Notes: generated by a model not told the origin, from the letters alone. A stretch of 52,621 nucleotides of DNA from a virus (IMGVR_UViG_3300018405_000026:1-52621), one strand, 5' to 3'; positions 1 to 52,621 are shown, counted from the first letter of the stretch. Numbers and translations: made by a program.

Positions 1-121
1 GTAATTTTTTTTCTTTTTCTAACCGATAATGTCTCTCGCCAAACGCTTTTTCTACCTTATCTTCTAGGTGTTCATATGTATTCTTACCAGTTACCCATGT
101 CATTAAATTTTTAGTTAACAT
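1..121 (-). CDS. Hypothetical protein, 5' part, runs off the window start (MLTKNLMTWVTGKNTYEHLEDKVEKAFGERHYRLEKEKK...)
   Basis: GGAGGTGG RBS followed by ATG at 121, overlapping the end of YopX. The frame is open to position 1. Confidence 0.6.
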   Translation of the reverse strand, partial: MLTKNLMTWVTGKNTYEHLEDKVEKAFGERHYRLEKEKKL

Positions 122-483
122 TCTGCCACCTCCAACAATTCTGGGCTTTCGTAAATGTTTCCGATAATCTTCAAGCCCCCGCCAAACCATCTGTTCTTAG
201 GCTTATATCCACCTCTTATTTTGCGTAATCCATTACAGCGTAGACAATCGCCTTCAAATACTACTTCATATCTGTGCCCGTATTCATCTTCTACAATGTC
301 ATTAAAATATACTTCCACTCCGTCTTTGTCATTCAGACCTGTGTACTGCATAAGTTCAACACGCTCAAAAGGCTTTTCGATTTTGCCAAAGTCTAAGTCC
401 ACCAAACCACTCAGCCAATCTATAACCAGCACATCGTGCATTCTTTTTTCATCATAATCCCATGCTCTATATTTAGGTATCAT
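115..483 (-). CDS. YopX family protein
   Basis: Typical YopX motifs: MIPKYRAWD, LMQYTGLNDKDGVEVY and IIGNIYESPELLE. Confidence 0.9.
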   Translation of the reverse strand: MIPKYRAWDYDEKRMHDVLVIDWLSGLVDLDFGKIEKPFERVELMQYTGLNDKDGVEVYFNDIVEDEYGHRYEVVFEGDCLRCNGLRKIRGGYKPKNRWFGGGLKIIGNIYESPELLEVAEC

Positions 484-504
484 CTCGCCACTTCCTACTT
501 TTTT

Positions 505-771
505 CTATGAGATTTTTACATAAACTCTTGTATATTTTTGCTCATTAATTAAATTTTCCCACTCGATGGTACTGCTTGCTTTATATGTAATCAGCTTAAT
601 ATTTTGACGTTCTTTTTCAGCCTTGCTGGACATCTGAATGTTTCCAAATCGTTTCAAGAAGCCAGTTTTGAATTCGGATAAAGTTTCAAAATAAAAAGTG
701 AACTCGTGCTGATACTCCAAACGCCCATTTACATAAGCGCCGTACCCTAGCTTAATCAAAGCCCTTTTCAA
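505..771 (-). CDS. Hypothetical protein
   Basis: 88-aa ORF inside the operon with an AGGAGG RBS and TTG start. Confidence 0.7.
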   Translation of the reverse strand: MKRALIKLGYGAYVNGRLEYQHEFTFYFETLSEFKTGFLKRFGNIQMSSKAEKERQNIKLITYKASSTIEWENLINEQKYTRVYVKIS

Positions 772-781
772 GACATCCCTC

Positions 782-2800
782 CTAGTCTTTCATGTAATAA
801 TCAGTAGCAAAGCCTTCAGCGCCTAGCGGTAGACCTTCAGCCCAATCAGGGATTTCCGACATAATCGCATTCATTTCTTCAATCGTGCGAGTGCCTTTTT
901 TAACTTCGGCCACCGCCTCGTCATGAACGTGAAAGACAATCTCGTAGCCTGCTTCTTCTAGTCTAAGAAGTGCACCTGCTAGTAAATCACGCGCAGTAGC
1001 TTGAACGATGTTCTCGACTAGCTTTCCTCCGTATGTATCCTGCTTTTCGAAGTAAACTTTCTGGCCTTGACCTTCATAGGTGATTTTAGGCCTTTCCCAC
1101 TTATCTAATTCCAATTTAGGACGTGCGTAGCTTAGCGTTCGTCCACTAGGCAGTTGAATAAATAAGAATCCCGCTTTTCTAAAATATCGTAATCCTTTTG
1201 GCCCTCTAACCACACCGCCTTTTTCTAACGCTTGAATAACGCGCCTCTGCGTGTCGTACCAAAACTTAACAATCTTGCTATTCGCTTTACGCCACGTATC
1301 AACCAACGGCTGCAACTCTTCCTCGTTGATGCCCTGTTCCAAGGCACCCATCGAGATAAGCGAGCCAACGCCCCCTTGATAACCAAGTGCTAAAGTAGCA
1401 ACTTTCCCACGTTGTCGCATGTCGCTTGAAACTTTATCCACGCCGCCGAGATTAAACATCTGATCAGCAGTCGCTTCATAAATCTTGCCATGTTCACGGA
1501 ACGCATCAAGCACCCACTCCTCGTTCGCATACCAAGCAATTACGCGTGCTTCAATCGCGCTAAAGTCACTGATATGTAACTCGTAACCATCTTTAGCTAC
1601 AATACTCGTGCGAATTAACTGCTTTAACACGTCTGGTACATCGTCATAAACCATTTCCATCGCTTCCAAATCGCCAGCTTTAACTAAGTGACGAGCAGTG
1701 TCCAAGGTTTTCATGTAATTTCGAGGCAGGTTCTGGACTTGGATTAAACGTCCTGCATAACGACCTGTACGTGAAGCGCCATAAAATTGTAAAATGCCAT
1801 GCATTCGACCATCGGTATGTGTCGCGTCGCGCATCATGATGTATTTCTTCGTTGAGGAATTAGCGAGCTGTAATCGTAGCTCAATTGCTTTTTTCACATC
1901 ACCTTTAACGATGTTGTTGTCTAAGTAACCTTCTAATATTCCTTTGGCTAACGTATCAACAGGAAAATTCTGAGAATGAAACCACTCTTTCAATTGCGCC
2001 GGAGAGTTCGGATTTTCTAGACCTGTTAAAGCTTTTAATTCGGCCATCGTTTCTTCTCTCAGTGCTGCATCCATTTCAATTGCTGCTTCAGCCAAATCTG
2101 TATCAATCTTCACGCCTAAGTCATGCATTCTTTGGTCTTGGTGGTACAGCTCCCACTCCGAATCAGGCATAGGCAAAATGCCGATTCTATCGTCAATTGC
2201 CATCTCAACCACCACGTCTTGGCCACAGTACTGCATAAAGTTCTCCCAGCGTTCAGAATCATGTTCAGGCAAGTTGCGAGTTCTCATGCCATTCGCCTTA
2301 GTCGGCTTACAAGGTTTAGAGAAATAATTAATCAAATGCGTACCTGCTGTATCTTTTTGTTCTTCAATAGATAGATACTCCGCACATTTACCTAGCGAGG
2401 CAGGCAAGCCTAGTTCCATTGCTTGGACCATCGTACATTGCCACTGCGTCGGATCTAATTGTTTGCCGAAATATTTAGACAGCGCCACGCGCTCAAACTG
2501 CGCGTTGTAGGCTTTTTTCAAAACATCAGGACTTAATATCAACTCTCTAATGTACTGCGGTAAATCGGACTTAGTGAGGTCCCAGACCTCTACTGGACCA
2601 CCATCAATTGAAAAAGCAAATATTAACACTTGAAAATTTGGAGTATCGACGTATTTATAAACGCCCATCTTAATGTTGTTATCAGAATATGTTTCAATAT
2701 CAATCGACATTTTTTTAAGCTTGTTACGTCTTAACCATTCAAAGTAATAACCTGTGTCAAATGTAGGATGTGCCGTGCGCTGCACGATAACCTCCGTCAT
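782..2800 (-). CDS. Phage family A DNA polymerase with 3'-5' exonuclease
   Basis: ExoI IDIET, motif A DFSAIEAR, motif B RQRGKVATLALGY and motif C HVHDE. AGGAGG RBS upstream. Confidence 0.95.
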   Translation of the reverse strand: MTEVIVQRTAHPTFDTGYYFEWLRRNKLKKMSIDIETYSDNNIKMGVYKYVDTPNFQVLIFAFSIDGGPVEVWDLTKSDLPQYIRELILSPDVLKKAYNAQFERVALSKYFGKQLDPTQWQCTMVQAMELGLPASLGKCAEYLSIEEQKDTAGTHLINYFSKPCKPTKANGMRTRNLPEHDSERWENFMQYCGQDVVVEMAIDDRIGILPMPDSEWELYHQDQRMHDLGVKIDTDLAEAAIEMDAALREETMAELKALTGLENPNSPAQLKEWFHSQNFPVDTLAKGILEGYLDNNIVKGDVKKAIELRLQLANSSTKKYIMMRDATHTDGRMHGILQFYGASRTGRYAGRLIQVQNLPRNYMKTLDTARHLVKAGDLEAMEMVYDDVPDVLKQLIRTSIVAKDGYELHISDFSAIEARVIAWYANEEWVLDAFREHGKIYEATADQMFNLGGVDKVSSDMRQRGKVATLALGYQGGVGSLISMGALEQGINEEELQPLVDTWRKANSKIVKFWYDTQRRVIQALEKGGVVRGPKGLRYFRKAGFLFIQLPSGRTLSYARPKLELDKWERPKITYEGQGQKVYFEKQDTYGGKLVENIVQATARDLLAGALLRLEEAGYEIVFHVHDEAVAEVKKGTRTIEEMNAIMSEIPDWAEGLPLGAEGFATDYYMKD

Positions 2801-2853
2801 AGTTAAACCTCCTAGTATTTAAAGAAAGGGGCTAAAGCGCCCCATATTCAGCC

Positions 2854-3429
2854 TTAAATCAAATCGTCTAAATCTTCATCTAATTCTTCTACTTCGAAAT
2901 CTTCAAAATCTGATTCAGCAGAAGCACGTCCACCCAAGTAATCGCCGTGGCCAAGTGACATTACGTTGTTTAAACCGGCCGTAACCCCTCTATTGCCCGC
3001 AGTGTTATATGCGTAGAAATTCACGGATACGTGAGCAAATACACCTGAGTAGATATCATCTTGACTGTCTGTTTTCTTTTTGTATTTATCTAAAAGACCT
3101 GGCTTTTGAGCGCTGTTCACATTCATAAACATGTGGCCCTCGAACTCCGGATTAGCTTCTAAGTCCAATTCTTCGTCCGCGTCTCGTAACGTAATTTTCA
3201 AGCGGTCACGCTTTACACCTTTTAAATGAGTAGCTTTACCAGCTTCATAAGCAGCGTCAATCGCGCGTTCAATTCGAGCTAAATTCTTTTTATCGTCTTT
3301 AGGAATCAGAATCATGCATGAGTATTTAGGATCTTGACCTTCTTGTATAGCTTTTGGCTCTAGTAAAGCGACGTATGATAAGCGAACATTTTGTAAGACT
3401 ACTTTTGTATTTGATGGTTTGTTTGACAT
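2854..3429 (-). CDS. Single-stranded DNA-binding protein (DUF2815, T7 gp2.5-like)
   Basis: VRLSYV...KYS..LIPKDD and [22 protein letters not shown] motifs, acidic tail, next to the polymerase. Confidence 0.9.
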
Positions 3430-3450
3430 AATAAATTCCTCTTTTCGTTT

Positions 3451-3735
3451 TTATAAGTTTTTAAAATCTTCTTCTGCACTTTTTTCTGACAAGTCTTTAA
3501 GAGTTTTCATGTAAAGTAAATTTTCATCAAAACCTTTAGCGGCGTACCACTTATACAAGTTGCGAGCATAATTTGCGTCAATATCTCGGATATCAATACT
3601 TCTGCTACTTGAGACTGGGTGAGAGAAATATTCTTTCTCTTGCTGTTCTTTCGATACATCAGTGAACTCCGCATAATAAGCTTCGAAGTCTTCAAGTTCC
3701 CAAGCGTCATAGCCCATATCTTCAGCCCAACTCAC
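3451..3735 (-). CDS. Hypothetical protein
   Basis: 94-aa ORF with GAGGT RBS inside the operon. Confidence 0.7.
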   Translation of the reverse strand: MSWAEDMGYDAWELEDFEAYYAEFTDVSKEQQEKEYFSHPVSSSRSIDIRDIDANYARNLYKWYAAKGFDENLLYMKTLKDLSEKSAEEDFKNL

Positions 3736-3752
3736 AGCTACACCTCTTTCCC

Positions 3753-4931
3753 CTATAACTCGGCGAAATCGTCTTGTGCAGACTCCTCACTATTAATTGC
3801 TGGACGTTTGTCTTTAGCAGGAGCTAATACAGGTTTACCTGCTGGCTTGATAATCAAGTCATCTGCAATTTTGGCGAAATTCGCCTTACCGACAACTTTT
3901 TCTAATGCGCCTAAAGCGAGCAATTCTTTTGGCTTCAGAATCTTATCCGCTTCGTAGCCTTCCATCATCAAGCGAACTTCTAGCTCACTTTTATCTGTAA
4001 TTACACGATTGCTGCGACCTTCAACCAATTTCCAACCAGGAATCACTTTACCTTGCAATGCTGAATGCAATGCATAATTCTCAACATCATCTAACCAACT
4101 TTTGATTTCTTTTGCTTGGGCTAAAATCTCTGCTATTTCTTCATCATCTAACAACGCATTTTCCTTAAAGTCGTACTTCTCGATAATTTCAAAGTTCTTC
4201 TCTGCTCTCGGACGCAGCGTAGCCCTAACTGGACTGAAGCGCAGCACATCAGCTTTTAAATTCCATTCGCCAATACCTTCAAAAGCATAAACGGCACGAG
4301 GTGCGACGTAGTTATTCGCCCAGTAAAGCAACTCTTCAACTTCAATCTCAAACGTTGACACATTATCTAATCTCGGCTGAACAATCGTCATGCGGATGCG
4401 ATCAAAATCGTACAGCAAGTCGTAACGATCATAAGCACCTAACGCATATAACATTAATTGCGGATTCTGATAGGCGTCAACTGGGACTCCTTTTCCATAC
4501 TTCAAATCAATCACTTCGATTACGCCGTCGGAGATAATCACGACGTCGGACGTGCCAAAGCTGTCAGGCACCCACTTGCTAATATCGACCTGCACCTCTA
4601 ACTCCATACGCGCATTCTCGTACGCGTTGAAATGTTCAATTACCAAATCTGCATACTGTCCTGTGAAATCTTCCATTTCTTGGTTGTAATACGTGAGATT
4701 GTCAATCACTTCGTCACGCTTCGCTTCGTAATCTTCAAACGGATTAAGGAAGTGCTGAAGCTTAAATTCAGCTAATGTATGCGCGTCAGTCCCTTCTATT
4801 GTGTACGCTGTATCTTTACGCGGAACATCGGTTTCCAACTGTACAATCGGCGGAACGGCCATCCATCGTACAGCACTTGACGGACCAAGATAGGCGTGCT
4901 TCGTCGGACCAAATTCTTCTGCCATAGCCAT
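3753..4931 (-). CDS. Cas4-like PD-(D/E)XK exonuclease (DUF2800)
   Basis: HAYLGPSSA, EGTDAH, FGTSD, VIDLKYGKG, NPQLMLYALG and KLVEGRS motifs. Start moved to the ATG following the upstream stop. Confidence 0.9.
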   Translation of the reverse strand: MAMAEEFGPTKHAYLGPSSAVRWMAVPPIVQLETDVPRKDTAYTIEGTDAHTLAEFKLQHFLNPFEDYEAKRDEVIDNLTYYNQEMEDFTGQYADLVIEHFNAYENARMELEVQVDISKWVPDSFGTSDVVIISDGVIEVIDLKYGKGVPVDAYQNPQLMLYALGAYDRYDLLYDFDRIRMTIVQPRLDNVSTFEIEVEELLYWANNYVAPRAVYAFEGIGEWNLKADVLRFSPVRATLRPRAEKNFEIIEKYDFKENALLDDEEIAEILAQAKEIKSWLDDVENYALHSALQGKVIPGWKLVEGRSNRVITDKSELEVRLMMEGYEADKILKPKELLALGALEKVVGKANFAKIADDLIIKPAGKPVLAPAKDKRPAINSEESAQDDFAEL

Positions 4932-4932
4932 G

Positions 4933-5535
4933 TTAGTTCCCACCTTTTTCAATAAGTAACAAGCCTTCGTAAAACTCCGCGTAGTGTTTCTCGTCCATTT
5001 GACCGAATTTAGCTACATCGAATCGTGCTAATAAAGCTGTTAACTCTGCTTTAACTGCGCCGTTAGCTCTCAAAAGATCACCCATCTTAGTTACGATAGT
5101 AGACTTGTCCACAGGCTCAACATTCTCAACTGGGAAATTAGTTTCAGTTGTCGTTTTTACTTCATCTTGAGCAGCCTCCCACGCAGCTTTGCTAGCGAAC
5201 ACTTGCGCTTCATCCGGAATCTCTTGCCCTTTACGTGAGCTGCCAAAATCTTCGCCTAGTAACCAATACGTCATCTTAGTCGCAATATTATCTTCAACTT
5301 CTTCGGATTCTTCTTTAACGCTGTCCTCAACTTTAATTTCAGAAGCTTTTTCCTCTGGTTTAGGTTCAGCAGCCTTTTCGATGATCTTGTCAACAGTTTT
5401 TTCTATTGTTTTTTCGTCTTTAACCTCGACTACATTGTTCTCGACTTGTTGGCCAACCCCGAAAGATTCAACCAAGCCATCTAACTTCTCTTTCAATTCC
5501 GTTGCGTTATCTGCGATAATTTCAATTTTAAACAT
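4933..5535 (-). CDS. Acidic hypothetical protein preceding DUF2800
   Basis: 200 aa, Glu/Lys-rich linker and a C-terminal helical bundle. AGGAGG RBS. Confidence 0.8.
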   Translation of the reverse strand: MFKIEIIADNATELKEKLDGLVESFGVGQQVENNVVEVKDEKTIEKTVDKIIEKAAEPKPEEKASEIKVEDSVKEESEEVEDNIATKMTYWLLGEDFGSSRKGQEIPDEAQVFASKAAWEAAQDEVKTTTETNFPVENVEPVDKSTIVTKMGDLLRANGAVKAELTALLARFDVAKFGQMDEKHYAEFYEGLLLIEKGGN

Positions 5536-6304
5536 GTAATTTTCCTCCTAAATGATTCAAACGAATTGTAGCTAACATATACTCAAAGTCATCAGCCATT
5601 AAGCCAATTGGCCTTACAGGCGCTGTAAATTTCAACTCAACTGTTTCATGGCCTAAATCTCTGGCCAATTTCAAAGCGTCATAGAAATACTTAGTGTTAA
5701 TACCAAACTCGAAATCTTCTTCGAATAAAAATCCAGATTCGTAAACAGCTTCAGTAATCAAGCTATCCTTACCTAATGGCCTGATATTTATTTCGCCTAA
5801 AACCGAGAATTTTAAAGCTACAGCATTTGACTCTTTCAGAAACGGATAGAGCATATCCATAAACGGACCTGTCTCCAGCGTCCCTGCTGCAACACCAGCG
5901 TTTTTAACATTTCGGTCTAATAGTTTAACCATTTGTTCCGTTGCCTTCCCTTTCTCGCCAACACTATAATCGACTTTATCTAAGTGCATCGTTTCTTCTA
6001 GGGTGATTCTGGCCACACGGTAGAATGAACCAAATATGACTTGGTCAATGTCGACCATACGAACACCTCTGAAATTCTCTTTGCGATTTTCATACGCTTC
6101 ATGAGTGTCCATTAAAACTAAATTTTCTTTTTCTCTAACTTCGTTTTCTTGGATTTTAGCTAACCGTCTCTCTCGCTGCTTTTCGGTTTCGCCTTCAACT
6201 TCTTTCGGAACCTTCAATTTCTTTTTCAAGCCTGCAGCCTTTTTAAACTTTAATTCCTCAAAGGAACTATGATGCGCCTGGATTATTTTAGAATTATTTG
6301 CCAT
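5528..6304 (-). CDS. DNA polymerase III beta-clamp-like protein (partial DnaN fold)
   Basis: C-terminus FGINTKYFYDALK...VELKFTAPVRPI...EYMLATIRL resembles the last domain of DnaN. LMDTHE resembles the DnaN ATDSHR motif. Confidence 0.65.
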   Translation of the reverse strand: MANNSKIIQAHHSSFEELKFKKAAGLKKKLKVPKEVEGETEKQRERRLAKIQENEVREKENLVLMDTHEAYENRKENFRGVRMVDIDQVIFGSFYRVARITLEETMHLDKVDYSVGEKGKATEQMVKLLDRNVKNAGVAAGTLETGPFMDMLYPFLKESNAVALKFSVLGEINIRPLGKDSLITEAVYESGFLFEEDFEFGINTKYFYDALKLARDLGHETVELKFTAPVRPIGLMADDFEYMLATIRLNHLGGKLHV

Positions 6305-6306
6305 TT

Positions 6307-6317
6307 TGTGGTATACT
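6307..6317 (+). promoter_or_regulatory. Extended -10 promoter (TGTGgTATACT), antisense to the lytic operon
   Basis: Matches the Gram-positive TRTG-n-TATAxT consensus and overlaps the RBS of the clamp-like gene on the other strand. Confidence 0.55.
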
Positions 6318-6340
6318 CCTCTCAGATAGATTTAACATTG

Positions 6341-6369
6341 AGACTGCCTCTGCAAAGGTAGTCTTTTTT
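6341..6369 (+). terminator. Intrinsic terminator
   Basis: AGACTGCCT-ctgcaa-AGGTAGTCT hairpin followed by a T run. Confidence 0.75.
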
Positions 6370-6385
6370 ACGTCCTGCAATTTCC

Positions 6386-6574
6386 TCACCTCCCTTCATT
6401 TGTCTGTTTAGCGCGGTCTACTTCGCGCTCCCATCCTTCCAAATAATCGTTATACCGTTTATGTAATTTTGCCTTTAAAGCCGGATGCGCCCTCAAGTAC
6501 CGATTGCGGTCCAAGTTGACTTGCGTTAAAGACAGCCAATTTTCAAATGACAAAGGTTTTACGTTTTCTAACAT
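6386..6574 (-). CDS. Hypothetical protein
   Basis: 62-aa ORF coupled to the upstream gene. Confidence 0.65.
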   Translation of the reverse strand: MLENVKPLSFENWLSLTQVNLDRNRYLRAHPALKAKLHKRYNDYLEGWEREVDRAKQTNEGR

Positions 6575-7176
6575 GTCACATCCCCCAAATCTTCATTGAA
6601 CTGATAGCCAATGTGGTATATTTTTATGAAACGATCATGCTTCACTTTGTGTGTCATAGTCTTCAGCCACTTAACGTGATTGAAAGATACTTTTAGCTGC
6701 TCAGCAATTTCAGTAAGTGAGCCTTGTGCTAGCAAACGGCCATCTTTATAAGCTCCATACACTTTTCTGTTGTTTAAGTTAATGCTGTTTGGTGCTACCT
6801 TGTAGGTTTTATACAAATCTGTTTCGATGTCTGAAATTGGTAAATCTCGCTTGATAACTAGTCCATCTTTCAACAAGTGGTAATATCTTGGTTCTGTAAT
6901 GCCTAGATACTTAATGAATAAATCTTTTGGACCTTCGAACATCAGCTTGCCATCCGCCGTGTAATAGGCGTATTTAATAGAAAAATCTATATCAAAGTAT
7001 TCTTTAATTAATCTCATACTATAGGAACCCACCACGCCACCTTTTTCCCAGTTGAATACACTACTTACACCAATCTCTTCAGCTAATACTTGCCTTGAAA
7101 TGTTCCATTCTTCACGGTACTCTTTTAGGAATTTAGGTAAATCTCGGTTGTAAAGACTTGTTTCTTGGAATTCCAT
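6568..7176 (-). CDS. XRE-type HTH DNA-binding protein with additional small domains
   Basis: N-terminal LKEYREEWNISRQVLAEEIGVSSVFNWEKG. Two later segments of the form YxxxxDGxLxxxG... Confidence 0.75.
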   Translation of the reverse strand: MEFQETSLYNRDLPKFLKEYREEWNISRQVLAEEIGVSSVFNWEKGGVVGSYSMRLIKEYFDIDFSIKYAYYTADGKLMFEGPKDLFIKYLGITEPRYYHLLKDGLVIKRDLPISDIETDLYKTYKVAPNSINLNNRKVYGAYKDGRLLAQGSLTEIAEQLKVSFNHVKWLKTMTHKVKHDRFIKIYHIGYQFNEDLGDVTC

Positions 7177-7616
7177 TTCATCACCAACTTTTTAATAAGT
7201 AATAAATTGCGTATAAAAAAGTACCTACTAATGTACCTGCGCAGATAATCGCTGTGAACTTTGTTACGCAGCTGTTGTTGTCGTTCATTTTTATCCCTCC
7301 TATATATATTCCGCTCAAACAAATCAGCACCAACCTCAAAATTATCTGGTAGCGGATAGAAATCTTTCTTAAACTCAATCCCATCTCTCGACACTGTGAA
7401 TGAATCACCATCTGAATCAATGATGTTAAACTCGCAATGCAAATATTGCGGATATGGATAATCAAACTCAGTTGATTTAGTCGCATATCGAGCTACTGCT
7501 TCTTGAACGATGCCATGTTTGAAATTAGCTATTCGACCTAAGTACACGACTTTAATTGATTCGCTATTTATAAATTGACTTCTGACCAAGTCTTGGACTT
7601 GCTTAAGTGTTTTCAT
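7125..7616 (-). CDS. Hypothetical protein (3' end possibly extended by a TA-tract slip)
   Basis: 163-aa ORF whose last third overlaps two other genes. Confidence 0.6.
   Translation of the reverse strand: MKTLKQVQDLVRSQFINSESIKVVYLGRIANFKHGIVQEAVARYATKSTEFDYPYPQYLHCEFNIIDSDGDSFTVSRDGIEFKKDFYPLPDNFEVGADLFERNIYRRDKNERQQQLRNKVHSDYLRRYISRYFFIRNLLLIKKLVMKWNSKKQVFTTEIYLNS
7181..7288 (-). CDS. Small membrane protein (35 aa)
   Basis: AGGAGGG RBS, then MNDNNSCVTKFTAIICAGTLVGTFLYAIYYLLKSW with one hydrophobic helix. Confidence 0.6.
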   Translation of the reverse strand: MNDNNSCVTKFTAIICAGTLVGTFLYAIYYLLKSW

Positions 7617-7620
7617 TTAC

Positions 7621-7809
7621 TCACCTACCTATTACATATTGAAAAATCTCCACATATGCGTTCCTGTCCAGTCCAGTATTCTGATACACTCGTTGCTGGC
7701 AGAACGCTGTAATGGATAGAAACAAGACGCAGAATATAACTACCGACAGAACCGATTGGATTAATACTTTCGCCGTTTTCTTCCACACTCTCCAATCAAA
7801 CATCATCAT
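7621..7809 (-). CDS. Small membrane protein
   Basis: 62 aa with a hydrophobic stretch. GAGGAG RBS. Confidence 0.65.
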   Translation of the reverse strand: MMMFDWRVWKKTAKVLIQSVLSVVIFCVLFLSITAFCQQRVYQNTGLDRNAYVEIFQYVIGR

Positions 7810-8050
7810 AATGTCGCTCCTCTATTGAAGTTTGGGCAAACTTAACTAGCAAGTGAAATATCTGTCTAAGCCTCTCCTCGTCTATCATGTTGCTGTGATA
7901 TTCCGTACTCATTGCGCACACTTCACGCCTAACCACTGAAGCGACTATCCAATTAATTGGGCCATCATCAATGATGTAGTCAGTTGATGTACGATTAGCA
8001 ACTTTGAAACCTAGGTCCTCAACTTCACTTTTAAATTCTGCATACCTCAC
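7796..8050 (-). CDS. Hypothetical phage protein
   Basis: 84 aa, coupled to neighbours, ends ...VKFAQTSIEER. Confidence 0.7.
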   Translation of the reverse strand: MRYAEFKSEVEDLGFKVANRTSTDYIIDDGPINWIVASVVRREVCAMSTEYHSNMIDEERLRQIFHLLVKFAQTSIEERHYDDV

Positions 8051-8199
8051 GCTCTCACCGCCAAACTGAAGCCTTTACGTGGTTCAAAATAAATGTGATG
8101 ACCAGTCAACTCGTCAGTGGCAAAAAAATGATAGTTATCTGGAACCGACTCGACTACTTCGGCAGTGCCGTAATAACCCTCATACCAATTTGTTATCAT
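8047..8199 (-). CDS. Hypothetical protein (50 aa, below the ORF track cutoff)
   Basis: AGGAGGT RBS, MITNWYEGYYGTAEVV...LAVRA, with GTGA overlap into the next gene. Confidence 0.6.
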   Translation of the reverse strand: MITNWYEGYYGTAEVVESVPDNYHFFATDELTGHHIYFEPRKGFSLAVRA

Positions 8200-8201
8200 C
8201 T

Positions 8202-8528
8202 TTATTTACCTCCTAGGATGTTGACAAAGTTATCTTCTAAGAACTGTTTTGTTTTCGTGGCCAAGAATAAATAACCACTCTTACCGCCTGTTGGATATTT
8301 GACGAAACCACCTTCATCGATATCAATTCTACGTTTGTATTTTGGGACTTCTAAAATCGTATCTTTTAACCATCGTTCACTGCGATTAGTTCGCTCACAC
8401 ACTTCTTTTAACGTCCACCAAGTCCCGACGTCATTATCTTTAAGCAGATCGTTGTAATCGGCTGTTAGAAGCAAGGTGTATTCAGGCGGTATGCTGATCA
8501 ACACTTCTGCTTTTAATTTTTGCTCCAT
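8202..8528 (-). CDS. DUF771-like DNA-binding protein (possible excisionase)
   Basis: WWTLKEVCERTNRSERWLKDTIL...GGFVKYP...YLFLATKTKQFLEDNF pattern. Confidence 0.75.
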   Translation of the reverse strand: MEQKLKAEVLISIPPEYTLLLTADYNDLLKDNDVGTWWTLKEVCERTNRSERWLKDTILEVPKYKRRIDIDEGGFVKYPTGGKSGYLFLATKTKQFLEDNFVNILGGK

Positions 8529-8543
8529 GATGCACCTCCTACT

Positions 8544-9020
8544 TTACTCGTTGGACTCTAATTCAATAATTTTAAGAATGGCTGGTGTCGGTGTTAAATC
8601 TGAAGCAGAAAACGCAACATAACTAATGTTCTCGATGAACCTGATTGCTGTTTCATATTCTTCTCTTTTTATCGCTGTATATCTCACCACGTTCATTCGG
8701 TTTTTTAACTTCGTGTGAATTCTTCGGGTAAATAACCCTTTCCAAGCTTTGAATAGGTTATCGCTATATTTTCTACCGTCTAAATGCTCTCTAGCTAAAT
8801 CAGTTGACAACTTCCAAATGATTGATTGAATTACTTTTTGCTCTTCATAATTGATCGTGATTTCTTTAGAAACTTTATCTACCATCGAAATTAGACGCTG
8901 TTCAGTTTCTTTAACGCTTTGTTTGATGTTTCGCATCTCTTTGATAATTGCTAACTGAGTCAATGCGCTTTGTTCTGCTTGATCTAACTCGTAATTGTTA
9001 TATCTCATCATTTCAGTCAT
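8544..9020 (-). CDS. ORF6C-domain antirepressor-like protein
   Basis: INYEEQKVIQ...LKNRMNVVRYTAIKREEYETAIRFI pattern. Confidence 0.75.
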   Translation of the reverse strand: MTEMMRYNNYELDQAEQSALTQLAIIKEMRNIKQSVKETEQRLISMVDKVSKEITINYEEQKVIQSIIWKLSTDLAREHLDGRKYSDNLFKAWKGLFTRRIHTKLKNRMNVVRYTAIKREEYETAIRFIENISYVAFSASDLTPTPAILKIIELESNE

Positions 9021-9933
9021 TTATAATCTCTCCTTCTATAATCATGTTGTTGGTTATTTTTTTTGTAATATCTTCGTTCAATTTCAAGAAACGGCTTAAA
9101 AGAATATCTAACTCACTCTTAACCAACGTGTCATTAGCCACCGCATCCGATAAATCGCTGTAAACCAACACGCTTAGTTTGGCTAACAAGGCATTGCCCT
9201 CTTTTAACACTTTGTGCAAACCGTCATAGTCTGCTATTTTCTGTTGCACTCGGTTAAGCTCTCCCTGCGATTGTTGAATAGCATTTGTGAGTTCATCATA
9301 TTTTTGCGACTTCTCGTTGACTTCTTTGCGTTGATTTAATAAATCTTGGTGTTCTTTTTCTAAATGTTCATTGCGTTTGGTTAAGTAATCTTTCGTGCGC
9401 TTCAAGTCCTCGTAATCGCTTGGAACAATTTGTTTCTCAATAATTTTCGGTTCTTGTCGCTGTGCTTTTTCCAACTGTTCGTAAGTTTTGTTAATAACAT
9501 CATCTTTCTCGGCTAGTTGCCTTTGGTGCTGTTCGGCTTGTTGCTGGAGTTGTTTTTTCAACTCCTGCAATTCTCTCGTGGTCATTTCATCAGGTGTTTT
9601 GGTTTTACCTTTATCAGTAACGTGTTCCTTAGTGCGTTCTTCTTCAGGAAGAGTTGAAATTAGATATAAAGCTCTACCACCTAAATGCGACCACGTGTCC
9701 GTATTTGGCAATTCACTAGCCACTTTCATAAAACGCTGAGCTTCACGAATGTCCATTTTCAAGTTCGATTCAACCCACTTGATAAAGTTCCCATGCGCTA
9801 AATCATTTTCTTTAACATGGTTTAAACGTCTACCTATTTCCCAAATTGATTGACCTGCAATGTTCTTGTGATGATTTATCTCTAGTTCGATTTGTTTCAA
9901 ATCTGTGGATAAACTTATCTCATTCACTTGCAT
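9013..9933 (-). CDS. DUF3102-domain antirepressor-like protein
   Basis: SIWEIGRRLNHVKENDLAHGNFIKWV...AQRFMKVA followed by a coiled coil. Confidence 0.85.
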   Translation of the reverse strand: MQVNEISLSTDLKQIELEINHHKNIAGQSIWEIGRRLNHVKENDLAHGNFIKWVESNLKMDIREAQRFMKVASELPNTDTWSHLGGRALYLISTLPEEERTKEHVTDKGKTKTPDEMTTRELQELKKQLQQQAEQHQRQLAEKDDVINKTYEQLEKAQRQEPKIIEKQIVPSDYEDLKRTKDYLTKRNEHLEKEHQDLLNQRKEVNEKSQKYDELTNAIQQSQGELNRVQQKIADYDGLHKVLKEGNALLAKLSVLVYSDLSDAVANDTLVKSELDILLSRFLKLNEDITKKITNNMIIEGEIIND

Positions 9934-9942
9934 GCTCCTTCC

Positions 9943-10179
9943 TTAAACTGATATACTATCGCATTTATGCGACTTCTTACTTAAAAAAATTTCTATTGCT
10001 TCTTCATTAGACAACTGCATAATCTTTGCAATTTCCGCCACTTCTCCTATTGAAAAATCTCCATTGTTTTTCATTTTTCTATAAAAAGTACTTCTGTCTA
10101 TTCCAATAGATTGAGCCAATTCTTGTTGAGAAAAACCTTTTTCAACAATCTTACCTCGCAACTTATTAACGTCCACCAT
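9943..10179 (-). CDS. cro: Cro-like HTH repressor
   Basis: KLRGKIVEKGFSQQELAQSIGIDRSTFYRK, divergent from cI. RBS AAAGGGGG precedes ATG 10179. Confidence 0.85.
   Translation of the reverse strand: MVDVNKLRGKIVEKGFSQQELAQSIGIDRSTFYRKMKNNGDFSIGEVAEIAKIMQLSNEEAIEIFLSKKSHKCDSISV
9959..9972. promoter_or_regulatory. Operator TCGCA-N4-TGCGA (distal, in the 3' end of cro)
   Basis: tcgcatttatgcga palindrome that matches the three intergenic copies. Confidence 0.75.
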
Positions 10180-10200
10180 GTGATTACCCCCTTTCCATTG

Positions 10201-10338
10201 TCGCATTCGTGCGACTTATTAATTAAATAATAACAGTTAAGGTTTCAATAGTCAAGAGATAAATCGCATTTCTGCGAAAATAGTTAAAATAAAAACTCTT
10301 CATTATATGTTGCATTAATGCGACTGATGATTTATAAT
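10201..10338. promoter_or_regulatory. Lysis/lysogeny switch: divergent promoters and three operators
   Basis: Operators at 10201-10214, 10264-10277 and 10310-10323 (TCGCA-N4-TGCGA, last copy TTGCA). Minus promoter TTGACT(10255-10250)-17-TATTAT(10232-10227) with an extended TG. Plus promoter TTGCAT(10310)-17-TATAAT(10333). Confidence 0.8.
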
Positions 10339-10365
10339 TAAGACATAAAGAAAAGAGGTGAAAAA

Positions 10366-11055
10366 ATGGATATCGGCAAAAGAATGAAAGAAAGACGAAA
10401 ACAACTTAAAATGACAGCCGATGAGATAGGCGAGAAATTAGGCGTATCAAGAGCAACGATTTATAGATACGAAAAAGGTGACATCGAAAAGTTTCCAATC
10501 GAATCATTAGAACCCTTGGCTGAAGCGCTTCAAACAACTAACGAATACTTGATGGGTTGGGAGTTTGAAAGGGATATTCTACCAATCTATAAAGAACTTA
10601 CCCCTCAACGTCAAATCAAAGTATACAACTTCGCTGAAAAACAACTTGATGAACAGAATAACATCATCAATGTTGATTTTGCAAAGGAAGACAGCAAAAC
10701 AATCATTACCAACAGACGAACTGCTGCAGGATCCGCTTTACACGTGGATGATACAGACGCAAGAAAAGAAGTTGTATCATCAGCGCTAATACCTAAAGGT
10801 GCAGACGAGCTAGTAGAAGTTGTTGGTAAGTCAATGGAGCCTTTAATAAAAGATGGCCAAGAAGTATATATGAGATATCAGCCAAGTGTTGAGAATGGCG
10901 AAATTGCTATTGTAAGGATTGAAAACGAAGGCGTGACTTGTAAGCGGGTCTATGCTGATAATGGCACAATCACGCTAAAGTCTGAAAATGAAGAGTATGA
11001 TGATATGCATTTTGACGCTAGTCAAGTGGTAGTTTTAGGCAAGGTCTTGTTATAA
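10366..11055 (+). CDS. cI: CI-like repressor (HTH_XRE plus S24 peptidase)
   Basis: N-terminal HTH, AAG cleavage-site motif, VVGKSMEP catalytic Ser and TCKR catalytic Lys. Confidence 0.93.
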   Translation: MDIGKRMKERRKQLKMTADEIGEKLGVSRATIYRYEKGDIEKFPIESLEPLAEALQTTNEYLMGWEFERDILPIYKELTPQRQIKVYNFAEKQLDEQNNIINVDFAKEDSKTIITNRRTAAGSALHVDDTDARKEVVSSALIPKGADELVEVVGKSMEPLIKDGQEVYMRYQPSVENGEIAIVRIENEGVTCKRVYADNGTITLKSENEEYDDMHFDASQVVVLGKVLL

Positions 11056-11080
11056 ATAAAATTAAAAAGGAGAAATCTAA

Positions 11081-11731
11081 ATGAAAAGAAAAATTTTTTT
11101 TGTTTTCGGAGTTCTTAACCTCATCTCTGCAATTTCTGCTAATTTTTTAGGGGAGCCTATTCCGGATCAACAACAATTGATAACTGTTATGACATTAGTA
11201 GGGATATTGCTGATTACACTAGCGGTAAGAATACCAAAGCATGAGAAAACATCCGGAATTACGAAACATAAGAAGATAAAAAAACATGAAGAAAAAGAAC
11301 AGTATTTCGACCCTGACAAAATGATAACCGCAACTGTGGGAGTGGATATGGATAGGAGATTAATCGGCGTCAAACATTTCAGAAAATTCTCTGAGATTTG
11401 GCCACTAGAAGAAATACAAACTTATGAAATTGTTGAAAATGGACAGTCTATTTCTTCGGGCGGAATAGGAAGTGCCGTTATCGGAGGTATGGCTTTTGGC
11501 GGAGTAGGAGCCATAACAGGAGCAATTACGGGAAAAAAAACACAAAACAAAAAGGTAACTACTTTCTGCGTTAAGTTGAATACGAATAACATAGACAAAC
11601 CTGTCAGATACATAAATCTAATCTCCGGACCAACAAAATCTAACTCTTTAACATATAAAAATGCCGTCTCTGACGCAGATACTATCATCGCAAGCTTGAA
11701 TATTTTAATGGGTAAAAACGAACGCACATAA
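11081..11731 (+). CDS. Membrane protein of the lysogeny module (superinfection-exclusion candidate)
   Basis: Two N-terminal TM segments and a glycine zipper GSAVIGGMAFGGVGAITGAITG. Lies between cI and int. Confidence 0.75.
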   Translation: MKRKIFFVFGVLNLISAISANFLGEPIPDQQQLITVMTLVGILLITLAVRIPKHEKTSGITKHKKIKKHEEKEQYFDPDKMITATVGVDMDRRLIGVKHFRKFSEIWPLEEIQTYEIVENGQSISSGGIGSAVIGGMAFGGVGAITGAITGKKTQNKKVTTFCVKLNTNNIDKPVRYINLISGPTKSNSLTYKNAVSDADTIIASLNILMGKNERT

Positions 11732-11902
11732 AGAAAAATCCCAATTTGAAGGTCAGCTATCACCTGAAGAAATGGCAGATTTAGAATAAACAAAAGAAGC
11801 CCACACTAACGCCGGCAAGCAAATAAGTGTGAGCGGATGAAAAAATACCTATATTAGGCTTATTTTCTATGCCCTATTATAGCATAAATAGGAGGAGTTT
11901 GA

Positions 11903-13000
11903 ATGGCTTCTTATACTAAAAGGGGCAAAACATGGACGTATATCGTATCTTACAAAGATAAAAACGGCGAATTTCAAACAGCGCGCAAAGGTGGTTTTCG
12001 CACCAAGCCTGAGGCAGCTGCAGCAGCTAGAGATATTGAAATCGCAATAGCCAAAGGTCATGATCCTAGCGTTAAGAAAAAACTTTTCTCGGACTATTTT
12101 AAAAATTGGATGGAATTATATAAAAAACCAGCAGTAACAGAAGTCACTTACCGTAAATATAAAGTGGCCTACAACAATATTAAAAAATTATTTCCTTACG
12201 AGACACTTGAGGATTTGGACCGTGACACATATCAAAGAGCGCTAAATGAATACGCCAAAACTACGGCTGAATCAACAGTCAAACGCTTAAACAGCTACAT
12301 AAGAGCGTGTTTAGCATACGCCTTAGAAGATAACACCATCTTCCGGGACCCGACGTTTAAAGCGGTAATTTCGGGCAATAATGAACGGGTAGTCGATGAA
12401 GAGGCGAAATTTTTAGAGAGAAAAGATTACGACAAGCTGATGGCCAATATTTCAAAAAGACCTCTGACGGCGTCAAAAATGCTGGTGATTATAGCTGCTC
12501 ACACTGGCGCACGATATGCAGAAATTTTAGGTTTGACGTGGAATGATATTGATTTCGAAGCCAAAACTGTGACCATTAGTAAAACTTGGCTATATAAATT
12601 GAAGCCGCCTGTATTCGGTGAAACTAAGAATAAAAAACGGCGCGTGATACTTGTAAGCGACGAATTGCTCGCCTTTATAAAAGAGATTGAAGCACACCAA
12701 GAGTTAAACGGCTCTAAAATTGATCGCATCATTAACGCACCCTGCTCAAACGAAGCAGTCAATAAATATTTACGCAAAGTGCAAACACAGATAGGCGTGA
12801 CTGAGAAACAAATAACACTACACGGGTTACGACATACACACGCTTCGCTATTGCTTTACGCCGACGTAAACATTATGCTTATAGCAGAACGACTTGGACA
12901 CAAAGACGTGACCGTCACGCAGACCGTCTATTCTCACGTATTAGAAGAAATGCGAAAAAATAAAGAAAATCAATTGATAAATTCTTTGAAAATTTTTTAA
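11903..13000 (+). CDS. int: Tyrosine integrase
   Basis: Arm-binding N-terminus (KGGFRTKPEA), TGARYAE, HGLRHTHAS, LGH and VYSH catalytic motifs. Confidence 0.96.
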   Translation: MASYTKRGKTWTYIVSYKDKNGEFQTARKGGFRTKPEAAAAARDIEIAIAKGHDPSVKKKLFSDYFKNWMELYKKPAVTEVTYRKYKVAYNNIKKLFPYETLEDLDRDTYQRALNEYAKTTAESTVKRLNSYIRACLAYALEDNTIFRDPTFKAVISGNNERVVDEEAKFLERKDYDKLMANISKRPLTASKMLVIIAAHTGARYAEILGLTWNDIDFEAKTVTISKTWLYKLKPPVFGETKNKKRRVILVSDELLAFIKEIEAHQELNGSKIDRIINAPCSNEAVNKYLRKVQTQIGVTEKQITLHGLRHTHASLLLYADVNIMLIAERLGHKDVTVTQTVYSHVLEEMRKNKENQLINSLKIF

Positions 13001-13032
13001 TTTTTATGCCAATTTCAAACATGTCTATGCAG

Positions 13033-13247
13033 TAGCTATCCTTTAGCTTATAAAATAGTTTGCACATATTTTACACAAGTTAAAAATTAATGCTATAATA
13101 GCAAGGTTAGCAGGCTATTGAAATTCCCTTCAGAGGCGTTTTATTAATATTCATAGCAAGTAATAGCAATTAAAAACGTTGATTTGAAAGCTTTTTTAGA
13201 ATTAGCTATACTTTAGCTTTTAAAACATTTTACACATATTTTACACA
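13033..13247. repeat. attP region: 45-bp imperfect direct repeats (13033-13077 and 13203-13247) flanking a tRNA-like core
   Basis: 40/45 identical and 170 bp apart, containing repeated TTTTACACA motifs (another copy near 13329). Directly downstream of int. Confidence 0.75.
13123..13138 (+). other. Putative attP core matching a tRNA 3' end
   Basis: ATT-CCCTT-CAGAGGC-G fits T-loop end, 5-nt T-stem strand, 7-nt acceptor strand and discriminator base. It is a GC-rich island in AT-rich DNA. Confidence 0.6.
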
Positions 13248-13254
13248 TAAATTT

Positions 13255-13278
13255 AGACCGTCTTAGGACGGTCTTTTT
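13255..13278 (+). terminator. Intrinsic terminator downstream of the att core
   Basis: AGACCGTC-ttag-GACGGTCT followed by TTTT. Confidence 0.85.
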
Positions 13279-13398
13279 GTTTTGTTTATCGTGGTATTGA
13301 TATGATTTAAGCAGAAAATAACCGTCAATTTTACACAAGTAAAAATTCCTACTATTATATACACCTTTAAATTTGTGCATGATATACAAATTAAATAA

Positions 13399-13457
13399 TT
13401 ATACATAATTATGCACAAAACACTTTACAAGTTATACATAATCATGTATAATATAAT
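13399..13457 (+). promoter_or_regulatory. Moron promoter with two palindromic operators
   Basis: TTTACA(13424)-17-TATAAT(13447). Perfect palindrome TTATACAT-aatc-ATGTATAA at 13432-13451 and an imperfect copy at 13399-13418. Confidence 0.75.
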
Positions 13458-13500
13458 TAAAGAGTAAGAGATAAATAAAAAACAGAAAAGAGGAAATGAA

Positions 13501-13905
13501 ATGGAAAAAGTATACGAGGTAATTAACAAGGAAATCGCAAAATTCAATTTATCATACGACCAAGACGACGCAACGGAAAGCCAAAAAGAAAACACAAAAC
13601 AATTTGACGGGCTAAGCCATATTAATACATCTAAAGTGAGTGCAGAAGCTTCGTGGGAATTTTCAAAGGTAATCGAAAACATCTTGGCAATTGTTGAAGA
13701 TGGTGTTAAAACTTTCGAAGAAGTTCCAGAGGGCGCAATCTTAAAAGGAACCCCAGAATACAAAGAACGTGTAAAAAACGAAGAACCAAAGAGTGTAGTT
13801 ACAGGGTTCAGAAGAAGATTTGGCTATACACAATTAAAAAACATTCAGTTCGATGGATTTTCAATCATTACTGAAAAAACATTTTACTTCGAGGGTGATA
13901 AATAA
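13501..13905 (+). CDS. Hypothetical moron protein
   Basis: 134 aa, AGAGG RBS, own promoter, oriented opposite to the lytic genes. Confidence 0.8.
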   Translation: MEKVYEVINKEIAKFNLSYDQDDATESQKENTKQFDGLSHINTSKVSAEASWEFSKVIENILAIVEDGVKTFEEVPEGAILKGTPEYKERVKNEEPKSVVTGFRRRFGYTQLKNIQFDGFSIITEKTFYFEGDK

Positions 13906-14498
13906 TGAAAGTAGATTTAAAGGAAATAGATAAGTTATTAAATGAAAGCAATCTTAGCGAAGTGGCAAAAGCGGTGGGAATACCCTACCGCACACTACAA
14001 GCTTGGAAGCGTGGCGAAAATAAATGGTGGACCGATACACAACAAAAGCTAACCGCATTGCAAAACTACCTAAATACGGAGGATAACAAAATGGAAAATA
14101 TAACACTATATTTCAAAACTCGAATTAGCGGCGGTGAATATAGATATTCTGATATCGTTGAAGTGTCTGCTACTTGGGGAGAAAATGTTTTTAAAGAGAT
14201 TTTCAATCAGCTATACAGCGAAATGAAACGTCGTGATGAATGGATTTTCTACAAATATGATTTCGAAAAGACGATGGAAAAAGCTCAAAAGTATTACGGA
14301 AAGCCAATAGAAGAATTTAGTGACTTTGAAGCTTCGGCTTTAATCAGTGAAGCAATAGGACATGTAGAGGTTTCAGAGTGGTTGGGATATTATATCATGA
14401 AAGACGGTGTCATCTATCGCTTAGGCTCAAGCGAAACCAACGAAAACATTTTCACTTTTAAGGACAATAACGGAAATAAAATAAATCTTCCGCTATAA
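13905..14498 (+). CDS. HTH-domain moron protein with an internal in-frame start at 14091
   Basis: N-terminal LSEVAKAVGIPYRTLQAWKRG HTH. GGAGG-8nt-ATG lies inside the frame. Confidence 0.8.
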   Translation: MKVDLKEIDKLLNESNLSEVAKAVGIPYRTLQAWKRGENKWWTDTQQKLTALQNYLNTEDNKMENITLYFKTRISGGEYRYSDIVEVSATWGENVFKEIFNQLYSEMKRRDEWIFYKYDFEKTMEKAQKYYGKPIEEFSDFEASALISEAIGHVEVSEWLGYYIMKDGVIYRLGSSETNENIFTFKDNNGNKINLPL

Positions 14499-14500
14499 AC

Positions 14501-14545
14501 AAAAACAGCCCCACAGCTCAAAAAGAGTAGTGGGGTTTCTATTTT
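14501..14545. terminator. Bidirectional terminator between moron and lysin
   Basis: AGCCCCAC...GTGGGGTT hairpin, A-rich on the left and T-rich on the right, between convergent genes. Confidence 0.7.
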
Positions 14546-14560
14546 GTTAAATGTCCATTA

Positions 14561-16375
14561 TTAAGCTTTAGTGATTTTGTATTTCTTGCCTTCCCAGAAA
14601 AATTCGCCGTCTTTCAAGTCGACAGCAGGTGTTTGACTACCTTCGTCTTTCGGCTGCTCTTCTTTAGGCGCTTCAACTACATCTGTCGGAGGCAGTGGTT
14701 TTGTCGGCTCTTGTGCCTTTTTAGACGGGTCTTCAACATATAATTTTTGACCACTAAAAATTACATTCGATGATAGTCCGTTCCAGTCCTTGATGTTAGC
14801 GACTGTAATTCCGTACTTCTCGCCGATTAAGTATAAATATTCGCCAGATTTAACCGTGTGTGTTTTTAAGCTGGCATTACTTGCGCCCCAATTAGCTCTT
14901 GGCTCTTCCAGGTCCTGCTCTAGGATCCAGCTAACCTTGTTTTTCAGCAGATAGGCACGTTTAGAGTAGCTCACATTAACTGCCATTGATTTAACGACGG
15001 TATCGGTATCACCAGCAAAGTCTTTTGATGGCTTTTTACCAAAACTTGGGTTATTCGGAATAAACCATGCTGAATGCCCTTTGCGAATCTTAACTTTAGC
15101 ACCATCTTTCACTACATCAAATTCTTGTGTCGGCGCTTTATAGGCCGGCCATTTAACGTCATCCAATCCGCCTCCACCTGTTGCAGGTGTTGATGGAGTA
15201 GCTCCAGATGGCACTTCTTGCATACCAAAGTAAGCATTAATTCCATTAGCCAATCCTTCCGCCATTTGAGTTGTATATTTATCTTGTTGACTGCCAAAGA
15301 TTTTATCAAAGTCAGTTGTACCAGACATGAAACCAAGTTCCATTAATACAGCTGGCATTGTTACTTCTCTAGTCATATGGAAATTTGTCCAGTTAGTTAA
15401 TACAGAAGGGATTGAGCCAGCGCCGTAAATTGTTTGACCTTGTTTACGATATTGTGCCATAATCGCATCTGCTAGCTTTTTAGAATTAGTAGAGCGTGAG
15501 TCACGATCATAGTTCGCATAGAAAGCACCGATACCATTTGTTGAGTTTTTAAAAGTGCCTATCCAATTCGCATGAATTGATACCATGATATCAACTTTTT
15601 CCGCATTAAAACGGTTAGTTCTTGCCGTTAGAGACGTGTCATTTGCCATCGGCTGTTGAACACCATAAGTTACTTTGTGTCCTGATTTTTCCAATAAAGT
15701 TTTTAGCTTTTTGGCAACGATTGAGTTAAAAGTATGCTCCTCATAGACTCTACCGCCAGTTGATACACCTTTACCTCCACCGGTTTCCCACGTGTTCGCA
15801 CCGTGTCCAATATCTAATCCAATATATGTCATTTTTATGTCTTCCCCTTTATTCGTTTCTTCCTTAGGAGTCTCTTCAATATCTTTCAAGCTTGCGCTTT
15901 CCTTCATGCCATAGTTCTTTAGCCCATAGTTATCAATAGTTCTTAATAACTTAGCCGCATACCCAATCGAGGTTGAGGTAGGAACATCTGTTGCATATCT
16001 TCCTGGACCCATTAGGGCTTTAGCTTCATCTTGGTAGTTTTTAGCCTCTATCGCCTCTTTATAAGCCACGTTTTTACGGTGTGAGGTCGATACAAAGAAT
16101 AGCGCCTGATCTGCGACACAATCCTCAACTGTTTTATATTTTCTGAAGTTGTCACGAATTTGGATCTCTTTACCGTTCACCGTTTCACCTGTTTTTGCAT
16201 TAAAACTGTCGCCTGTCCACGGCGCTGATGCCTTAATGCCGAAACTGTTATTCGCATTCTTAAAAATATCACTCGTGAAATTCCCTGTCTCGTGGACGGC
16301 TTGAGCTAATCTAGTCAATTCTGAAATCGGGGACGGATACTTCTTGATCAGCTGTGCCATTGTTTTAATATCCAT
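14561..16375 (-). CDS. Multidomain endolysin: GH73 glucosaminidase, Amidase_3, cell-wall-binding region and LysM
   Basis: AQAVHETG/NNSFGIKA/YATD; LDIGHG/E/SIHAN/LMELGFM zinc-amidase motifs; HTVKSGEYL...GQKLYV LysM. Confidence 0.93.
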   Translation of the reverse strand: MDIKTMAQLIKKYPSPISELTRLAQAVHETGNFTSDIFKNANNSFGIKASAPWTGDSFNAKTGETVNGKEIQIRDNFRKYKTVEDCVADQALFFVSTSHRKNVAYKEAIEAKNYQDEAKALMGPGRYATDVPTSTSIGYAAKLLRTIDNYGLKNYGMKESASLKDIEETPKEETNKGEDIKMTYIGLDIGHGANTWETGGGKGVSTGGRVYEEHTFNSIVAKKLKTLLEKSGHKVTYGVQQPMANDTSLTARTNRFNAEKVDIMVSIHANWIGTFKNSTNGIGAFYANYDRDSRSTNSKKLADAIMAQYRKQGQTIYGAGSIPSVLTNWTNFHMTREVTMPAVLMELGFMSGTTDFDKIFGSQQDKYTTQMAEGLANGINAYFGMQEVPSGATPSTPATGGGGLDDVKWPAYKAPTQEFDVVKDGAKVKIRKGHSAWFIPNNPSFGKKPSKDFAGDTDTVVKSMAVNVSYSKRAYLLKNKVSWILEQDLEEPRANWGASNASLKTHTVKSGEYLYLIGEKYGITVANIKDWNGLSSNVIFSGQKLYVEDPSKKAQEPTKPLPPTDVVEAPKEEQPKDEGSQTPAVDLKDGEFFWEGKKYKITKA

Positions 16376-16393
16376 GTTAAGCTCCTTTCGTTG

Positions 16394-16419
16394 AAAAAAG
16401 ACGGAGGTTAATCCGTCTT
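16394..16419 (-). terminator. Intrinsic terminator-like hairpin between holin and endolysin
   Basis: Minus strand AAGACGGA-ttaacc-TCCGTCTT followed by TTTT. Confidence 0.65.
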
Positions 16420-16432
16420 AGGTATCTCTTTT

Positions 16433-16705
16433 TTATAAATCTGTTGGTAATTTAAGCTTAAATAGTTTAGTGGCCAACTCATAAATACCGGGTGCGGCGA
16501 TCCCGCCTGTCACCCCGACATATACGTTGGATGCAAAATCTCCACCGAATATTTGCATGGCAATGATTCCTCCGACAACTCCTAGTGTTAAATTTAGCAA
16601 GTGGATCTGTTCGGCTGTTAATTTTACAAACGCTTTTGCGATTTCTGAAATTACCGCGATTGCTATTGCGATGACAACCACTAAAGCAACTGTTTCGTTA
16701 TCCAT
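16433..16705 (-). CDS. Holin
   Basis: 90 aa, three hydrophobic segments, G..A.G.YE motif, directly before the lysin. Confidence 0.85.
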   Translation of the reverse strand: MDNETVALVVVIAIAIAVISEIAKAFVKLTAEQIHLLNLTLGVVGGIIAMQIFGGDFASNVYVGVTGGIAAPGIYELATKLFKLKLPTDL

Positions 16706-16968
16706 TAAATTTCCTCCTTTACCGGATTTGACATTTTGTAACGATGAAATTCTTCTTGAATTTTGTGTTTTTCGTTTCGTTCTAAGTCGTAAGCAAGCTT
16801 CAATTCTTTAATCGTTTCTTCTTGCTCTTCGATTCTGCCGTGAGCGATCGTTAATAAACTGTTAGCGCTAGTTTTGTTGGCGTTAAAAAATTGAAAGATA
16901 GCACTGACTATCACTCCAACCGTTCCGCCTCCAATCAGCGTTAAAAAAATAGACGTCGTTTCATTCAA
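16705..16968 (-). CDS. Membrane-anchored coiled-coil lysis-region protein
   Basis: N-terminal TM helix and C-terminal coiled coil. Confidence 0.7.
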   Translation of the reverse strand: MNETTSIFLTLIGGGTVGVIVSAIFQFFNANKTSANSLLTIAHGRIEEQEETIKELKLAYDLERNEKHKIQEEFHRYKMSNPVKEEI

Positions 16969-16969
16969 A

Positions 16970-17374
16970 TCAGAAATCCCCCCTGTACGATATTCGGTAG
17001 CATATCGCGGCGACTAAAGCAGTGTACATGTAGGACGGGTTAGGATAGCCGGTACCAAAACTATAGGTAATTGCCAACACTAAAAGACCTGTCCAAAGTG
17101 CTGACAAGCCTAAAATACCAACTCTTTTTAAGAAAGCCCGATTTGTAATCACCCCCAAAATTTTAATGATAGCCCAAATGATCAGTAGTGCACCGATAAT
17201 ATCTTCAGGCAAACTAGAAAAATAAGGTTCGACGTTAGCAATTAAATAGCCGTCGTAATAAATAGTGAACGCTCCGAAAAACAAACTCATAAATGAGACG
17301 CAAAAGCTGTAGAAAATTTGCGGTATCCGTTCAGCCTCTTTAATTAGTTGACGTTTAAGTTCACGGTTCGACAT
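16970..17374 (-). CDS. Four-TM membrane protein of the lysis region
   Basis: Four hydrophobic segments. Start reassigned to MSNRELK (GGCGGTG RBS) because the track start overlaps a small upstream gene. Confidence 0.75.
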   Translation of the reverse strand: MSNRELKRQLIKEAERIPQIFYSFCVSFMSLFFGAFTIYYDGYLIANVEPYFSSLPEDIIGALLIIWAIIKILGVITNRAFLKRVGILGLSALWTGLLVLAITYSFGTGYPNPSYMYTALVAAICYRISYRGDF

Positions 17375-17492
17375 GATGAACACCGCCGTTCTGCTTCTCC
17401 AGTTCTGCTTTGACTCCGTCATAAAAAATTGACGGAACGTCTTCTAGTCTGCGAAGACCGGCGTTAATTAATCTGACATATACTCCTACCAT
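17361..17492 (-). CDS. Small CD1375-family-like protein (43 aa, not in the ORF track)
   Basis: MVGVYVRLINAGLRRLEDVPSIFYDGVKAELEKQNGGVHHVEP with AGGAGG RBS. The Y..LI..G.R.L.DVP pattern is common after tail-fibre genes. Confidence 0.75.
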   Translation of the reverse strand: MVGVYVRLINAGLRRLEDVPSIFYDGVKAELEKQNGGVHHVEP

Positions 17493-17493
17493 A

Positions 17494-17757
17494 TTAGACA
17501 CCTCCTAACATCATCTCGACCAGTTCAGCGATTGCTAAATCTGAAGTCATTTGATTTTGTTTAATGGTCGACAAGATATAATCATCTTTTGTGTACTGCT
17601 TTAATTGATATCGGTAATGTACTACTGGTACTGTTTCTTCCCCAGTTTCAACCTCAACTTGAAATTCTTCAATATCTGTTGCTTCCCAAACTGAATACTC
17701 GTCAACTACGATCGGTTCTGGCAGTGTGTTACTTTCTACTATTCCGTGGTCTATCAT
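17494..17757 (-). CDS. Acidic hypothetical protein coupled to the RT (tail-fibre chaperone-like or DGR-associated)
   Basis: 87 aa, TAATG overlap with the RT stop, C-terminal DLAIAELVEMMLGG. Confidence 0.75.
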   Translation of the reverse strand: MIDHGIVESNTLPEPIVVDEYSVWEATDIEEFQVEVETGEETVPVVHYRYQLKQYTKDDYILSTIKQNQMTSDLAIAELVEMMLGGV

Positions 17758-18815
17758 TATGCAACTCCTCCTTTTATGTAATGTGTGTAATAGTAATCTG
17801 AGTGCACCTGCAACGGTGCGCTATATTTCTGATACAATCTGTGCGAATCGCAGTGTTTCAGCCAACCTTTATAGCTATTAAATGCTGCCCAGTCGTGTTC
17901 CGACATGTGTTGCCCTGATTCAATTTCCTTTGAGATATGAGTCATTTTACGTTTATATTCCTTGGCAATTGATTTTCGCAGCAACACAAAATCCTCAAAT
18001 GTTCGGTAGCCAATAAAATCAACCCCTCGAACAAATGTGGGGAACACCTGCCAGTTGTCTTTTACTTTTAAGCTCAATTTACTTTCGAGATTATCGCTAA
18101 TTTCGATCCGGAGTCTATGTAATTCGTCTTTATTGTCACTTAGAATTACTATGTCATCCATGTAGCGATAATAATATTTAACTTGCTTGACTTCTTTAAT
18201 CCAGTGGTCAAATTGCGATAAATAATAGTTTCCGCTGTATTGCGACAAATAGTTTCCAATCGGTATTCCTTTGGTACCTTCTGTTGAGTCAATAATTTCA
18301 TCGAGTAACCAAAGTAAATTAGGATCTTTAAACTTGCGACGGTATTTTTGTTTCAAAATATCATGATTTATTGAGGGGTAGTATTTAGAAACATCCATCT
18401 TCAGACAATATTTAGTACCTTGAGGGTCTTTCTTTATGGCTTCTCTCATCTTATTAAGACATAAGTGGGTTCCTCTCCCAGGTATCGCACTATAAGTGTC
18501 TGCCGTAAAATGCTTGATTAAGACAGGCTCAATGACTAGCATAATCGCCCATTGACAAATTCTATCTGGGAAATAAGGCAGTTTAAATATCTCCCGTTCT
18601 TTGCCGCTGTCGGACTTAATAAATGTTTCGTATTCCGAAGTTTTGTAAGTCTTATCCATTAGCATTTTCTGCAACTTTTCTAAATAATAATCAGGATTTT
18701 CATCCACCATTTTCACTTCTTTGTACCAACCTTTACCGACTTTTGCTTTTTGATGAGCCTTTTTAAGGTTATCCATGTTATACACTTTTTCATATAAATT
18801 CCCGTAACGTTTCAA
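17757..18815 (-). CDS. DGR reverse transcriptase
   Basis: KEREI..LPYFPDRI, LKMDVSKYYPSI, GIPIGNYLSQ (DGR-type SQ motif), YYRYMDD and GVDFIGY. 352 aa with no maturase or endonuclease domain. Adjacent to a TR/VR pair. Confidence 0.96.
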   Translation of the reverse strand: MKRYGNLYEKVYNMDNLKKAHQKAKVGKGWYKEVKMVDENPDYYLEKLQKMLMDKTYKTSEYETFIKSDSGKEREIFKLPYFPDRICQWAIMLVIEPVLIKHFTADTYSAIPGRGTHLCLNKMREAIKKDPQGTKYCLKMDVSKYYPSINHDILKQKYRRKFKDPNLLWLLDEIIDSTEGTKGIPIGNYLSQYSGNYYLSQFDHWIKEVKQVKYYYRYMDDIVILSDNKDELHRLRIEISDNLESKLSLKVKDNWQVFPTFVRGVDFIGYRTFEDFVLLRKSIAKEYKRKMTHISKEIESGQHMSEHDWAAFNSYKGWLKHCDSHRLYQKYSAPLQVHSDYYYTHYIKGGVA

Positions 18816-19144
18816 TGGTTTTTAGAACCTTTCAATTTTGTATGCAAATCAGCCGAGCGTTCGAGAGTGAACCTACTAGCACGGCGTCATTATTTTTATA
18901 TATTTTGCCAAGAGGCAGGGTAAAAGAAATAACACGTTATTCAGTTTTGCATTTACTAGGTGGGTGCCATGATTACGATTCCGATTAGCCGACGAATTAT
19001 TCACATTCCAAATGAAACCCCCACCATTCGTACCATTCGTCCAATTACTGCCGAAGATGGTGGTTAACCAAGTGAAGCTAAAAGGCTTTTTTGTCATCGT
19101 TTGTTCATACACATATTTCTTTTACCCATAAGTTAGTTAGTTAA
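18816..19144 (-). ncRNA. Putative DGR RNA (leader, TR and structured spacer)
   Basis: Interval between the target stop and the RT start. Contains the 14-bp inverted repeat round the TR and hairpins TGCC-tctt-GGCA and GCCG...CGGC. Transcript ends are unknown. Confidence 0.65.
18949..19074 (-). repeat. DGR template repeat (TR)
   Basis: Ungapped 126-nt match to the VR. 34 adenines on the coding strand, including ten AAT codons in the target frame. Confidence 0.95.
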
Positions 19145-20911
19145 TTAATTTTTTGCGGCATACACCAGGCGGGCGCCAGGACTACGATTCCGATAAGCCG
19201 ACGAAATATACACACCCCAAACGAAACCCCCACCACTCGCACCACTCGTCCAATTACCGCCGAAGATGGCGGCTAACCAAGCGGCCGTACTGGCTGCGTT
19301 TTGGTAGAAATGGTCTCCTACCGGAACAGCAGAGTTTCCAAGCGTCTCAGATGGGAAGAATAGCCAGTCAAACGGTTCATTATATGCCATGGCTGATACC
19401 CATCCGGTTGTTTTAGCAAGCGTAATGCCGGCATTTCTATAGCTACCGTCGCCTTTATCATCTGCGAAAGCGTGGTCAGCGACGTACAACTCGTGCAATC
19501 CTTGCGGCTTGATATTCATACCGTCGACCCATTTCCAAATATTCATCCAAAAGTTTTCTTCTCCTCGATACGTTACCGAGCCATTTTCAGCTTTTCCTGA
19601 AGCGTTACCGAGTAAAGCAGTTGCCCCAGTAGGCTCCGCCATATTTGTTGTAGCGTCGTCTGATTTAGTCACGCCCATACCGATTGCGTTTTGAGTATTA
19701 AACGTCCCATACTCAATCGCAAACAACAGTTGAGTTGCTGCAATCGTAGCTGCATAAGAAATGTCCCAGCCACTCCCGCGGTTCTGTGCGACGATTCTAG
19801 CGCCCCCGCGCGTCAATCCTTGAGTCAAACCTGATACCGGTTTAGCGTTAGCGATACTACTTAATTTATCACCAGTTGTCGCGGTGAAATCTCCGCCCTG
19901 GTCATCAATCAAGTTGTAAGCACTCGCAGACACGTCATATAAGCTCCCCTCGTACGCCGATAAGTAAATACGGTTAAGAACCTCACCATTCTTGATAAAG
20001 GCTGGGTGAAGCTTAAATCCGAGTTTAGGAGTATCCGAAACATAGTAGCGTGCTTTTCTTAAATGGTGGCCTTTTCCACCTTCAATTTTTTCAGTTACCA
20101 GAGGTACGACTTTGTAATAAAATTTCGGCTGTTCTACCATCACCTGGACGGGAGTTCCTACTGGATACGTCACACCATTTTTGGTAATCGACTGAGCTAA
20201 AGCTCCGGTTTCGGTGTAGCCTGCGTCTCCTAAATATCCTAAGTTGACGCCGTCGTCCGTCAACATGCAACGCTTACGGCCACCAAACATTTTAAAGCCA
20301 TCGAATGAGGCACCTGGAGTACGATTAACTGCACCCGAGAGACGGGTGAATTTGCTTGCTTTGAAATCAACTTCCAGGCCTAGAATATCATCATCTTTAT
20401 AGCCGACATAAGATTTCAAATCAATGATTTGTGCTTCTAAATCTCTCACATCACCAATCGTTGCGACTGCAGCCGGATCAACTTGAATTGTGACGTTACT
20501 TGAATTTCCGATGGTTGTGACAATTTTAAAATGCGCCCCGCTCGTCGTTTTGCCATTAAATGGTGGCATGAACCCAGCTTGTTGGGCCGTTGTTACAGCA
20601 AATAAGATAATGCCGTCTTGCGGGTCTTTTGCAAACAGTCCGATGGTGCGCATGTAATAACCGACGGTTAGTGACTCGTTGCCGACAGCCCCTTCCACTT
20701 GTACAGCTACTTCGTTAGTGCGTGTGACTTTTGACACCGCCGTGGTTTGTTTGATATTCGCTAATGCTGTAAGGTTTTCTAATTGCGACTCGCTATATGC
20801 TGTTTCCGACACGCGAATTTCTGTAAATTCTACTTTGCTAGAGCCACTCATTAGTTTGGCCATGAGTGCTTGACCTTTCTTCGTGATAACTACTTTTGAA
20901 AATTCTGACAT
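19145..20911 (-). CDS. Tail fibre / receptor-binding protein, DGR target with predicted C-type-lectin (FGE-like) C-terminal fold
   Basis: N-terminal VITKKGQAL tail-fibre anchor. C-terminal YRGEENFWMNIWKWVDG, GGNW and GARL motifs as in Mtd-like targets. Follows the baseplate genes. Confidence 0.9.
   Translation of the reverse strand: MSEFSKVVITKKGQALMAKLMSGSSKVEFTEIRVSETAYSESQLENLTALANIKQTTAVSKVTRTNEVAVQVEGAVGNESLTVGYYMRTIGLFAKDPQDGIILFAVTTAQQAGFMPPFNGKTTSGAHFKIVTTIGNSSNVTIQVDPAAVATIGDVRDLEAQIIDLKSYVGYKDDDILGLEVDFKASKFTRLSGAVNRTPGASFDGFKMFGGRKRCMLTDDGVNLGYLGDAGYTETGALAQSITKNGVTYPVGTPVQVMVEQPKFYYKVVPLVTEKIEGGKGHHLRKARYYVSDTPKLGFKLHPAFIKNGEVLNRIYLSAYEGSLYDVSASAYNLIDDQGGDFTATTGDKLSSIANAKPVSGLTQGLTRGGARIVAQNRGSGWDISYAATIAATQLLFAIEYGTFNTQNAIGMGVTKSDDATTNMAEPTGATALLGNASGKAENGSVTYRGEENFWMNIWKWVDGMNIKPQGLHELYVADHAFADDKGDGSYRNAGITLAKTTGWVSAMAYNEPFDWLFFPSETLGNSAVPVGDHFYQNAASTAAWLAAIFGGNWTSGASGGGFVWGVYISSAYRNRSPGARLVYAAKN
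19158..19283 (-). repeat. DGR variable repeat (VR) at the 3' end of the tail-fibre gene
   Basis: 20 mismatches to the TR, all opposite TR adenines (15 A>G, 4 A>T, 1 A>C by manual count). Confidence 0.95.
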
Positions 20912-20924
20912 TTAATAATTCCCC

Positions 20925-21704
20925 CTAATCAATTAATATTTCTTGGATAAATTCCGCAGAGCTGACTGCGTAAGACTCGCCGGAGCTTGTGATAACTACG
21001 TCGTTTTGGTCTGTCATCTCGTGAAGTGTTGCATGGATATAGCCAGTACCAGACTGAGCTGTCCCATCTAGTGCTAAATTTGTATGATACTGATCCGTAA
21101 ATTCGGTAAATGTTACGCTCGCAACAGACCCCCCTGACCCAAATACCCCGCCAGTTGATTCGAAATAACCTTCATATTGATCCGTCACCTCTAATTCAAT
21201 CGTGCCGGATTTATAGTTTGCTAAGTTTAGATTGGCTTCTAAATCGTAATCCATGTCTATTTTGTAATACAGATGAGCCGGAATGATTTGTTTCAGCAAC
21301 AGTTCAAATTGGTGCATCAAGCTTTTATTTATCCCACTTAATAGCGTCACTTTGACAATCGACTCATCATTCATAAATTCGACTTTATTGCTGGCTCCTG
21401 TAAATTGTTTAACTAGGGTGCTTAGAGAATCAGCACCGACTTTAATCTTAGTGACAAGCAGCATTTGTAAGTAGCGCCTACGCTGTTCTAAGTCACTCGG
21501 CGCAGGATTGACCTGTACCGACTCTTCCCAGCGCTTGATATGTATTTCATCCGCATTTTGCAACAAGACAAGTGACCGTTCGTCAATCATGCGTTGGCCA
21601 ATCAGCCGGAGTTCCGGCTCAATTGACATAAAATAATCTTTCACTTTTGGATCTACGTAATCAAAGCTACTAAGCAGTCTATACTCAATATCAGCTAATA
21701 TCAT
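20925..21704 (-). CDS. Baseplate wedge protein (XkdU/DUF2313-like)
   Basis: RWEE...DLEQRR...IIPAHL motifs, follows baseplate J. Confidence 0.8.
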   Translation of the reverse strand: MILADIEYRLLSSFDYVDPKVKDYFMSIEPELRLIGQRMIDERSLVLLQNADEIHIKRWEESVQVNPAPSDLEQRRRYLQMLLVTKIKVGADSLSTLVKQFTGASNKVEFMNDESIVKVTLLSGINKSLMHQFELLLKQIIPAHLYYKIDMDYDLEANLNLANYKSGTIELEVTDQYEGYFESTGGVFGSGGSVASVTFTEFTDQYHTNLALDGTAQSGTGYIHATLHEMTDQNDVVITSSGESYAVSSAEFIQEILID

Positions 21705-22752
21705 TGAGTATCACTCCTTGCAGATAAGCAGGTACGCCGTTGTCAACTATCAAGCTTTCTGCCACTCCGTTTATTTTCACATTGCTGACGCTTCTAACCC
21801 CTTGAACCCGGTCAATCACTGTTAATATTTTAAATATCTTAATTTCTGAATCATTAAAGGCTTCTCCGGCTAAGTAGATTTGCAACTCGTTTCGAATTAA
21901 CTCTTCCACGTTAGTCATCTCAAAGTCGATATCCAATCGGATATCTGCTTCAATTGTTACGGCTACGGCATTGATACTTTCAACTGTTACGATTGCCCCA
22001 ATCGGTGCCACACCTAACCCATGGCCACGAGGCTCGGGATCAAGGTATTCTTGCAACTGTGCTACCAGCTCAGCACTCGCCTCTGAACCAGTCGCGTCAG
22101 TAATTGCCACTTTAACCGTATTAGCGCCGTTCCAGAGCGGTTCAATCTTCACCGAGCCAACACCTTCAAAGTCTCTCGCCCACGCTTCGTATTGCGCAAC
22201 CGTCCCGAACAAAGAGGGCGCTCTTACTCTAGCAGCGGTTCTTTCTCGCAAGTCGTCATCGCTTTCTTCATCTTCCCCCGCAATGACGACACGTCCTAAT
22301 ACCGCACCACTGAACGTGTCCAGCGGGTCGATGTTTAACAATTCGCCCTGAATCGTGTTACCTTCAGCGCCTAAATCCTCAGACGTTAGAAAATACATTC
22401 CTCCACCATTATCTTGCGTCACGATAAAATTGGCGTCTGTGTCAATGATTGAAAATCTTGTGCCAATAGGAATGCTCTCAATAAAAAAAGCTTCTCGTAA
22501 CGCTGCCGAAGCCGGCATACGGTCCACACCGAATTGAGACGCTAATCGTGTCAATCCCTCGCCATAAGCTGTATCCAAAAATTGAGTGTTGGAATACTCT
22601 TCTAGATACATGTACTGTATAGCAATCTCTTGGGCAATTGCTGCGGTTAAGTTGTACAACGCTGACCCTTGACGTAAATCATATTTTTCACGAAAGCGAT
22701 CCAGCGCATCGCTTAGAATCTCATCAAATTCTTTAGTTTGTATTAAAACCAA
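21691..22752 (-). CDS. Baseplate J / XkdT-like protein
   Basis: FLDTAYGEGL, GEDEESDDDLRER, YEAWA, PLWNGANTVKV and GVAPIGA motifs. Confidence 0.92.
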   Translation of the reverse strand: MVLIQTKEFDEILSDALDRFREKYDLRQGSALYNLTAAIAQEIAIQYMYLEEYSNTQFLDTAYGEGLTRLASQFGVDRMPASAALREAFFIESIPIGTRFSIIDTDANFIVTQDNGGGMYFLTSEDLGAEGNTIQGELLNIDPLDTFSGAVLGRVVIAGEDEESDDDLRERTAARVRAPSLFGTVAQYEAWARDFEGVGSVKIEPLWNGANTVKVAITDATGSEASAELVAQLQEYLDPEPRGHGLGVAPIGAIVTVESINAVAVTIEADIRLDIDFEMTNVEELIRNELQIYLAGEAFNDSEIKIFKILTVIDRVQGVRSVSNVKINGVAESLIVDNGVPAYLQGVILNDIS

Positions 22753-23191
22753 AATCTGCCACCTCCTCCATTGCGCCGAAAATGGTGTCTACTGTAAAGG
22801 TCAAACGGTATTCATTACCGTCGAACACTTTATCGAAACCGTGGATATCTAATATCCGGTCATCTTCATTTAGCGCTTCTTTTATGCGACGTTCGATTTC
22901 CACATCTACAAATTCGGCGTCGTTGCCGTATAAATCTTCTGATTCAATGCCGTAGCTGTGGTCGTAAATCGTACGAGTAAATCGCTCTGTCGTTAACATC
23001 CGTCGGATGCTTTGCTTCAAAGCGTTTACGCCGTCAATCTCTCTTAAAATGTCTGTTTCATCCAGTGTCAAGGAAGGAGGATGTTCTTCCGACGCTGAAA
23101 CGACATCCATGTTTTCACTTTGAACTGCATCTTCAATAGCGGCCCAAGCCTCCAAGCTGAAATCGCGTATTGGTCTTTCTGGAACACTCAT
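22733..23191 (-). CDS. Baseplate wedge / sheath initiator (XkdS/DUF2634-like)
   Basis: ALKQSI...L.TERF..IY..SYG.E...I.EAL..DDRI...FTVDTIFG pattern. Confidence 0.88.
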   Translation of the reverse strand: MSVPERPIRDFSLEAWAAIEDAVQSENMDVVSASEEHPPSLTLDETDILREIDGVNALKQSIRRMLTTERFTRTIYDHSYGIESEDLYGNDAEFVDVEIERRIKEALNEDDRILDIHGFDKVFDGNEYRLTFTVDTIFGAMEEVADFGFNTN

Positions 23192-25506
23192 CCTGTAACC
23201 CTCCTATATCCTGTAATTTGCATTGAGTCCGCCCGCTGATAAATAACACCAAGTGATGGCGTGGCGGCGTGTACTAGTGATTTAGGGCTACTTAAAGTAG
23301 GTCCTAAATAAATACCGACGTGACCTGGATACATAATCAAATCGCCACGCTTCAACTCACCTCGACTAATCGTCTTAAATGGTGCTTGGTTGGCATTCAT
23401 CGTGTAAGTCGTACTCCGGTGGTTAATCTTAAAACCAGCCTCCCGATAGGCATAATAGACCAATCCGCTACAATCGAACGAGTTAGGGCCGACTGCACCT
23501 AGTATATAAGGCTTACCTACTTGAGCAATTGCCTTACTAATAGCTGCCTCAATCTTAGACGCTGTTGCATTAGAGATGGCTGGTGTATTCGCACTAGCCC
23601 CTGTACCAGCTAGACGATACCAGCGTGTATTTGAACTAGTGTAACCGGCTATCGGCGTGATCACGATTCCATTCTTTGAATATGTACAATGAATAATTCG
23701 GTTCGAATCGTAGACCACACCGGTATGTCCGGCCGCTCCAGCAGACCTGCCCGGGGTTCCGGTGACAAATATATCCCCGCGCCGAATTTCATTGCGGTTG
23801 ATTCGGATCAATCGGTTCCCCTCGTAGCCAAATAGCGTTTCCGTTGTTCCTGGCCAAGTTCCTACCGGAAGAAATCCGGCATGCATCAACGCATAAAAAA
23901 CAGCACTTGAACAGTCGTAACTGTTTGGTCCTGTCCGATTTGCCATTGAATAAGTAACTTTGCCCAATCTTGCTTCAAACCACTGTAAGATCTTTTCGAC
24001 GCGTGCGTCTGTTTGATAGTCAGTAGGATTGGCCACTTGGTTAATATTAATCGCCTGCACGTCATCGGTCTGTTTAGACAGATTCGTCTTAACTACCGAA
24101 TCGCTCGTATTGTACCCGAAAGCTTTGATTACGCCCCACATGATGTTTTTAAATGTCGCTTGGTTATTTTCAAACGGTGGACTGTAAACATTTAAGAATG
24201 CTTCGTAACTTGCCAAGCCTTGCTCAACGTAGCGATAGCGAACGTATTTGAACCACTCGCCGATACCTACGTTTTTACTTGGGAATTTAACCCAATACCG
24301 ATCACCGTAATAGACTTTTGGGTATTGCGGTGCAGTGGCAGCTGTCATACACCCGTAGTTGTGGTCTACTTTACCAGGATGCCCTCGGCCAAAGGTTGTT
24401 TCTTTCGCCCAAACACCAAGTGCCGCTCCTACTGATATACCGTAATAATCGGACCAGCGTTTAATGGTTTCGCCTTGCCCAATAAGAGGACTGTCCGAAT
24501 AATAACTTTTTAAAAAGTTATCAATGTAAGTTCCCGTCACGTGTGGAGGGTCGGCTGAGTTCATTTTAAAACGGTTGATTTCCTCTAAGTTCCAGCCAAC
24601 TGTTGAGACAGCTGTTGCTCGTGTCGCTTTACTGATGTCAAAAGTTGAAGCTTTCGGCTGTACGAGTCCTCCGCTTGATGGACGGAAAACCTTACCTTTG
24701 TATCTTGCATAATAATATTCAGCCCATTCACCTCGTTTAGGTTGCGTTTGATTAGCTGGTCGTTCGAAATTCTTCATAAAAGCTCGAGCTAAATTTGTTG
24801 GGCTGTCTGTCGACGTTTTAAAGGCTTGATAAGACATCGGAAATTCATCTGTCATGATCCAATGTCTTAGCGTGTCGCCGTTAACCGAGGTCAGTTGTGC
24901 TTTGATGTCAGTTGGGTCCAGATTATTTGCTTTAGCCCAATTGTGAAAGATTGAAGCGGGTGTCCACTGAACTAATCCAAACCCTCGTTGCATATTACCC
25001 ACGTCTAAATTCTCGTAAATACCGGGGTTATGCGATGATTCGACGTGCGTGTTGCCTAAAAACCCAGCGGCCGCCTGTTCGCTCCACCCATTATCTTTAA
25101 GCCACGTCCAGATGAATTGAGCATTCTCTTCCATTTGACTGTCTTTAAGCCAAGCGTTCGAACTTGTGACTGTACCGTAATTACCATATCCGTTAGTAAT
25201 GCCTAAATTGGCAGAACCATCACTATTTAGTCGACCCAGCTGCGTTGATGTGAATTTAGGTAAGGCATAATAATGACCTCCCGTATCTTGTCGAATTAAG
25301 AATATTTTCTGATTAAGTGACTCTGGACCTAGTTGATCCGCCCACGTGATTGTGACCAGCTCTCGGGACAACTCGATATTGTTTTCTAATCTGATTTTGA
25401 GCGGATTAATTGAGGTAATCGTTCCCGCAGAGACTTTCGCAAATTGTCTATTATCAATAAAGTTATTGATTAAGTGTTTTAAATTGTCGACATTAACTTT
25501 AGACAC
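23188..25506 (-). CDS. XkdR/DUF2577-like baseplate protein fused to four peptidoglycan hydrolase domains
   Basis: N-terminal GTITSINPLKI...RQDTGGHYY; phage tail lysozyme (GNTHVESSHNP, GFGLVQWT, NFERPA); lysozyme-like AKETTFG domain; Amidase_5-like YSM..R.GP.SYDCSS/GHTG; NlpC/P60 FDCSGLV/HVGIY. GTG start after AGGAGG. Confidence 0.85.
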   Translation of the reverse strand: MSKVNVDNLKHLINNFIDNRQFAKVSAGTITSINPLKIRLENNIELSRELVTITWADQLGPESLNQKIFLIRQDTGGHYYALPKFTSTQLGRLNSDGSANLGITNGYGNYGTVTSSNAWLKDSQMEENAQFIWTWLKDNGWSEQAAAGFLGNTHVESSHNPGIYENLDVGNMQRGFGLVQWTPASIFHNWAKANNLDPTDIKAQLTSVNGDTLRHWIMTDEFPMSYQAFKTSTDSPTNLARAFMKNFERPANQTQPKRGEWAEYYYARYKGKVFRPSSGGLVQPKASTFDISKATRATAVSTVGWNLEEINRFKMNSADPPHVTGTYIDNFLKSYYSDSPLIGQGETIKRWSDYYGISVGAALGVWAKETTFGRGHPGKVDHNYGCMTAATAPQYPKVYYGDRYWVKFPSKNVGIGEWFKYVRYRYVEQGLASYEAFLNVYSPPFENNQATFKNIMWGVIKAFGYNTSDSVVKTNLSKQTDDVQAININQVANPTDYQTDARVEKILQWFEARLGKVTYSMANRTGPNSYDCSSAVFYALMHAGFLPVGTWPGTTETLFGYEGNRLIRINRNEIRRGDIFVTGTPGRSAGAAGHTGVVYDSNRIIHCTYSKNGIVITPIAGYTSSNTRWYRLAGTGASANTPAISNATASKIEAAISKAIAQVGKPYILGAVGPNSFDCSGLVYYAYREAGFKINHRSTTYTMNANQAPFKTISRGELKRGDLIMYPGHVGIYLGPTLSSPKSLVHAATPSLGVIYQRADSMQITGYRRVTG

Positions 25507-25508
25507 GT

Positions 25509-26465
25509 TTAACCTCCTAACCACAACTCAACTTCCATTGTGTGTGAGCTGGCTGTAACTTTATGGTCTACTGATTCCAATAGATACCACCCTTTCACTT
25601 TGATTTCTGGTAAGTCTACAAATGCAGACCTGCCCGCAATAAAATCAAAATCACCTACACTCATGGATAGTTTAATCGTTTCTTTCGGTTTATTTTTCAA
25701 TTTGATCAGCATTTGTCCCATACTGTTAATTTGTGCCGCGTTGAGGTTTTCATCGACTACCTTAAAGTATTGTAGCCGTCCCCATTTCTTAATATTATTA
25801 CTGTCAATAAAATGGTACATCGTACGTTTACCGTACTCGCCGTCCTCGTGTAGCAATTTCACGACGTTAGCTGAATCTTCGATACTGCGTTCATAATCAA
25901 AGTCCGTTACGATTGACCCTTCGCCTAAAATGGTTAATATCGCCAAATTCTTCGGATAGTCCAATCGAAGTTCGCCGTAATCATCCCAGAAAACGGTTAG
26001 TTCACCAGTTTGTACAAGAATTTGGTCGATGCTTTCTTCGATAATATCCAGCGCTGTTTTTTCCTCTTTTAGCATGGTCGGCATTTTAGCTGAAGGTCCT
26101 ACCAATTTCCCGACTTTTAATTCAAAGTCTTTTGCGATACTCGTGATAATGCTTGCCAGTGTGCTGTTTTGAAACACATATGTTTCTTTCCTCAATAGAT
26201 ATTTCTTCTGGTCAAAAAACGTTAACAAGTGTTTGCCGTTCTTGTTACGGCGTATTCTAAATAGGTAGCCGTAAAATAATTTATGTGTTCCGGCCGTCAA
26301 AGCAAGCATTGAACCTTCTGGAAAGTTCATCGTACTTAATAACTCAACTTCCAATTTAGACGGTGAACCGCTTCGTTTTGAGCTAAGATTAAAGCTTTTA
26401 ACCACCGGCGCAAGGTCCCAGACCTCGCCTGATAAAACATTTTGAAAATACAATTTATATATCAT
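25509..26465 (-). CDS. Baseplate hub (XkdQ-like)
   Basis: R.GSPSKL, LFYGY.F, DDYGELRL and KKWGRLQY motifs. Follows the LysM gene. Confidence 0.85.
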   Translation of the reverse strand: MIYKLYFQNVLSGEVWDLAPVVKSFNLSSKRSGSPSKLEVELLSTMNFPEGSMLALTAGTHKLFYGYLFRIRRNKNGKHLLTFFDQKKYLLRKETYVFQNSTLASIITSIAKDFELKVGKLVGPSAKMPTMLKEEKTALDIIEESIDQILVQTGELTVFWDDYGELRLDYPKNLAILTILGEGSIVTDFDYERSIEDSANVVKLLHEDGEYGKRTMYHFIDSNNIKKWGRLQYFKVVDENLNAAQINSMGQMLIKLKNKPKETIKLSMSVGDFDFIAGRSAFVDLPEIKVKGWYLLESVDHKVTASSHTMEVELWLGG

Positions 26466-27364
26466 GGGATTGTTAACACCATCCCTGCGTAAATCAAATC
26501 AGGGTTCTTAATGACTGATTTATTCGCGTTATATATTTTCTTCCACTGCATTTCATCTCCGTAAAACTTCTTAGAAATCTTACGTAAATAATCACCTTTT
26601 ACAACTTTATATGTTTTCGCTTTAGGCGCCGTAGTCGTTTTGGCTTCGGTTCCTGGTATCAAAAACACTTGTCCAGGATAAATCAAGTTAGGGTTTTTAA
26701 TCTTGGCTTTATTCGCTGCCACAATGCCGTTCACTAGCGCTGTCGTCGCTTTGCCGTAATACTTCCTAGCAATGCCCCAAAGAGTGTCACCTTTGACCAC
26801 CGTATGCATAATCGGCTTCTTAACCTGTTCTGGTGGCTTAGGAGGCGTCTCTTTGTCACGAGGCGGTGTTTTAGTCGGTGGTGCTGGTTTTGGTGTTTCT
26901 TTAGGTTTTTCTTTTTCGACAATAATCAATTTCTTTTCTTGTAGTTTCCTGTACTCGATAAAACTGATCTTATAGAGAATATCCGTCTCATAGCCGTGTT
27001 TCGTGCCTGTTTCAAAATTTTGAATATAATACAGTTGACTCGTATTCCCATGTTCTAGCGCGGAGCCAAACACTCCTGAAATAACCACCCTGACAGGCTG
27101 ATTCGCACGTTTCCACTCACGTAATTTCTGAATAAAATATTTAGCATCCATGCCTTTTGAAATGTAATTGCCGTCTTTTAGAGTGGGTAAAAAGGATTCC
27201 CAAGACAATGTTTGTAATTCTGAGTAGCCTGGAATCGGAGTACCGCCGAGGTTTAATACCTCGATGACTTCGATTTTTTGATTTTCATTTGACTTAATTT
27301 CATCAGGATTGACCGGCACAGTTAACAGTGTGCCGTCTTGACCTTTAATAAATATTTTGACCAT
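26462..27364 (-). CDS. XkdP-like tail tube initiator with two LysM domains
   Basis: PVNPDEI N-terminus, Pro-rich linker, HTVVKGDTLWGIA and YKVVKGDYLRKIS LysM repeats. Confidence 0.9.
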   Translation of the reverse strand: MVKIFIKGQDGTLLTVPVNPDEIKSNENQKIEVIEVLNLGGTPIPGYSELQTLSWESFLPTLKDGNYISKGMDAKYFIQKLREWKRANQPVRVVISGVFGSALEHGNTSQLYYIQNFETGTKHGYETDILYKISFIEYRKLQEKKLIIVEKEKPKETPKPAPPTKTPPRDKETPPKPPEQVKKPIMHTVVKGDTLWGIARKYYGKATTALVNGIVAANKAKIKNPNLIYPGQVFLIPGTEAKTTTAPKAKTYKVVKGDYLRKISKKFYGDEMQWKKIYNANKSVIKNPDLIYAGMVLTIP

Positions 27365-27382
27365 AAGTTAAACTGCTCCTTT

Positions 27383-30300
27383 CTAAACCGGCAACCCTTC
27401 TACGCCGTCGTGAATTGCATCTAATAAATCATCGTTAAATTGCGCGATGAAATCTTCATATTCTTGTTCGGTGTTGATTGATTCAATGTTTGTCGTGACT
27501 TGCGGTGTCATGGTGATGTAATTTTGTTGCCATTTCTGTTTGGCCACATCACGGATGAGATTAAGTGTTTCCTCATCCATTGTAATCTCATCTTCAATTT
27601 CGCCCACTGAATCTAATTTTCCGCCTGTTGGATTTGAACCTCCGCCGACTTCTGGCGCCTCTGGTATTTCAGGCATGTCTAAGTCGTTAAACATATCTGC
27701 AATATCTTTACCGGCATTCCCACTTTGGAAATCTGATAGAAGTTTTCCTAATTGTGCCTCCCAGTTTTCGCCTTTGGCATATCCGCGGTCAAATGATCCC
27801 GACAAGTCTTTAAAGTCAAAGTAATCGGCTTTCCACTGATCCGGTGCTTCTGGGGCCGACTTTCCATTGATCCAATCTGCTAAACCTGACGTAAAATCAA
27901 TGCGTTCCCACTGCGCGGTTTCTGGCATTTCCATACCTTCTAGAGCCGCTCGCAAGCTGTCACCTAGTTGGATATCAGAAGCATTGCCTCTTGACGTCGG
28001 CGTAGGTGCTTGCAGACCAGATGTAAAATTACTTACCTTTCCTGCGTAATTGGCTCGTCCTAACGACACTTGACCAATGGGCCCGATACTTACTCCTGGA
28101 ATCTTATCTAAAGCGGAAATCATGTCATTGATACCGCCAAGAACAGCATTTAACATACCTTCGATGCCGGATATTACGCCATTGATCATACCGTCTATAC
28201 CTTGTGCAATGGCAGTAGCCATGTTTCCAGCAGCCGAGGCAATGTTATACCAAACCTTTTCGGCTTCGTATTTCAAGGTATTAAACCCGTTAATAGCGCC
28301 GTTAATTAATCCGCTGACACTATCTAAGATGCCTATCATCATGTTGCCTGCAAATTGTTTAAATCCAAACCACAGCATGTTCCAATAGTTAATACCGGCA
28401 AACCAGGCCATGCCTGCGCCGTTAACAACGGATTGGACGAGATATAATATGCCAAATGCAATGAGCGCCACCGTCATTTGTAAACCGTACCACAGTAATT
28501 GGATCGCGTAGATACCGGCTTGCCACAAGTTGACGATAAAATTAACTACACCGATCACACTATTGACGATTGCGATTGCGATGTTGATTATTAAATCCCA
28601 TAGGACGTATAGCACACCTATGATAATACCGGTAGCCGATACGGCGGCACCTGTGAAATGATTCCACATGGCAACTCCCGCATATAGGGCAGCTACTATT
28701 GCAAGTAGCCCTCCAACTACCCAGGTAATCGGACTAGCTAACAGCGCAGCGTTAAACCCGTGTTGTGCAGCAGTCGCTACAAAAGTAGCTCCGGCTAACA
28801 TCATGGTCCTTGCAGCCCCTACAGCTTTCGTTGAGTTAGAGATAGCTTCGATTCCAGCTGTAATCATCAAGTGCGTTTTATAGATGATCAAGGCGGCAGT
28901 GTAGATTCCTAAAGCAGTAGCAGCAGCGTAAACGAATGGTGCGATCGTTGCCCAATGCTCACTGATGAGTCCACCGAGACTACCTAACACGTCCATGATC
29001 CCGACAACGACCGTTGACAGGACATATAAAGCTGATACAGCAGTACTTACAAACTGCTCAACGGCTTGACTGTTAGCCAAGTCATTAATTCTCTGAAGAA
29101 CCGGTTCAAACGCTTCTAGTGCGCTGTTTTTGAAACCTGTCCAAACTTGCGACCAAGTTCTAGGCATTGATTCGAATTTAGCATTGATATCGTCTGCAGC
29201 TGCAAACATCGCATTTTTAACAATATCCGCCGTCAGTTCTCCTTCAGCAGCAATTTCTCGTATCTCGCCTTTAGTAACTCCTAGATAATCTGCGATAGCT
29301 TGGATAATCGTCGGAGCCTGTTCCATGACAGAGTTCAATTCGTCCCCGCGTAACACGCCCGATGCTAAAGCTTGCGTTAACTGCAAAGTAGCTCCGGAAG
29401 CTTCCTGTGCGCTTGTACCAGCTAGTGTAAATTGTTTATTGATTAATTCAGCAAACTGAACGATTTCACCTGATCCGCTGAATGCGTCTCCGGCCAAAGT
29501 TCCTAATTTTCCTACCATGTCAGCAGTTGCTTGATATTCCATGCGCGATCGTTGCGCTGAGGCGAACACCATATTTTGTAATTCTGCTGTTGTTTGCAAA
29601 CCGTCATTCATTAAGTCTAGTCTAGCAATCGTTTGTGAGTATCTATCGGATAGGCCGACAACTGACTGTACTGCCTGATTGGCTCCGATTGCAACAGCGA
29701 CGTTTCTCAAAGTATTGACCAATTCGTTACTCGAACCGACTCCATTTTCAACTGTTGAGTTGAATTGGCTTTGGGCGGTTGTGTTTTCTCTGATTTGACG
29801 TTCAATCTGCCCGACTTGCGTATTCAACCGGTTGTAAGCCGCATGTGCCGCTTCGGTGTTAACGTCTGACAAGCCATTAGCGACTTCGTCTTGCGTCCGT
29901 AACAGCGATTGTAGGTTCGCACGTAGCGATTCAATCTGGTTATTAGCACCAGGTGATATAACGCCTTCAATTGGCTCTAAATTAGCAATAGATTGTTGAA
30001 TGCCGTTAATCCTGTTTTGCATTGTTTGAAAATCACTCATAATAGCAGGTGATGCTCTTAACTCACGCGCGAGTGCGTTTAAGTTAGCTTGAGATTGACT
30101 AGCACGTTCCAGCATTAGATTTGCCGAGGCCATTTCTTGCTGATAGCGTGTCAATCCGTCAGTTAAAAACACCTCTGGCTGTTCGATTGGTAGCCATTCC
30201 ATTTCGAGAGGAATAGGTTCAAATTCTGGTGGTGCGAAACTGTCTAATCCGCTGTCGTCAAAAAGTAATGGCACTTTGATAGCTTCTGGTTGAGCAATAT

Positions 30301-31183
30301 TCCATTCTGGTAATTGAGGCATGACAGGAAGGTCTATTGGTTCTAAGTTCGTGTTAATGGCACTTTCAAAGTTCGGTATAACAGCGACTTCTAAATCTTC
30401 TAAACTCATACCTTGTGTATTAAAAGTTGGCACAACTTCGACCGGAATGTCGTCTAAGTCAGTGATAGATTCAAAGACCGGTGTAAGCTGAATATCAGTT
30501 CGAATCTTCGCTAGATTCTCTGACATCTTGGCCATCTTGCTAGACATTGATTCGAAGCCTAGTGGGTTTTGGTCAAATTCTAACGGTGCTTGTAAAGACG
30601 TGCCTTTCACTTTTCCGAGAATCGCATTCATTCGTGTCGTTGCGTCACCGAGTTGATTCATGTTTTCGGTCATCTTCACCAGCTTGGTAGACGTTGTGTC
30701 AAAATCAATCGGGTTCTGGTTAATTTTCATGGGGCCGGCTAACGAAGTGTCCTTCACTTTTCCCAGAATGTCGTTCATTCGTATTGTTGCGTCACTTAGC
30801 TGATTTACATTGCCTGTTGCTTTTTTAAGTAAATTTGAGTCAGACGCTAAATCGCTCATCTCGCTACCAATCGCTCTGAAATCTGTCATGTTCACCGCTT
30901 CAAATGCGTTTAGTAACTCGTCAGAGCTTGTGCGAACTTGCGCTTCTGTCGCTTGCACATTGGTAACTAGTCGACTGTTAGAAGCAACTACGCCATTTAC
31001 TTGTGCGCTCATTGTGCGGTCGATGCCTATCATTGTTTGGTTCACACGTTCTGCCGTGTTGATGAGACGTTCAAAGCTATTGACGATTTTGTTGATTGTC
31101 CCTGACACACGATCCGTTAGTTGTAGACTAGTGCTACCTCCTGATCCGGTACCAGTTCCTCCTGTTGGTGGGTTTTCTGCCAT
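27383..31183 (-). CDS. Tape measure protein
   Basis: About 1266 aa with the tape-measure motif QLTQALASGVLRGDELNSVMEQAP and a hydrophobic central region. AGGAGGTG RBS before ATG 31183. Confidence 0.93.
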   Translation of the reverse strand: MAENPPTGGTGTGSGGSTSLQLTDRVSGTINKIVNSFERLINTAERVNQTMIGIDRTMSAQVNGVVASNSRLVTNVQATEAQVRTSSDELLNAFEAVNMTDFRAIGSEMSDLASDSNLLKKATGNVNQLSDATIRMNDILGKVKDTSLAGPMKINQNPIDFDTTSTKLVKMTENMNQLGDATTRMNAILGKVKGTSLQAPLEFDQNPLGFESMSSKMAKMSENLAKIRTDIQLTPVFESITDLDDIPVEVVPTFNTQGMSLEDLEVAVIPNFESAINTNLEPIDLPVMPQLPEWNIAQPEAIKVPLLFDDSGLDSFAPPEFEPIPLEMEWLPIEQPEVFLTDGLTRYQQEMASANLMLERASQSQANLNALARELRASPAIMSDFQTMQNRINGIQQSIANLEPIEGVISPGANNQIESLRANLQSLLRTQDEVANGLSDVNTEAAHAAYNRLNTQVGQIERQIRENTTAQSQFNSTVENGVGSSNELVNTLRNVAVAIGANQAVQSVVGLSDRYSQTIARLDLMNDGLQTTAELQNMVFASAQRSRMEYQATADMVGKLGTLAGDAFSGSGEIVQFAELINKQFTLAGTSAQEASGATLQLTQALASGVLRGDELNSVMEQAPTIIQAIADYLGVTKGEIREIAAEGELTADIVKNAMFAAADDINAKFESMPRTWSQVWTGFKNSALEAFEPVLQRINDLANSQAVEQFVSTAVSALYVLSTVVVGIMDVLGSLGGLISEHWATIAPFVYAAATALGIYTAALIIYKTHLMITAGIEAISNSTKAVGAARTMMLAGATFVATAAQHGFNAALLASPITWVVGGLLAIVAALYAGVAMWNHFTGAAVSATGIIIGVLYVLWDLIINIAIAIVNSVIGVVNFIVNLWQAGIYAIQLLWYGLQMTVALIAFGILYLVQSVVNGAGMAWFAGINYWNMLWFGFKQFAGNMMIGILDSVSGLINGAINGFNTLKYEAEKVWYNIASAAGNMATAIAQGIDGMINGVISGIEGMLNAVLGGINDMISALDKIPGVSIGPIGQVSLGRANYAGKVSNFTSGLQAPTPTSRGNASDIQLGDSLRAALEGMEMPETAQWERIDFTSGLADWINGKSAPEAPDQWKADYFDFKDLSGSFDRGYAKGENWEAQLGKLLSDFQSGNAGKDIADMFNDLDMPEIPEAPEVGGGSNPTGGKLDSVGEIEDEITMDEETLNLIRDVAKQKWQQNYITMTPQVTTNIESINTEQEYEDFIAQFNDDLLDAIHDGVEGLPV

Positions 31184-31202
31184 ACTTTTCACCTCCTATT
31201 AG

Positions 31203-31373
31203 TTATTTTTTAGCTCGACTTGCTTTCATTTCTTTTGCATTTATTTCAGTTGAAGCGATCATGAAAGCACGGTGCTCCTCGCTGTATGATTCCCACTTTT
31301 CAGGTGTGATGTGCTGATTTTGAAAAAGCACGTGAAGGATTCGACTTTCTGTATCGCTCTCAATTAGTTTTTT
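31203..31373 (-). CDS. -1 frameshift extension of the tail assembly chaperone
   Basis: A AAA AAC slippery heptamer directly before the chaperone stop. The -1 frame is open for 54 codons up to the TMP RBS. Confidence 0.8.
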   Translation of the reverse strand, partial: KKLIESDTESRILHVLFQNQHITPEKWESYSEEHRAFMIASTEINAKEMKASRAKK

Positions 31374-31762
31374 GCTTGTTTAATCTTCTCGTTAATGTCT
31401 TGGTTAAAGCCTGACTCTTCTAGGATAGCTTCAACAATTAATGTTTGCTCTGCCCAGTTAAACATTTCGTTATACAATTCAGCTTCGCCCATTACTCCGT
31501 AAGACTCCTGAATTTCAGTATTTGATAGAGGGGGGTTAACGATTGAGGCAATTGCTAATTTCTCGTTGTATGCTGAGCCGTCCATTTCTTTTTTAGTTTG
31601 ACGTCCTTGCTTGCGTTCCACCATTGACTCTTTTTGGATTCGTTTGTTTTCTGCACCGGAAATGACTTTTAGTGTGATTGGTTCCTCGAATGATTCTAAA
31701 TAGATGTCAAAAGTAGTCGCTTCTTTTTTGTTTTGTTTGAAAAATGCTGTTAATTTACTCAT
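31364..31762 (-). CDS. Tail assembly chaperone (XkdN-like)
   Basis: SIVNPPL...QESYGVMGEAEL motif, between the tube and TMP genes. Confidence 0.88.
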   Translation of the reverse strand: MSKLTAFFKQNKKEATTFDIYLESFEEPITLKVISGAENKRIQKESMVERKQGRQTKKEMDGSAYNEKLAIASIVNPPLSNTEIQESYGVMGEAELYNEMFNWAEQTLIVEAILEESGFNQDINEKIKQAKN

Positions 31763-31787
31763 AGTTGTTTTTTTCCTCCTAATAATT

Positions 31788-31804
31788 AAAGGCCCCGAAG
31801 GGCC
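31788..31804 (-). terminator. cUUCGg hairpin / weak terminator after the tail tube gene
   Basis: Minus strand GGCCC-TTCG-GGGCC-TTT. Confidence 0.6.
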
Positions 31805-31816
31805 CTAGCGTCGTTG

Positions 31817-32263
31817 CTATTTGAATGTTTCTAGGATATCGAAATCACCAAACGTAAAGGATGATGTTTCTTCTAAAGTGTCTTCGGACGTACCGTCTAA
31901 CGCTGCTAGAATAGAGTCATTAAAAATAACTTCTTTCAATAGCACTGTGTGACGGCCTTTTTGAGCTTGTACGTCGGCATTTGTAACCTTGATTGTAATA
32001 TCAGGGTACACGCCGGTCTTAACGTACGTCGCAATAGCTTGACGAGCGACATTAGAGAAGTAATGCGCGGTTAAGTCTCCAGTACCGGCAGCGCCGACCA
32101 CTTTTCCTTTTTCCATACGCATGCCAATCGCTTGTACGTTGGCTGTTTTTACGGCAATTTGAGCGGAAATGGTTTTTAATTCAGCCATCTCGTAGCGGTT
32201 GGAACCGACAGTCGCGAAGACTGTCCCTTCCTTACCACTGATTGCTTGGTTTGCTTTAATCAT
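31817..32263 (-). CDS. Tail tube protein (XkdM-like)
   Basis: ISGKEG...GTG.LT...LEE...FTF.DFD pattern. Confidence 0.9.
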   Translation of the reverse strand: MIKANQAISGKEGTVFATVGSNRYEMAELKTISAQIAVKTANVQAIGMRMEKGKVVGAAGTGDLTAHYFSNVARQAIATYVKTGVYPDITIKVTNADVQAQKGRHTVLLKEVIFNDSILAALDGTSEDTLEETSSFTFGDFDILETFK

Positions 32264-32292
32264 TATTCAGTTTGCTCCTTTCTAGAGTTGAA

Positions 32293-33570
32293 TTAGTTAC
32301 AGTAAACTTGGACATAAAGTTTTTCCATCGCATCGTTAATCACGATTGGCAATGTCACGACCACCGTGTCTTTGTTGTTGCCTTGTTCGATACTGATTTC
32401 GCCTGGGTCATAGCTAATCGCATTCGCTAACACTAAAGGATCCAACACGTTCGTGATAATCGCCGCTTTTAGGTTTTCACGTCCATCAAGATTGTTGACA
32501 AACTTTCCTAAAAATGACTCTTCAAATAGCGATGTTGCTTGAGTCTCAATGATTGCCATTGTACGAACGATGCGGTTTTTACTAAAATCTTGATTTTTGA
32601 TATCCGTGAACGTTACGAGCGTGTTGATATCTTGCTGAATTCTTACTCGTTCATTTTTGTACACGAACACGATATGTCCAGCTTTAACAGCCGCTACTGT
32701 ATCTGCATATGACAGTCGCTCACAGTCGACCGCACCCGGATAGGCTGCATAAGTCAATGAATTGGTTTCGGCTGCTGCTGAAGCGGCTGCGACCCAATAG
32801 ACCGCATCCTTCGGAGCTAATACTGTTCCATCTTCCAGTGTCACGCTGTTCTTGACGGATGTCACACCTTCATAGTCCATTGCCAAGTTGTTAGTCACCA
32901 ATACTACAGGACGGCCTAAGCTTTGTAATTCTCGAACTTTAGCCACAGCAATTGTTTTAACCGCCTCATCTTCTGAGCCGATTGCGATATGAGTGAAATC
33001 ATACTTCTCAATGCCTGCTAAGAAATCTGAATAAGCACTTGCTGATAATGTGCCATCTAGCCCACCTGTTAATTTGCCCGTACCTGAAGCTGTTGGCGCA
33101 GTCCCACTGAATTCAATAAAATCATTCGATGCAGGAAGCCCGGTCACATTTAACTGCTCATCTACCGTACGATTATTAAAGATTGTTTTGACTGTGATAG
33201 AGTCGTTAACCTCTTTTACTACAACCACGGATAGTTGATTACCTAATGCTCCTGCATACTTTGCAGTAGCTACTAATCCTGATACTGTGATAGTCGCTTT
33301 TGCTGCACCTGTATGAGCCGGTAGATAAATTAAGGCACGTCCGTTCCCTTTAAAGGTTTCTCGAATTTCAAGCAAATCTTTCAATTCTTTACCCAATAAA
33401 GTTAAAAAGTTAGTACCTCCATCCACTTCCACAAATACGTTATCTGGCCCCCAAGATTTCGGTACCACAAATGCCGAACGCCCAGCGGTTTCACCGATTG
33501 AAGCTGTTCCGCCAGTCGATTGAAAATCTACTCTTACACCTGGTAAGGGCATATTTTGAATAATCGCCAT
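32293..33570 (-). CDS. Tail sheath protein (XkdK-like)
   Basis: LPGV.V.F, AKY.G.LGN, LTGG.DG and QDINTLVTF...DFSKNRIVR motifs. Confidence 0.94.
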   Translation of the reverse strand: MAIIQNMPLPGVRVDFQSTGGTASIGETAGRSAFVVPKSWGPDNVFVEVDGGTNFLTLLGKELKDLLEIRETFKGNGRALIYLPAHTGAAKATITVSGLVATAKYAGALGNQLSVVVVKEVNDSITVKTIFNNRTVDEQLNVTGLPASNDFIEFSGTAPTASGTGKLTGGLDGTLSASAYSDFLAGIEKYDFTHIAIGSEDEAVKTIAVAKVRELQSLGRPVVLVTNNLAMDYEGVTSVKNSVTLEDGTVLAPKDAVYWVAAASAAAETNSLTYAAYPGAVDCERLSYADTVAAVKAGHIVFVYKNERVRIQQDINTLVTFTDIKNQDFSKNRIVRTMAIIETQATSLFEESFLGKFVNNLDGRENLKAAIITNVLDPLVLANAISYDPGEISIEQGNNKDTVVVTLPIVINDAMEKLYVQVYCN

Positions 33571-33571
33571 A

Positions 33572-33757
33572 TTATTTAAAGTCTCCTTTCTTCCACTCGT
33601 CTACGGCCTTCTGAGCTTCTTGGACCGTATAGTCTATTGCGTCATCTAATATTACATTTGCAATGGATTGATCCGTTACATGCATTCCGCGTACAACCGC
33701 TTCTTTAACATAACGCTGTTCAACCACCGCTTTAGGCTTTGCCTTTGGTTCTGTCAA
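33572..33757 (-). CDS. Small tail-region hypothetical protein
   Basis: 61 aa directly before the sheath gene. Confidence 0.7.
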   Translation of the reverse strand: MTEPKAKPKAVVEQRYVKEAVVRGMHVTDQSIANVILDDAIDYTVQEAQKAVDEWKKGDFK

Positions 33758-34170
33758 AGCTTAACGCCTCCTTCTATTTTTGTGATAGTTTCACCGGGAT
33801 CTGCTTCATAGCTACCATGTATTTTCACCTCAAACGAAATTGTCATTACCTCATCGTTATGGTTCGCTTTCAGGTAGTTAATGTGCGCAAACTCTCCTAG
33901 ATACTTCCATCGTTTAGAGTTTAATATTTTCCACACCATTTCTTGCATTTCAGTTCGTTTATCGAGACTGTCACCCGGTGTGTAGGTAATAAAATAAAAA
34001 ACAGCCACATCAACTGCGTTGTTGACCTGCCTGTCTGTGCTAATTCGATTCGCTTTAATGTTAAAGCATGGTGTGTCCATGCCTTGTTGGATTGGCTCAT
34101 CATAAACTTTGATACCAGGAAAGGTTTCTTTAAGTTTAAGAATCAGTGCTGCGGATAATGCATCAAGCAT
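33754..34170 (-). CDS. Tail terminator-like protein
   Basis: LKETFP..KVYDE.IQQG...PCF pattern and gene position. Confidence 0.75.
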   Translation of the reverse strand: MLDALSAALILKLKETFPGIKVYDEPIQQGMDTPCFNIKANRISTDRQVNNAVDVAVFYFITYTPGDSLDKRTEMQEMVWKILNSKRWKYLGEFAHINYLKANHNDEVMTISFEVKIHGSYEADPGETITKIEGGVKL

Positions 34171-34176
34171 AGGTCA

Positions 34177-34605
34177 TCATCCTCTCATTGCATTTCTTAT
34201 AACTTTTGCTAATTGTCTTTCGGTGGCAACTTTCCACTTAGGCAATAGTTGACGGACTTCGAACTCGGACAACTCTATAAAGAATTGTCCGTCCACATAA
34301 CCGACTTCTTCACCCTGTATCACTAAGCGGTGACCGTCGTTGACCCACTCTGTATAATATTGACCGGCTTTATTTCGAGCCACGTTCCATATTTTTATGT
34401 GAATGGTTTCCCCGGCATATTCAATATCCCACGTCCAACTGTCTTCTAACTGACCAGTATCATACGGCGAATTATATTCCAGTATTTCAACAAATTTGGC
34501 TGCCAAAGCAATCACGGCATAATGAATTTCTCGTTGAACTCCAGTTTGCACCTGCCTTAGTTGTGCAAGTCGTTTTTCAAACGATTTATAATCATACCCA
34601 CTCAT
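34177..34605 (-). CDS. HK97 gp10-like neck protein
   Basis: SPYDTGQLEDSW, Y.EWVNDGHR and YVDGQF motifs. Confidence 0.85.
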   Translation of the reverse strand: MSGYDYKSFEKRLAQLRQVQTGVQREIHYAVIALAAKFVEILEYNSPYDTGQLEDSWTWDIEYAGETIHIKIWNVARNKAGQYYTEWVNDGHRLVIQGEEVGYVDGQFFIELSEFEVRQLLPKWKVATERQLAKVIRNAMRG

Positions 34606-34960
34606 GTTTGTTCACCCTAATTTCTTGGTGCGATGGGTATTTCATCGGCTTTTCAGTTGATTGATATTTCTCACGATGGTCGCCGTTACGTACCATCAGT
34701 TTACTACCAATTGGTACATTGACATCCGGTCCGCAGAATAAAATCAAACTGCTGTTATCCAAGTTGCCTTCACCTTTCAGCGATGATGGTCGTTTGTCAA
34801 TCGACACTCGACAAGGTTCGTTTAACTTTGTTGCTTGTAACTGCTTACCGTCTGCGCCGTTTGGTTTGGTATATTCGACTATCTCATAGATATCAAATAC
34901 TTTATCAAACGTCCAAGCGATAGCAGGTCCAGCTGCGGCTAAGATCGAATTAATATCCAT
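34592..34960 (-). CDS. Head-closure / head-tail adaptor
   Basis: PCRVS, LFC.PDV.VP.GSK and YPSHQEI motifs. Confidence 0.75.
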   Translation of the reverse strand: MDINSILAAAGPAIAWTFDKVFDIYEIVEYTKPNGADGKQLQATKLNEPCRVSIDKRPSSLKGEGNLDNSSLILFCGPDVNVPIGSKLMVRNGDHREKYQSTEKPMKYPSHQEIRVNKHEWV

Positions 34961-34962
34961 GC

Positions 34963-35352
34963 TTACCACCTCAACTTACGAAAAGCTAAAATTTGTCGAT
35001 TGTAATCTTGCAAGAGGCTTTGTATAGCCTCGTCTACGTCTTTTGCTTTAGCCGTTGATGAACTTCCAGACAGGTCAACCGTTACGTCTCCAACTTTCAG
35101 GCTTTTCACGCCTGCTAATGGATTAACGATTTCCTCCGCGGATTCGTCAACTACGGGTTCGGCCGTCTCGCAAACCATTTTAGCCACCAAATAATACAAC
35201 TCTTTCGGTAGCTTTGTGTGGTTTGTAATATTCAGAATGTGCTGGACAATTTCATCCGTCACGTATTCTTGTAAAGCTGGCTCCATCTTCAGCTTATAAA
35301 CCGTTAGCCTTTGGTCGATGGTTTGTTTGAGTGTTTTGGCCACTTGGACCAC
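34963..35352 (-). CDS. Head-tail connector (SPP1 gp15-like)
   Basis: ILNITN...LP.EL, VKSLKVGDVTV and FRKLRW motifs. Confidence 0.8.
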   Translation of the reverse strand: MVQVAKTLKQTIDQRLTVYKLKMEPALQEYVTDEIVQHILNITNHTKLPKELYYLVAKMVCETAEPVVDESAEEIVNPLAGVKSLKVGDVTVDLSGSSSTAKAKDVDEAIQSLLQDYNRQILAFRKLRW

Positions 35353-35361
35353 TCCTCTCTA

Positions 35362-36405
35362 CTAAGCAGCTACGACTTTAGTCGCAATATAGACTTTATC
35401 GGCAGCAGGGAATGACGGCAATCCCATACCTGAGGCACGTACCCATCTAGCTACTGGATCATCCGTCACATATGTGTCGACTACGATGTTTCCGACTTTA
35501 GAGTCATTCACTTCGTTTGTTTGGCGCAATACCAATTCTTCTGGAGTTGGACCGAATACGCGGTGTCCTAGAATGCCGTCAGGCAATAAAATGAATGAAT
35601 CTTCTGGAATGTAGCGATTAGTTTCGATGACGTATTTACCATTTTTTAATACGCGCTTACGGTATTTGCCCTCGACAACTTGCAATTGCGGTAAACCTTG
35701 CTCTGCGAAGAAACTATTCAACACTGCGAAACTAACTAAACGGTCAGAGTTCGTTCCATATAAGGCTGAACGGATAGACGCATTATTTTGCAGTGTATTA
35801 GCTACTTTACGAGATGTTATTGCACGTGATGGACGTGTACCAGTAGACGTTTCTACTGCGTCTTGCCATGCTCTGATATCATCCATAGGTTTTGCACTTG
35901 CTGTTGACCATTTAGTTGAAGGCGTACTTGTGTGTGCTGTCGGCAATTTGTAATCCAACGTACCTTTATAACCGTTTTCGTCAAATGTAAGTTTGCCTGT
36001 CGTTAGTGCCTCGAAAGCCATTGCGATGTAACGAGTGCGAACAGCTTTAACTAAGTTGTTTGCGTCGTCAAATACTTTAGCGATCTTCTCTGTTAACTCG
36101 CGGTCGTTACGAGGGGTCTCGATAACCATTGCGTCTTTGGCACTAAGTTTTAACTTACGTCTTACTTGGGCTAATTCCATAGACATGATTTCGAATGCCT
36201 CGCGGTCTCCGATTTCAGTCTCAGCATCCCAGCTGTGAACAGACGCTACTACAGGTAAGCCTTCGCCGCCTTTAATGTATTCAAGCGTTAAAGCCTCTTG
36301 TTTTGTTTCAGGGAATAACGCATCAATCACGCCGTTATCGACTGGAATCTCATGTGTGTAATCTTGTAAATTTGTTGCATTAACGATTTCGTGTAATTTA
36401 GGCAT
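35362..36405 (-). CDS. Major capsid protein (lambda gpE-like family)
   Basis: 347 aa with LFPE, EALTTGK, LDY, W....AKP..DI and DP...W.....LPS motifs. Follows scaffold and decoration genes. Confidence 0.9.
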   Translation of the reverse strand: MPKLHEIVNATNLQDYTHEIPVDNGVIDALFPETKQEALTLEYIKGGEGLPVVASVHSWDAETEIGDREAFEIMSMELAQVRRKLKLSAKDAMVIETPRNDRELTEKIAKVFDDANNLVKAVRTRYIAMAFEALTTGKLTFDENGYKGTLDYKLPTAHTSTPSTKWSTASAKPMDDIRAWQDAVETSTGTRPSRAITSRKVANTLQNNASIRSALYGTNSDRLVSFAVLNSFFAEQGLPQLQVVEGKYRKRVLKNGKYVIETNRYIPEDSFILLPDGILGHRVFGPTPEELVLRQTNEVNDSKVGNIVVDTYVTDDPVARWVRASGMGLPSFPAADKVYIATKVVAA

Positions 36406-36409
36406 ATTC

Positions 36410-36721
36410 TTATACTCCTCCCACTGGTGTTAAGTCATAAAACGCAATCTGTTTTAAAGCAGCTTGGGCTGCTGCGGACGGTTCTGCAGGTAGCGCAGGA
36501 GCTAACAAGTGTCCCTCGACAATCAATGTCATCGGTTGACCGACTTCTGTGTCATGGTAAACCACCCCACGGGCTGTTGCATCATTGGCAGGATAAATTG
36601 CGCCGTGCGGTACGATATTACCTGGCCAAGTGCCTTCTGCAGTGTCTGTAAATGCTACATGGTGAGCAGATTTAAAAATATTCTGTTCCACAGTGTAGAC
36701 TGTTTTATCACTAATTTTCAT
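36410..36721 (-). CDS. Head decoration-like protein
   Basis: IVP.G.IYPANDATA.GVV..D...G....LP pattern, between scaffold and MCP. Confidence 0.7.
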   Translation of the reverse strand: MKISDKTVYTVEQNIFKSAHHVAFTDTAEGTWPGNIVPHGAIYPANDATARGVVYHDTEVGQPMTLIVEGHLLAPALPAEPSAAAQAALKQIAFYDLTPVGGV

Positions 36722-36737
36722 AGTTTATATTTCCTCC

Positions 36738-37334
36738 TTAGTATTCTCCCCACGCTTTAGGTGCGGTAGCTTCAATTTCGGCTTTACGTTGCTGTCCTAG
36801 AGCTTCTGCAAGCGATACTTTCGTTGGATCTGCATTCTTATTGACGGCTGCTGGTTTAGCACCAAACAATGAGAATGAAGGCTTATCCTCTTTAGTATCG
36901 GCTTTCTTAACGAATTCGGGATTTTGTTCGGCAAATGCCGTAAACTTCGACTCAAAGTCTTTTAGTTTTCCGTCCGCGTCTCGTTCTAATTCGCCTAGCT
37001 TAAATAAAGCAAATTCGATATTCGTCACACCTTTATCACGCAATGCGTCTTCAGCATCTTTGCGAATTCGGTGTGCAGTCAAATCTTGCTCAGCTTTATC
37101 AGCTCTTGCTTTTTGGTCATTAATTTCAGCTTGTAAGGCCTCATTATCTTTATTGTCTTTTTGCAACTTCTCGATTGTCGAATTTGCGTCTTTGAGTTGT
37201 TCATTTTTTGAATTAAAATCGTGTTTAGGAACGTAGTCTGTTGCGATTCCTGCTTTTAATGCTTTCTCAGCTTCCGCAACATTTAGTTTTCCGTCCGCGT
37301 CCATGTGTTCATTCAAAATGTCAGTGATATTCAT
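36738..37334 (-). CDS. Capsid scaffolding protein (Phage_GP20-like)
   Basis: YVPKHDFN.KNE.LK followed by a coiled coil. Confidence 0.88.
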   Translation of the reverse strand: MNITDILNEHMDADGKLNVAEAEKALKAGIATDYVPKHDFNSKNEQLKDANSTIEKLQKDNKDNEALQAEINDQKARADKAEQDLTAHRIRKDAEDALRDKGVTNIEFALFKLGELERDADGKLKDFESKFTAFAEQNPEFVKKADTKEDKPSFSLFGAKPAAVNKNADPTKVSLAEALGQQRKAEIEATAPKAWGEY

Positions 37335-37344
37335 CTTGCTTTCT

Positions 37345-37440
37345 CCTTTATTCCTTTTTATTCTGGTCGGTTCCAGTAAGGATGTTTTTATTTGCCGGAT
37401 ATTCCGTCGGCGCGGTTAGTTTAATGACATTCCGGTCAAA
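37345..37440 (-). promoter_or_regulatory. Structured leader upstream of the scaffold gene
   Basis: Three short hairpins (GAC/GTC, GCCG/CGGC, CTGG/CCAG), each followed by A(A/T)TAAA. Confidence 0.5.
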
Positions 37441-37443
37441 GGT

Positions 37444-37689
37444 TTATAATCTGATTTTCTCGATGCGTGCGCGTTCTTCCAGTATGGCGCCGTAAGCTTC
37501 CATCGCTTTTAATTGTGCTGTCAACAGTTTCTCTGAACACTCCGGATCAAACTTCAGGACCCCATGTGACCATTGGGTCAGCATTTTTCGTAAGCCTTGT
37601 GTGCGGATCTTATTTTGTTGGTATTCGGCTTTAAACCGCTCACGGTATTCAGCGCTTTGCATCATTTCGATTGTGTCTTTCAGTTCCAT
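37444..37689 (-). CDS. Conserved small phage protein
   Basis: MELKDT..MM.S..Y.ERFKAEY.Q...LL..Q..AM..Y..IL..RA..E.I.L pattern, common in head operons. Confidence 0.8.
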   Translation of the reverse strand: MELKDTIEMMQSAEYRERFKAEYQQNKIRTQGLRKMLTQWSHGVLKFDPECSEKLLTAQLKAMEAYGAILEERARIEKIRL

Positions 37690-37699
37690 TTTCTCACTC

Positions 37700-37855
37700 C
37701 TATAAAATGTATTTATTCAGGTCGTCGTCGGGAATTTCAATATCAGTTGATTCGACATTGTGAGCATTCCACGCTTCATCCGTATCAGCGATTCGCTCTA
37801 AAGCTTGGCGAATCTTCTTGACCTCTTTCAAAAACTCTTTAAATAGTTTCTCCAT
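37700..37855 (-). CDS. Hypothetical protein (51 aa, below the track cutoff)
   Basis: AGGAG RBS, MEKLFKEFLKEVKKIRQALERIAD... Confidence 0.6.
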   Translation of the reverse strand: MEKLFKEFLKEVKKIRQALERIADTDEAWNAHNVESTDIEIPDDDLNKYIL

Positions 37856-38015
37856 TTGTCACTCCTAATAGATATGGATTGTCATCCTGATCACCTCCTA
37901 GTGGCATGTGCGACGTTTCGTTTGGCTGTTCTTTTTCCGGTTGTCTTAAAGGTATCCACAGACTTAAAATGTCAGATATCGTCATGTTGACCGCTCCCTC
38001 GTTTTTAATCATCAA
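37839..38015 (-). CDS. Hypothetical protein (about 58 aa, below the track cutoff)
   Basis: AAGGAGG RBS with TTG/ATG start. Fills the gap after the minor head gene. Confidence 0.45.
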   Translation of the reverse strand: MMIKNEGAVNMTISDILSLWIPLRQPEKEQPNETSHMPLGGDQDDNPYLLGVTNGETI

Positions 38016-38030
38016 GTGCGTATCCTCCTT

Positions 38031-39092
38031 TTAATTCAAATCTTCAATCGTTAATTGATTGACTGTTTCAATTAATTCGTTCTCCCACTCTTCGTAAACG
38101 TCCTCTAATTCCGGTCCGGTGTAGTCGTGTTCGTCTGCAAAATAATCTATCAACGTTGCGTCACGTGTGGATGACACGCTTGACCGGCATCTATAATGAA
38201 AAGGCGGGGCAGTTTTACCGATTTGGTAATCATCAATGGCATAGACATTATCGTGTTCACTTCTGCATTTGTCGGTCGTTTTGTTATCTAGGACTGCGAC
38301 GATTTTATACTCGTTTTCTAAATGCGCTTTTAATTGCTCAACCGAACCCATCGAATTGTAAGCCGTCTGTTCCGTACGGACCAATGTTTCAATGCTTGAT
38401 TTTGCAACACTTACTCGTTTTTGTATTTCTTTGGTGATTTTATCTTGTGGCCATTGCCCGATAAAACCCTGGTCTAAGATATTCGCGATTGTGTCATACG
38501 TTTTTTCTTCCTGGCCCCAGATGCGTTCCGACAAGTTATCTCTCGCCCAATTGGTTTTCAACCGGCTTTTTATCGTGTCTAATTCTAGGACCGGACGCCG
38601 GACGCTGTAACCAATATCCGCATAGCTTTTTGCAATTTCGATTTTTGCACTACCGTACACATGACTCATATTTTTATAAGTCGTTTCAATCAATCCGTTT
38701 GAACTACCGTAAACCTCCAAAGCTTTTAATTCAATTTCGGCTAATAGCGCCTCTTGACGGCTGATTCGGTGTCGGTAAGCTAAAGCTTCAACTAACCTCG
38801 GTTCGGCCTTTGGGTCCTTCGCTAATTGGGCATAACGCGCAAGTGTGACGTTCTGGAACTCTTTGAGTTGATTATTAGTTAAATATTGTATCGCGTCATG
38901 CTTAGACATTTTATAATCGTTAGCAAAACGATTGTAAAACACTTCGATTTCTTTAATCGCTTCGCGTTGGAATAGTTCCAGTTGCGCGTACATTTTGGCC
39001 AAGTATTCGGTCGTAAGTTCTTCAGCGTGTTGCTCTTGCTGCATAGACCGTTCTAGCCAATATTGTGCATTAGTTCGTGTCTTCTTCGCCAT
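38031..39092 (-). CDS. Minor head morphogenesis protein (SPP1 gp7 / Mu F)
   Basis: LSERIW, LVRTE, AVLDNKTT..C and APPFHYRCRS motifs. Confidence 0.92.
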   Translation of the reverse strand: MAKKTRTNAQYWLERSMQQEQHAEELTTEYLAKMYAQLELFQREAIKEIEVFYNRFANDYKMSKHDAIQYLTNNQLKEFQNVTLARYAQLAKDPKAEPRLVEALAYRHRISRQEALLAEIELKALEVYGSSNGLIETTYKNMSHVYGSAKIEIAKSYADIGYSVRRPVLELDTIKSRLKTNWARDNLSERIWGQEEKTYDTIANILDQGFIGQWPQDKITKEIQKRVSVAKSSIETLVRTEQTAYNSMGSVEQLKAHLENEYKIVAVLDNKTTDKCRSEHDNVYAIDDYQIGKTAPPFHYRCRSSVSSTRDATLIDYFADEHDYTGPELEDVYEEWENELIETVNQLTIEDLN

Positions 39093-40518
39093 CTGTCGTC
39101 ACCTTCTTTTCAGGTTCGAAACGTTTGTCATATTCTGGTCGGGGCGGAATGCCATATTCAGCGTTTTGCTTTTCCAAGCGGTCTTCCACTTTCTGAGAAT
39201 ACCATGGGTGCTGTTCTCGAATTGTTTGGTCATCTAATATGCCGATTGAGTTTTGCGCATTAGTAATCGCTTCAGTCTCATTCGATATCATGTCTCGGTT
39301 AAAGACGTATTCAAAACCATCAAGGTTAATCTCCCTGCCGTTGTTTGCAGCGTGCTTTTCTACAAACCACATAAACTGCTCGAGTGACTGTTGGAATTCA
39401 GTTTCCATATCGTTCATGTCGATATCTAAATCGGTGTAACGCCATTTCAAGGCTGTACCGGATGCATTACCCAAGTTTTCGTCCTGCGTGTCAATTGCAG
39501 CGGCCGCTTCATATAAAGCTTTACGAGTACGTTTCAGCTCATTTTCAGTGGCGGTAGTGTCGATTGTCGCTTGTAATTTATCCACGCCACCGTCTTGGCC
39601 AACTGAGATTGTCATGTATTCGTTGAGTAAAGCGAGAAATCGATCAAGGTCTTCGCCTTCGTAATTCTTCAAAATGTAAATAAACTTCGGAATGTCTGCT
39701 AATAAATCAGCGGCCGTTGATGATTGTAAAGCCAAGTTATCAATAATGGATTCGACTTGTTGAAGCAAACTCGCTTCATCTTCGTTATAGCGCCAAGCGA
39801 TTAATGGGGCGCGTTCCCAGTTCTGTCCATGCGTTTCGTTTAGCTTTGGATCGAACAAGTAGAAGTGCGATTGGGGTCCGTCATAAGTCGGGTCTAAACC
39901 TAAATAACCTGCTTTATCTAGCAGGTAGTAAGTAATGCCGTTCTCGTCAAAATATGCAACTTGTGTCCGGATGACAGGTTTACCTTTATCCCATACTTCA
40001 ATTGGGTAGATGCGGATAAAAGCGTCCAGGAATCCGTTACGCTCATCGCTCCAGAAAGGGATGATTTGCTCAGTGGGTACTTTAAACAAGCTTAGTTCGC
40101 CTTCCTCGTCTAAGTAGACCATTGAATAGGCAATGCCTTTAATAATAGCTTCTTGACCTAAGGACTTAATGACTTTGAGTAAATCTCGGTCAAACACTTC
40201 TTTGTTTAAATATTCTTGCGTTTGTTCGTCTTCGACAGTCACAGACGGCGCTTTGGCTAAGAGGTAGCCGACTTTCTGTTTAACTAGCTTTCTGAATTGT
40301 CCAAGCTCCAATTTAACGTTACTTCGATGTTTCAGCTGCGTCGTTTTCTTCTGGATGGCCGTTTTATTATGATAATAGGCATGTGCTTTTGTCATCATTT
40401 TCAATTCATCTGATTTTAAATGTTGATTAATACGATGTTCTAGGATTTTTTCTTGCGGTGTTTCCATAGCTAGGAATCGATCCACTAATTCTAGGTACCA
40501 CTTTGATTTGGATTGCAA
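39070..40518 (-). CDS. Portal protein (SPP1 gp6-like)
   Basis: KLVKQKVGYLL, GNASGTALKWRY..LD and VFNRDM..NE.E motifs. Confidence 0.93.
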   Translation of the reverse strand: MQSKSKWYLELVDRFLAMETPQEKILEHRINQHLKSDELKMMTKAHAYYHNKTAIQKKTTQLKHRSNVKLELGQFRKLVKQKVGYLLAKAPSVTVEDEQTQEYLNKEVFDRDLLKVIKSLGQEAIIKGIAYSMVYLDEEGELSLFKVPTEQIIPFWSDERNGFLDAFIRIYPIEVWDKGKPVIRTQVAYFDENGITYYLLDKAGYLGLDPTYDGPQSHFYLFDPKLNETHGQNWERAPLIAWRYNEDEASLLQQVESIIDNLALQSSTAADLLADIPKFIYILKNYEGEDLDRFLALLNEYMTISVGQDGGVDKLQATIDTTATENELKRTRKALYEAAAAIDTQDENLGNASGTALKWRYTDLDIDMNDMETEFQQSLEQFMWFVEKHAANNGREINLDGFEYVFNRDMISNETEAITNAQNSIGILDDQTIREQHPWYSQKVEDRLEKQNAEYGIPPRPEYDKRFEPEKKVTTDGEEDTN

Positions 40519-40521
40519 AAG

Positions 40522-41964
40522 TTAGCGCCTCCTTCTCGTTAAATTTTTTGGGGTTAATATTTGAATGCTCGGTGGTTTGCTAATCATTTCAGCAATCCCC
40601 GTAATTGCATCTTCCGCATCGTCATGTTCATTTTTACCTTCGCGTTGATAGCTGTTCAAGCTTTCCGACAACTCGTGCCATCGGTTTTCCCAGCCTTCAG
40701 GGAAATAGATATGATCCATTACCCACGTAGCGTTGGTTAAGATACGTGCGATTTTGTTCTTCGATTGGTGAAACCAAACGATTTTCGTTTTGTTCGTTTG
40801 ATACGTCTCTTTCAAGATGCGTTCGACTGCACGTGCGTAACCACGTCCACCGTTGTTAGACTCCACATAGGCGATATTTACGTCGTGCTCGTGTAATTTC
40901 TCCGCTAACAGCGGTTCCGTTTCTTCCATCGGCGCTTTAGTAAAGATTACATCCAAGATATACACCTCGTTATCAAACGTGACGCCGTATATGTAAGTTG
41001 CCAGGTAATCATTACCAGTGTCAGCCGTATCGGTATAGGATTCGACGCGTTTGAAAGTTGGCCGTCTTGTGTAAGTCTTAAAGCCTAAGTTATACAAGCG
41101 TCCTTTCAAGTCAATTGGCTCTTGCTGATAGTTAGCCGATGCAATTTCAGGGGACATAGCTTTCGTCTTACGCACGTATTCTTCGTAGGTTAAGACGTCA
41201 TCGCATAACATGACGCCGTTGCCTAAATGTGTCTTTAAATTGACGTGACGCACTTTAAATCCTAATTCAGGCAGTTCTTTCAATGCTCGTCCGGCTAAGT
41301 CTTTCGAATGCCAACGAGTCATGATCAGGATGATTTTACCGCCTGTCTCTAATCGTGACAGCATGGTGTTAGTAAACCAGTCCCAATGCATGTCTAAGAC
41401 TCGGGCGTTGTTCGCTTCTTCAGCGTTTTTGATTAAGTCATCGACGATGATAATGTCTGCACCGAAACCGGTTGCCGTTCCTCCTGGTGACGTAGCTAAG
41501 TAGTTTTGATGTCCTCCCTCTAATCCCCATAAGTTCATTGCACCGTCTCCTCGTCTGATACGTGTTTCTTTGAATATATCATTGAAGACGACGATGTTTG
41601 GGTCAGCTTTAACTTCAGATATAGCGTTTCGGACGGACTTAGAAAAAGTAGTAGACAGCGTCTCGTTATAAGACCCTGTCATTATTTTCATATTCTTGTT
41701 ACGGCCTAAAATCCACTCGACGAATTTACCAGCAGTACGTGACTTGCCGTGACGTGGTCCAATGTTAATGATCAGTACGTCGTCGTTGCTGTTTAAGTAA
41801 AAGTCTTGTAGATCTTTAGCCAAATCAATCAGATACTGTCTGTCTGCTTTGTAAAAATCTGGTGCGGTCAAATTGCAATACCTGAAAAAATCACGCGATG
41901 CAAGCTCAATACGTGCTTTGCGTTGAATGTATGCTTTCGTCAAGCCTAAGTTAGTCATAGCCAT
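40522..41964 (-). CDS. terL: Terminase large subunit
   Basis: PRHGKS Walker A, IIVDD Walker B, MTRW, YQQEP, DTA..G.DY, ESNNGG and HDDAED motifs. Confidence 0.96.
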   Translation of the reverse strand: MAMTNLGLTKAYIQRKARIELASRDFFRYCNLTAPDFYKADRQYLIDLAKDLQDFYLNSNDDVLIINIGPRHGKSRTAGKFVEWILGRNKNMKIMTGSYNETLSTTFSKSVRNAISEVKADPNIVVFNDIFKETRIRRGDGAMNLWGLEGGHQNYLATSPGGTATGFGADIIIVDDLIKNAEEANNARVLDMHWDWFTNTMLSRLETGGKIILIMTRWHSKDLAGRALKELPELGFKVRHVNLKTHLGNGVMLCDDVLTYEEYVRKTKAMSPEIASANYQQEPIDLKGRLYNLGFKTYTRRPTFKRVESYTDTADTGNDYLATYIYGVTFDNEVYILDVIFTKAPMEETEPLLAEKLHEHDVNIAYVESNNGGRGYARAVERILKETYQTNKTKIVWFHQSKNKIARILTNATWVMDHIYFPEGWENRWHELSESLNSYQREGKNEHDDAEDAITGIAEMISKPPSIQILTPKNLTRRRR

Positions 41965-42481
41965 CAGCCAACTTTGTCAACTGTTCGACCGTTAACTCTG
42001 AAAACGGATCAATCTTTCCTGAATGGTTGATATTGACGTTTTCTTGATTGAAGCCAAGCATGCGCGCTAAGCTATCGGCCGATTTCTGTTTATCGCTGAT
42101 TTCCGCCGGCACCTGTTTGACTATTCCGTCGACAATTTTATGATTAGGCAGTTCGCCTCGCATTACTTTAGTGTGAAACTGAAGTATTTCTGCACCACTT
42201 GCAATCTTCAACACTTCTTGACGTTCGTTGTATTCGGCCCTCAATTGCTCTACAACAGGCGGAATGTGTCTAAATTTGTCCGTACCGACTAACATGTTTG
42301 ACGCTACTTTACGAACTGATTTTGGACTGTATCCTGCCTTCCTTGCTGCCTCTGACGCGTTATCAAACCCTCCTGCGACGTATTCCAGGATAAATTCTTT
42401 TTGCCTTTGTCTAGATGGTGGCCAACTCGCCATCAACTCGTTTGCTTTATTTGATATCTCTTGAATTAACTGGTCGCTCAT
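41951..42481 (-). CDS. terS: Terminase small subunit
   Basis: RQKEFILEYV....NASEAARKAGYSPKS HTH, directly upstream of terL. Confidence 0.9.
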   Translation of the reverse strand: MSDQLIQEISNKANELMASWPPSRQRQKEFILEYVAGGFDNASEAARKAGYSPKSVRKVASNMLVGTDKFRHIPPVVEQLRAEYNERQEVLKIASGAEILQFHTKVMRGELPNHKIVDGIVKQVPAEISDKQKSADSLARMLGFNQENVNINHSGKIDPFSELTVEQLTKLADGYD

Positions 42482-42501
42482 TGACACCACCCTTTCTTTG
42501 C

Positions 42502-42711
42502 CTATCCAATTTCATAAGCATATTCCTTTTCTAGTTCTTCAATTAATTTAGGCGCCACAGATTTTAAAGTGGCAAATTGATTTTCGTAAATTTCCAATTC
42601 GTTTTCTTTCTCTGTTAGCTGTTCACGTAAATCTGACACTTCGGTTTTAACTAATTCAATTTGATTTTTGACCATGTTGTACTGATCTACCAGTTCAATA
42701 CCTTTTTGCAA
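42502..42711 (-). CDS. Small coiled-coil protein, first gene of the late operon
   Basis: AGGAGGT RBS with TTG start and a heptad pattern. Confidence 0.6.
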   Translation of the reverse strand: MQKGIELVDQYNMVKNQIELVKTEVSDLREQLTEKENELEIYENQFATLKSVAPKLIEELEKEYAYEIG

Positions 42712-42827
42712 AATGCCACCTCCTTTTTTATTCACTCAAAACAATACCTAGCTACCCCCAGACGAAACCTACTAATGTCCGTCACGCTATCCGCCTTGCC
42801 ACCTCGCTAGGCATTGTTTTCAATAAA

Positions 42828-42866
42828 CAAAAAGCTGCCAGAAACATTTAAAGTTTCTGCCAGCTA
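42828..42866 (-). terminator. Terminator-like hairpin in the late leader
   Basis: Minus strand AGCTGgCAGAAAC-tttaaat-GTTTCTGgCAGCT followed by TTTTGTTT. Confidence 0.65.
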
Positions 42867-42915
42867 TAAAAAGTGTAGGGTATTCCCTTATGTTATCAAT
42901 ATATCGCATATTGAT

Positions 42916-42943
42916 GGACATGTCAAGGACACATTTCGGACAT
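42916..42943 (-). promoter_or_regulatory. Three 11-bp-phased (A/G)TGTCC repeats, putative late-activator binding site
   Basis: Plus-strand GGACA(T/C) at 42916, 42927 and 42938, spanning the activator stop codon upstream of terS. Confidence 0.6.
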
Positions 42944-43450
42944 TTCATTTTCATCTATCAAGTCGGTCAAATGCGATATGCCGAATAGGTAGACCGAAAA
43001 CTCTTCGATTGATTTGCCATCATCTCTGCGAATTGTTCGCTCATCCACGCCATGTTGTTTAGCTAACGTGATATTTGTGGGCAATTCTCCACTATCTAGA
43101 TATTTACGCTTAAACACGCTCCATCTTCGGTTAGTTGCTTGTCCGGCGCTTTTGCAATAGCTCTCGTAGCTTTTCAACATCATGTCAACATAGTCCATCA
43201 TTTTAATAGTTTTTGCCTTATATTCAGCCACAGAGTTCACACGGATATCTTTCAAGACGTCATCGTGTAACTTTAGCTCTTCAAGTGAAGCTCTACAATG
43301 ACTTTGAAGCTTTCGGTAATTTACTAATAGATAGCGCGTGTTACGTAATCGCCAATCTTTTTCTTGTTCTTTTTTGAGTTTATTCGTCTTGCTAAATTCT
43401 TTTGAAACTTCCTCAACGATTGATTCTAATATCTCTTTCGGTAAATTCAA
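42923..43450 (-). CDS. Late transcriptional activator (RinA/ArpU-like)
   Basis: RLRNT.YLL.NYR N-terminus, C-terminal HTH LAKQHGVDERTIRRD, last gene before the terminase operon. Confidence 0.8.
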   Translation of the reverse strand: MNLPKEILESIVEEVSKEFSKTNKLKKEQEKDWRLRNTRYLLVNYRKLQSHCRASLEELKLHDDVLKDIRVNSVAEYKAKTIKMMDYVDMMLKSYESYCKSAGQATNRRWSVFKRKYLDSGELPTNITLAKQHGVDERTIRRDDGKSIEEFSVYLFGISHLTDLIDENEMSEMCP

Positions 43451-44811
43451 TTTGATCTGGCCTCCTCAATTTTCGCTTTTACTGCTGCAATCAATTCGTT
43501 CTGTCCTTGGTCTTTCGTTTCCAATCGACGTCTCGCTCGAATATCTTCAGTGCCTTTCACAATGATTCGGTGCATAATGACTGTTTGTTCAGTTTGTCCT
43601 TGTCTGTAAAGTCTAGCCACTGCCTGCTGGTACAGTTCTAAGCTCCACGTCATCGAGAACCACACCATGATATTTCCTCCTTTCTGGAGGTTTAATCCAT
43701 GTCCAGCTGATGCAGGATGTGCTAATAAAATTGGTATCTCGCCTGCATTCCATTTGGCCACATCACCGTCATTGACATCTAAGACCTTTGCTTGCTTGAA
43801 CCTTTTTAGGATTCGGTCGCGGTCGTGCTGGAACCAATAGAATACTAGAATCGGCTTACCTTGGGCTTCTTCGACGATTCGCTCTAAGACGTTTAACTTC
43901 TCGTCGTGTACTTCGATAACTTTTTTATCTTCGTCGTAAATTGCCCCATTAGCAATTTGCTGAAGCTTGCCTGACAGAACTGCTGCATTCGCCGCAACTA
44001 ACTCGTCTTCGCCTAACGACAGCACATAATCACGTTCGAATGTGTCATATTGCTTTTTGCTTTTACCGTCCAGTTCGATTTCAAGGTCATTGACAATTAA
44101 CTCAGGCATATCTAAGTAATCTGCACTTTTCATCGAGATGGCTACGTCTTCGATTTTGTCATAGATTATTTGATCACTGCCCGGAATCAACTTGTAGCTA
44201 TACACTATGTGTCCGTTCATTTTATCCGGTGTGAAGTACTTACGACGGTATTTCGTAATATTATTTTCCAACCGTTCACCTCGGTCAATTAAATACATTT
44301 GGGACCACAGGTCCATTAAGCTGTTCGGCGCAGGCGTCCCAGTCAGTCCAACAAAACGTTTAAACTTAGGTCGAACTTTTCGTAAAGACTTAAACCGTTT
44401 AGATGCAGCCGATTTAAAGCTAGACAACTCATCGACGACCACCATGTCAAACGGCCAATCTTTCTGATAGCGATCAACCAACCACGTCACAACATCAACA
44501 TTGGTGATATAGATATCCGCCTCGATTTGCAAGGCTTCTAATCGCTGCTTAGGACTACCAATCACTTTGGAATAGGTCAAGTTCTGGAGATGGTCCCACT
44601 TTTCGATTTCGTCGCTCCATGTTTGTTTGGCCACATTTAAAGGTGCGATGACTAAAACTTTTCTGATTTGATTGAACCTGAATAAATAGTCAATTGCGGT
44701 TAACGTGGTTAATGTCTTGCCTAATCCCATGTCCTGAAACACGCCCGAATGATTCTTTCCTAAAATCCAATCAACAGAATGGTCTTGGTAACTATGCAAT
44801 TTACATTCCAT
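43447..44811 (-). CDS. SNF2-family SF2 helicase
   Basis: DMGLGKT, VVDELS, LTGTP, HPASAGHGLNLQ and ARLYRQGQ motifs. Confidence 0.95.
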   Translation of the reverse strand: MECKLHSYQDHSVDWILGKNHSGVFQDMGLGKTLTTLTAIDYLFRFNQIRKVLVIAPLNVAKQTWSDEIEKWDHLQNLTYSKVIGSPKQRLEALQIEADIYITNVDVVTWLVDRYQKDWPFDMVVVDELSSFKSAASKRFKSLRKVRPKFKRFVGLTGTPAPNSLMDLWSQMYLIDRGERLENNITKYRRKYFTPDKMNGHIVYSYKLIPGSDQIIYDKIEDVAISMKSADYLDMPELIVNDLEIELDGKSKKQYDTFERDYVLSLGEDELVAANAAVLSGKLQQIANGAIYDEDKKVIEVHDEKLNVLERIVEEAQGKPILVFYWFQHDRDRILKRFKQAKVLDVNDGDVAKWNAGEIPILLAHPASAGHGLNLQKGGNIMVWFSMTWSLELYQQAVARLYRQGQTEQTVIMHRIIVKGTEDIRARRRLETKDQGQNELIAAVKAKIEEARSN

Positions 44812-44844
44812 CGCTAATACGTCCTATCCATTCGTCTACCGCCT
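44797..44844. repeat. 48-bp direct repeat, copy 1 (VRR-NUC stop / SNF2 start)
   Basis: caatttacattccatcgctaatacgtcctatccattcgtctaccgcct, 47/48 identical to 52032-52079. Confidence 0.92.
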
Positions 44845-45082
44845 GCTTCGAATCTAAGATGTAAACCTTAATGCCGTGTTTCTCCATCTCTCTGTGTTCG
44901 GCCATTTGATCTGGTCTTGGTTTTTCACCGGGTCGTTTCAATTCTACAAAATATACATGGCCATTCATGATGGCGATTCTGTCCGGTACGCCTCTTCTAC
45001 CGGGTGACGTGTATTTTCGTGAAAGGCCACCTGCCTGTTTGATTTGTTGGTTGAAATACTTCTCTATATCTTTCTCTAACAT
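44801..45082 (-). CDS. VRR-NUC domain nuclease
   Basis: MLEKDIE, SPGRRGVPDRI and FVELKRPG..PRP.Q motifs. Confidence 0.93.
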   Translation of the reverse strand: MLEKDIEKYFNQQIKQAGGLSRKYTSPGRRGVPDRIAIMNGHVYFVELKRPGEKPRPDQMAEHREMEKHGIKVYILDSKQAVDEWIGRISDGM

Positions 45083-45119
45083 GGCACCTCTCCTAAAAAT
45101 TATTTTATTTTTATTTTTT

Positions 45120-45360
45120 ACGATGGGTTACAATTTTTTTCAACTCATTGCTTCTTCATAGGGGTTAACATGTTTAAACCTGTTTTTACATGTGTATATT
45201 CTATACCCTAAGAGTCTAATTTAGAAAAAATTGTAACTTTGTAACCCATACCCTTTAAACCCTTACTGTTATTAGCTTTACGGGGGTTACAATTTGGTTA
45301 CAAAGTTACAATTCTTCGAGAAAGGTTACAATTCTTGATTTTTAAAATTGTAACCTTTTT
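45120..45360. other. Putative replication origin with GTTACAA/TTGTAAC iterons
   Basis: About eight direct and inverted copies (near 45127, 45231, 45239, 45286, 45297, 45305, 45325, 45348) in AT-rich non-coding DNA directly downstream of the primase-helicase. Confidence 0.75.
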
Positions 45361-45388
45361 TACCGCTTTTCTATAACAATGTTGAAGT

Positions 45389-47803
45389 CTATAAAAAAAT
45401 ATCACTTTCGCTCTGGAGTCCTTCCCAACACCTTACGGGTTTTCCGTCAATTTTGAACACCTTGTTGACAAAGCCTAATTCGGACATTCTTTGACCAAAA
45501 CTATTACGTGATAAAGGCTTATATCCTGAACTACTGCAATACATTTTGTAGTCATCGTATGCAACTTTAACGGGCGTGCTCAAATCTTTTCCAACTTTAC
45601 ATTCTTCATCAATAAACATGGCCACCACATCGTTACCTTGTTCCCATTTAACGACGTCGTCTTTCATGGTTTTCGATTCACTGAACTCGCCGTTTTTAAG
45701 TAGACGTCTTAATCCTTTCATCGCTTCATTAAAGATCCCCGCCAACTCCCCCTGAATAACTTCCAAAGGATACAGATCTTTCACTTCGTTCGTTAGCACT
45801 TTGTCCATTGTTAGAATCATCATACGGCGTTTAAGTCCGCCGCTAAAGTCACGCATAGGAGGTAATTCGTTCATTGCAAACGTTAATTTCGCATAGTTAT
45901 AAAAAGTGATGGGTTCTTTGTTCTTGCGGTCTGCATAAATCGCATCTTCACCCGTTAGCATTTTAAGCGTAGCGCCGTCTGCTAAATATTGGGGCTTCGC
46001 ATCTGTGTCAAAGTTAGCAACCTTACGGTACAAACCAATTTTTGCGAATCGCTCAGTCATCAAGTACTGCAGCGTAACAGCTGAATAATTATCTGAACCA
46101 ATCATCTCGCGTAATAAGTTAATCAACGTCGATTTACCCGTTCCACCTTTACCGTGTATGAACAGCATCTTCTGCACGTCGTAGCTTCGGTAAAAGTTAT
46201 AACCGAACCACTCAAAGATGAACGGTAACATTTCCTCGCCAAGCACCTCTGTGATAAAACCTTTAAACACCGGACAGTCTGCATCAGTGTCAAACTCAAT
46301 GGGGTGTGACGCTCTCGCATGTAAATCAGGATCGAACGTCGTGCTAAACTTATCCCGTTTCATATCATATACACCGTTTTTCAACACAATTTTTGTTAAA
46401 TCGCCATCTTCGAACACAGATTCGCTAAATGTTTGTGCCTTAATGCTGGCAATCGTCTCACTTAACAGTCGAATTTTAGTTTCGGCCGCTAACTTTTTCA
46501 CGGCGATATAGGATTTCAGAAACTCCTCAGAATCAGCAGTCCAGATACCTGTCTGCGCATTATAGCGCAGTAACTCAAAGCCGTCATAAAACAAAGGTAT
46601 CTCCTTAGTAATTTGTTTCGCTAACAGAAACGTGTTGATATCAGGCCCTTGTTTAGTGATTTGGATCCAACTACGGTCATCTTCAACGTTTACGGAATCC
46701 GCTTGTTCATCATCTTCTTCTACACCAAATTCTGCGAAAGCTTCTTGAGCCATTAGGGAGTTCACATCTTCTAATTCGATAACAAAAGCGTGCATCTCCT
46801 TAAATGAAGGTCTTTTAGAGGTAGGTGTCGTCGATTTAACATTATCATCTAGTTCGCCAAATTTGTGAATCCTTACCAGGTCGAACGCGTTAACCAGCAT
46901 GTCCCCAACAGGGTCCGTACCGTGGTGAGAATAGGCAAATTTATCATCATAAATGACTAATCCCCCTGAAGTCGAACCTTCCATATAGGTGTATCGATCT
47001 GGATGACGTGTCTCAGAATAAACGCCTTCCAAGAATGTTTCAATGGCTTCTTTAATCGAATACACACGGTTAAATGCGCCAATCGCACCAGGCTTATCTA
47101 GCGGATCTCCTTGTTTCTTCGCAGCTCTCGCACGGATATTATGGCCTCTTGATGATTCTGGCCAATAACTGCTGTCCGACCAATCTGGGTATTCAGCGAG
47201 TATTTCATCAGGATTACACCACTTGTCATCTTGATAATCGAATAGGTAATCACCATCAAACGAATGACTCGGCCAATACATTAACCGCTCTGCTTGATAG
47301 GTCGTATCGTCAAAGTAATCCATTCCGAACTTGCTGGCTATTTTACGCGCTAAAGGCTCATACTCGTCAACAGTCACAGGTCTAGTTAACGGAATAATAA
47401 ATCGATAACGAGGATGACTACTTGTGTGACTGTGCGTCGTATAAACTGCAATAGCGAACGTGGATAGCAGTTGAATATCATCCCATAAATCCTTATGGCC
47501 ACTATCCGCGTCTAGCGTGACAATACTTCTCGATTGAACATGGTCGGCTTTACGGCGCCCCTGTTTTAGAAAGCCACCAACATATCCGCCGACGTCTTTA
47601 ATACCATCTCGCTTGTCTTTTGGCAGTTTGGCATACTCTGCAGCACTTTCCTGCGTAACGGTCGGACGCTGCAAGCGGTCAAGAAAAGCAGACCAAGCCA
47701 TTGTTTTGTTTTTCCATTTTGTGTCATGTCGACTCGTCCCGGTTGATAAATTAATCTCGCGGTCCACTTTTAAATCTAGCACCATTTTTTCTTGTTGCTT
47801 CAC
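45389..47803 (-). CDS. Primase-helicase (N-terminal primase-like domain, P4/D5-family SF3 helicase)
   Basis: TLDAD, YTTHSH...PRYR and RLMYWPS; helicase GKGGTGKST, KMLTGED and FAMNELP. Confidence 0.92.
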   Translation of the reverse strand: MKQQEKMVLDLKVDREINLSTGTSRHDTKWKNKTMAWSAFLDRLQRPTVTQESAAEYAKLPKDKRDGIKDVGGYVGGFLKQGRRKADHVQSRSIVTLDADSGHKDLWDDIQLLSTFAIAVYTTHSHTSSHPRYRFIIPLTRPVTVDEYEPLARKIASKFGMDYFDDTTYQAERLMYWPSHSFDGDYLFDYQDDKWCNPDEILAEYPDWSDSSYWPESSRGHNIRARAAKKQGDPLDKPGAIGAFNRVYSIKEAIETFLEGVYSETRHPDRYTYMEGSTSGGLVIYDDKFAYSHHGTDPVGDMLVNAFDLVRIHKFGELDDNVKSTTPTSKRPSFKEMHAFVIELEDVNSLMAQEAFAEFGVEEDDEQADSVNVEDDRSWIQITKQGPDINTFLLAKQITKEIPLFYDGFELLRYNAQTGIWTADSEEFLKSYIAVKKLAAETKIRLLSETIASIKAQTFSESVFEDGDLTKIVLKNGVYDMKRDKFSTTFDPDLHARASHPIEFDTDADCPVFKGFITEVLGEEMLPFIFEWFGYNFYRSYDVQKMLFIHGKGGTGKSTLINLLREMIGSDNYSAVTLQYLMTERFAKIGLYRKVANFDTDAKPQYLADGATLKMLTGEDAIYADRKNKEPITFYNYAKLTFAMNELPPMRDFSGGLKRRMMILTMDKVLTNEVKDLYPLEVIQGELAGIFNEAMKGLRRLLKNGEFSESKTMKDDVVKWEQGNDVVAMFIDEECKVGKDLSTPVKVAYDDYKMYCSSSGYKPLSRNSFGQRMSELGFVNKVFKIDGKPVRCWEGLQSESDIFL

Positions 47804-47833
47804 ATCCTCGCCACCTCTACATTTCTAATCTAA

Positions 47834-48097
47834 TCACGGCTGACACAACGCTTTCAGCTCTTGAATTTTATCTTTCAATAACGTCACATAGTCCTTTAGC
47901 GTCAACGTCTCATGTTCCTCTAATAGCTGCTGACGAGCTAAGAACACTAACGCCTGTTCAATCGTCCGGAAATAGCCTAGTACTTTCTGCTTCTCTTTCG
48001 CTTGACCGAACTCATCTTCAATCGCATAAACGTGAATCAGCGTCAGATTGTACTTGTCAGCTTTAATGAAGTACTGATCGTTTATCTCAATGGTCAT
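47834..48097 (-). CDS. Hypothetical phage protein
   Basis: IEINDQY.IKAD.YN..L...LGYFRTIEQAL pattern. Confidence 0.75.
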   Translation of the reverse strand: MTIEINDQYFIKADKYNLTLIHVYAIEDEFGQAKEKQKVLGYFRTIEQALVFLARQQLLEEHETLTLKDYVTLLKDKIQELKALCQP

Positions 48098-48389
48098 TTT
48101 GATTCCCCCATTCAAATTTCAAACCCAATTCACCATGCAATACTTTCTCAATATCTTTTAAACTAAAATAGCCTGCGTTATAAGCCTCCATCATCTCGGC
48201 GTAATAATCCAAATAACGCTCAATTCGCACTTTACCGAATCCGAATTTATCTCGTAGTATTAGCAGCGGAAATAAATTAATAATCTCAGCAGCATTGTCT
48301 GTCGCTTTTTGCTTCATCTTCTCGACTTCTTTAGTCGTCAACGTGACAGGCTTTGACAACAATTGACGCTTTAACTTTTTACGGTTCAT
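48087..48389 (-). CDS. Hypothetical phage protein
   Basis: LRDKFGFGKVRI..Y motif, AGGAGG RBS. Confidence 0.8.
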   Translation of the reverse strand: MNRKKLKRQLLSKPVTLTTKEVEKMKQKATDNAAEIINLFPLLILRDKFGFGKVRIERYLDYYAEMMEAYNAGYFSLKDIEKVLHGELGLKFEWGNQNDH

Positions 48390-48445
48390 CTTCTTTGCCT
48401 CCTGCTTCCTAAATCCAATCTAAGGCGAACATAAGCTCTTACCTC

Positions 48446-48880
48446 CTAAACGCCTGTCGAGCCGAAACCATTTGACCCTCGATCTGAATTAGATAAATCA
48501 CTCACTTCTACTACTTCGAATTTAGGCAATGGCTGAATAATCAGCTGCGCGATACGTTCACCTTTCGCGACCATATAACCGACATCCGATAATTCAGTGT
48601 CAAGCGAATCGCAGATGACTTTAATCTCACCGCGATAATTGGAATCAATCGTGCCTTCTTGAACCCTTAATAATGTTTTACTGGTTAAACCACTTCGACC
48701 TTTCAATCTCCCGTAATAGCCTTCTGGTATTTCTATTGCGATACCTGTCGAGATTAAGCGAGTTGAACCGCTAGGAATAATCTCGGAAATATCTGCATAA
48801 ATATCAAAGCCCGCATCGCTAGGATGCGCTTTGGTTGGCAACTTCGCCGACGCCGTTAACCTTTTCACTTTTAATTGCAT
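48446..48880 (-). CDS. dut: Trimeric dUTPase
   Basis: DAGFD, RSG, GTIDSNYRGE, RIAQLI and RGSNGFGSTG motifs I-V. Confidence 0.96.
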   Translation of the reverse strand: MQLKVKRLTASAKLPTKAHPSDAGFDIYADISEIIPSGSTRLISTGIAIEIPEGYYGRLKGRSGLTSKTLLRVQEGTIDSNYRGEIKVICDSLDTELSDVGYMVAKGERIAQLIIQPLPKFEVVEVSDLSNSDRGSNGFGSTGV

Positions 48881-48892
48881 TTAAGTGCCTCC

Positions 48893-49645
48893 TCATAAAT
48901 CAATTTTCAACTGTTCTTCCCATATCGAAACACGGCCTTCTAAATAATGCGCACTACCGTTGACTGCTTCAGCGATTTCTTGAAAACTCCTACCTTCAGC
49001 GCGCATTTCGACTGCCAGCTGAATTTCAGCTTCTGTATACTTTCGCTTTTTATCGACATATTTAGGACTGTGCGGAATCTTTAAATCGTATAACTTCCGC
49101 CTTATGGCCGCTTCGCTGCGATTCAAGCGAACCGCCATTTCAGATAACGTGTGTGAATATCGACCCACTAACCATTTCAGTTCCGCAATCTCACCGTCCG
49201 TCCAAGGTTTAGAATGGTTAAACTGTCGCAGCGGCATAGCCCTTAACTCGTCCACCCAATCAGGCTCCACACCGAACGCGCGGTGCGGAACTTTACTCCA
49301 ATTGACGCGGCGTTTGTTAACCTCCGCCCACCCCCAAAATTCAACTGGATCTATCATGCGATACTTCCCAATTTTCTTCGAAGGAAAATCCAGATTACGG
49401 TGCCAATATTCGACAGTGGCACGTGGCACATTCAGCGCTTCACAAAAGTCCGTTGTCGTCATAAGCTCCGACGAATCTTTGGATGTTAATCCTAAGCGAT
49501 TGATTTTATTCTGAATCGAACCTTCAGACCGTTTTAAATATCTAGCCATGTGCTTGACCGATCGAAGACCCACCCATCTTGCCAAATAATCTATTTCCTT
49601 TTCCGTCCAAATCTTGGCCAATTCAAGTTGCCTCCTTAAACCCAC
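48893..49645 (-). CDS. Multi-HTH / Myb-like repeat DNA-binding protein
   Basis: Repeated (W/Y)T..EI..L.....MA..L.RS..I units plus a central excisionase-like HTH. Confidence 0.7.
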   Translation of the reverse strand: MGLRRQLELAKIWTEKEIDYLARWVGLRSVKHMARYLKRSEGSIQNKINRLGLTSKDSSELMTTTDFCEALNVPRATVEYWHRNLDFPSKKIGKYRMIDPVEFWGWAEVNKRRVNWSKVPHRAFGVEPDWVDELRAMPLRQFNHSKPWTDGEIAELKWLVGRYSHTLSEMAVRLNRSEAAIRRKLYDLKIPHSPKYVDKKRKYTEAEIQLAVEMRAEGRSFQEIAEAVNGSAHYLEGRVSIWEEQLKIDL

Positions 49646-50232
49646 TTATGTATATTCATAAATTCCATCAACTTGTCACTTTTCTGCATTACATGAACTT
49701 CGCTAAAACCTTCATATTGATTGCTAAGGCTACGAATGAAGTACACGTTTTTAAATTCGCGCGTCAAACTGTCACCGTGTAATATAGCGCCGTTCATACC
49801 TCGAATCGCCATATTAAAAATTAGGAAAGGCAAGCTTCGGTCAGATAACTCTTCCACTTGGTACCAATAATTCCGAGGATTGTACATCCAGAAATTCTCG
49901 CAGTTTAAACGATGTTCATGCCACGCCTGAATCATAATACCGCCATTACCTGCAGCAATTTCATAATAGGTGCGATTGTCACTAACCAATCTCGCCATCA
50001 ACTCACTAAGTGATGGCGGAGTAAAATCTTGTTTTTTATTTTTACGGTCAGCATGTTCATTTTCAAATGCCTCCTGGAACCATTCATAACTCATATCTGT
50101 TTCCAGTTCCAGAAATTTATGAAATGTTTCAACTCTTTTCTTCTCATCAAGCATTAGGCTGAGCAATTTAGCAGGTTGCTTGTAAGTATCATCTACGCCT
50201 AAAATGCCATTAATTTGTTCGCTTGTAAGCAT
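49636..50232 (-). CDS. Truncated N6-adenine DNA methyltransferase-like protein (HsdM-like, SAM-binding half)
   Basis: QDFTP, YEIAAGNGG (motif I) and HGDSL are present. No NPP(Y/F) motif before the stop. Confidence 0.8.
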   Translation of the reverse strand: MLTSEQINGILGVDDTYKQPAKLLSLMLDEKKRVETFHKFLELETDMSYEWFQEAFENEHADRKNKKQDFTPPSLSELMARLVSDNRTYYEIAAGNGGIMIQAWHEHRLNCENFWMYNPRNYWYQVEELSDRSLPFLIFNMAIRGMNGAILHGDSLTREFKNVYFIRSLSNQYEGFSEVHVMQKSDKLMEFMNIHKWV

Positions 50233-52046
50233 TACAGACCTCCTAGCGCATCTTGCAATATTTTGTCATCTTTACGTTCTAACTCTTCAGTGATATGCGA
50301 ATAGACTTTCTGCGTCGTCGCTAAATTGGAATGGCCTAACCGCTTAGAGATACTAATCATTGACACGCCTTTCGCTAATAACACACTCGCATGAGTATGT
50401 CGCAGGGAGTGAGTCGATATCACTTTAATATTTGCCTTTTTACAGCATTTCGCAAGGTAATCATTAATAGTCGGATTTAAGATGTGAGATAAATGTGTCA
50501 ACCAAATTGGCCGTTCCGTCTGCATATCTTTGGTGATAGTCTTAAACAGCTGCATGGTCTGTGGATCTAAACTAACGGTCCTTATCGACGATTTGTTCTT
50601 CGTTTTAGCAAAGCCTCCACCGGCAAGATTTTTATAATCCCACGTTTTATTAATTGAAATTACATTTGATTCGAAATTAAAATCAGACACCGTTAATCCT
50701 AGCGTTTCGCCAAATCTGAAGCCCGTTTTAGCAGTTAAATAAATGAACCAGCTACACACAGTGTTGAGATTTGAGAAGTCACTTCCGTAATCTAAAACTT
50801 TTAGTAGTTCTGTTAACTCTCTTTCGGATATAAATTTCGATTTTTTACGACCATGAGAATTACCAGAAATGACAGCTTTGTAAGTTGGATTTTTCGCAAT
50901 CAACCCTTCATATACCGCATCATTAATCGAAGCTTTAAGCACGTTATGGTAATCGCGTGCAGTCTGAATATGGTAGACCGTGCCCATCTCTGTCAGCATA
51001 TCTTGGTACACTGTACGCGTTAAATCCTTTATCTTTAAATCACCCAACAATCGCACTAAATTACCGTAGGCTGCTTGATAAGCTTGAACTGAAACATCTC
51101 GGATAATACCAACTTTGTATTTATGCACCCACCAACGGAAATAATCAGCGAACTTGGTTTCTTTCGTAATCTCTATATCAATCGGCCCCCATTCCGGACG
51201 ATCATAATAACCTGTCAGCAATCTAATTTTAGTATCATCTGACATTTTACGTTCGGCATGCTTCACGTTGATATCGTTAGCTCGACATACATAGTAGACA
51301 TATTCGGTATTGAATCCTGTAAGTTCTGCTATCTCAGCTGCGTCCTTACCTTCTGCCGCCCATTGACGTAATTCACCAACTCGGTGCGTTAACTTAATTC
51401 TTTTGACGCCATTTACAACACGGTATTTACTATCTTGGCCAAAGCGGTCGCTTTTAATTCCTTCTTTTCGGCAGTAACCTCTAACATAACCTGTGGAATA
51501 TCCAAACTTTTCAGCAATCTCCTTTAAACTAGAACCATCTTCAACCATCTTGGTAATTTCAACACGCTTTAAATGAATACCTCTTGGTTTAAAAGTAAGA
51601 TCGTGCTGTTTGCAATAACCCCGAATGCGCGACTCCTCATAGCCTAGTTCTTCAGCTATTTCCACGGCAGATAGGCCTTTATCAATCAACTGCTTTAATT
51701 CTGCATCTTTCTCGGCTAAACCTCGAACATCTTTAGGTATTTCAAAACCGCCTTCTTTTGCCCATCTGACAACGGTTTGTACAGTAACATCGAATTTTCC
51801 AGCAATTTCGGCGCGCGTCAGCGTCTTAGCGAACTCTTTAATTAATTCGTTACGCTCTTCAACGGATCCGTATTGAATGCTATTCTTTTTACCCGGCTGA
51901 ATTTTCAGCGCTAAACCGTAACGCTTTAATAACCTGTACATTTGTGTTTGACTGATATTAAAATGTTGACAAATTTCAAATCGATCCATCGTTTCAATCT
52001 TCTCTGTCAACTCCTCACGAATAGAATTTGACAATTTACATTCCAT
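50232..52046 (-). CDS. Tyrosine recombinase with five tandem N-terminal HTH units
   Basis: C-terminal FADYF..W core-binding domain, TGFRFGE, KTK, HSLRHTHAS, LGHS and VYSH. Five N-terminal EI(A/C)..(F/L)G-type helix-turn-helix repeats. Confidence 0.9.
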   Translation of the reverse strand: MECKLSNSIREELTEKIETMDRFEICQHFNISQTQMYRLLKRYGLALKIQPGKKNSIQYGSVEERNELIKEFAKTLTRAEIAGKFDVTVQTVVRWAKEGGFEIPKDVRGLAEKDAELKQLIDKGLSAVEIAEELGYEESRIRGYCKQHDLTFKPRGIHLKRVEITKMVEDGSSLKEIAEKFGYSTGYVRGYCRKEGIKSDRFGQDSKYRVVNGVKRIKLTHRVGELRQWAAEGKDAAEIAELTGFNTEYVYYVCRANDINVKHAERKMSDDTKIRLLTGYYDRPEWGPIDIEITKETKFADYFRWWVHKYKVGIIRDVSVQAYQAAYGNLVRLLGDLKIKDLTRTVYQDMLTEMGTVYHIQTARDYHNVLKASINDAVYEGLIAKNPTYKAVISGNSHGRKKSKFISERELTELLKVLDYGSDFSNLNTVCSWFIYLTAKTGFRFGETLGLTVSDFNFESNVISINKTWDYKNLAGGGFAKTKNKSSIRTVSLDPQTMQLFKTITKDMQTERPIWLTHLSHILNPTINDYLAKCCKKANIKVISTHSLRHTHASVLLAKGVSMISISKRLGHSNLATTQKVYSHITEELERKDDKILQDALGGL

Positions 52047-52079
52047 CGCTAATACGTCCTATCCATTCATCTACCGCCT
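52032..52079. repeat. 48-bp direct repeat, copy 2 (DUF3310-like stop / recombinase start)
   Basis: Both upstream proteins end AVDEWIGRISDGM and both downstream proteins begin MECKL. Confidence 0.92.
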
Positions 52080-52302
52080 CTTTCAAATGACGAATTTCAT
52101 ATTTCTCTAAGCGATTCAACACTTCAATACCTTTTTGTAGGTCAATCAGACCATTCTTTGCATGGTATCGGCGAATATAGCGTTCAGCTACACAGCGCAT
52201 GACATCTCGAAAGACTTCAAACGGCAGCCGTTGATACCACTCTTCAAATAGGTCTTCACCTAATGCATTTAAATAGTGCATTGGATTAATTTCATTCCGC
52301 AT
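52036..52302 (-). CDS. DUF3310-like protein
   Basis: INP.HY...RYI.RY..KNG..DL.K....L.RL pattern. Confidence 0.75.
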   Translation of the reverse strand: MRNEINPMHYLNALGEDLFEEWYQRLPFEVFRDVMRCVAERYIRRYHAKNGLIDLQKGIEVLNRLEKYEIRHLKEAVDEWIGRISDGM

Positions 52303-52303
52303 C

Positions 52304-52495
52304 CTACCAACCCATCCTCTCAATCAAATTTTTATAAACTAAAATCTCCTCTTGGATCAAACGCTTTTGATTTACCAGCGTTGTAACTACGTACGGATAC
52401 TTAGGAGAGCAGAAGAAGATTGCCCCGTCTAACTCTTTAATATTGAGCTGCGCACGTCTCAGACGGCTTAACGTATCAGTTTTATTCGTTTTCAT
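52304..52495 (-). CDS. Hypothetical protein
   Basis: 63 aa with GGAGGTGG RBS. Confidence 0.65.
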   Translation of the reverse strand: MKTNKTDTLSRLRRAQLNIKELDGAIFFCSPKYPYVVTTLVNQKRLIQEEILVYKNLIERMGW

Positions 52496-52621
52496 TCTGC
52501 CACCTCCAGTAACTGTTCTTTCAAAATTCTTCTTGATAACGTTCCAGTAGTACTAATATGCAACCTTGAAATTCCGTTGTTTTTCCCCAAAACCGCATTA
52601 GCATAATCGTGCAAATCATCA
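52492..52621 (-). CDS. 3' part of a hypothetical protein entering from the window end
   Basis: Open frame DDLHDYANAVLGKN...KEQLLEVAE ending in an ATGA overlap. Confidence 0.55.
   Translation of the reverse strand, partial: DDLHDYANAVLGKNNGISRLHISTTGTLSRRILKEQLLEVAE

Follow-up and report, generated by a model that had tools for sequence, protein, structure and literature searches.

In the phage genome analysed here (the window, 52,621 nt), a direct repeat brackets a 7.2-kb block of recombinase, regulatory and replication genes. We consider it probable that one of the two repeat copies is an ectopic copy of a native gene junction, i.e., the scar of an illegitimate recombination event that makes the block unstable, rather than a built-in excision switch. 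An earlier sequence-only reading of this genome had offered two options, a nested excisable replicon (or replication switch) and a scar of recombination at gene boundaries; the evidence supports the second.

Genome and gene content

The window represents a temperate siphophage, complete in its sequence, with a gene set of the exonuclease / Gp2.5-like SSB / PolA / primase-helicase / VRR-NUC / SNF2 type (Table 1). All genes of the region around the repeat are on the minus strand, and the region has no megablast match in the phage collection. The sequence-only reading had also named these genes, and its assignments of the recombinase with HTH domains, the dUTPase, the primase-helicase and the SNF2 protein were upheld, while three labels were corrected. 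First, the "MTase fragment" is a near-complete member of a phage family of short proteins, matching phrog_1071 over profile positions 3-198 of 223 (1.1e-83). Second, the VRR-NUC protein stays below the Pfam cut-off (22.0 vs. 23.8 bits), whereas its PHROGs match is clear (phrog_93, 2.5e-32). Third, the DUF3310 label of protein D is sub-threshold; the window protein has no Pfam match at E ≤ 0.01, and its 144-aa relative P0006 reaches 20 bits vs. a cut-off of 24.

The tyrosine recombinase (INT) has an intact Phage_integrase domain, with profile positions 2-170 of 172 matched, and bears a multi-HTH extension of ~290 aa. A separate, ordinary lysogeny integrase is encoded beside a CI/LexA-like repressor (10366-11055), and thus INT is a second recombinase. 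For the multi-HTH protein (HTH), a GGAGG at 49631-49635 suggests that the true start may be the TTG at 49619-49621. The 93-aa member of the two small ORFs matches phrog_154, "replication initiation protein". No second primase-helicase was found in the genome. The non-coding gap between the primase-helicase gene and the VRR-NUC gene, also seen at the same position in relatives, contains about ten motifs of the GGTTACAATT type, some in either orientation, for which the earlier description as an iteron origin is fair in the form "iteron-like".

Table 1. Features of the window referred to in the text
Feature	Position	Strand	Remarks
D, 95-aa DUF3310-like protein (sub-threshold)	52036..52323	-	
INT, 604-aa multi-HTH tyrosine recombinase	50232..52046	-	Phage_integrase + several HTH domains
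MT, 198-aa short MTase-like protein	49636..50232	-	phrog_1071
HTH, 250-aa multi-HTH protein	48893..49645	-	phrog_323, "transcriptional regulator, D5-like"
dUTPase	48446..48880	-	
Two small ORFs, 100 aa and 93 aa	47834..48389	-	
804-aa primase-helicase	45389..47803	-	D5_N, DUF5906, Pox_D5; phrog_256/9765
Non-coding gap, iteron-like candidate origin	45083..45388	.	
93-aa VRR-NUC nuclease, native tail	44801..45082	-	
454-aa SNF2-type helicase, native start	43447..44811	-	
Copy A (J_A)	44797..44844	-	VRR-NUC last 13 codons + stop, 11-nt overlap with SNF2 first 5 codons
Copy B (J_B)	52032..52079	-	Replaces D native tail + stop, spacer and recombinase gene start
Putative microhomology, D-side breakpoint	52074..52079	-	AGGCGG on coding strand, same as 44839-44844
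Candidate recombination pair	2854..4952	-	Exonuclease + ssDNA-binding protein
Ordinary lysogeny integrase with arm-binding domain	11903..13000	+	

The repeat

The two copies are identical at 47 of 48 bases, as the sequence-only reading had reported. In a repeat search, weaker similarity extends them to a 57-nt direct repeat (44797-44853 and 52032-52088; 53 of 57 bases, 93% identical) with a start-to-start spacing of 7235 bp. The sole difference within the first 48 nt, G at 44834 vs. A at 52069, lies in an Asp codon and is synonymous. The copies share a 37-mer, the longest exact direct repeat of the whole window; when the window was simulated 100 times with a first-order Markov model, the longest exact repeats had a mean length of 15.3 and a maximum of 18. 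ORF translations confirmed that the same protein tail, AVDEWIGRISDGM, closes both D and the VRR-NUC protein, and that MECKL opens both INT and the SNF2 protein.

Copy A as the native VRR-NUC/SNF2 junction

Comparison with relatives identifies copy A as the phage's own native junction between the VRR-NUC stop and the SNF2 start. Nine VRR-NUC relatives (68-87% identity) have related C-terminal tails, four of which match closely (AVDEWIGRFKNGM, AVDKWIGRFKNEM, AGDKWIGRFKNGM and AVDEWIGRFSDGV), and in remoter relatives the tail aligns in the same helix. SNF2 relatives start with MKCELHPYQ or MKATLHPYQ, where the window protein reads MECKLHSYQ, and the 11-nt stop/start overlap of copy A is also present in loci L053 and L058. 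VRR-NUC adjoins SNF2 in 74 of 80 related viral loci, and of the six remaining loci, five start at or within SNF2. Copy A thus represents an ordinary junction native to the phage rather than an attachment site.

The order primase, VRR-NUC, SNF2 is conserved in related viral contigs and is also annotated in phiFL4A and CWou-2020b; on this comparison, these three genes and the origin-like gap make up a single contiguous module of ancestral phage origin. D, INT, MT, HTH and the two small ORFs occur in none of the 80 loci, and only these genes and the dUTPase are extra to the relatives' module. The primase-helicase and iteron-like motifs of the block are the phage's own and only set. A PICI-like insertion, judged against relatives with an empty site, was also considered and is contradicted by these relatives, in which primase, VRR-NUC and SNF2 form one uninterrupted series.

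Copy B as a derived junction

Copy B, by the same kind of comparison, is derived and foreign to its D/recombinase context. The D relatives P0005 and P0006 end in ...RHLKEAEKIES and P0007 in ...RHLEEAT, whereas the last 12 residues of the window's D are VRR-NUC-derived. The INT relative P0001 (96% identical) starts with MSNSIREEL, without MECKL, and this start aligns with codon 5 (TTG) of the window's INT, of which residues 1-4 (MECK) and the ATG are SNF2-derived. In addition, a 2490-nt contig of run X6 (record 30), which spans INT and MT together with the D tail at one end and the HTH start at the other, has 10 letters fewer than the window inside 52048-52073. Judged from the P0005/P0006 tails, the P0001 start and this contig, the pre-event junction is kept in relatives. 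These native-type ends of D and INT suggest that a stretch of ~42 bases, copied from the native junction, has overwritten the D/recombinase junction. The sequence-only reading had counted relatives that keep the block without the repeat as evidence against excision, and such relatives were found in part, in that the D gene and the recombinase have different, native ends there.

The breakpoints appear to lie on microhomology, namely a 5-6-base AGGCG(G) on the D side and, on the other side, TTG, the presumed recombinase start in relatives, judging from the protein ends and from a weak joint in run X6 (at 52075, with a side of 24 vs. an advised minimum of 30). At the D-side position, native D relatives read ...KEA followed by E, and VRR-NUC reads ...KQA followed by V. 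Such tiny homologies at the breakpoints would be a signature of illegitimate, microhomology-guided recombination.

A different reading, which we regard as highly improbable, takes the two copies as the attL and attR sites flanking an element that the 604-aa tyrosine recombinase has integrated. The recombinase gene abuts copy B, and int genes often neighbour attP; the integrase domain is intact, and an identical segment brackets a block with its own replication genes. However, the 48-mer contains no inverted repeat of at least 5 nt, and so no inverted half-sites, and it folds no better than shuffles, in agreement with the lack of dyad symmetry that the sequence-only reading had noticed. The segment consists of no more than the coding end of one phage gene and the start of another, P0001 lacks MECK and its contig is shorter and different at the position of copy B, and the remoter recombinase relatives (the Listeria phage B025 trio) have no VRR-NUC or SNF2 nearby. 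Moreover, the exact 37-mer and 31-mer occur nowhere else in the viral, genome and metagenome collections. Judging from the P0001 start, X6 record 30 and this absence, the segment does not travel with the recombinase in relatives.

Proposed origin of copy B

We propose that a recombinase-MTase-like cassette was in place first, and that ~42 nt of the copy A junction then overwrote ~33 nt at the D/recombinase junction. This could have occurred through a double template switch, or through a microhomology deletion yielding D-J-SNF2 (J being the junction segment) and a subsequent unequal crossover that returned this joint to a full-length genome. The template switch and the two single events both fit and are indistinguishable here. 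With one synonymous change in 48 nt, copy B is by this measure recent, although the near-perfect identity may owe something to selection or ongoing gene conversion as well. Copy B was presumably tolerated because its stop, Shine-Dalgarno-like AGGA and ATG keep both flanking genes whole; the ATG overlaps the D stop by 11 nt, and the AGGA lies 10 nt upstream.

The same arrangement raises the idea of an adaptive expression patch, in which the copy was fixed for its ATG, upstream AGGA and stop/start coupling in place of the TTG, with the repeat as a side effect. P0001 begins at the position of the TTG codon, and the ATG/stop overlap with AGGA is as at SNF2, recurring in L053 and L058. However, a neutral scar accounts for the same facts, and the origin is common to both explanations, which differ just in why the copy persisted; we consider the patch unlikely.

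The relative L125 has a fusion in which the opening ~10 codons of D run on into the final ~18 codons of MT, with a ATGCNGAA microhomology at the joint. By its sequence, this fusion is the same kind of event as copy B, nearby in a relative.

Metagenome runs and a deletion-type contig

In runs X3 and X4, records 7, 8 and 16 carry the D-into-repeat and repeat-into-INT boundaries with zero differences, and some contigs end within the repeat, as k=31 predicts, and are uninformative on linkage there. These runs bear on the idea that the repeat is an assembly artefact, either a mis-join of two molecules sharing the 37-48-nt sequence or a chimeric copy B. The source is a metagenome assembly, and the k=31 contigs of X3 and X4 are silent on the linkage of the arms across the repeat; however, both boundaries of copy B are unchanged in these records, and with VRR-NUC/SNF2 linkage being the conserved state, D-J-INT is the pairing that remains. 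Ordinary sequencing reads are also, as a general rule, longer than a 48-nt repeat. An artefact is extremely unlikely.

A candidate for the one-copy deletion product appeared as one contig in one of four runs (X5 record 19; 727 nt, depth 4.4, k=31 assembly), from an independent metagenome, with an exact join of 44797 to 52033 and 36 letters that fit both sides. Given k=31 and a depth of ~4, this join may be a mis-join through the shared 36-mer; in run X5, INT, MT/HTH and a portion of the primase gene are represented by contigs as well. The D side (476 nt) shows 3 differences, and the SNF2 side (207 nt) shows 23 and is just 89% identical, which assigns it to a relative rather than to the window phage's own population. 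It bears the derived D tail and is therefore not an ancestral empty site.

This contig shows the DUF3310-SNF2 junction that the sequence-only reading had predicted, and the predicted crossover geometry, with 7235 bp removed and every frame kept, was right as well. The replicon reading itself is unsupported, and thus that interpretation holds in part. It would have the repeat kept as a programmed switch for a homologous split into a 45.4-kb remainder and a 7.2-kb self-replicating circle with INT, regulators, dUTPase, primase-helicase, origin and VRR-NUC, which might serve plasmid-like carriage, early-gene copy-number control or dependent-genome production. The intact frames, the sole primase-helicase and iteron-like gap within the block, the exact D-J-SNF2 join in one independent contig and the 47/48 identity of the copies are consistent with such a switch. 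However, half of the "element" is ordinary phage backbone, the ancestral module seen in the 74 loci, and copy B is missing from close relatives, so that the arrangement is young and not conserved. Furthermore, the remainder would have no recognisable primase or origin, no circle junction was seen, and a megablast comparison of the block with the plasmid collection gave no match. A programmed switch of this kind is quite unlikely.

Comparison with known systems

A gene-boundary model of phage recombination was reportedly put forward by Hendrix and colleagues. Mosaic temperate phages acquire novel joints through illegitimate or relaxed recombination, as described by Martinsohn et al. 2008 (PMC2327257) and De Paepe et al. 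2014 (PMC3945230). As in such joints, the breakpoint pair here lies exactly at gene borders, with what appear to be tiny homologies, neighbouring relatives are mosaics whose identity jumps at the same borders (99.4% vs. 89% across the X5 contig), and a fused D/MT remnant exists in L125. Unlike an A-to-B splice, however, the proposed event is a short copy within one genome, by which 7.2 kb of essential genes come to be flanked by a 48-bp direct repeat.

Direct-repeat deletion has reportedly been studied in T7. Repeat-mediated deletion, in which single-strand annealing or RecA acts on a pair of short direct repeats, is treated in a further study (PMC10868807). The present case shares with these systems two direct copies, 37 bp of perfect identity and a phage exonuclease with a Gp2.5-like protein; one contig of a k=31 assembly is a candidate for the exact one-copy product. 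The predicted product would lack the primase and origin-like region.

PICI/SaPI-type satellites are int-regulator-primase-ori islands flanked by attL and attR. The block resembles them in its int-like gene at one end, HTH regulators, D5-type primase-helicase and iteron-like region, as well as in identical flanks that restore the flanking genes. In contrast to their att sites, the repeat is without dyad symmetry and is not tied to the recombinase in relatives, and the primase/origin/VRR-NUC part belongs to the ancestral phage backbone, which continues directly into SNF2. Lambda-dv plasmids are origin-bearing circles cut from the phage by rare recombination; the predicted 7.2-kb circle would likewise hold replication genes and an origin-like region, but here a ready-made repeat would generate the circle, which is predicted only, none having been observed. 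Finally, Listeria phage B025 gp42-gp44 also has an MTase, a second integrase and a D5-like regulator adjacent to one another and apart from the lysogeny integrase, and gp43 shares 43% identity with the catalytic half of INT. The trio differs in that the order here is INT-MT-HTH and INT carries its multi-HTH extension.

Possible consequences of the repeat

The present-day effect of the repeat would be passive. The 37-bp perfect identity exceeds the minimal RecA pairing segment of 31-34 bp quoted in a passage of De Paepe et al. 2014 (PMC3945230), and by its length it can support homologous deletion; it would suffice for host RecA or for a phage exonuclease/annealase pair. The window encodes a DUF2800 PD-(D/E)XK exonuclease (3753-4952), supported by the phiFL4A annotation, and an Enc34/Gp2.5-like ssDNA-binding protein (2854-3429), a pair which could anneal the two copies; in vivo annealing activity of temperate-phage Gp2.5-like proteins is given in a passage of Lopes et al. 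2010. Recombination between the copies would remove 7235 bp, and with them the sole primase-helicase and the origin-like region; a 7.2-kb circle would be released, at least transiently.

It is very unlikely that the repeat works as a switch, split regularly by the exonuclease/annealase or the second recombinase into a 7.2-kb origin-primase circle and a dependent 45.4-kb genome. If it did, the circle would be a natural "dv" plasmid with recombinase, regulators and dUTPase, the 45.4-kb form would be packaging-competent, and the D-J-SNF2 contig of X5 would be its footprint. A deletion product without primase and origin-like region should be defective unless complemented.

Gene layout around the repeat

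A repeat search of the window, which is rated 100% complete as a viral record, returned a direct repeat of 93% identity with a spacing of 7235 nt, whose two copies each span a stop/start junction, copy A between V and S and copy B between D and INT (see table). The first 48 nt of the two copies differ by a single mismatch, and the exact run is 37 nt. The proteins D and V share the C-terminal end AVDEWIGRISDGM, and INT and S share the N-terminal start MECKL, so that the near-identity and the common protein ends described in the sequence-only reading are confirmed as stated. At both junctions, the two reading frames overlap by 11 nt, and every gene of the region lies on the minus strand. Among 100 simulated versions of the window (first-order Markov), none had an exact repeat longer than 18 nt, and thus the 48-nt repeat is not due to chance.

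Features of the window, with the genes from the 63-aa ORF to S in the order of their transcription
Feature	Coordinates	Size or remark
CI/LexA-like repressor	10366-11055	
Lysogeny integrase with arm-binding domain	11903-13000	
Direct repeat just downstream of the lysogeny integrase gene	13012-13247	66 nt at 79%, spacing 170
Other longer direct repeat	18949-19281	124 nt at 85%, spacing 209
ORF		63 aa
DUF3310-like protein (D)		95 aa
Repeat, copy B	52032-52088	57 nt; first 48 nt, 52032-52079
Tyrosine recombinase (INT)		604 aa
MTase-like protein (MT)		198 aa
Multi-HTH protein (HTH)		250 aa
dUTPase		
Two small ORFs		
Primase-helicase (PRI)		804 aa
PRI/V gap	45083-45388	306 nt
Inverted pair in the PRI/V gap	45226-45246 / 45296-45316	21 nt
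VRR-NUC protein (V)		93 aa
Repeat, copy A	44797-44853	57 nt; first 48 nt, 44797-44844
SNF2 protein (S)		454 aa

Since an ordinary lysogeny module with its own integrase is present, INT is a second tyrosine recombinase. The window also encodes a DUF2800 exonuclease, an Enc34/Gp2.5-like ssDNA-binding protein and a family A polymerase. MT, previously labelled an MTase fragment, turns out to be a near full-length member of the short phage protein family phrog_1071. The gap between PRI and V, in which about ten GGTTACAATT-type motifs, the inverted pair among them, lie in both orientations, is an iteron-like candidate origin, and no further primase or initiator was recognised in the window outside the block (the 7235 bp between the copies, from INT to V). 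Megablast of 43400-52621 against the phage collection and of the block against the plasmid collection returned no match, and promoter and terminator scans gave no signal beyond that of shuffled sequence. In the related locus L125, matches to the first 135 nt and to the last ORFs (52295-52495) of the window lie about 460 nt apart in the same order (L125 9182-9973). This arrangement supports the two record ends being adjacent in a genome that is circular or permuted; a stretch of variable small genes, a few hundred bases long, may lie between them.

Original and derived junctions

Copy A is the original, because its tail is native to V, its head is native to S and the surrounding gene order is conserved. 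Nine V relatives with 68-87% identity carry related tails at the C-terminus, four of them matching closely (AVDEWIGRFKNGM, AVDKWIGRFKNEM, AGDKWIGRFKNGM and AVDEWIGRFSDGV), and the distant V relatives from phiFL4A and CWou-2020b also align at the tail. In the closest related loci, S starts with MKCELHPYQ or MKATLHPYQ, and the loci L053 and L058 show the same 11-nt V/S overlap as the window. The conserved order runs PolA, about 1 kb, PRI, V and S; PolA-PRI-V-S is likewise the order in the annotations of phiFL4A and CWou-2020b. V adjoins S in 74 of 80 related viral loci, and five of the other six begin at or inside S. D, INT, MT, HTH and the two small ORFs were found in none of the 80.

Copy B is the derived copy. 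The D relatives P0005 (95% identity) and P0006 end in ...RHLKEAEKIES and P0007 ends in ...RHLEEAT; the window D reads ...RHLKEA and then VDEWIGRISDGM. P0001, which at 96% identity is the closest relative of INT, starts with MSNSIREEL, and the window INT consists of MECKL followed by SNSIREEL. In the sequencing run X6, one 2490-nt contig spans the D tail, INT and MT and reaches into HTH, with 10 letters fewer within 52048-52073, a shortfall that sits exactly at copy B. The native D and INT ends of the relatives, together with this shorter contig, thus show that a repeat-free D/INT/MT/HTH arrangement exists, and in the window lineage a V/S junction segment of about 42 nt replaced about 33 nt at the D/INT junction. 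Both boundaries of copy B are present with zero differences in contigs of the runs X3 and X4, and an assembly artefact is very improbable.

On the D side, the breakpoint probably lies at a GCG codon for A in both genes, with AG before and G after it (52074-52079 / 44839-44844), and on the INT side probably at TTG, INT codon 5, the position where P0001 begins. We infer these microhomologies from the protein ends of the relatives and from a weak X6 joint at 52075. Searches for D relatives in metagenome, genome and viral contig collections gave pattern matches, none confirmed as a relative. P0006, with its native D tail, is encoded on a contig of 44,965 nt, and the V relative P0012, whose contig has the same length, probably lies on it as well. 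The window D (52036-52323) is a short form, whereas P0006 to P0008 are longer (142-162 aa) by some 60-75 aa of additional N-terminal sequence, so that the D gene is itself mosaic.

The repeat is probably a scar of illegitimate recombination that later became a passive recombination substrate. It would have originated through microhomology-guided illegitimate recombination, by way of a double template switch or else of two single events, and the copied piece would have been tolerated in that it supplies its own stop, AGGA and ATG. These same signals could be read as an adaptive start-codon patch, which would share the origin of the scar; we regard this as unlikely.

Is the repeat a recombinase site?

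With INT starting at copy B, the two copies could instead be taken as the attachment sites of this recombinase. However, no inverted repeat of at least 5 nt and no fold was found within the 48-mer, in agreement with the earlier remark that clear dyad symmetry is missing, and the repeat does not accompany INT in its relatives (P0001 start, X6 contig); we give an attachment-site pair very little credence. Exact searches elsewhere, with a 37-mer in viral contigs and a 31-mer in genome and metagenome contigs, returned 0 matches each.

Over its catalytic half, INT shares 43-47% identity with "second integrases" from phages of Enterococcus and Listeria, and an INT search of viral contigs returned only catalytic halves of about 35% identity (40 loci), which are uninformative on context. 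By BLASTP, INT and HTH share a weak repeat-like similarity (E 0.025). In Listeria phage B025 (L126 5262-7623), the recombinase gp43 lies between the MTase gp42 and the D5-like regulator gp44, far from the true int/attP and with neither V nor S nearby. The trio of a second recombinase, a phrog_1071 MT and a phrog_323 "D5-like" regulator is thus found both in the early region of the window (48893-52046) and in B025, although in a different order, and INT carries a multi-HTH extension of about 290 aa when set beside gp43. Given the lack of site features in the 48-mer, the absence of the repeat beside INT in relatives and the B025 trio, INT, MT and HTH resemble a recurrent early module of three genes, rather than the excision machinery of this block.

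Possible deletion across the repeat

Once formed, the repeat would be passive, and an occasional crossover would delete the block, leaving a genome without primase or origin and freeing a 7.2-kb circle with both. The perfect identity of the repeat, 37 bp, compares with a minimal RecA pairing segment of 31-34 bp (quoted in De Paepe et al. 2014, PMC3945230). Martinsohn et al. 2008 (PMC2327257) and De Paepe et al. 2014 (PMC3945230) describe phage annealases as acting on short and diverged homology, and Lopes et al. 2010 report annealing in vivo for the Gp2.5-like protein class. Occasional deletion of the block is therefore expected from the 37-bp identity, the tolerance of annealases for short homology and the exonuclease/Gp2.5-like pair of the phage. 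The same products could be read as the output of a programmed switch, as in the earlier proposal of a nested excisable replicon or replication switch, but this we consider distinctly unlikely.

The predicted DUF3310-SNF2 junction was looked for in Logan contigs (k = 31) of 4 of the 24 listed runs (X3, X4, X5 and X6), and it was recovered in a single X5 contig; the X3 and X4 contigs break off within the repeat, which is unavoidable for a k = 31 graph, and gave no joint, being uninformative on linkage. The X5 contig (727 nt, depth 4.4) joins 44797 to 52033 and skips exactly 7235 nt, with a D side of 476 nt (3 differences) and an S side of 207 nt (23 differences). A close relative thus very probably has a molecule in which D and S flank one shared repeat (D-J-S), although the depth is low and a small chance of a mis-join through the 36-mer common to both sides has to be allowed for. 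Because its D has the derived tail, the D-J-S genome is of the same lineage as the window, and its form is one step from that of the window, as either a crossover product or an intermediate toward copy B. A further caveat is that pieces of INT, MT/HTH and the primase gene occur in X5 too; 45052-45472 is uncovered and V little covered, for which absence and divergence below 85% are both possible.

In X3, the SNF2-to-portal contig has a depth of 15.8, versus 8-11.6 for the block and D. This difference was rejected as a sign of excision, since D, although outside the block, is also low.

Similar joints in relatives

In L125, an IMG/VR contig with an HTH of 86% identity, D keeps its first ~10 codons, which run at a ATGCNGAA microhomology into the last ~18 codons of MT (L125 9755-10060 versus window 52295-52323 and 49636-49689), a fusion that deletes D, INT and MT. 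The end of the 93-aa one of the two small ORFs follows directly after HTH, and PRI, V and S are absent. The fusion would represent the same process elsewhere in the phage group.

In X6, the contig with INT and MT has a depth of 9.7 versus 72-87 for neighbouring pieces, a contig depth that cannot rank genes. A weak joint from 49628 to 52075 has a side of 24, under 30, and the pentamer GAGGC occurs at both of its edges (52075-52079 and 49630-49634). A commoner X6 relative with D adjoining HTH, lacking INT and MT, is hinted at. Separately, X5 and X6 contigs have 8 other letters in place of 100 nt at 42726-42827, beside a 77-aa ORF (42502-42735), a small indel polymorphism.

Significance

The underlying process, phage mosaicism via illegitimate recombination followed by repeat-mediated deletion, is known, and the block is no new kind of mobile element; what is unusual is that a short templated copy made within the genome has come to bracket the replication module. 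First, the repeat offers a clean, datable case of phage mosaic making, in which a short templated copy of one junction was pasted onto another, with the "before" state kept in close relatives and the likely "after" state, a precise deletion, in another sample. Second, it argues against calling a recombinase-plus-repeat geometry an excision system before relatives have been checked. Third, such scars are not inert, as the only primase-helicase and the candidate origin of this phage are now flanked by direct repeats of a length sufficient for recombination.
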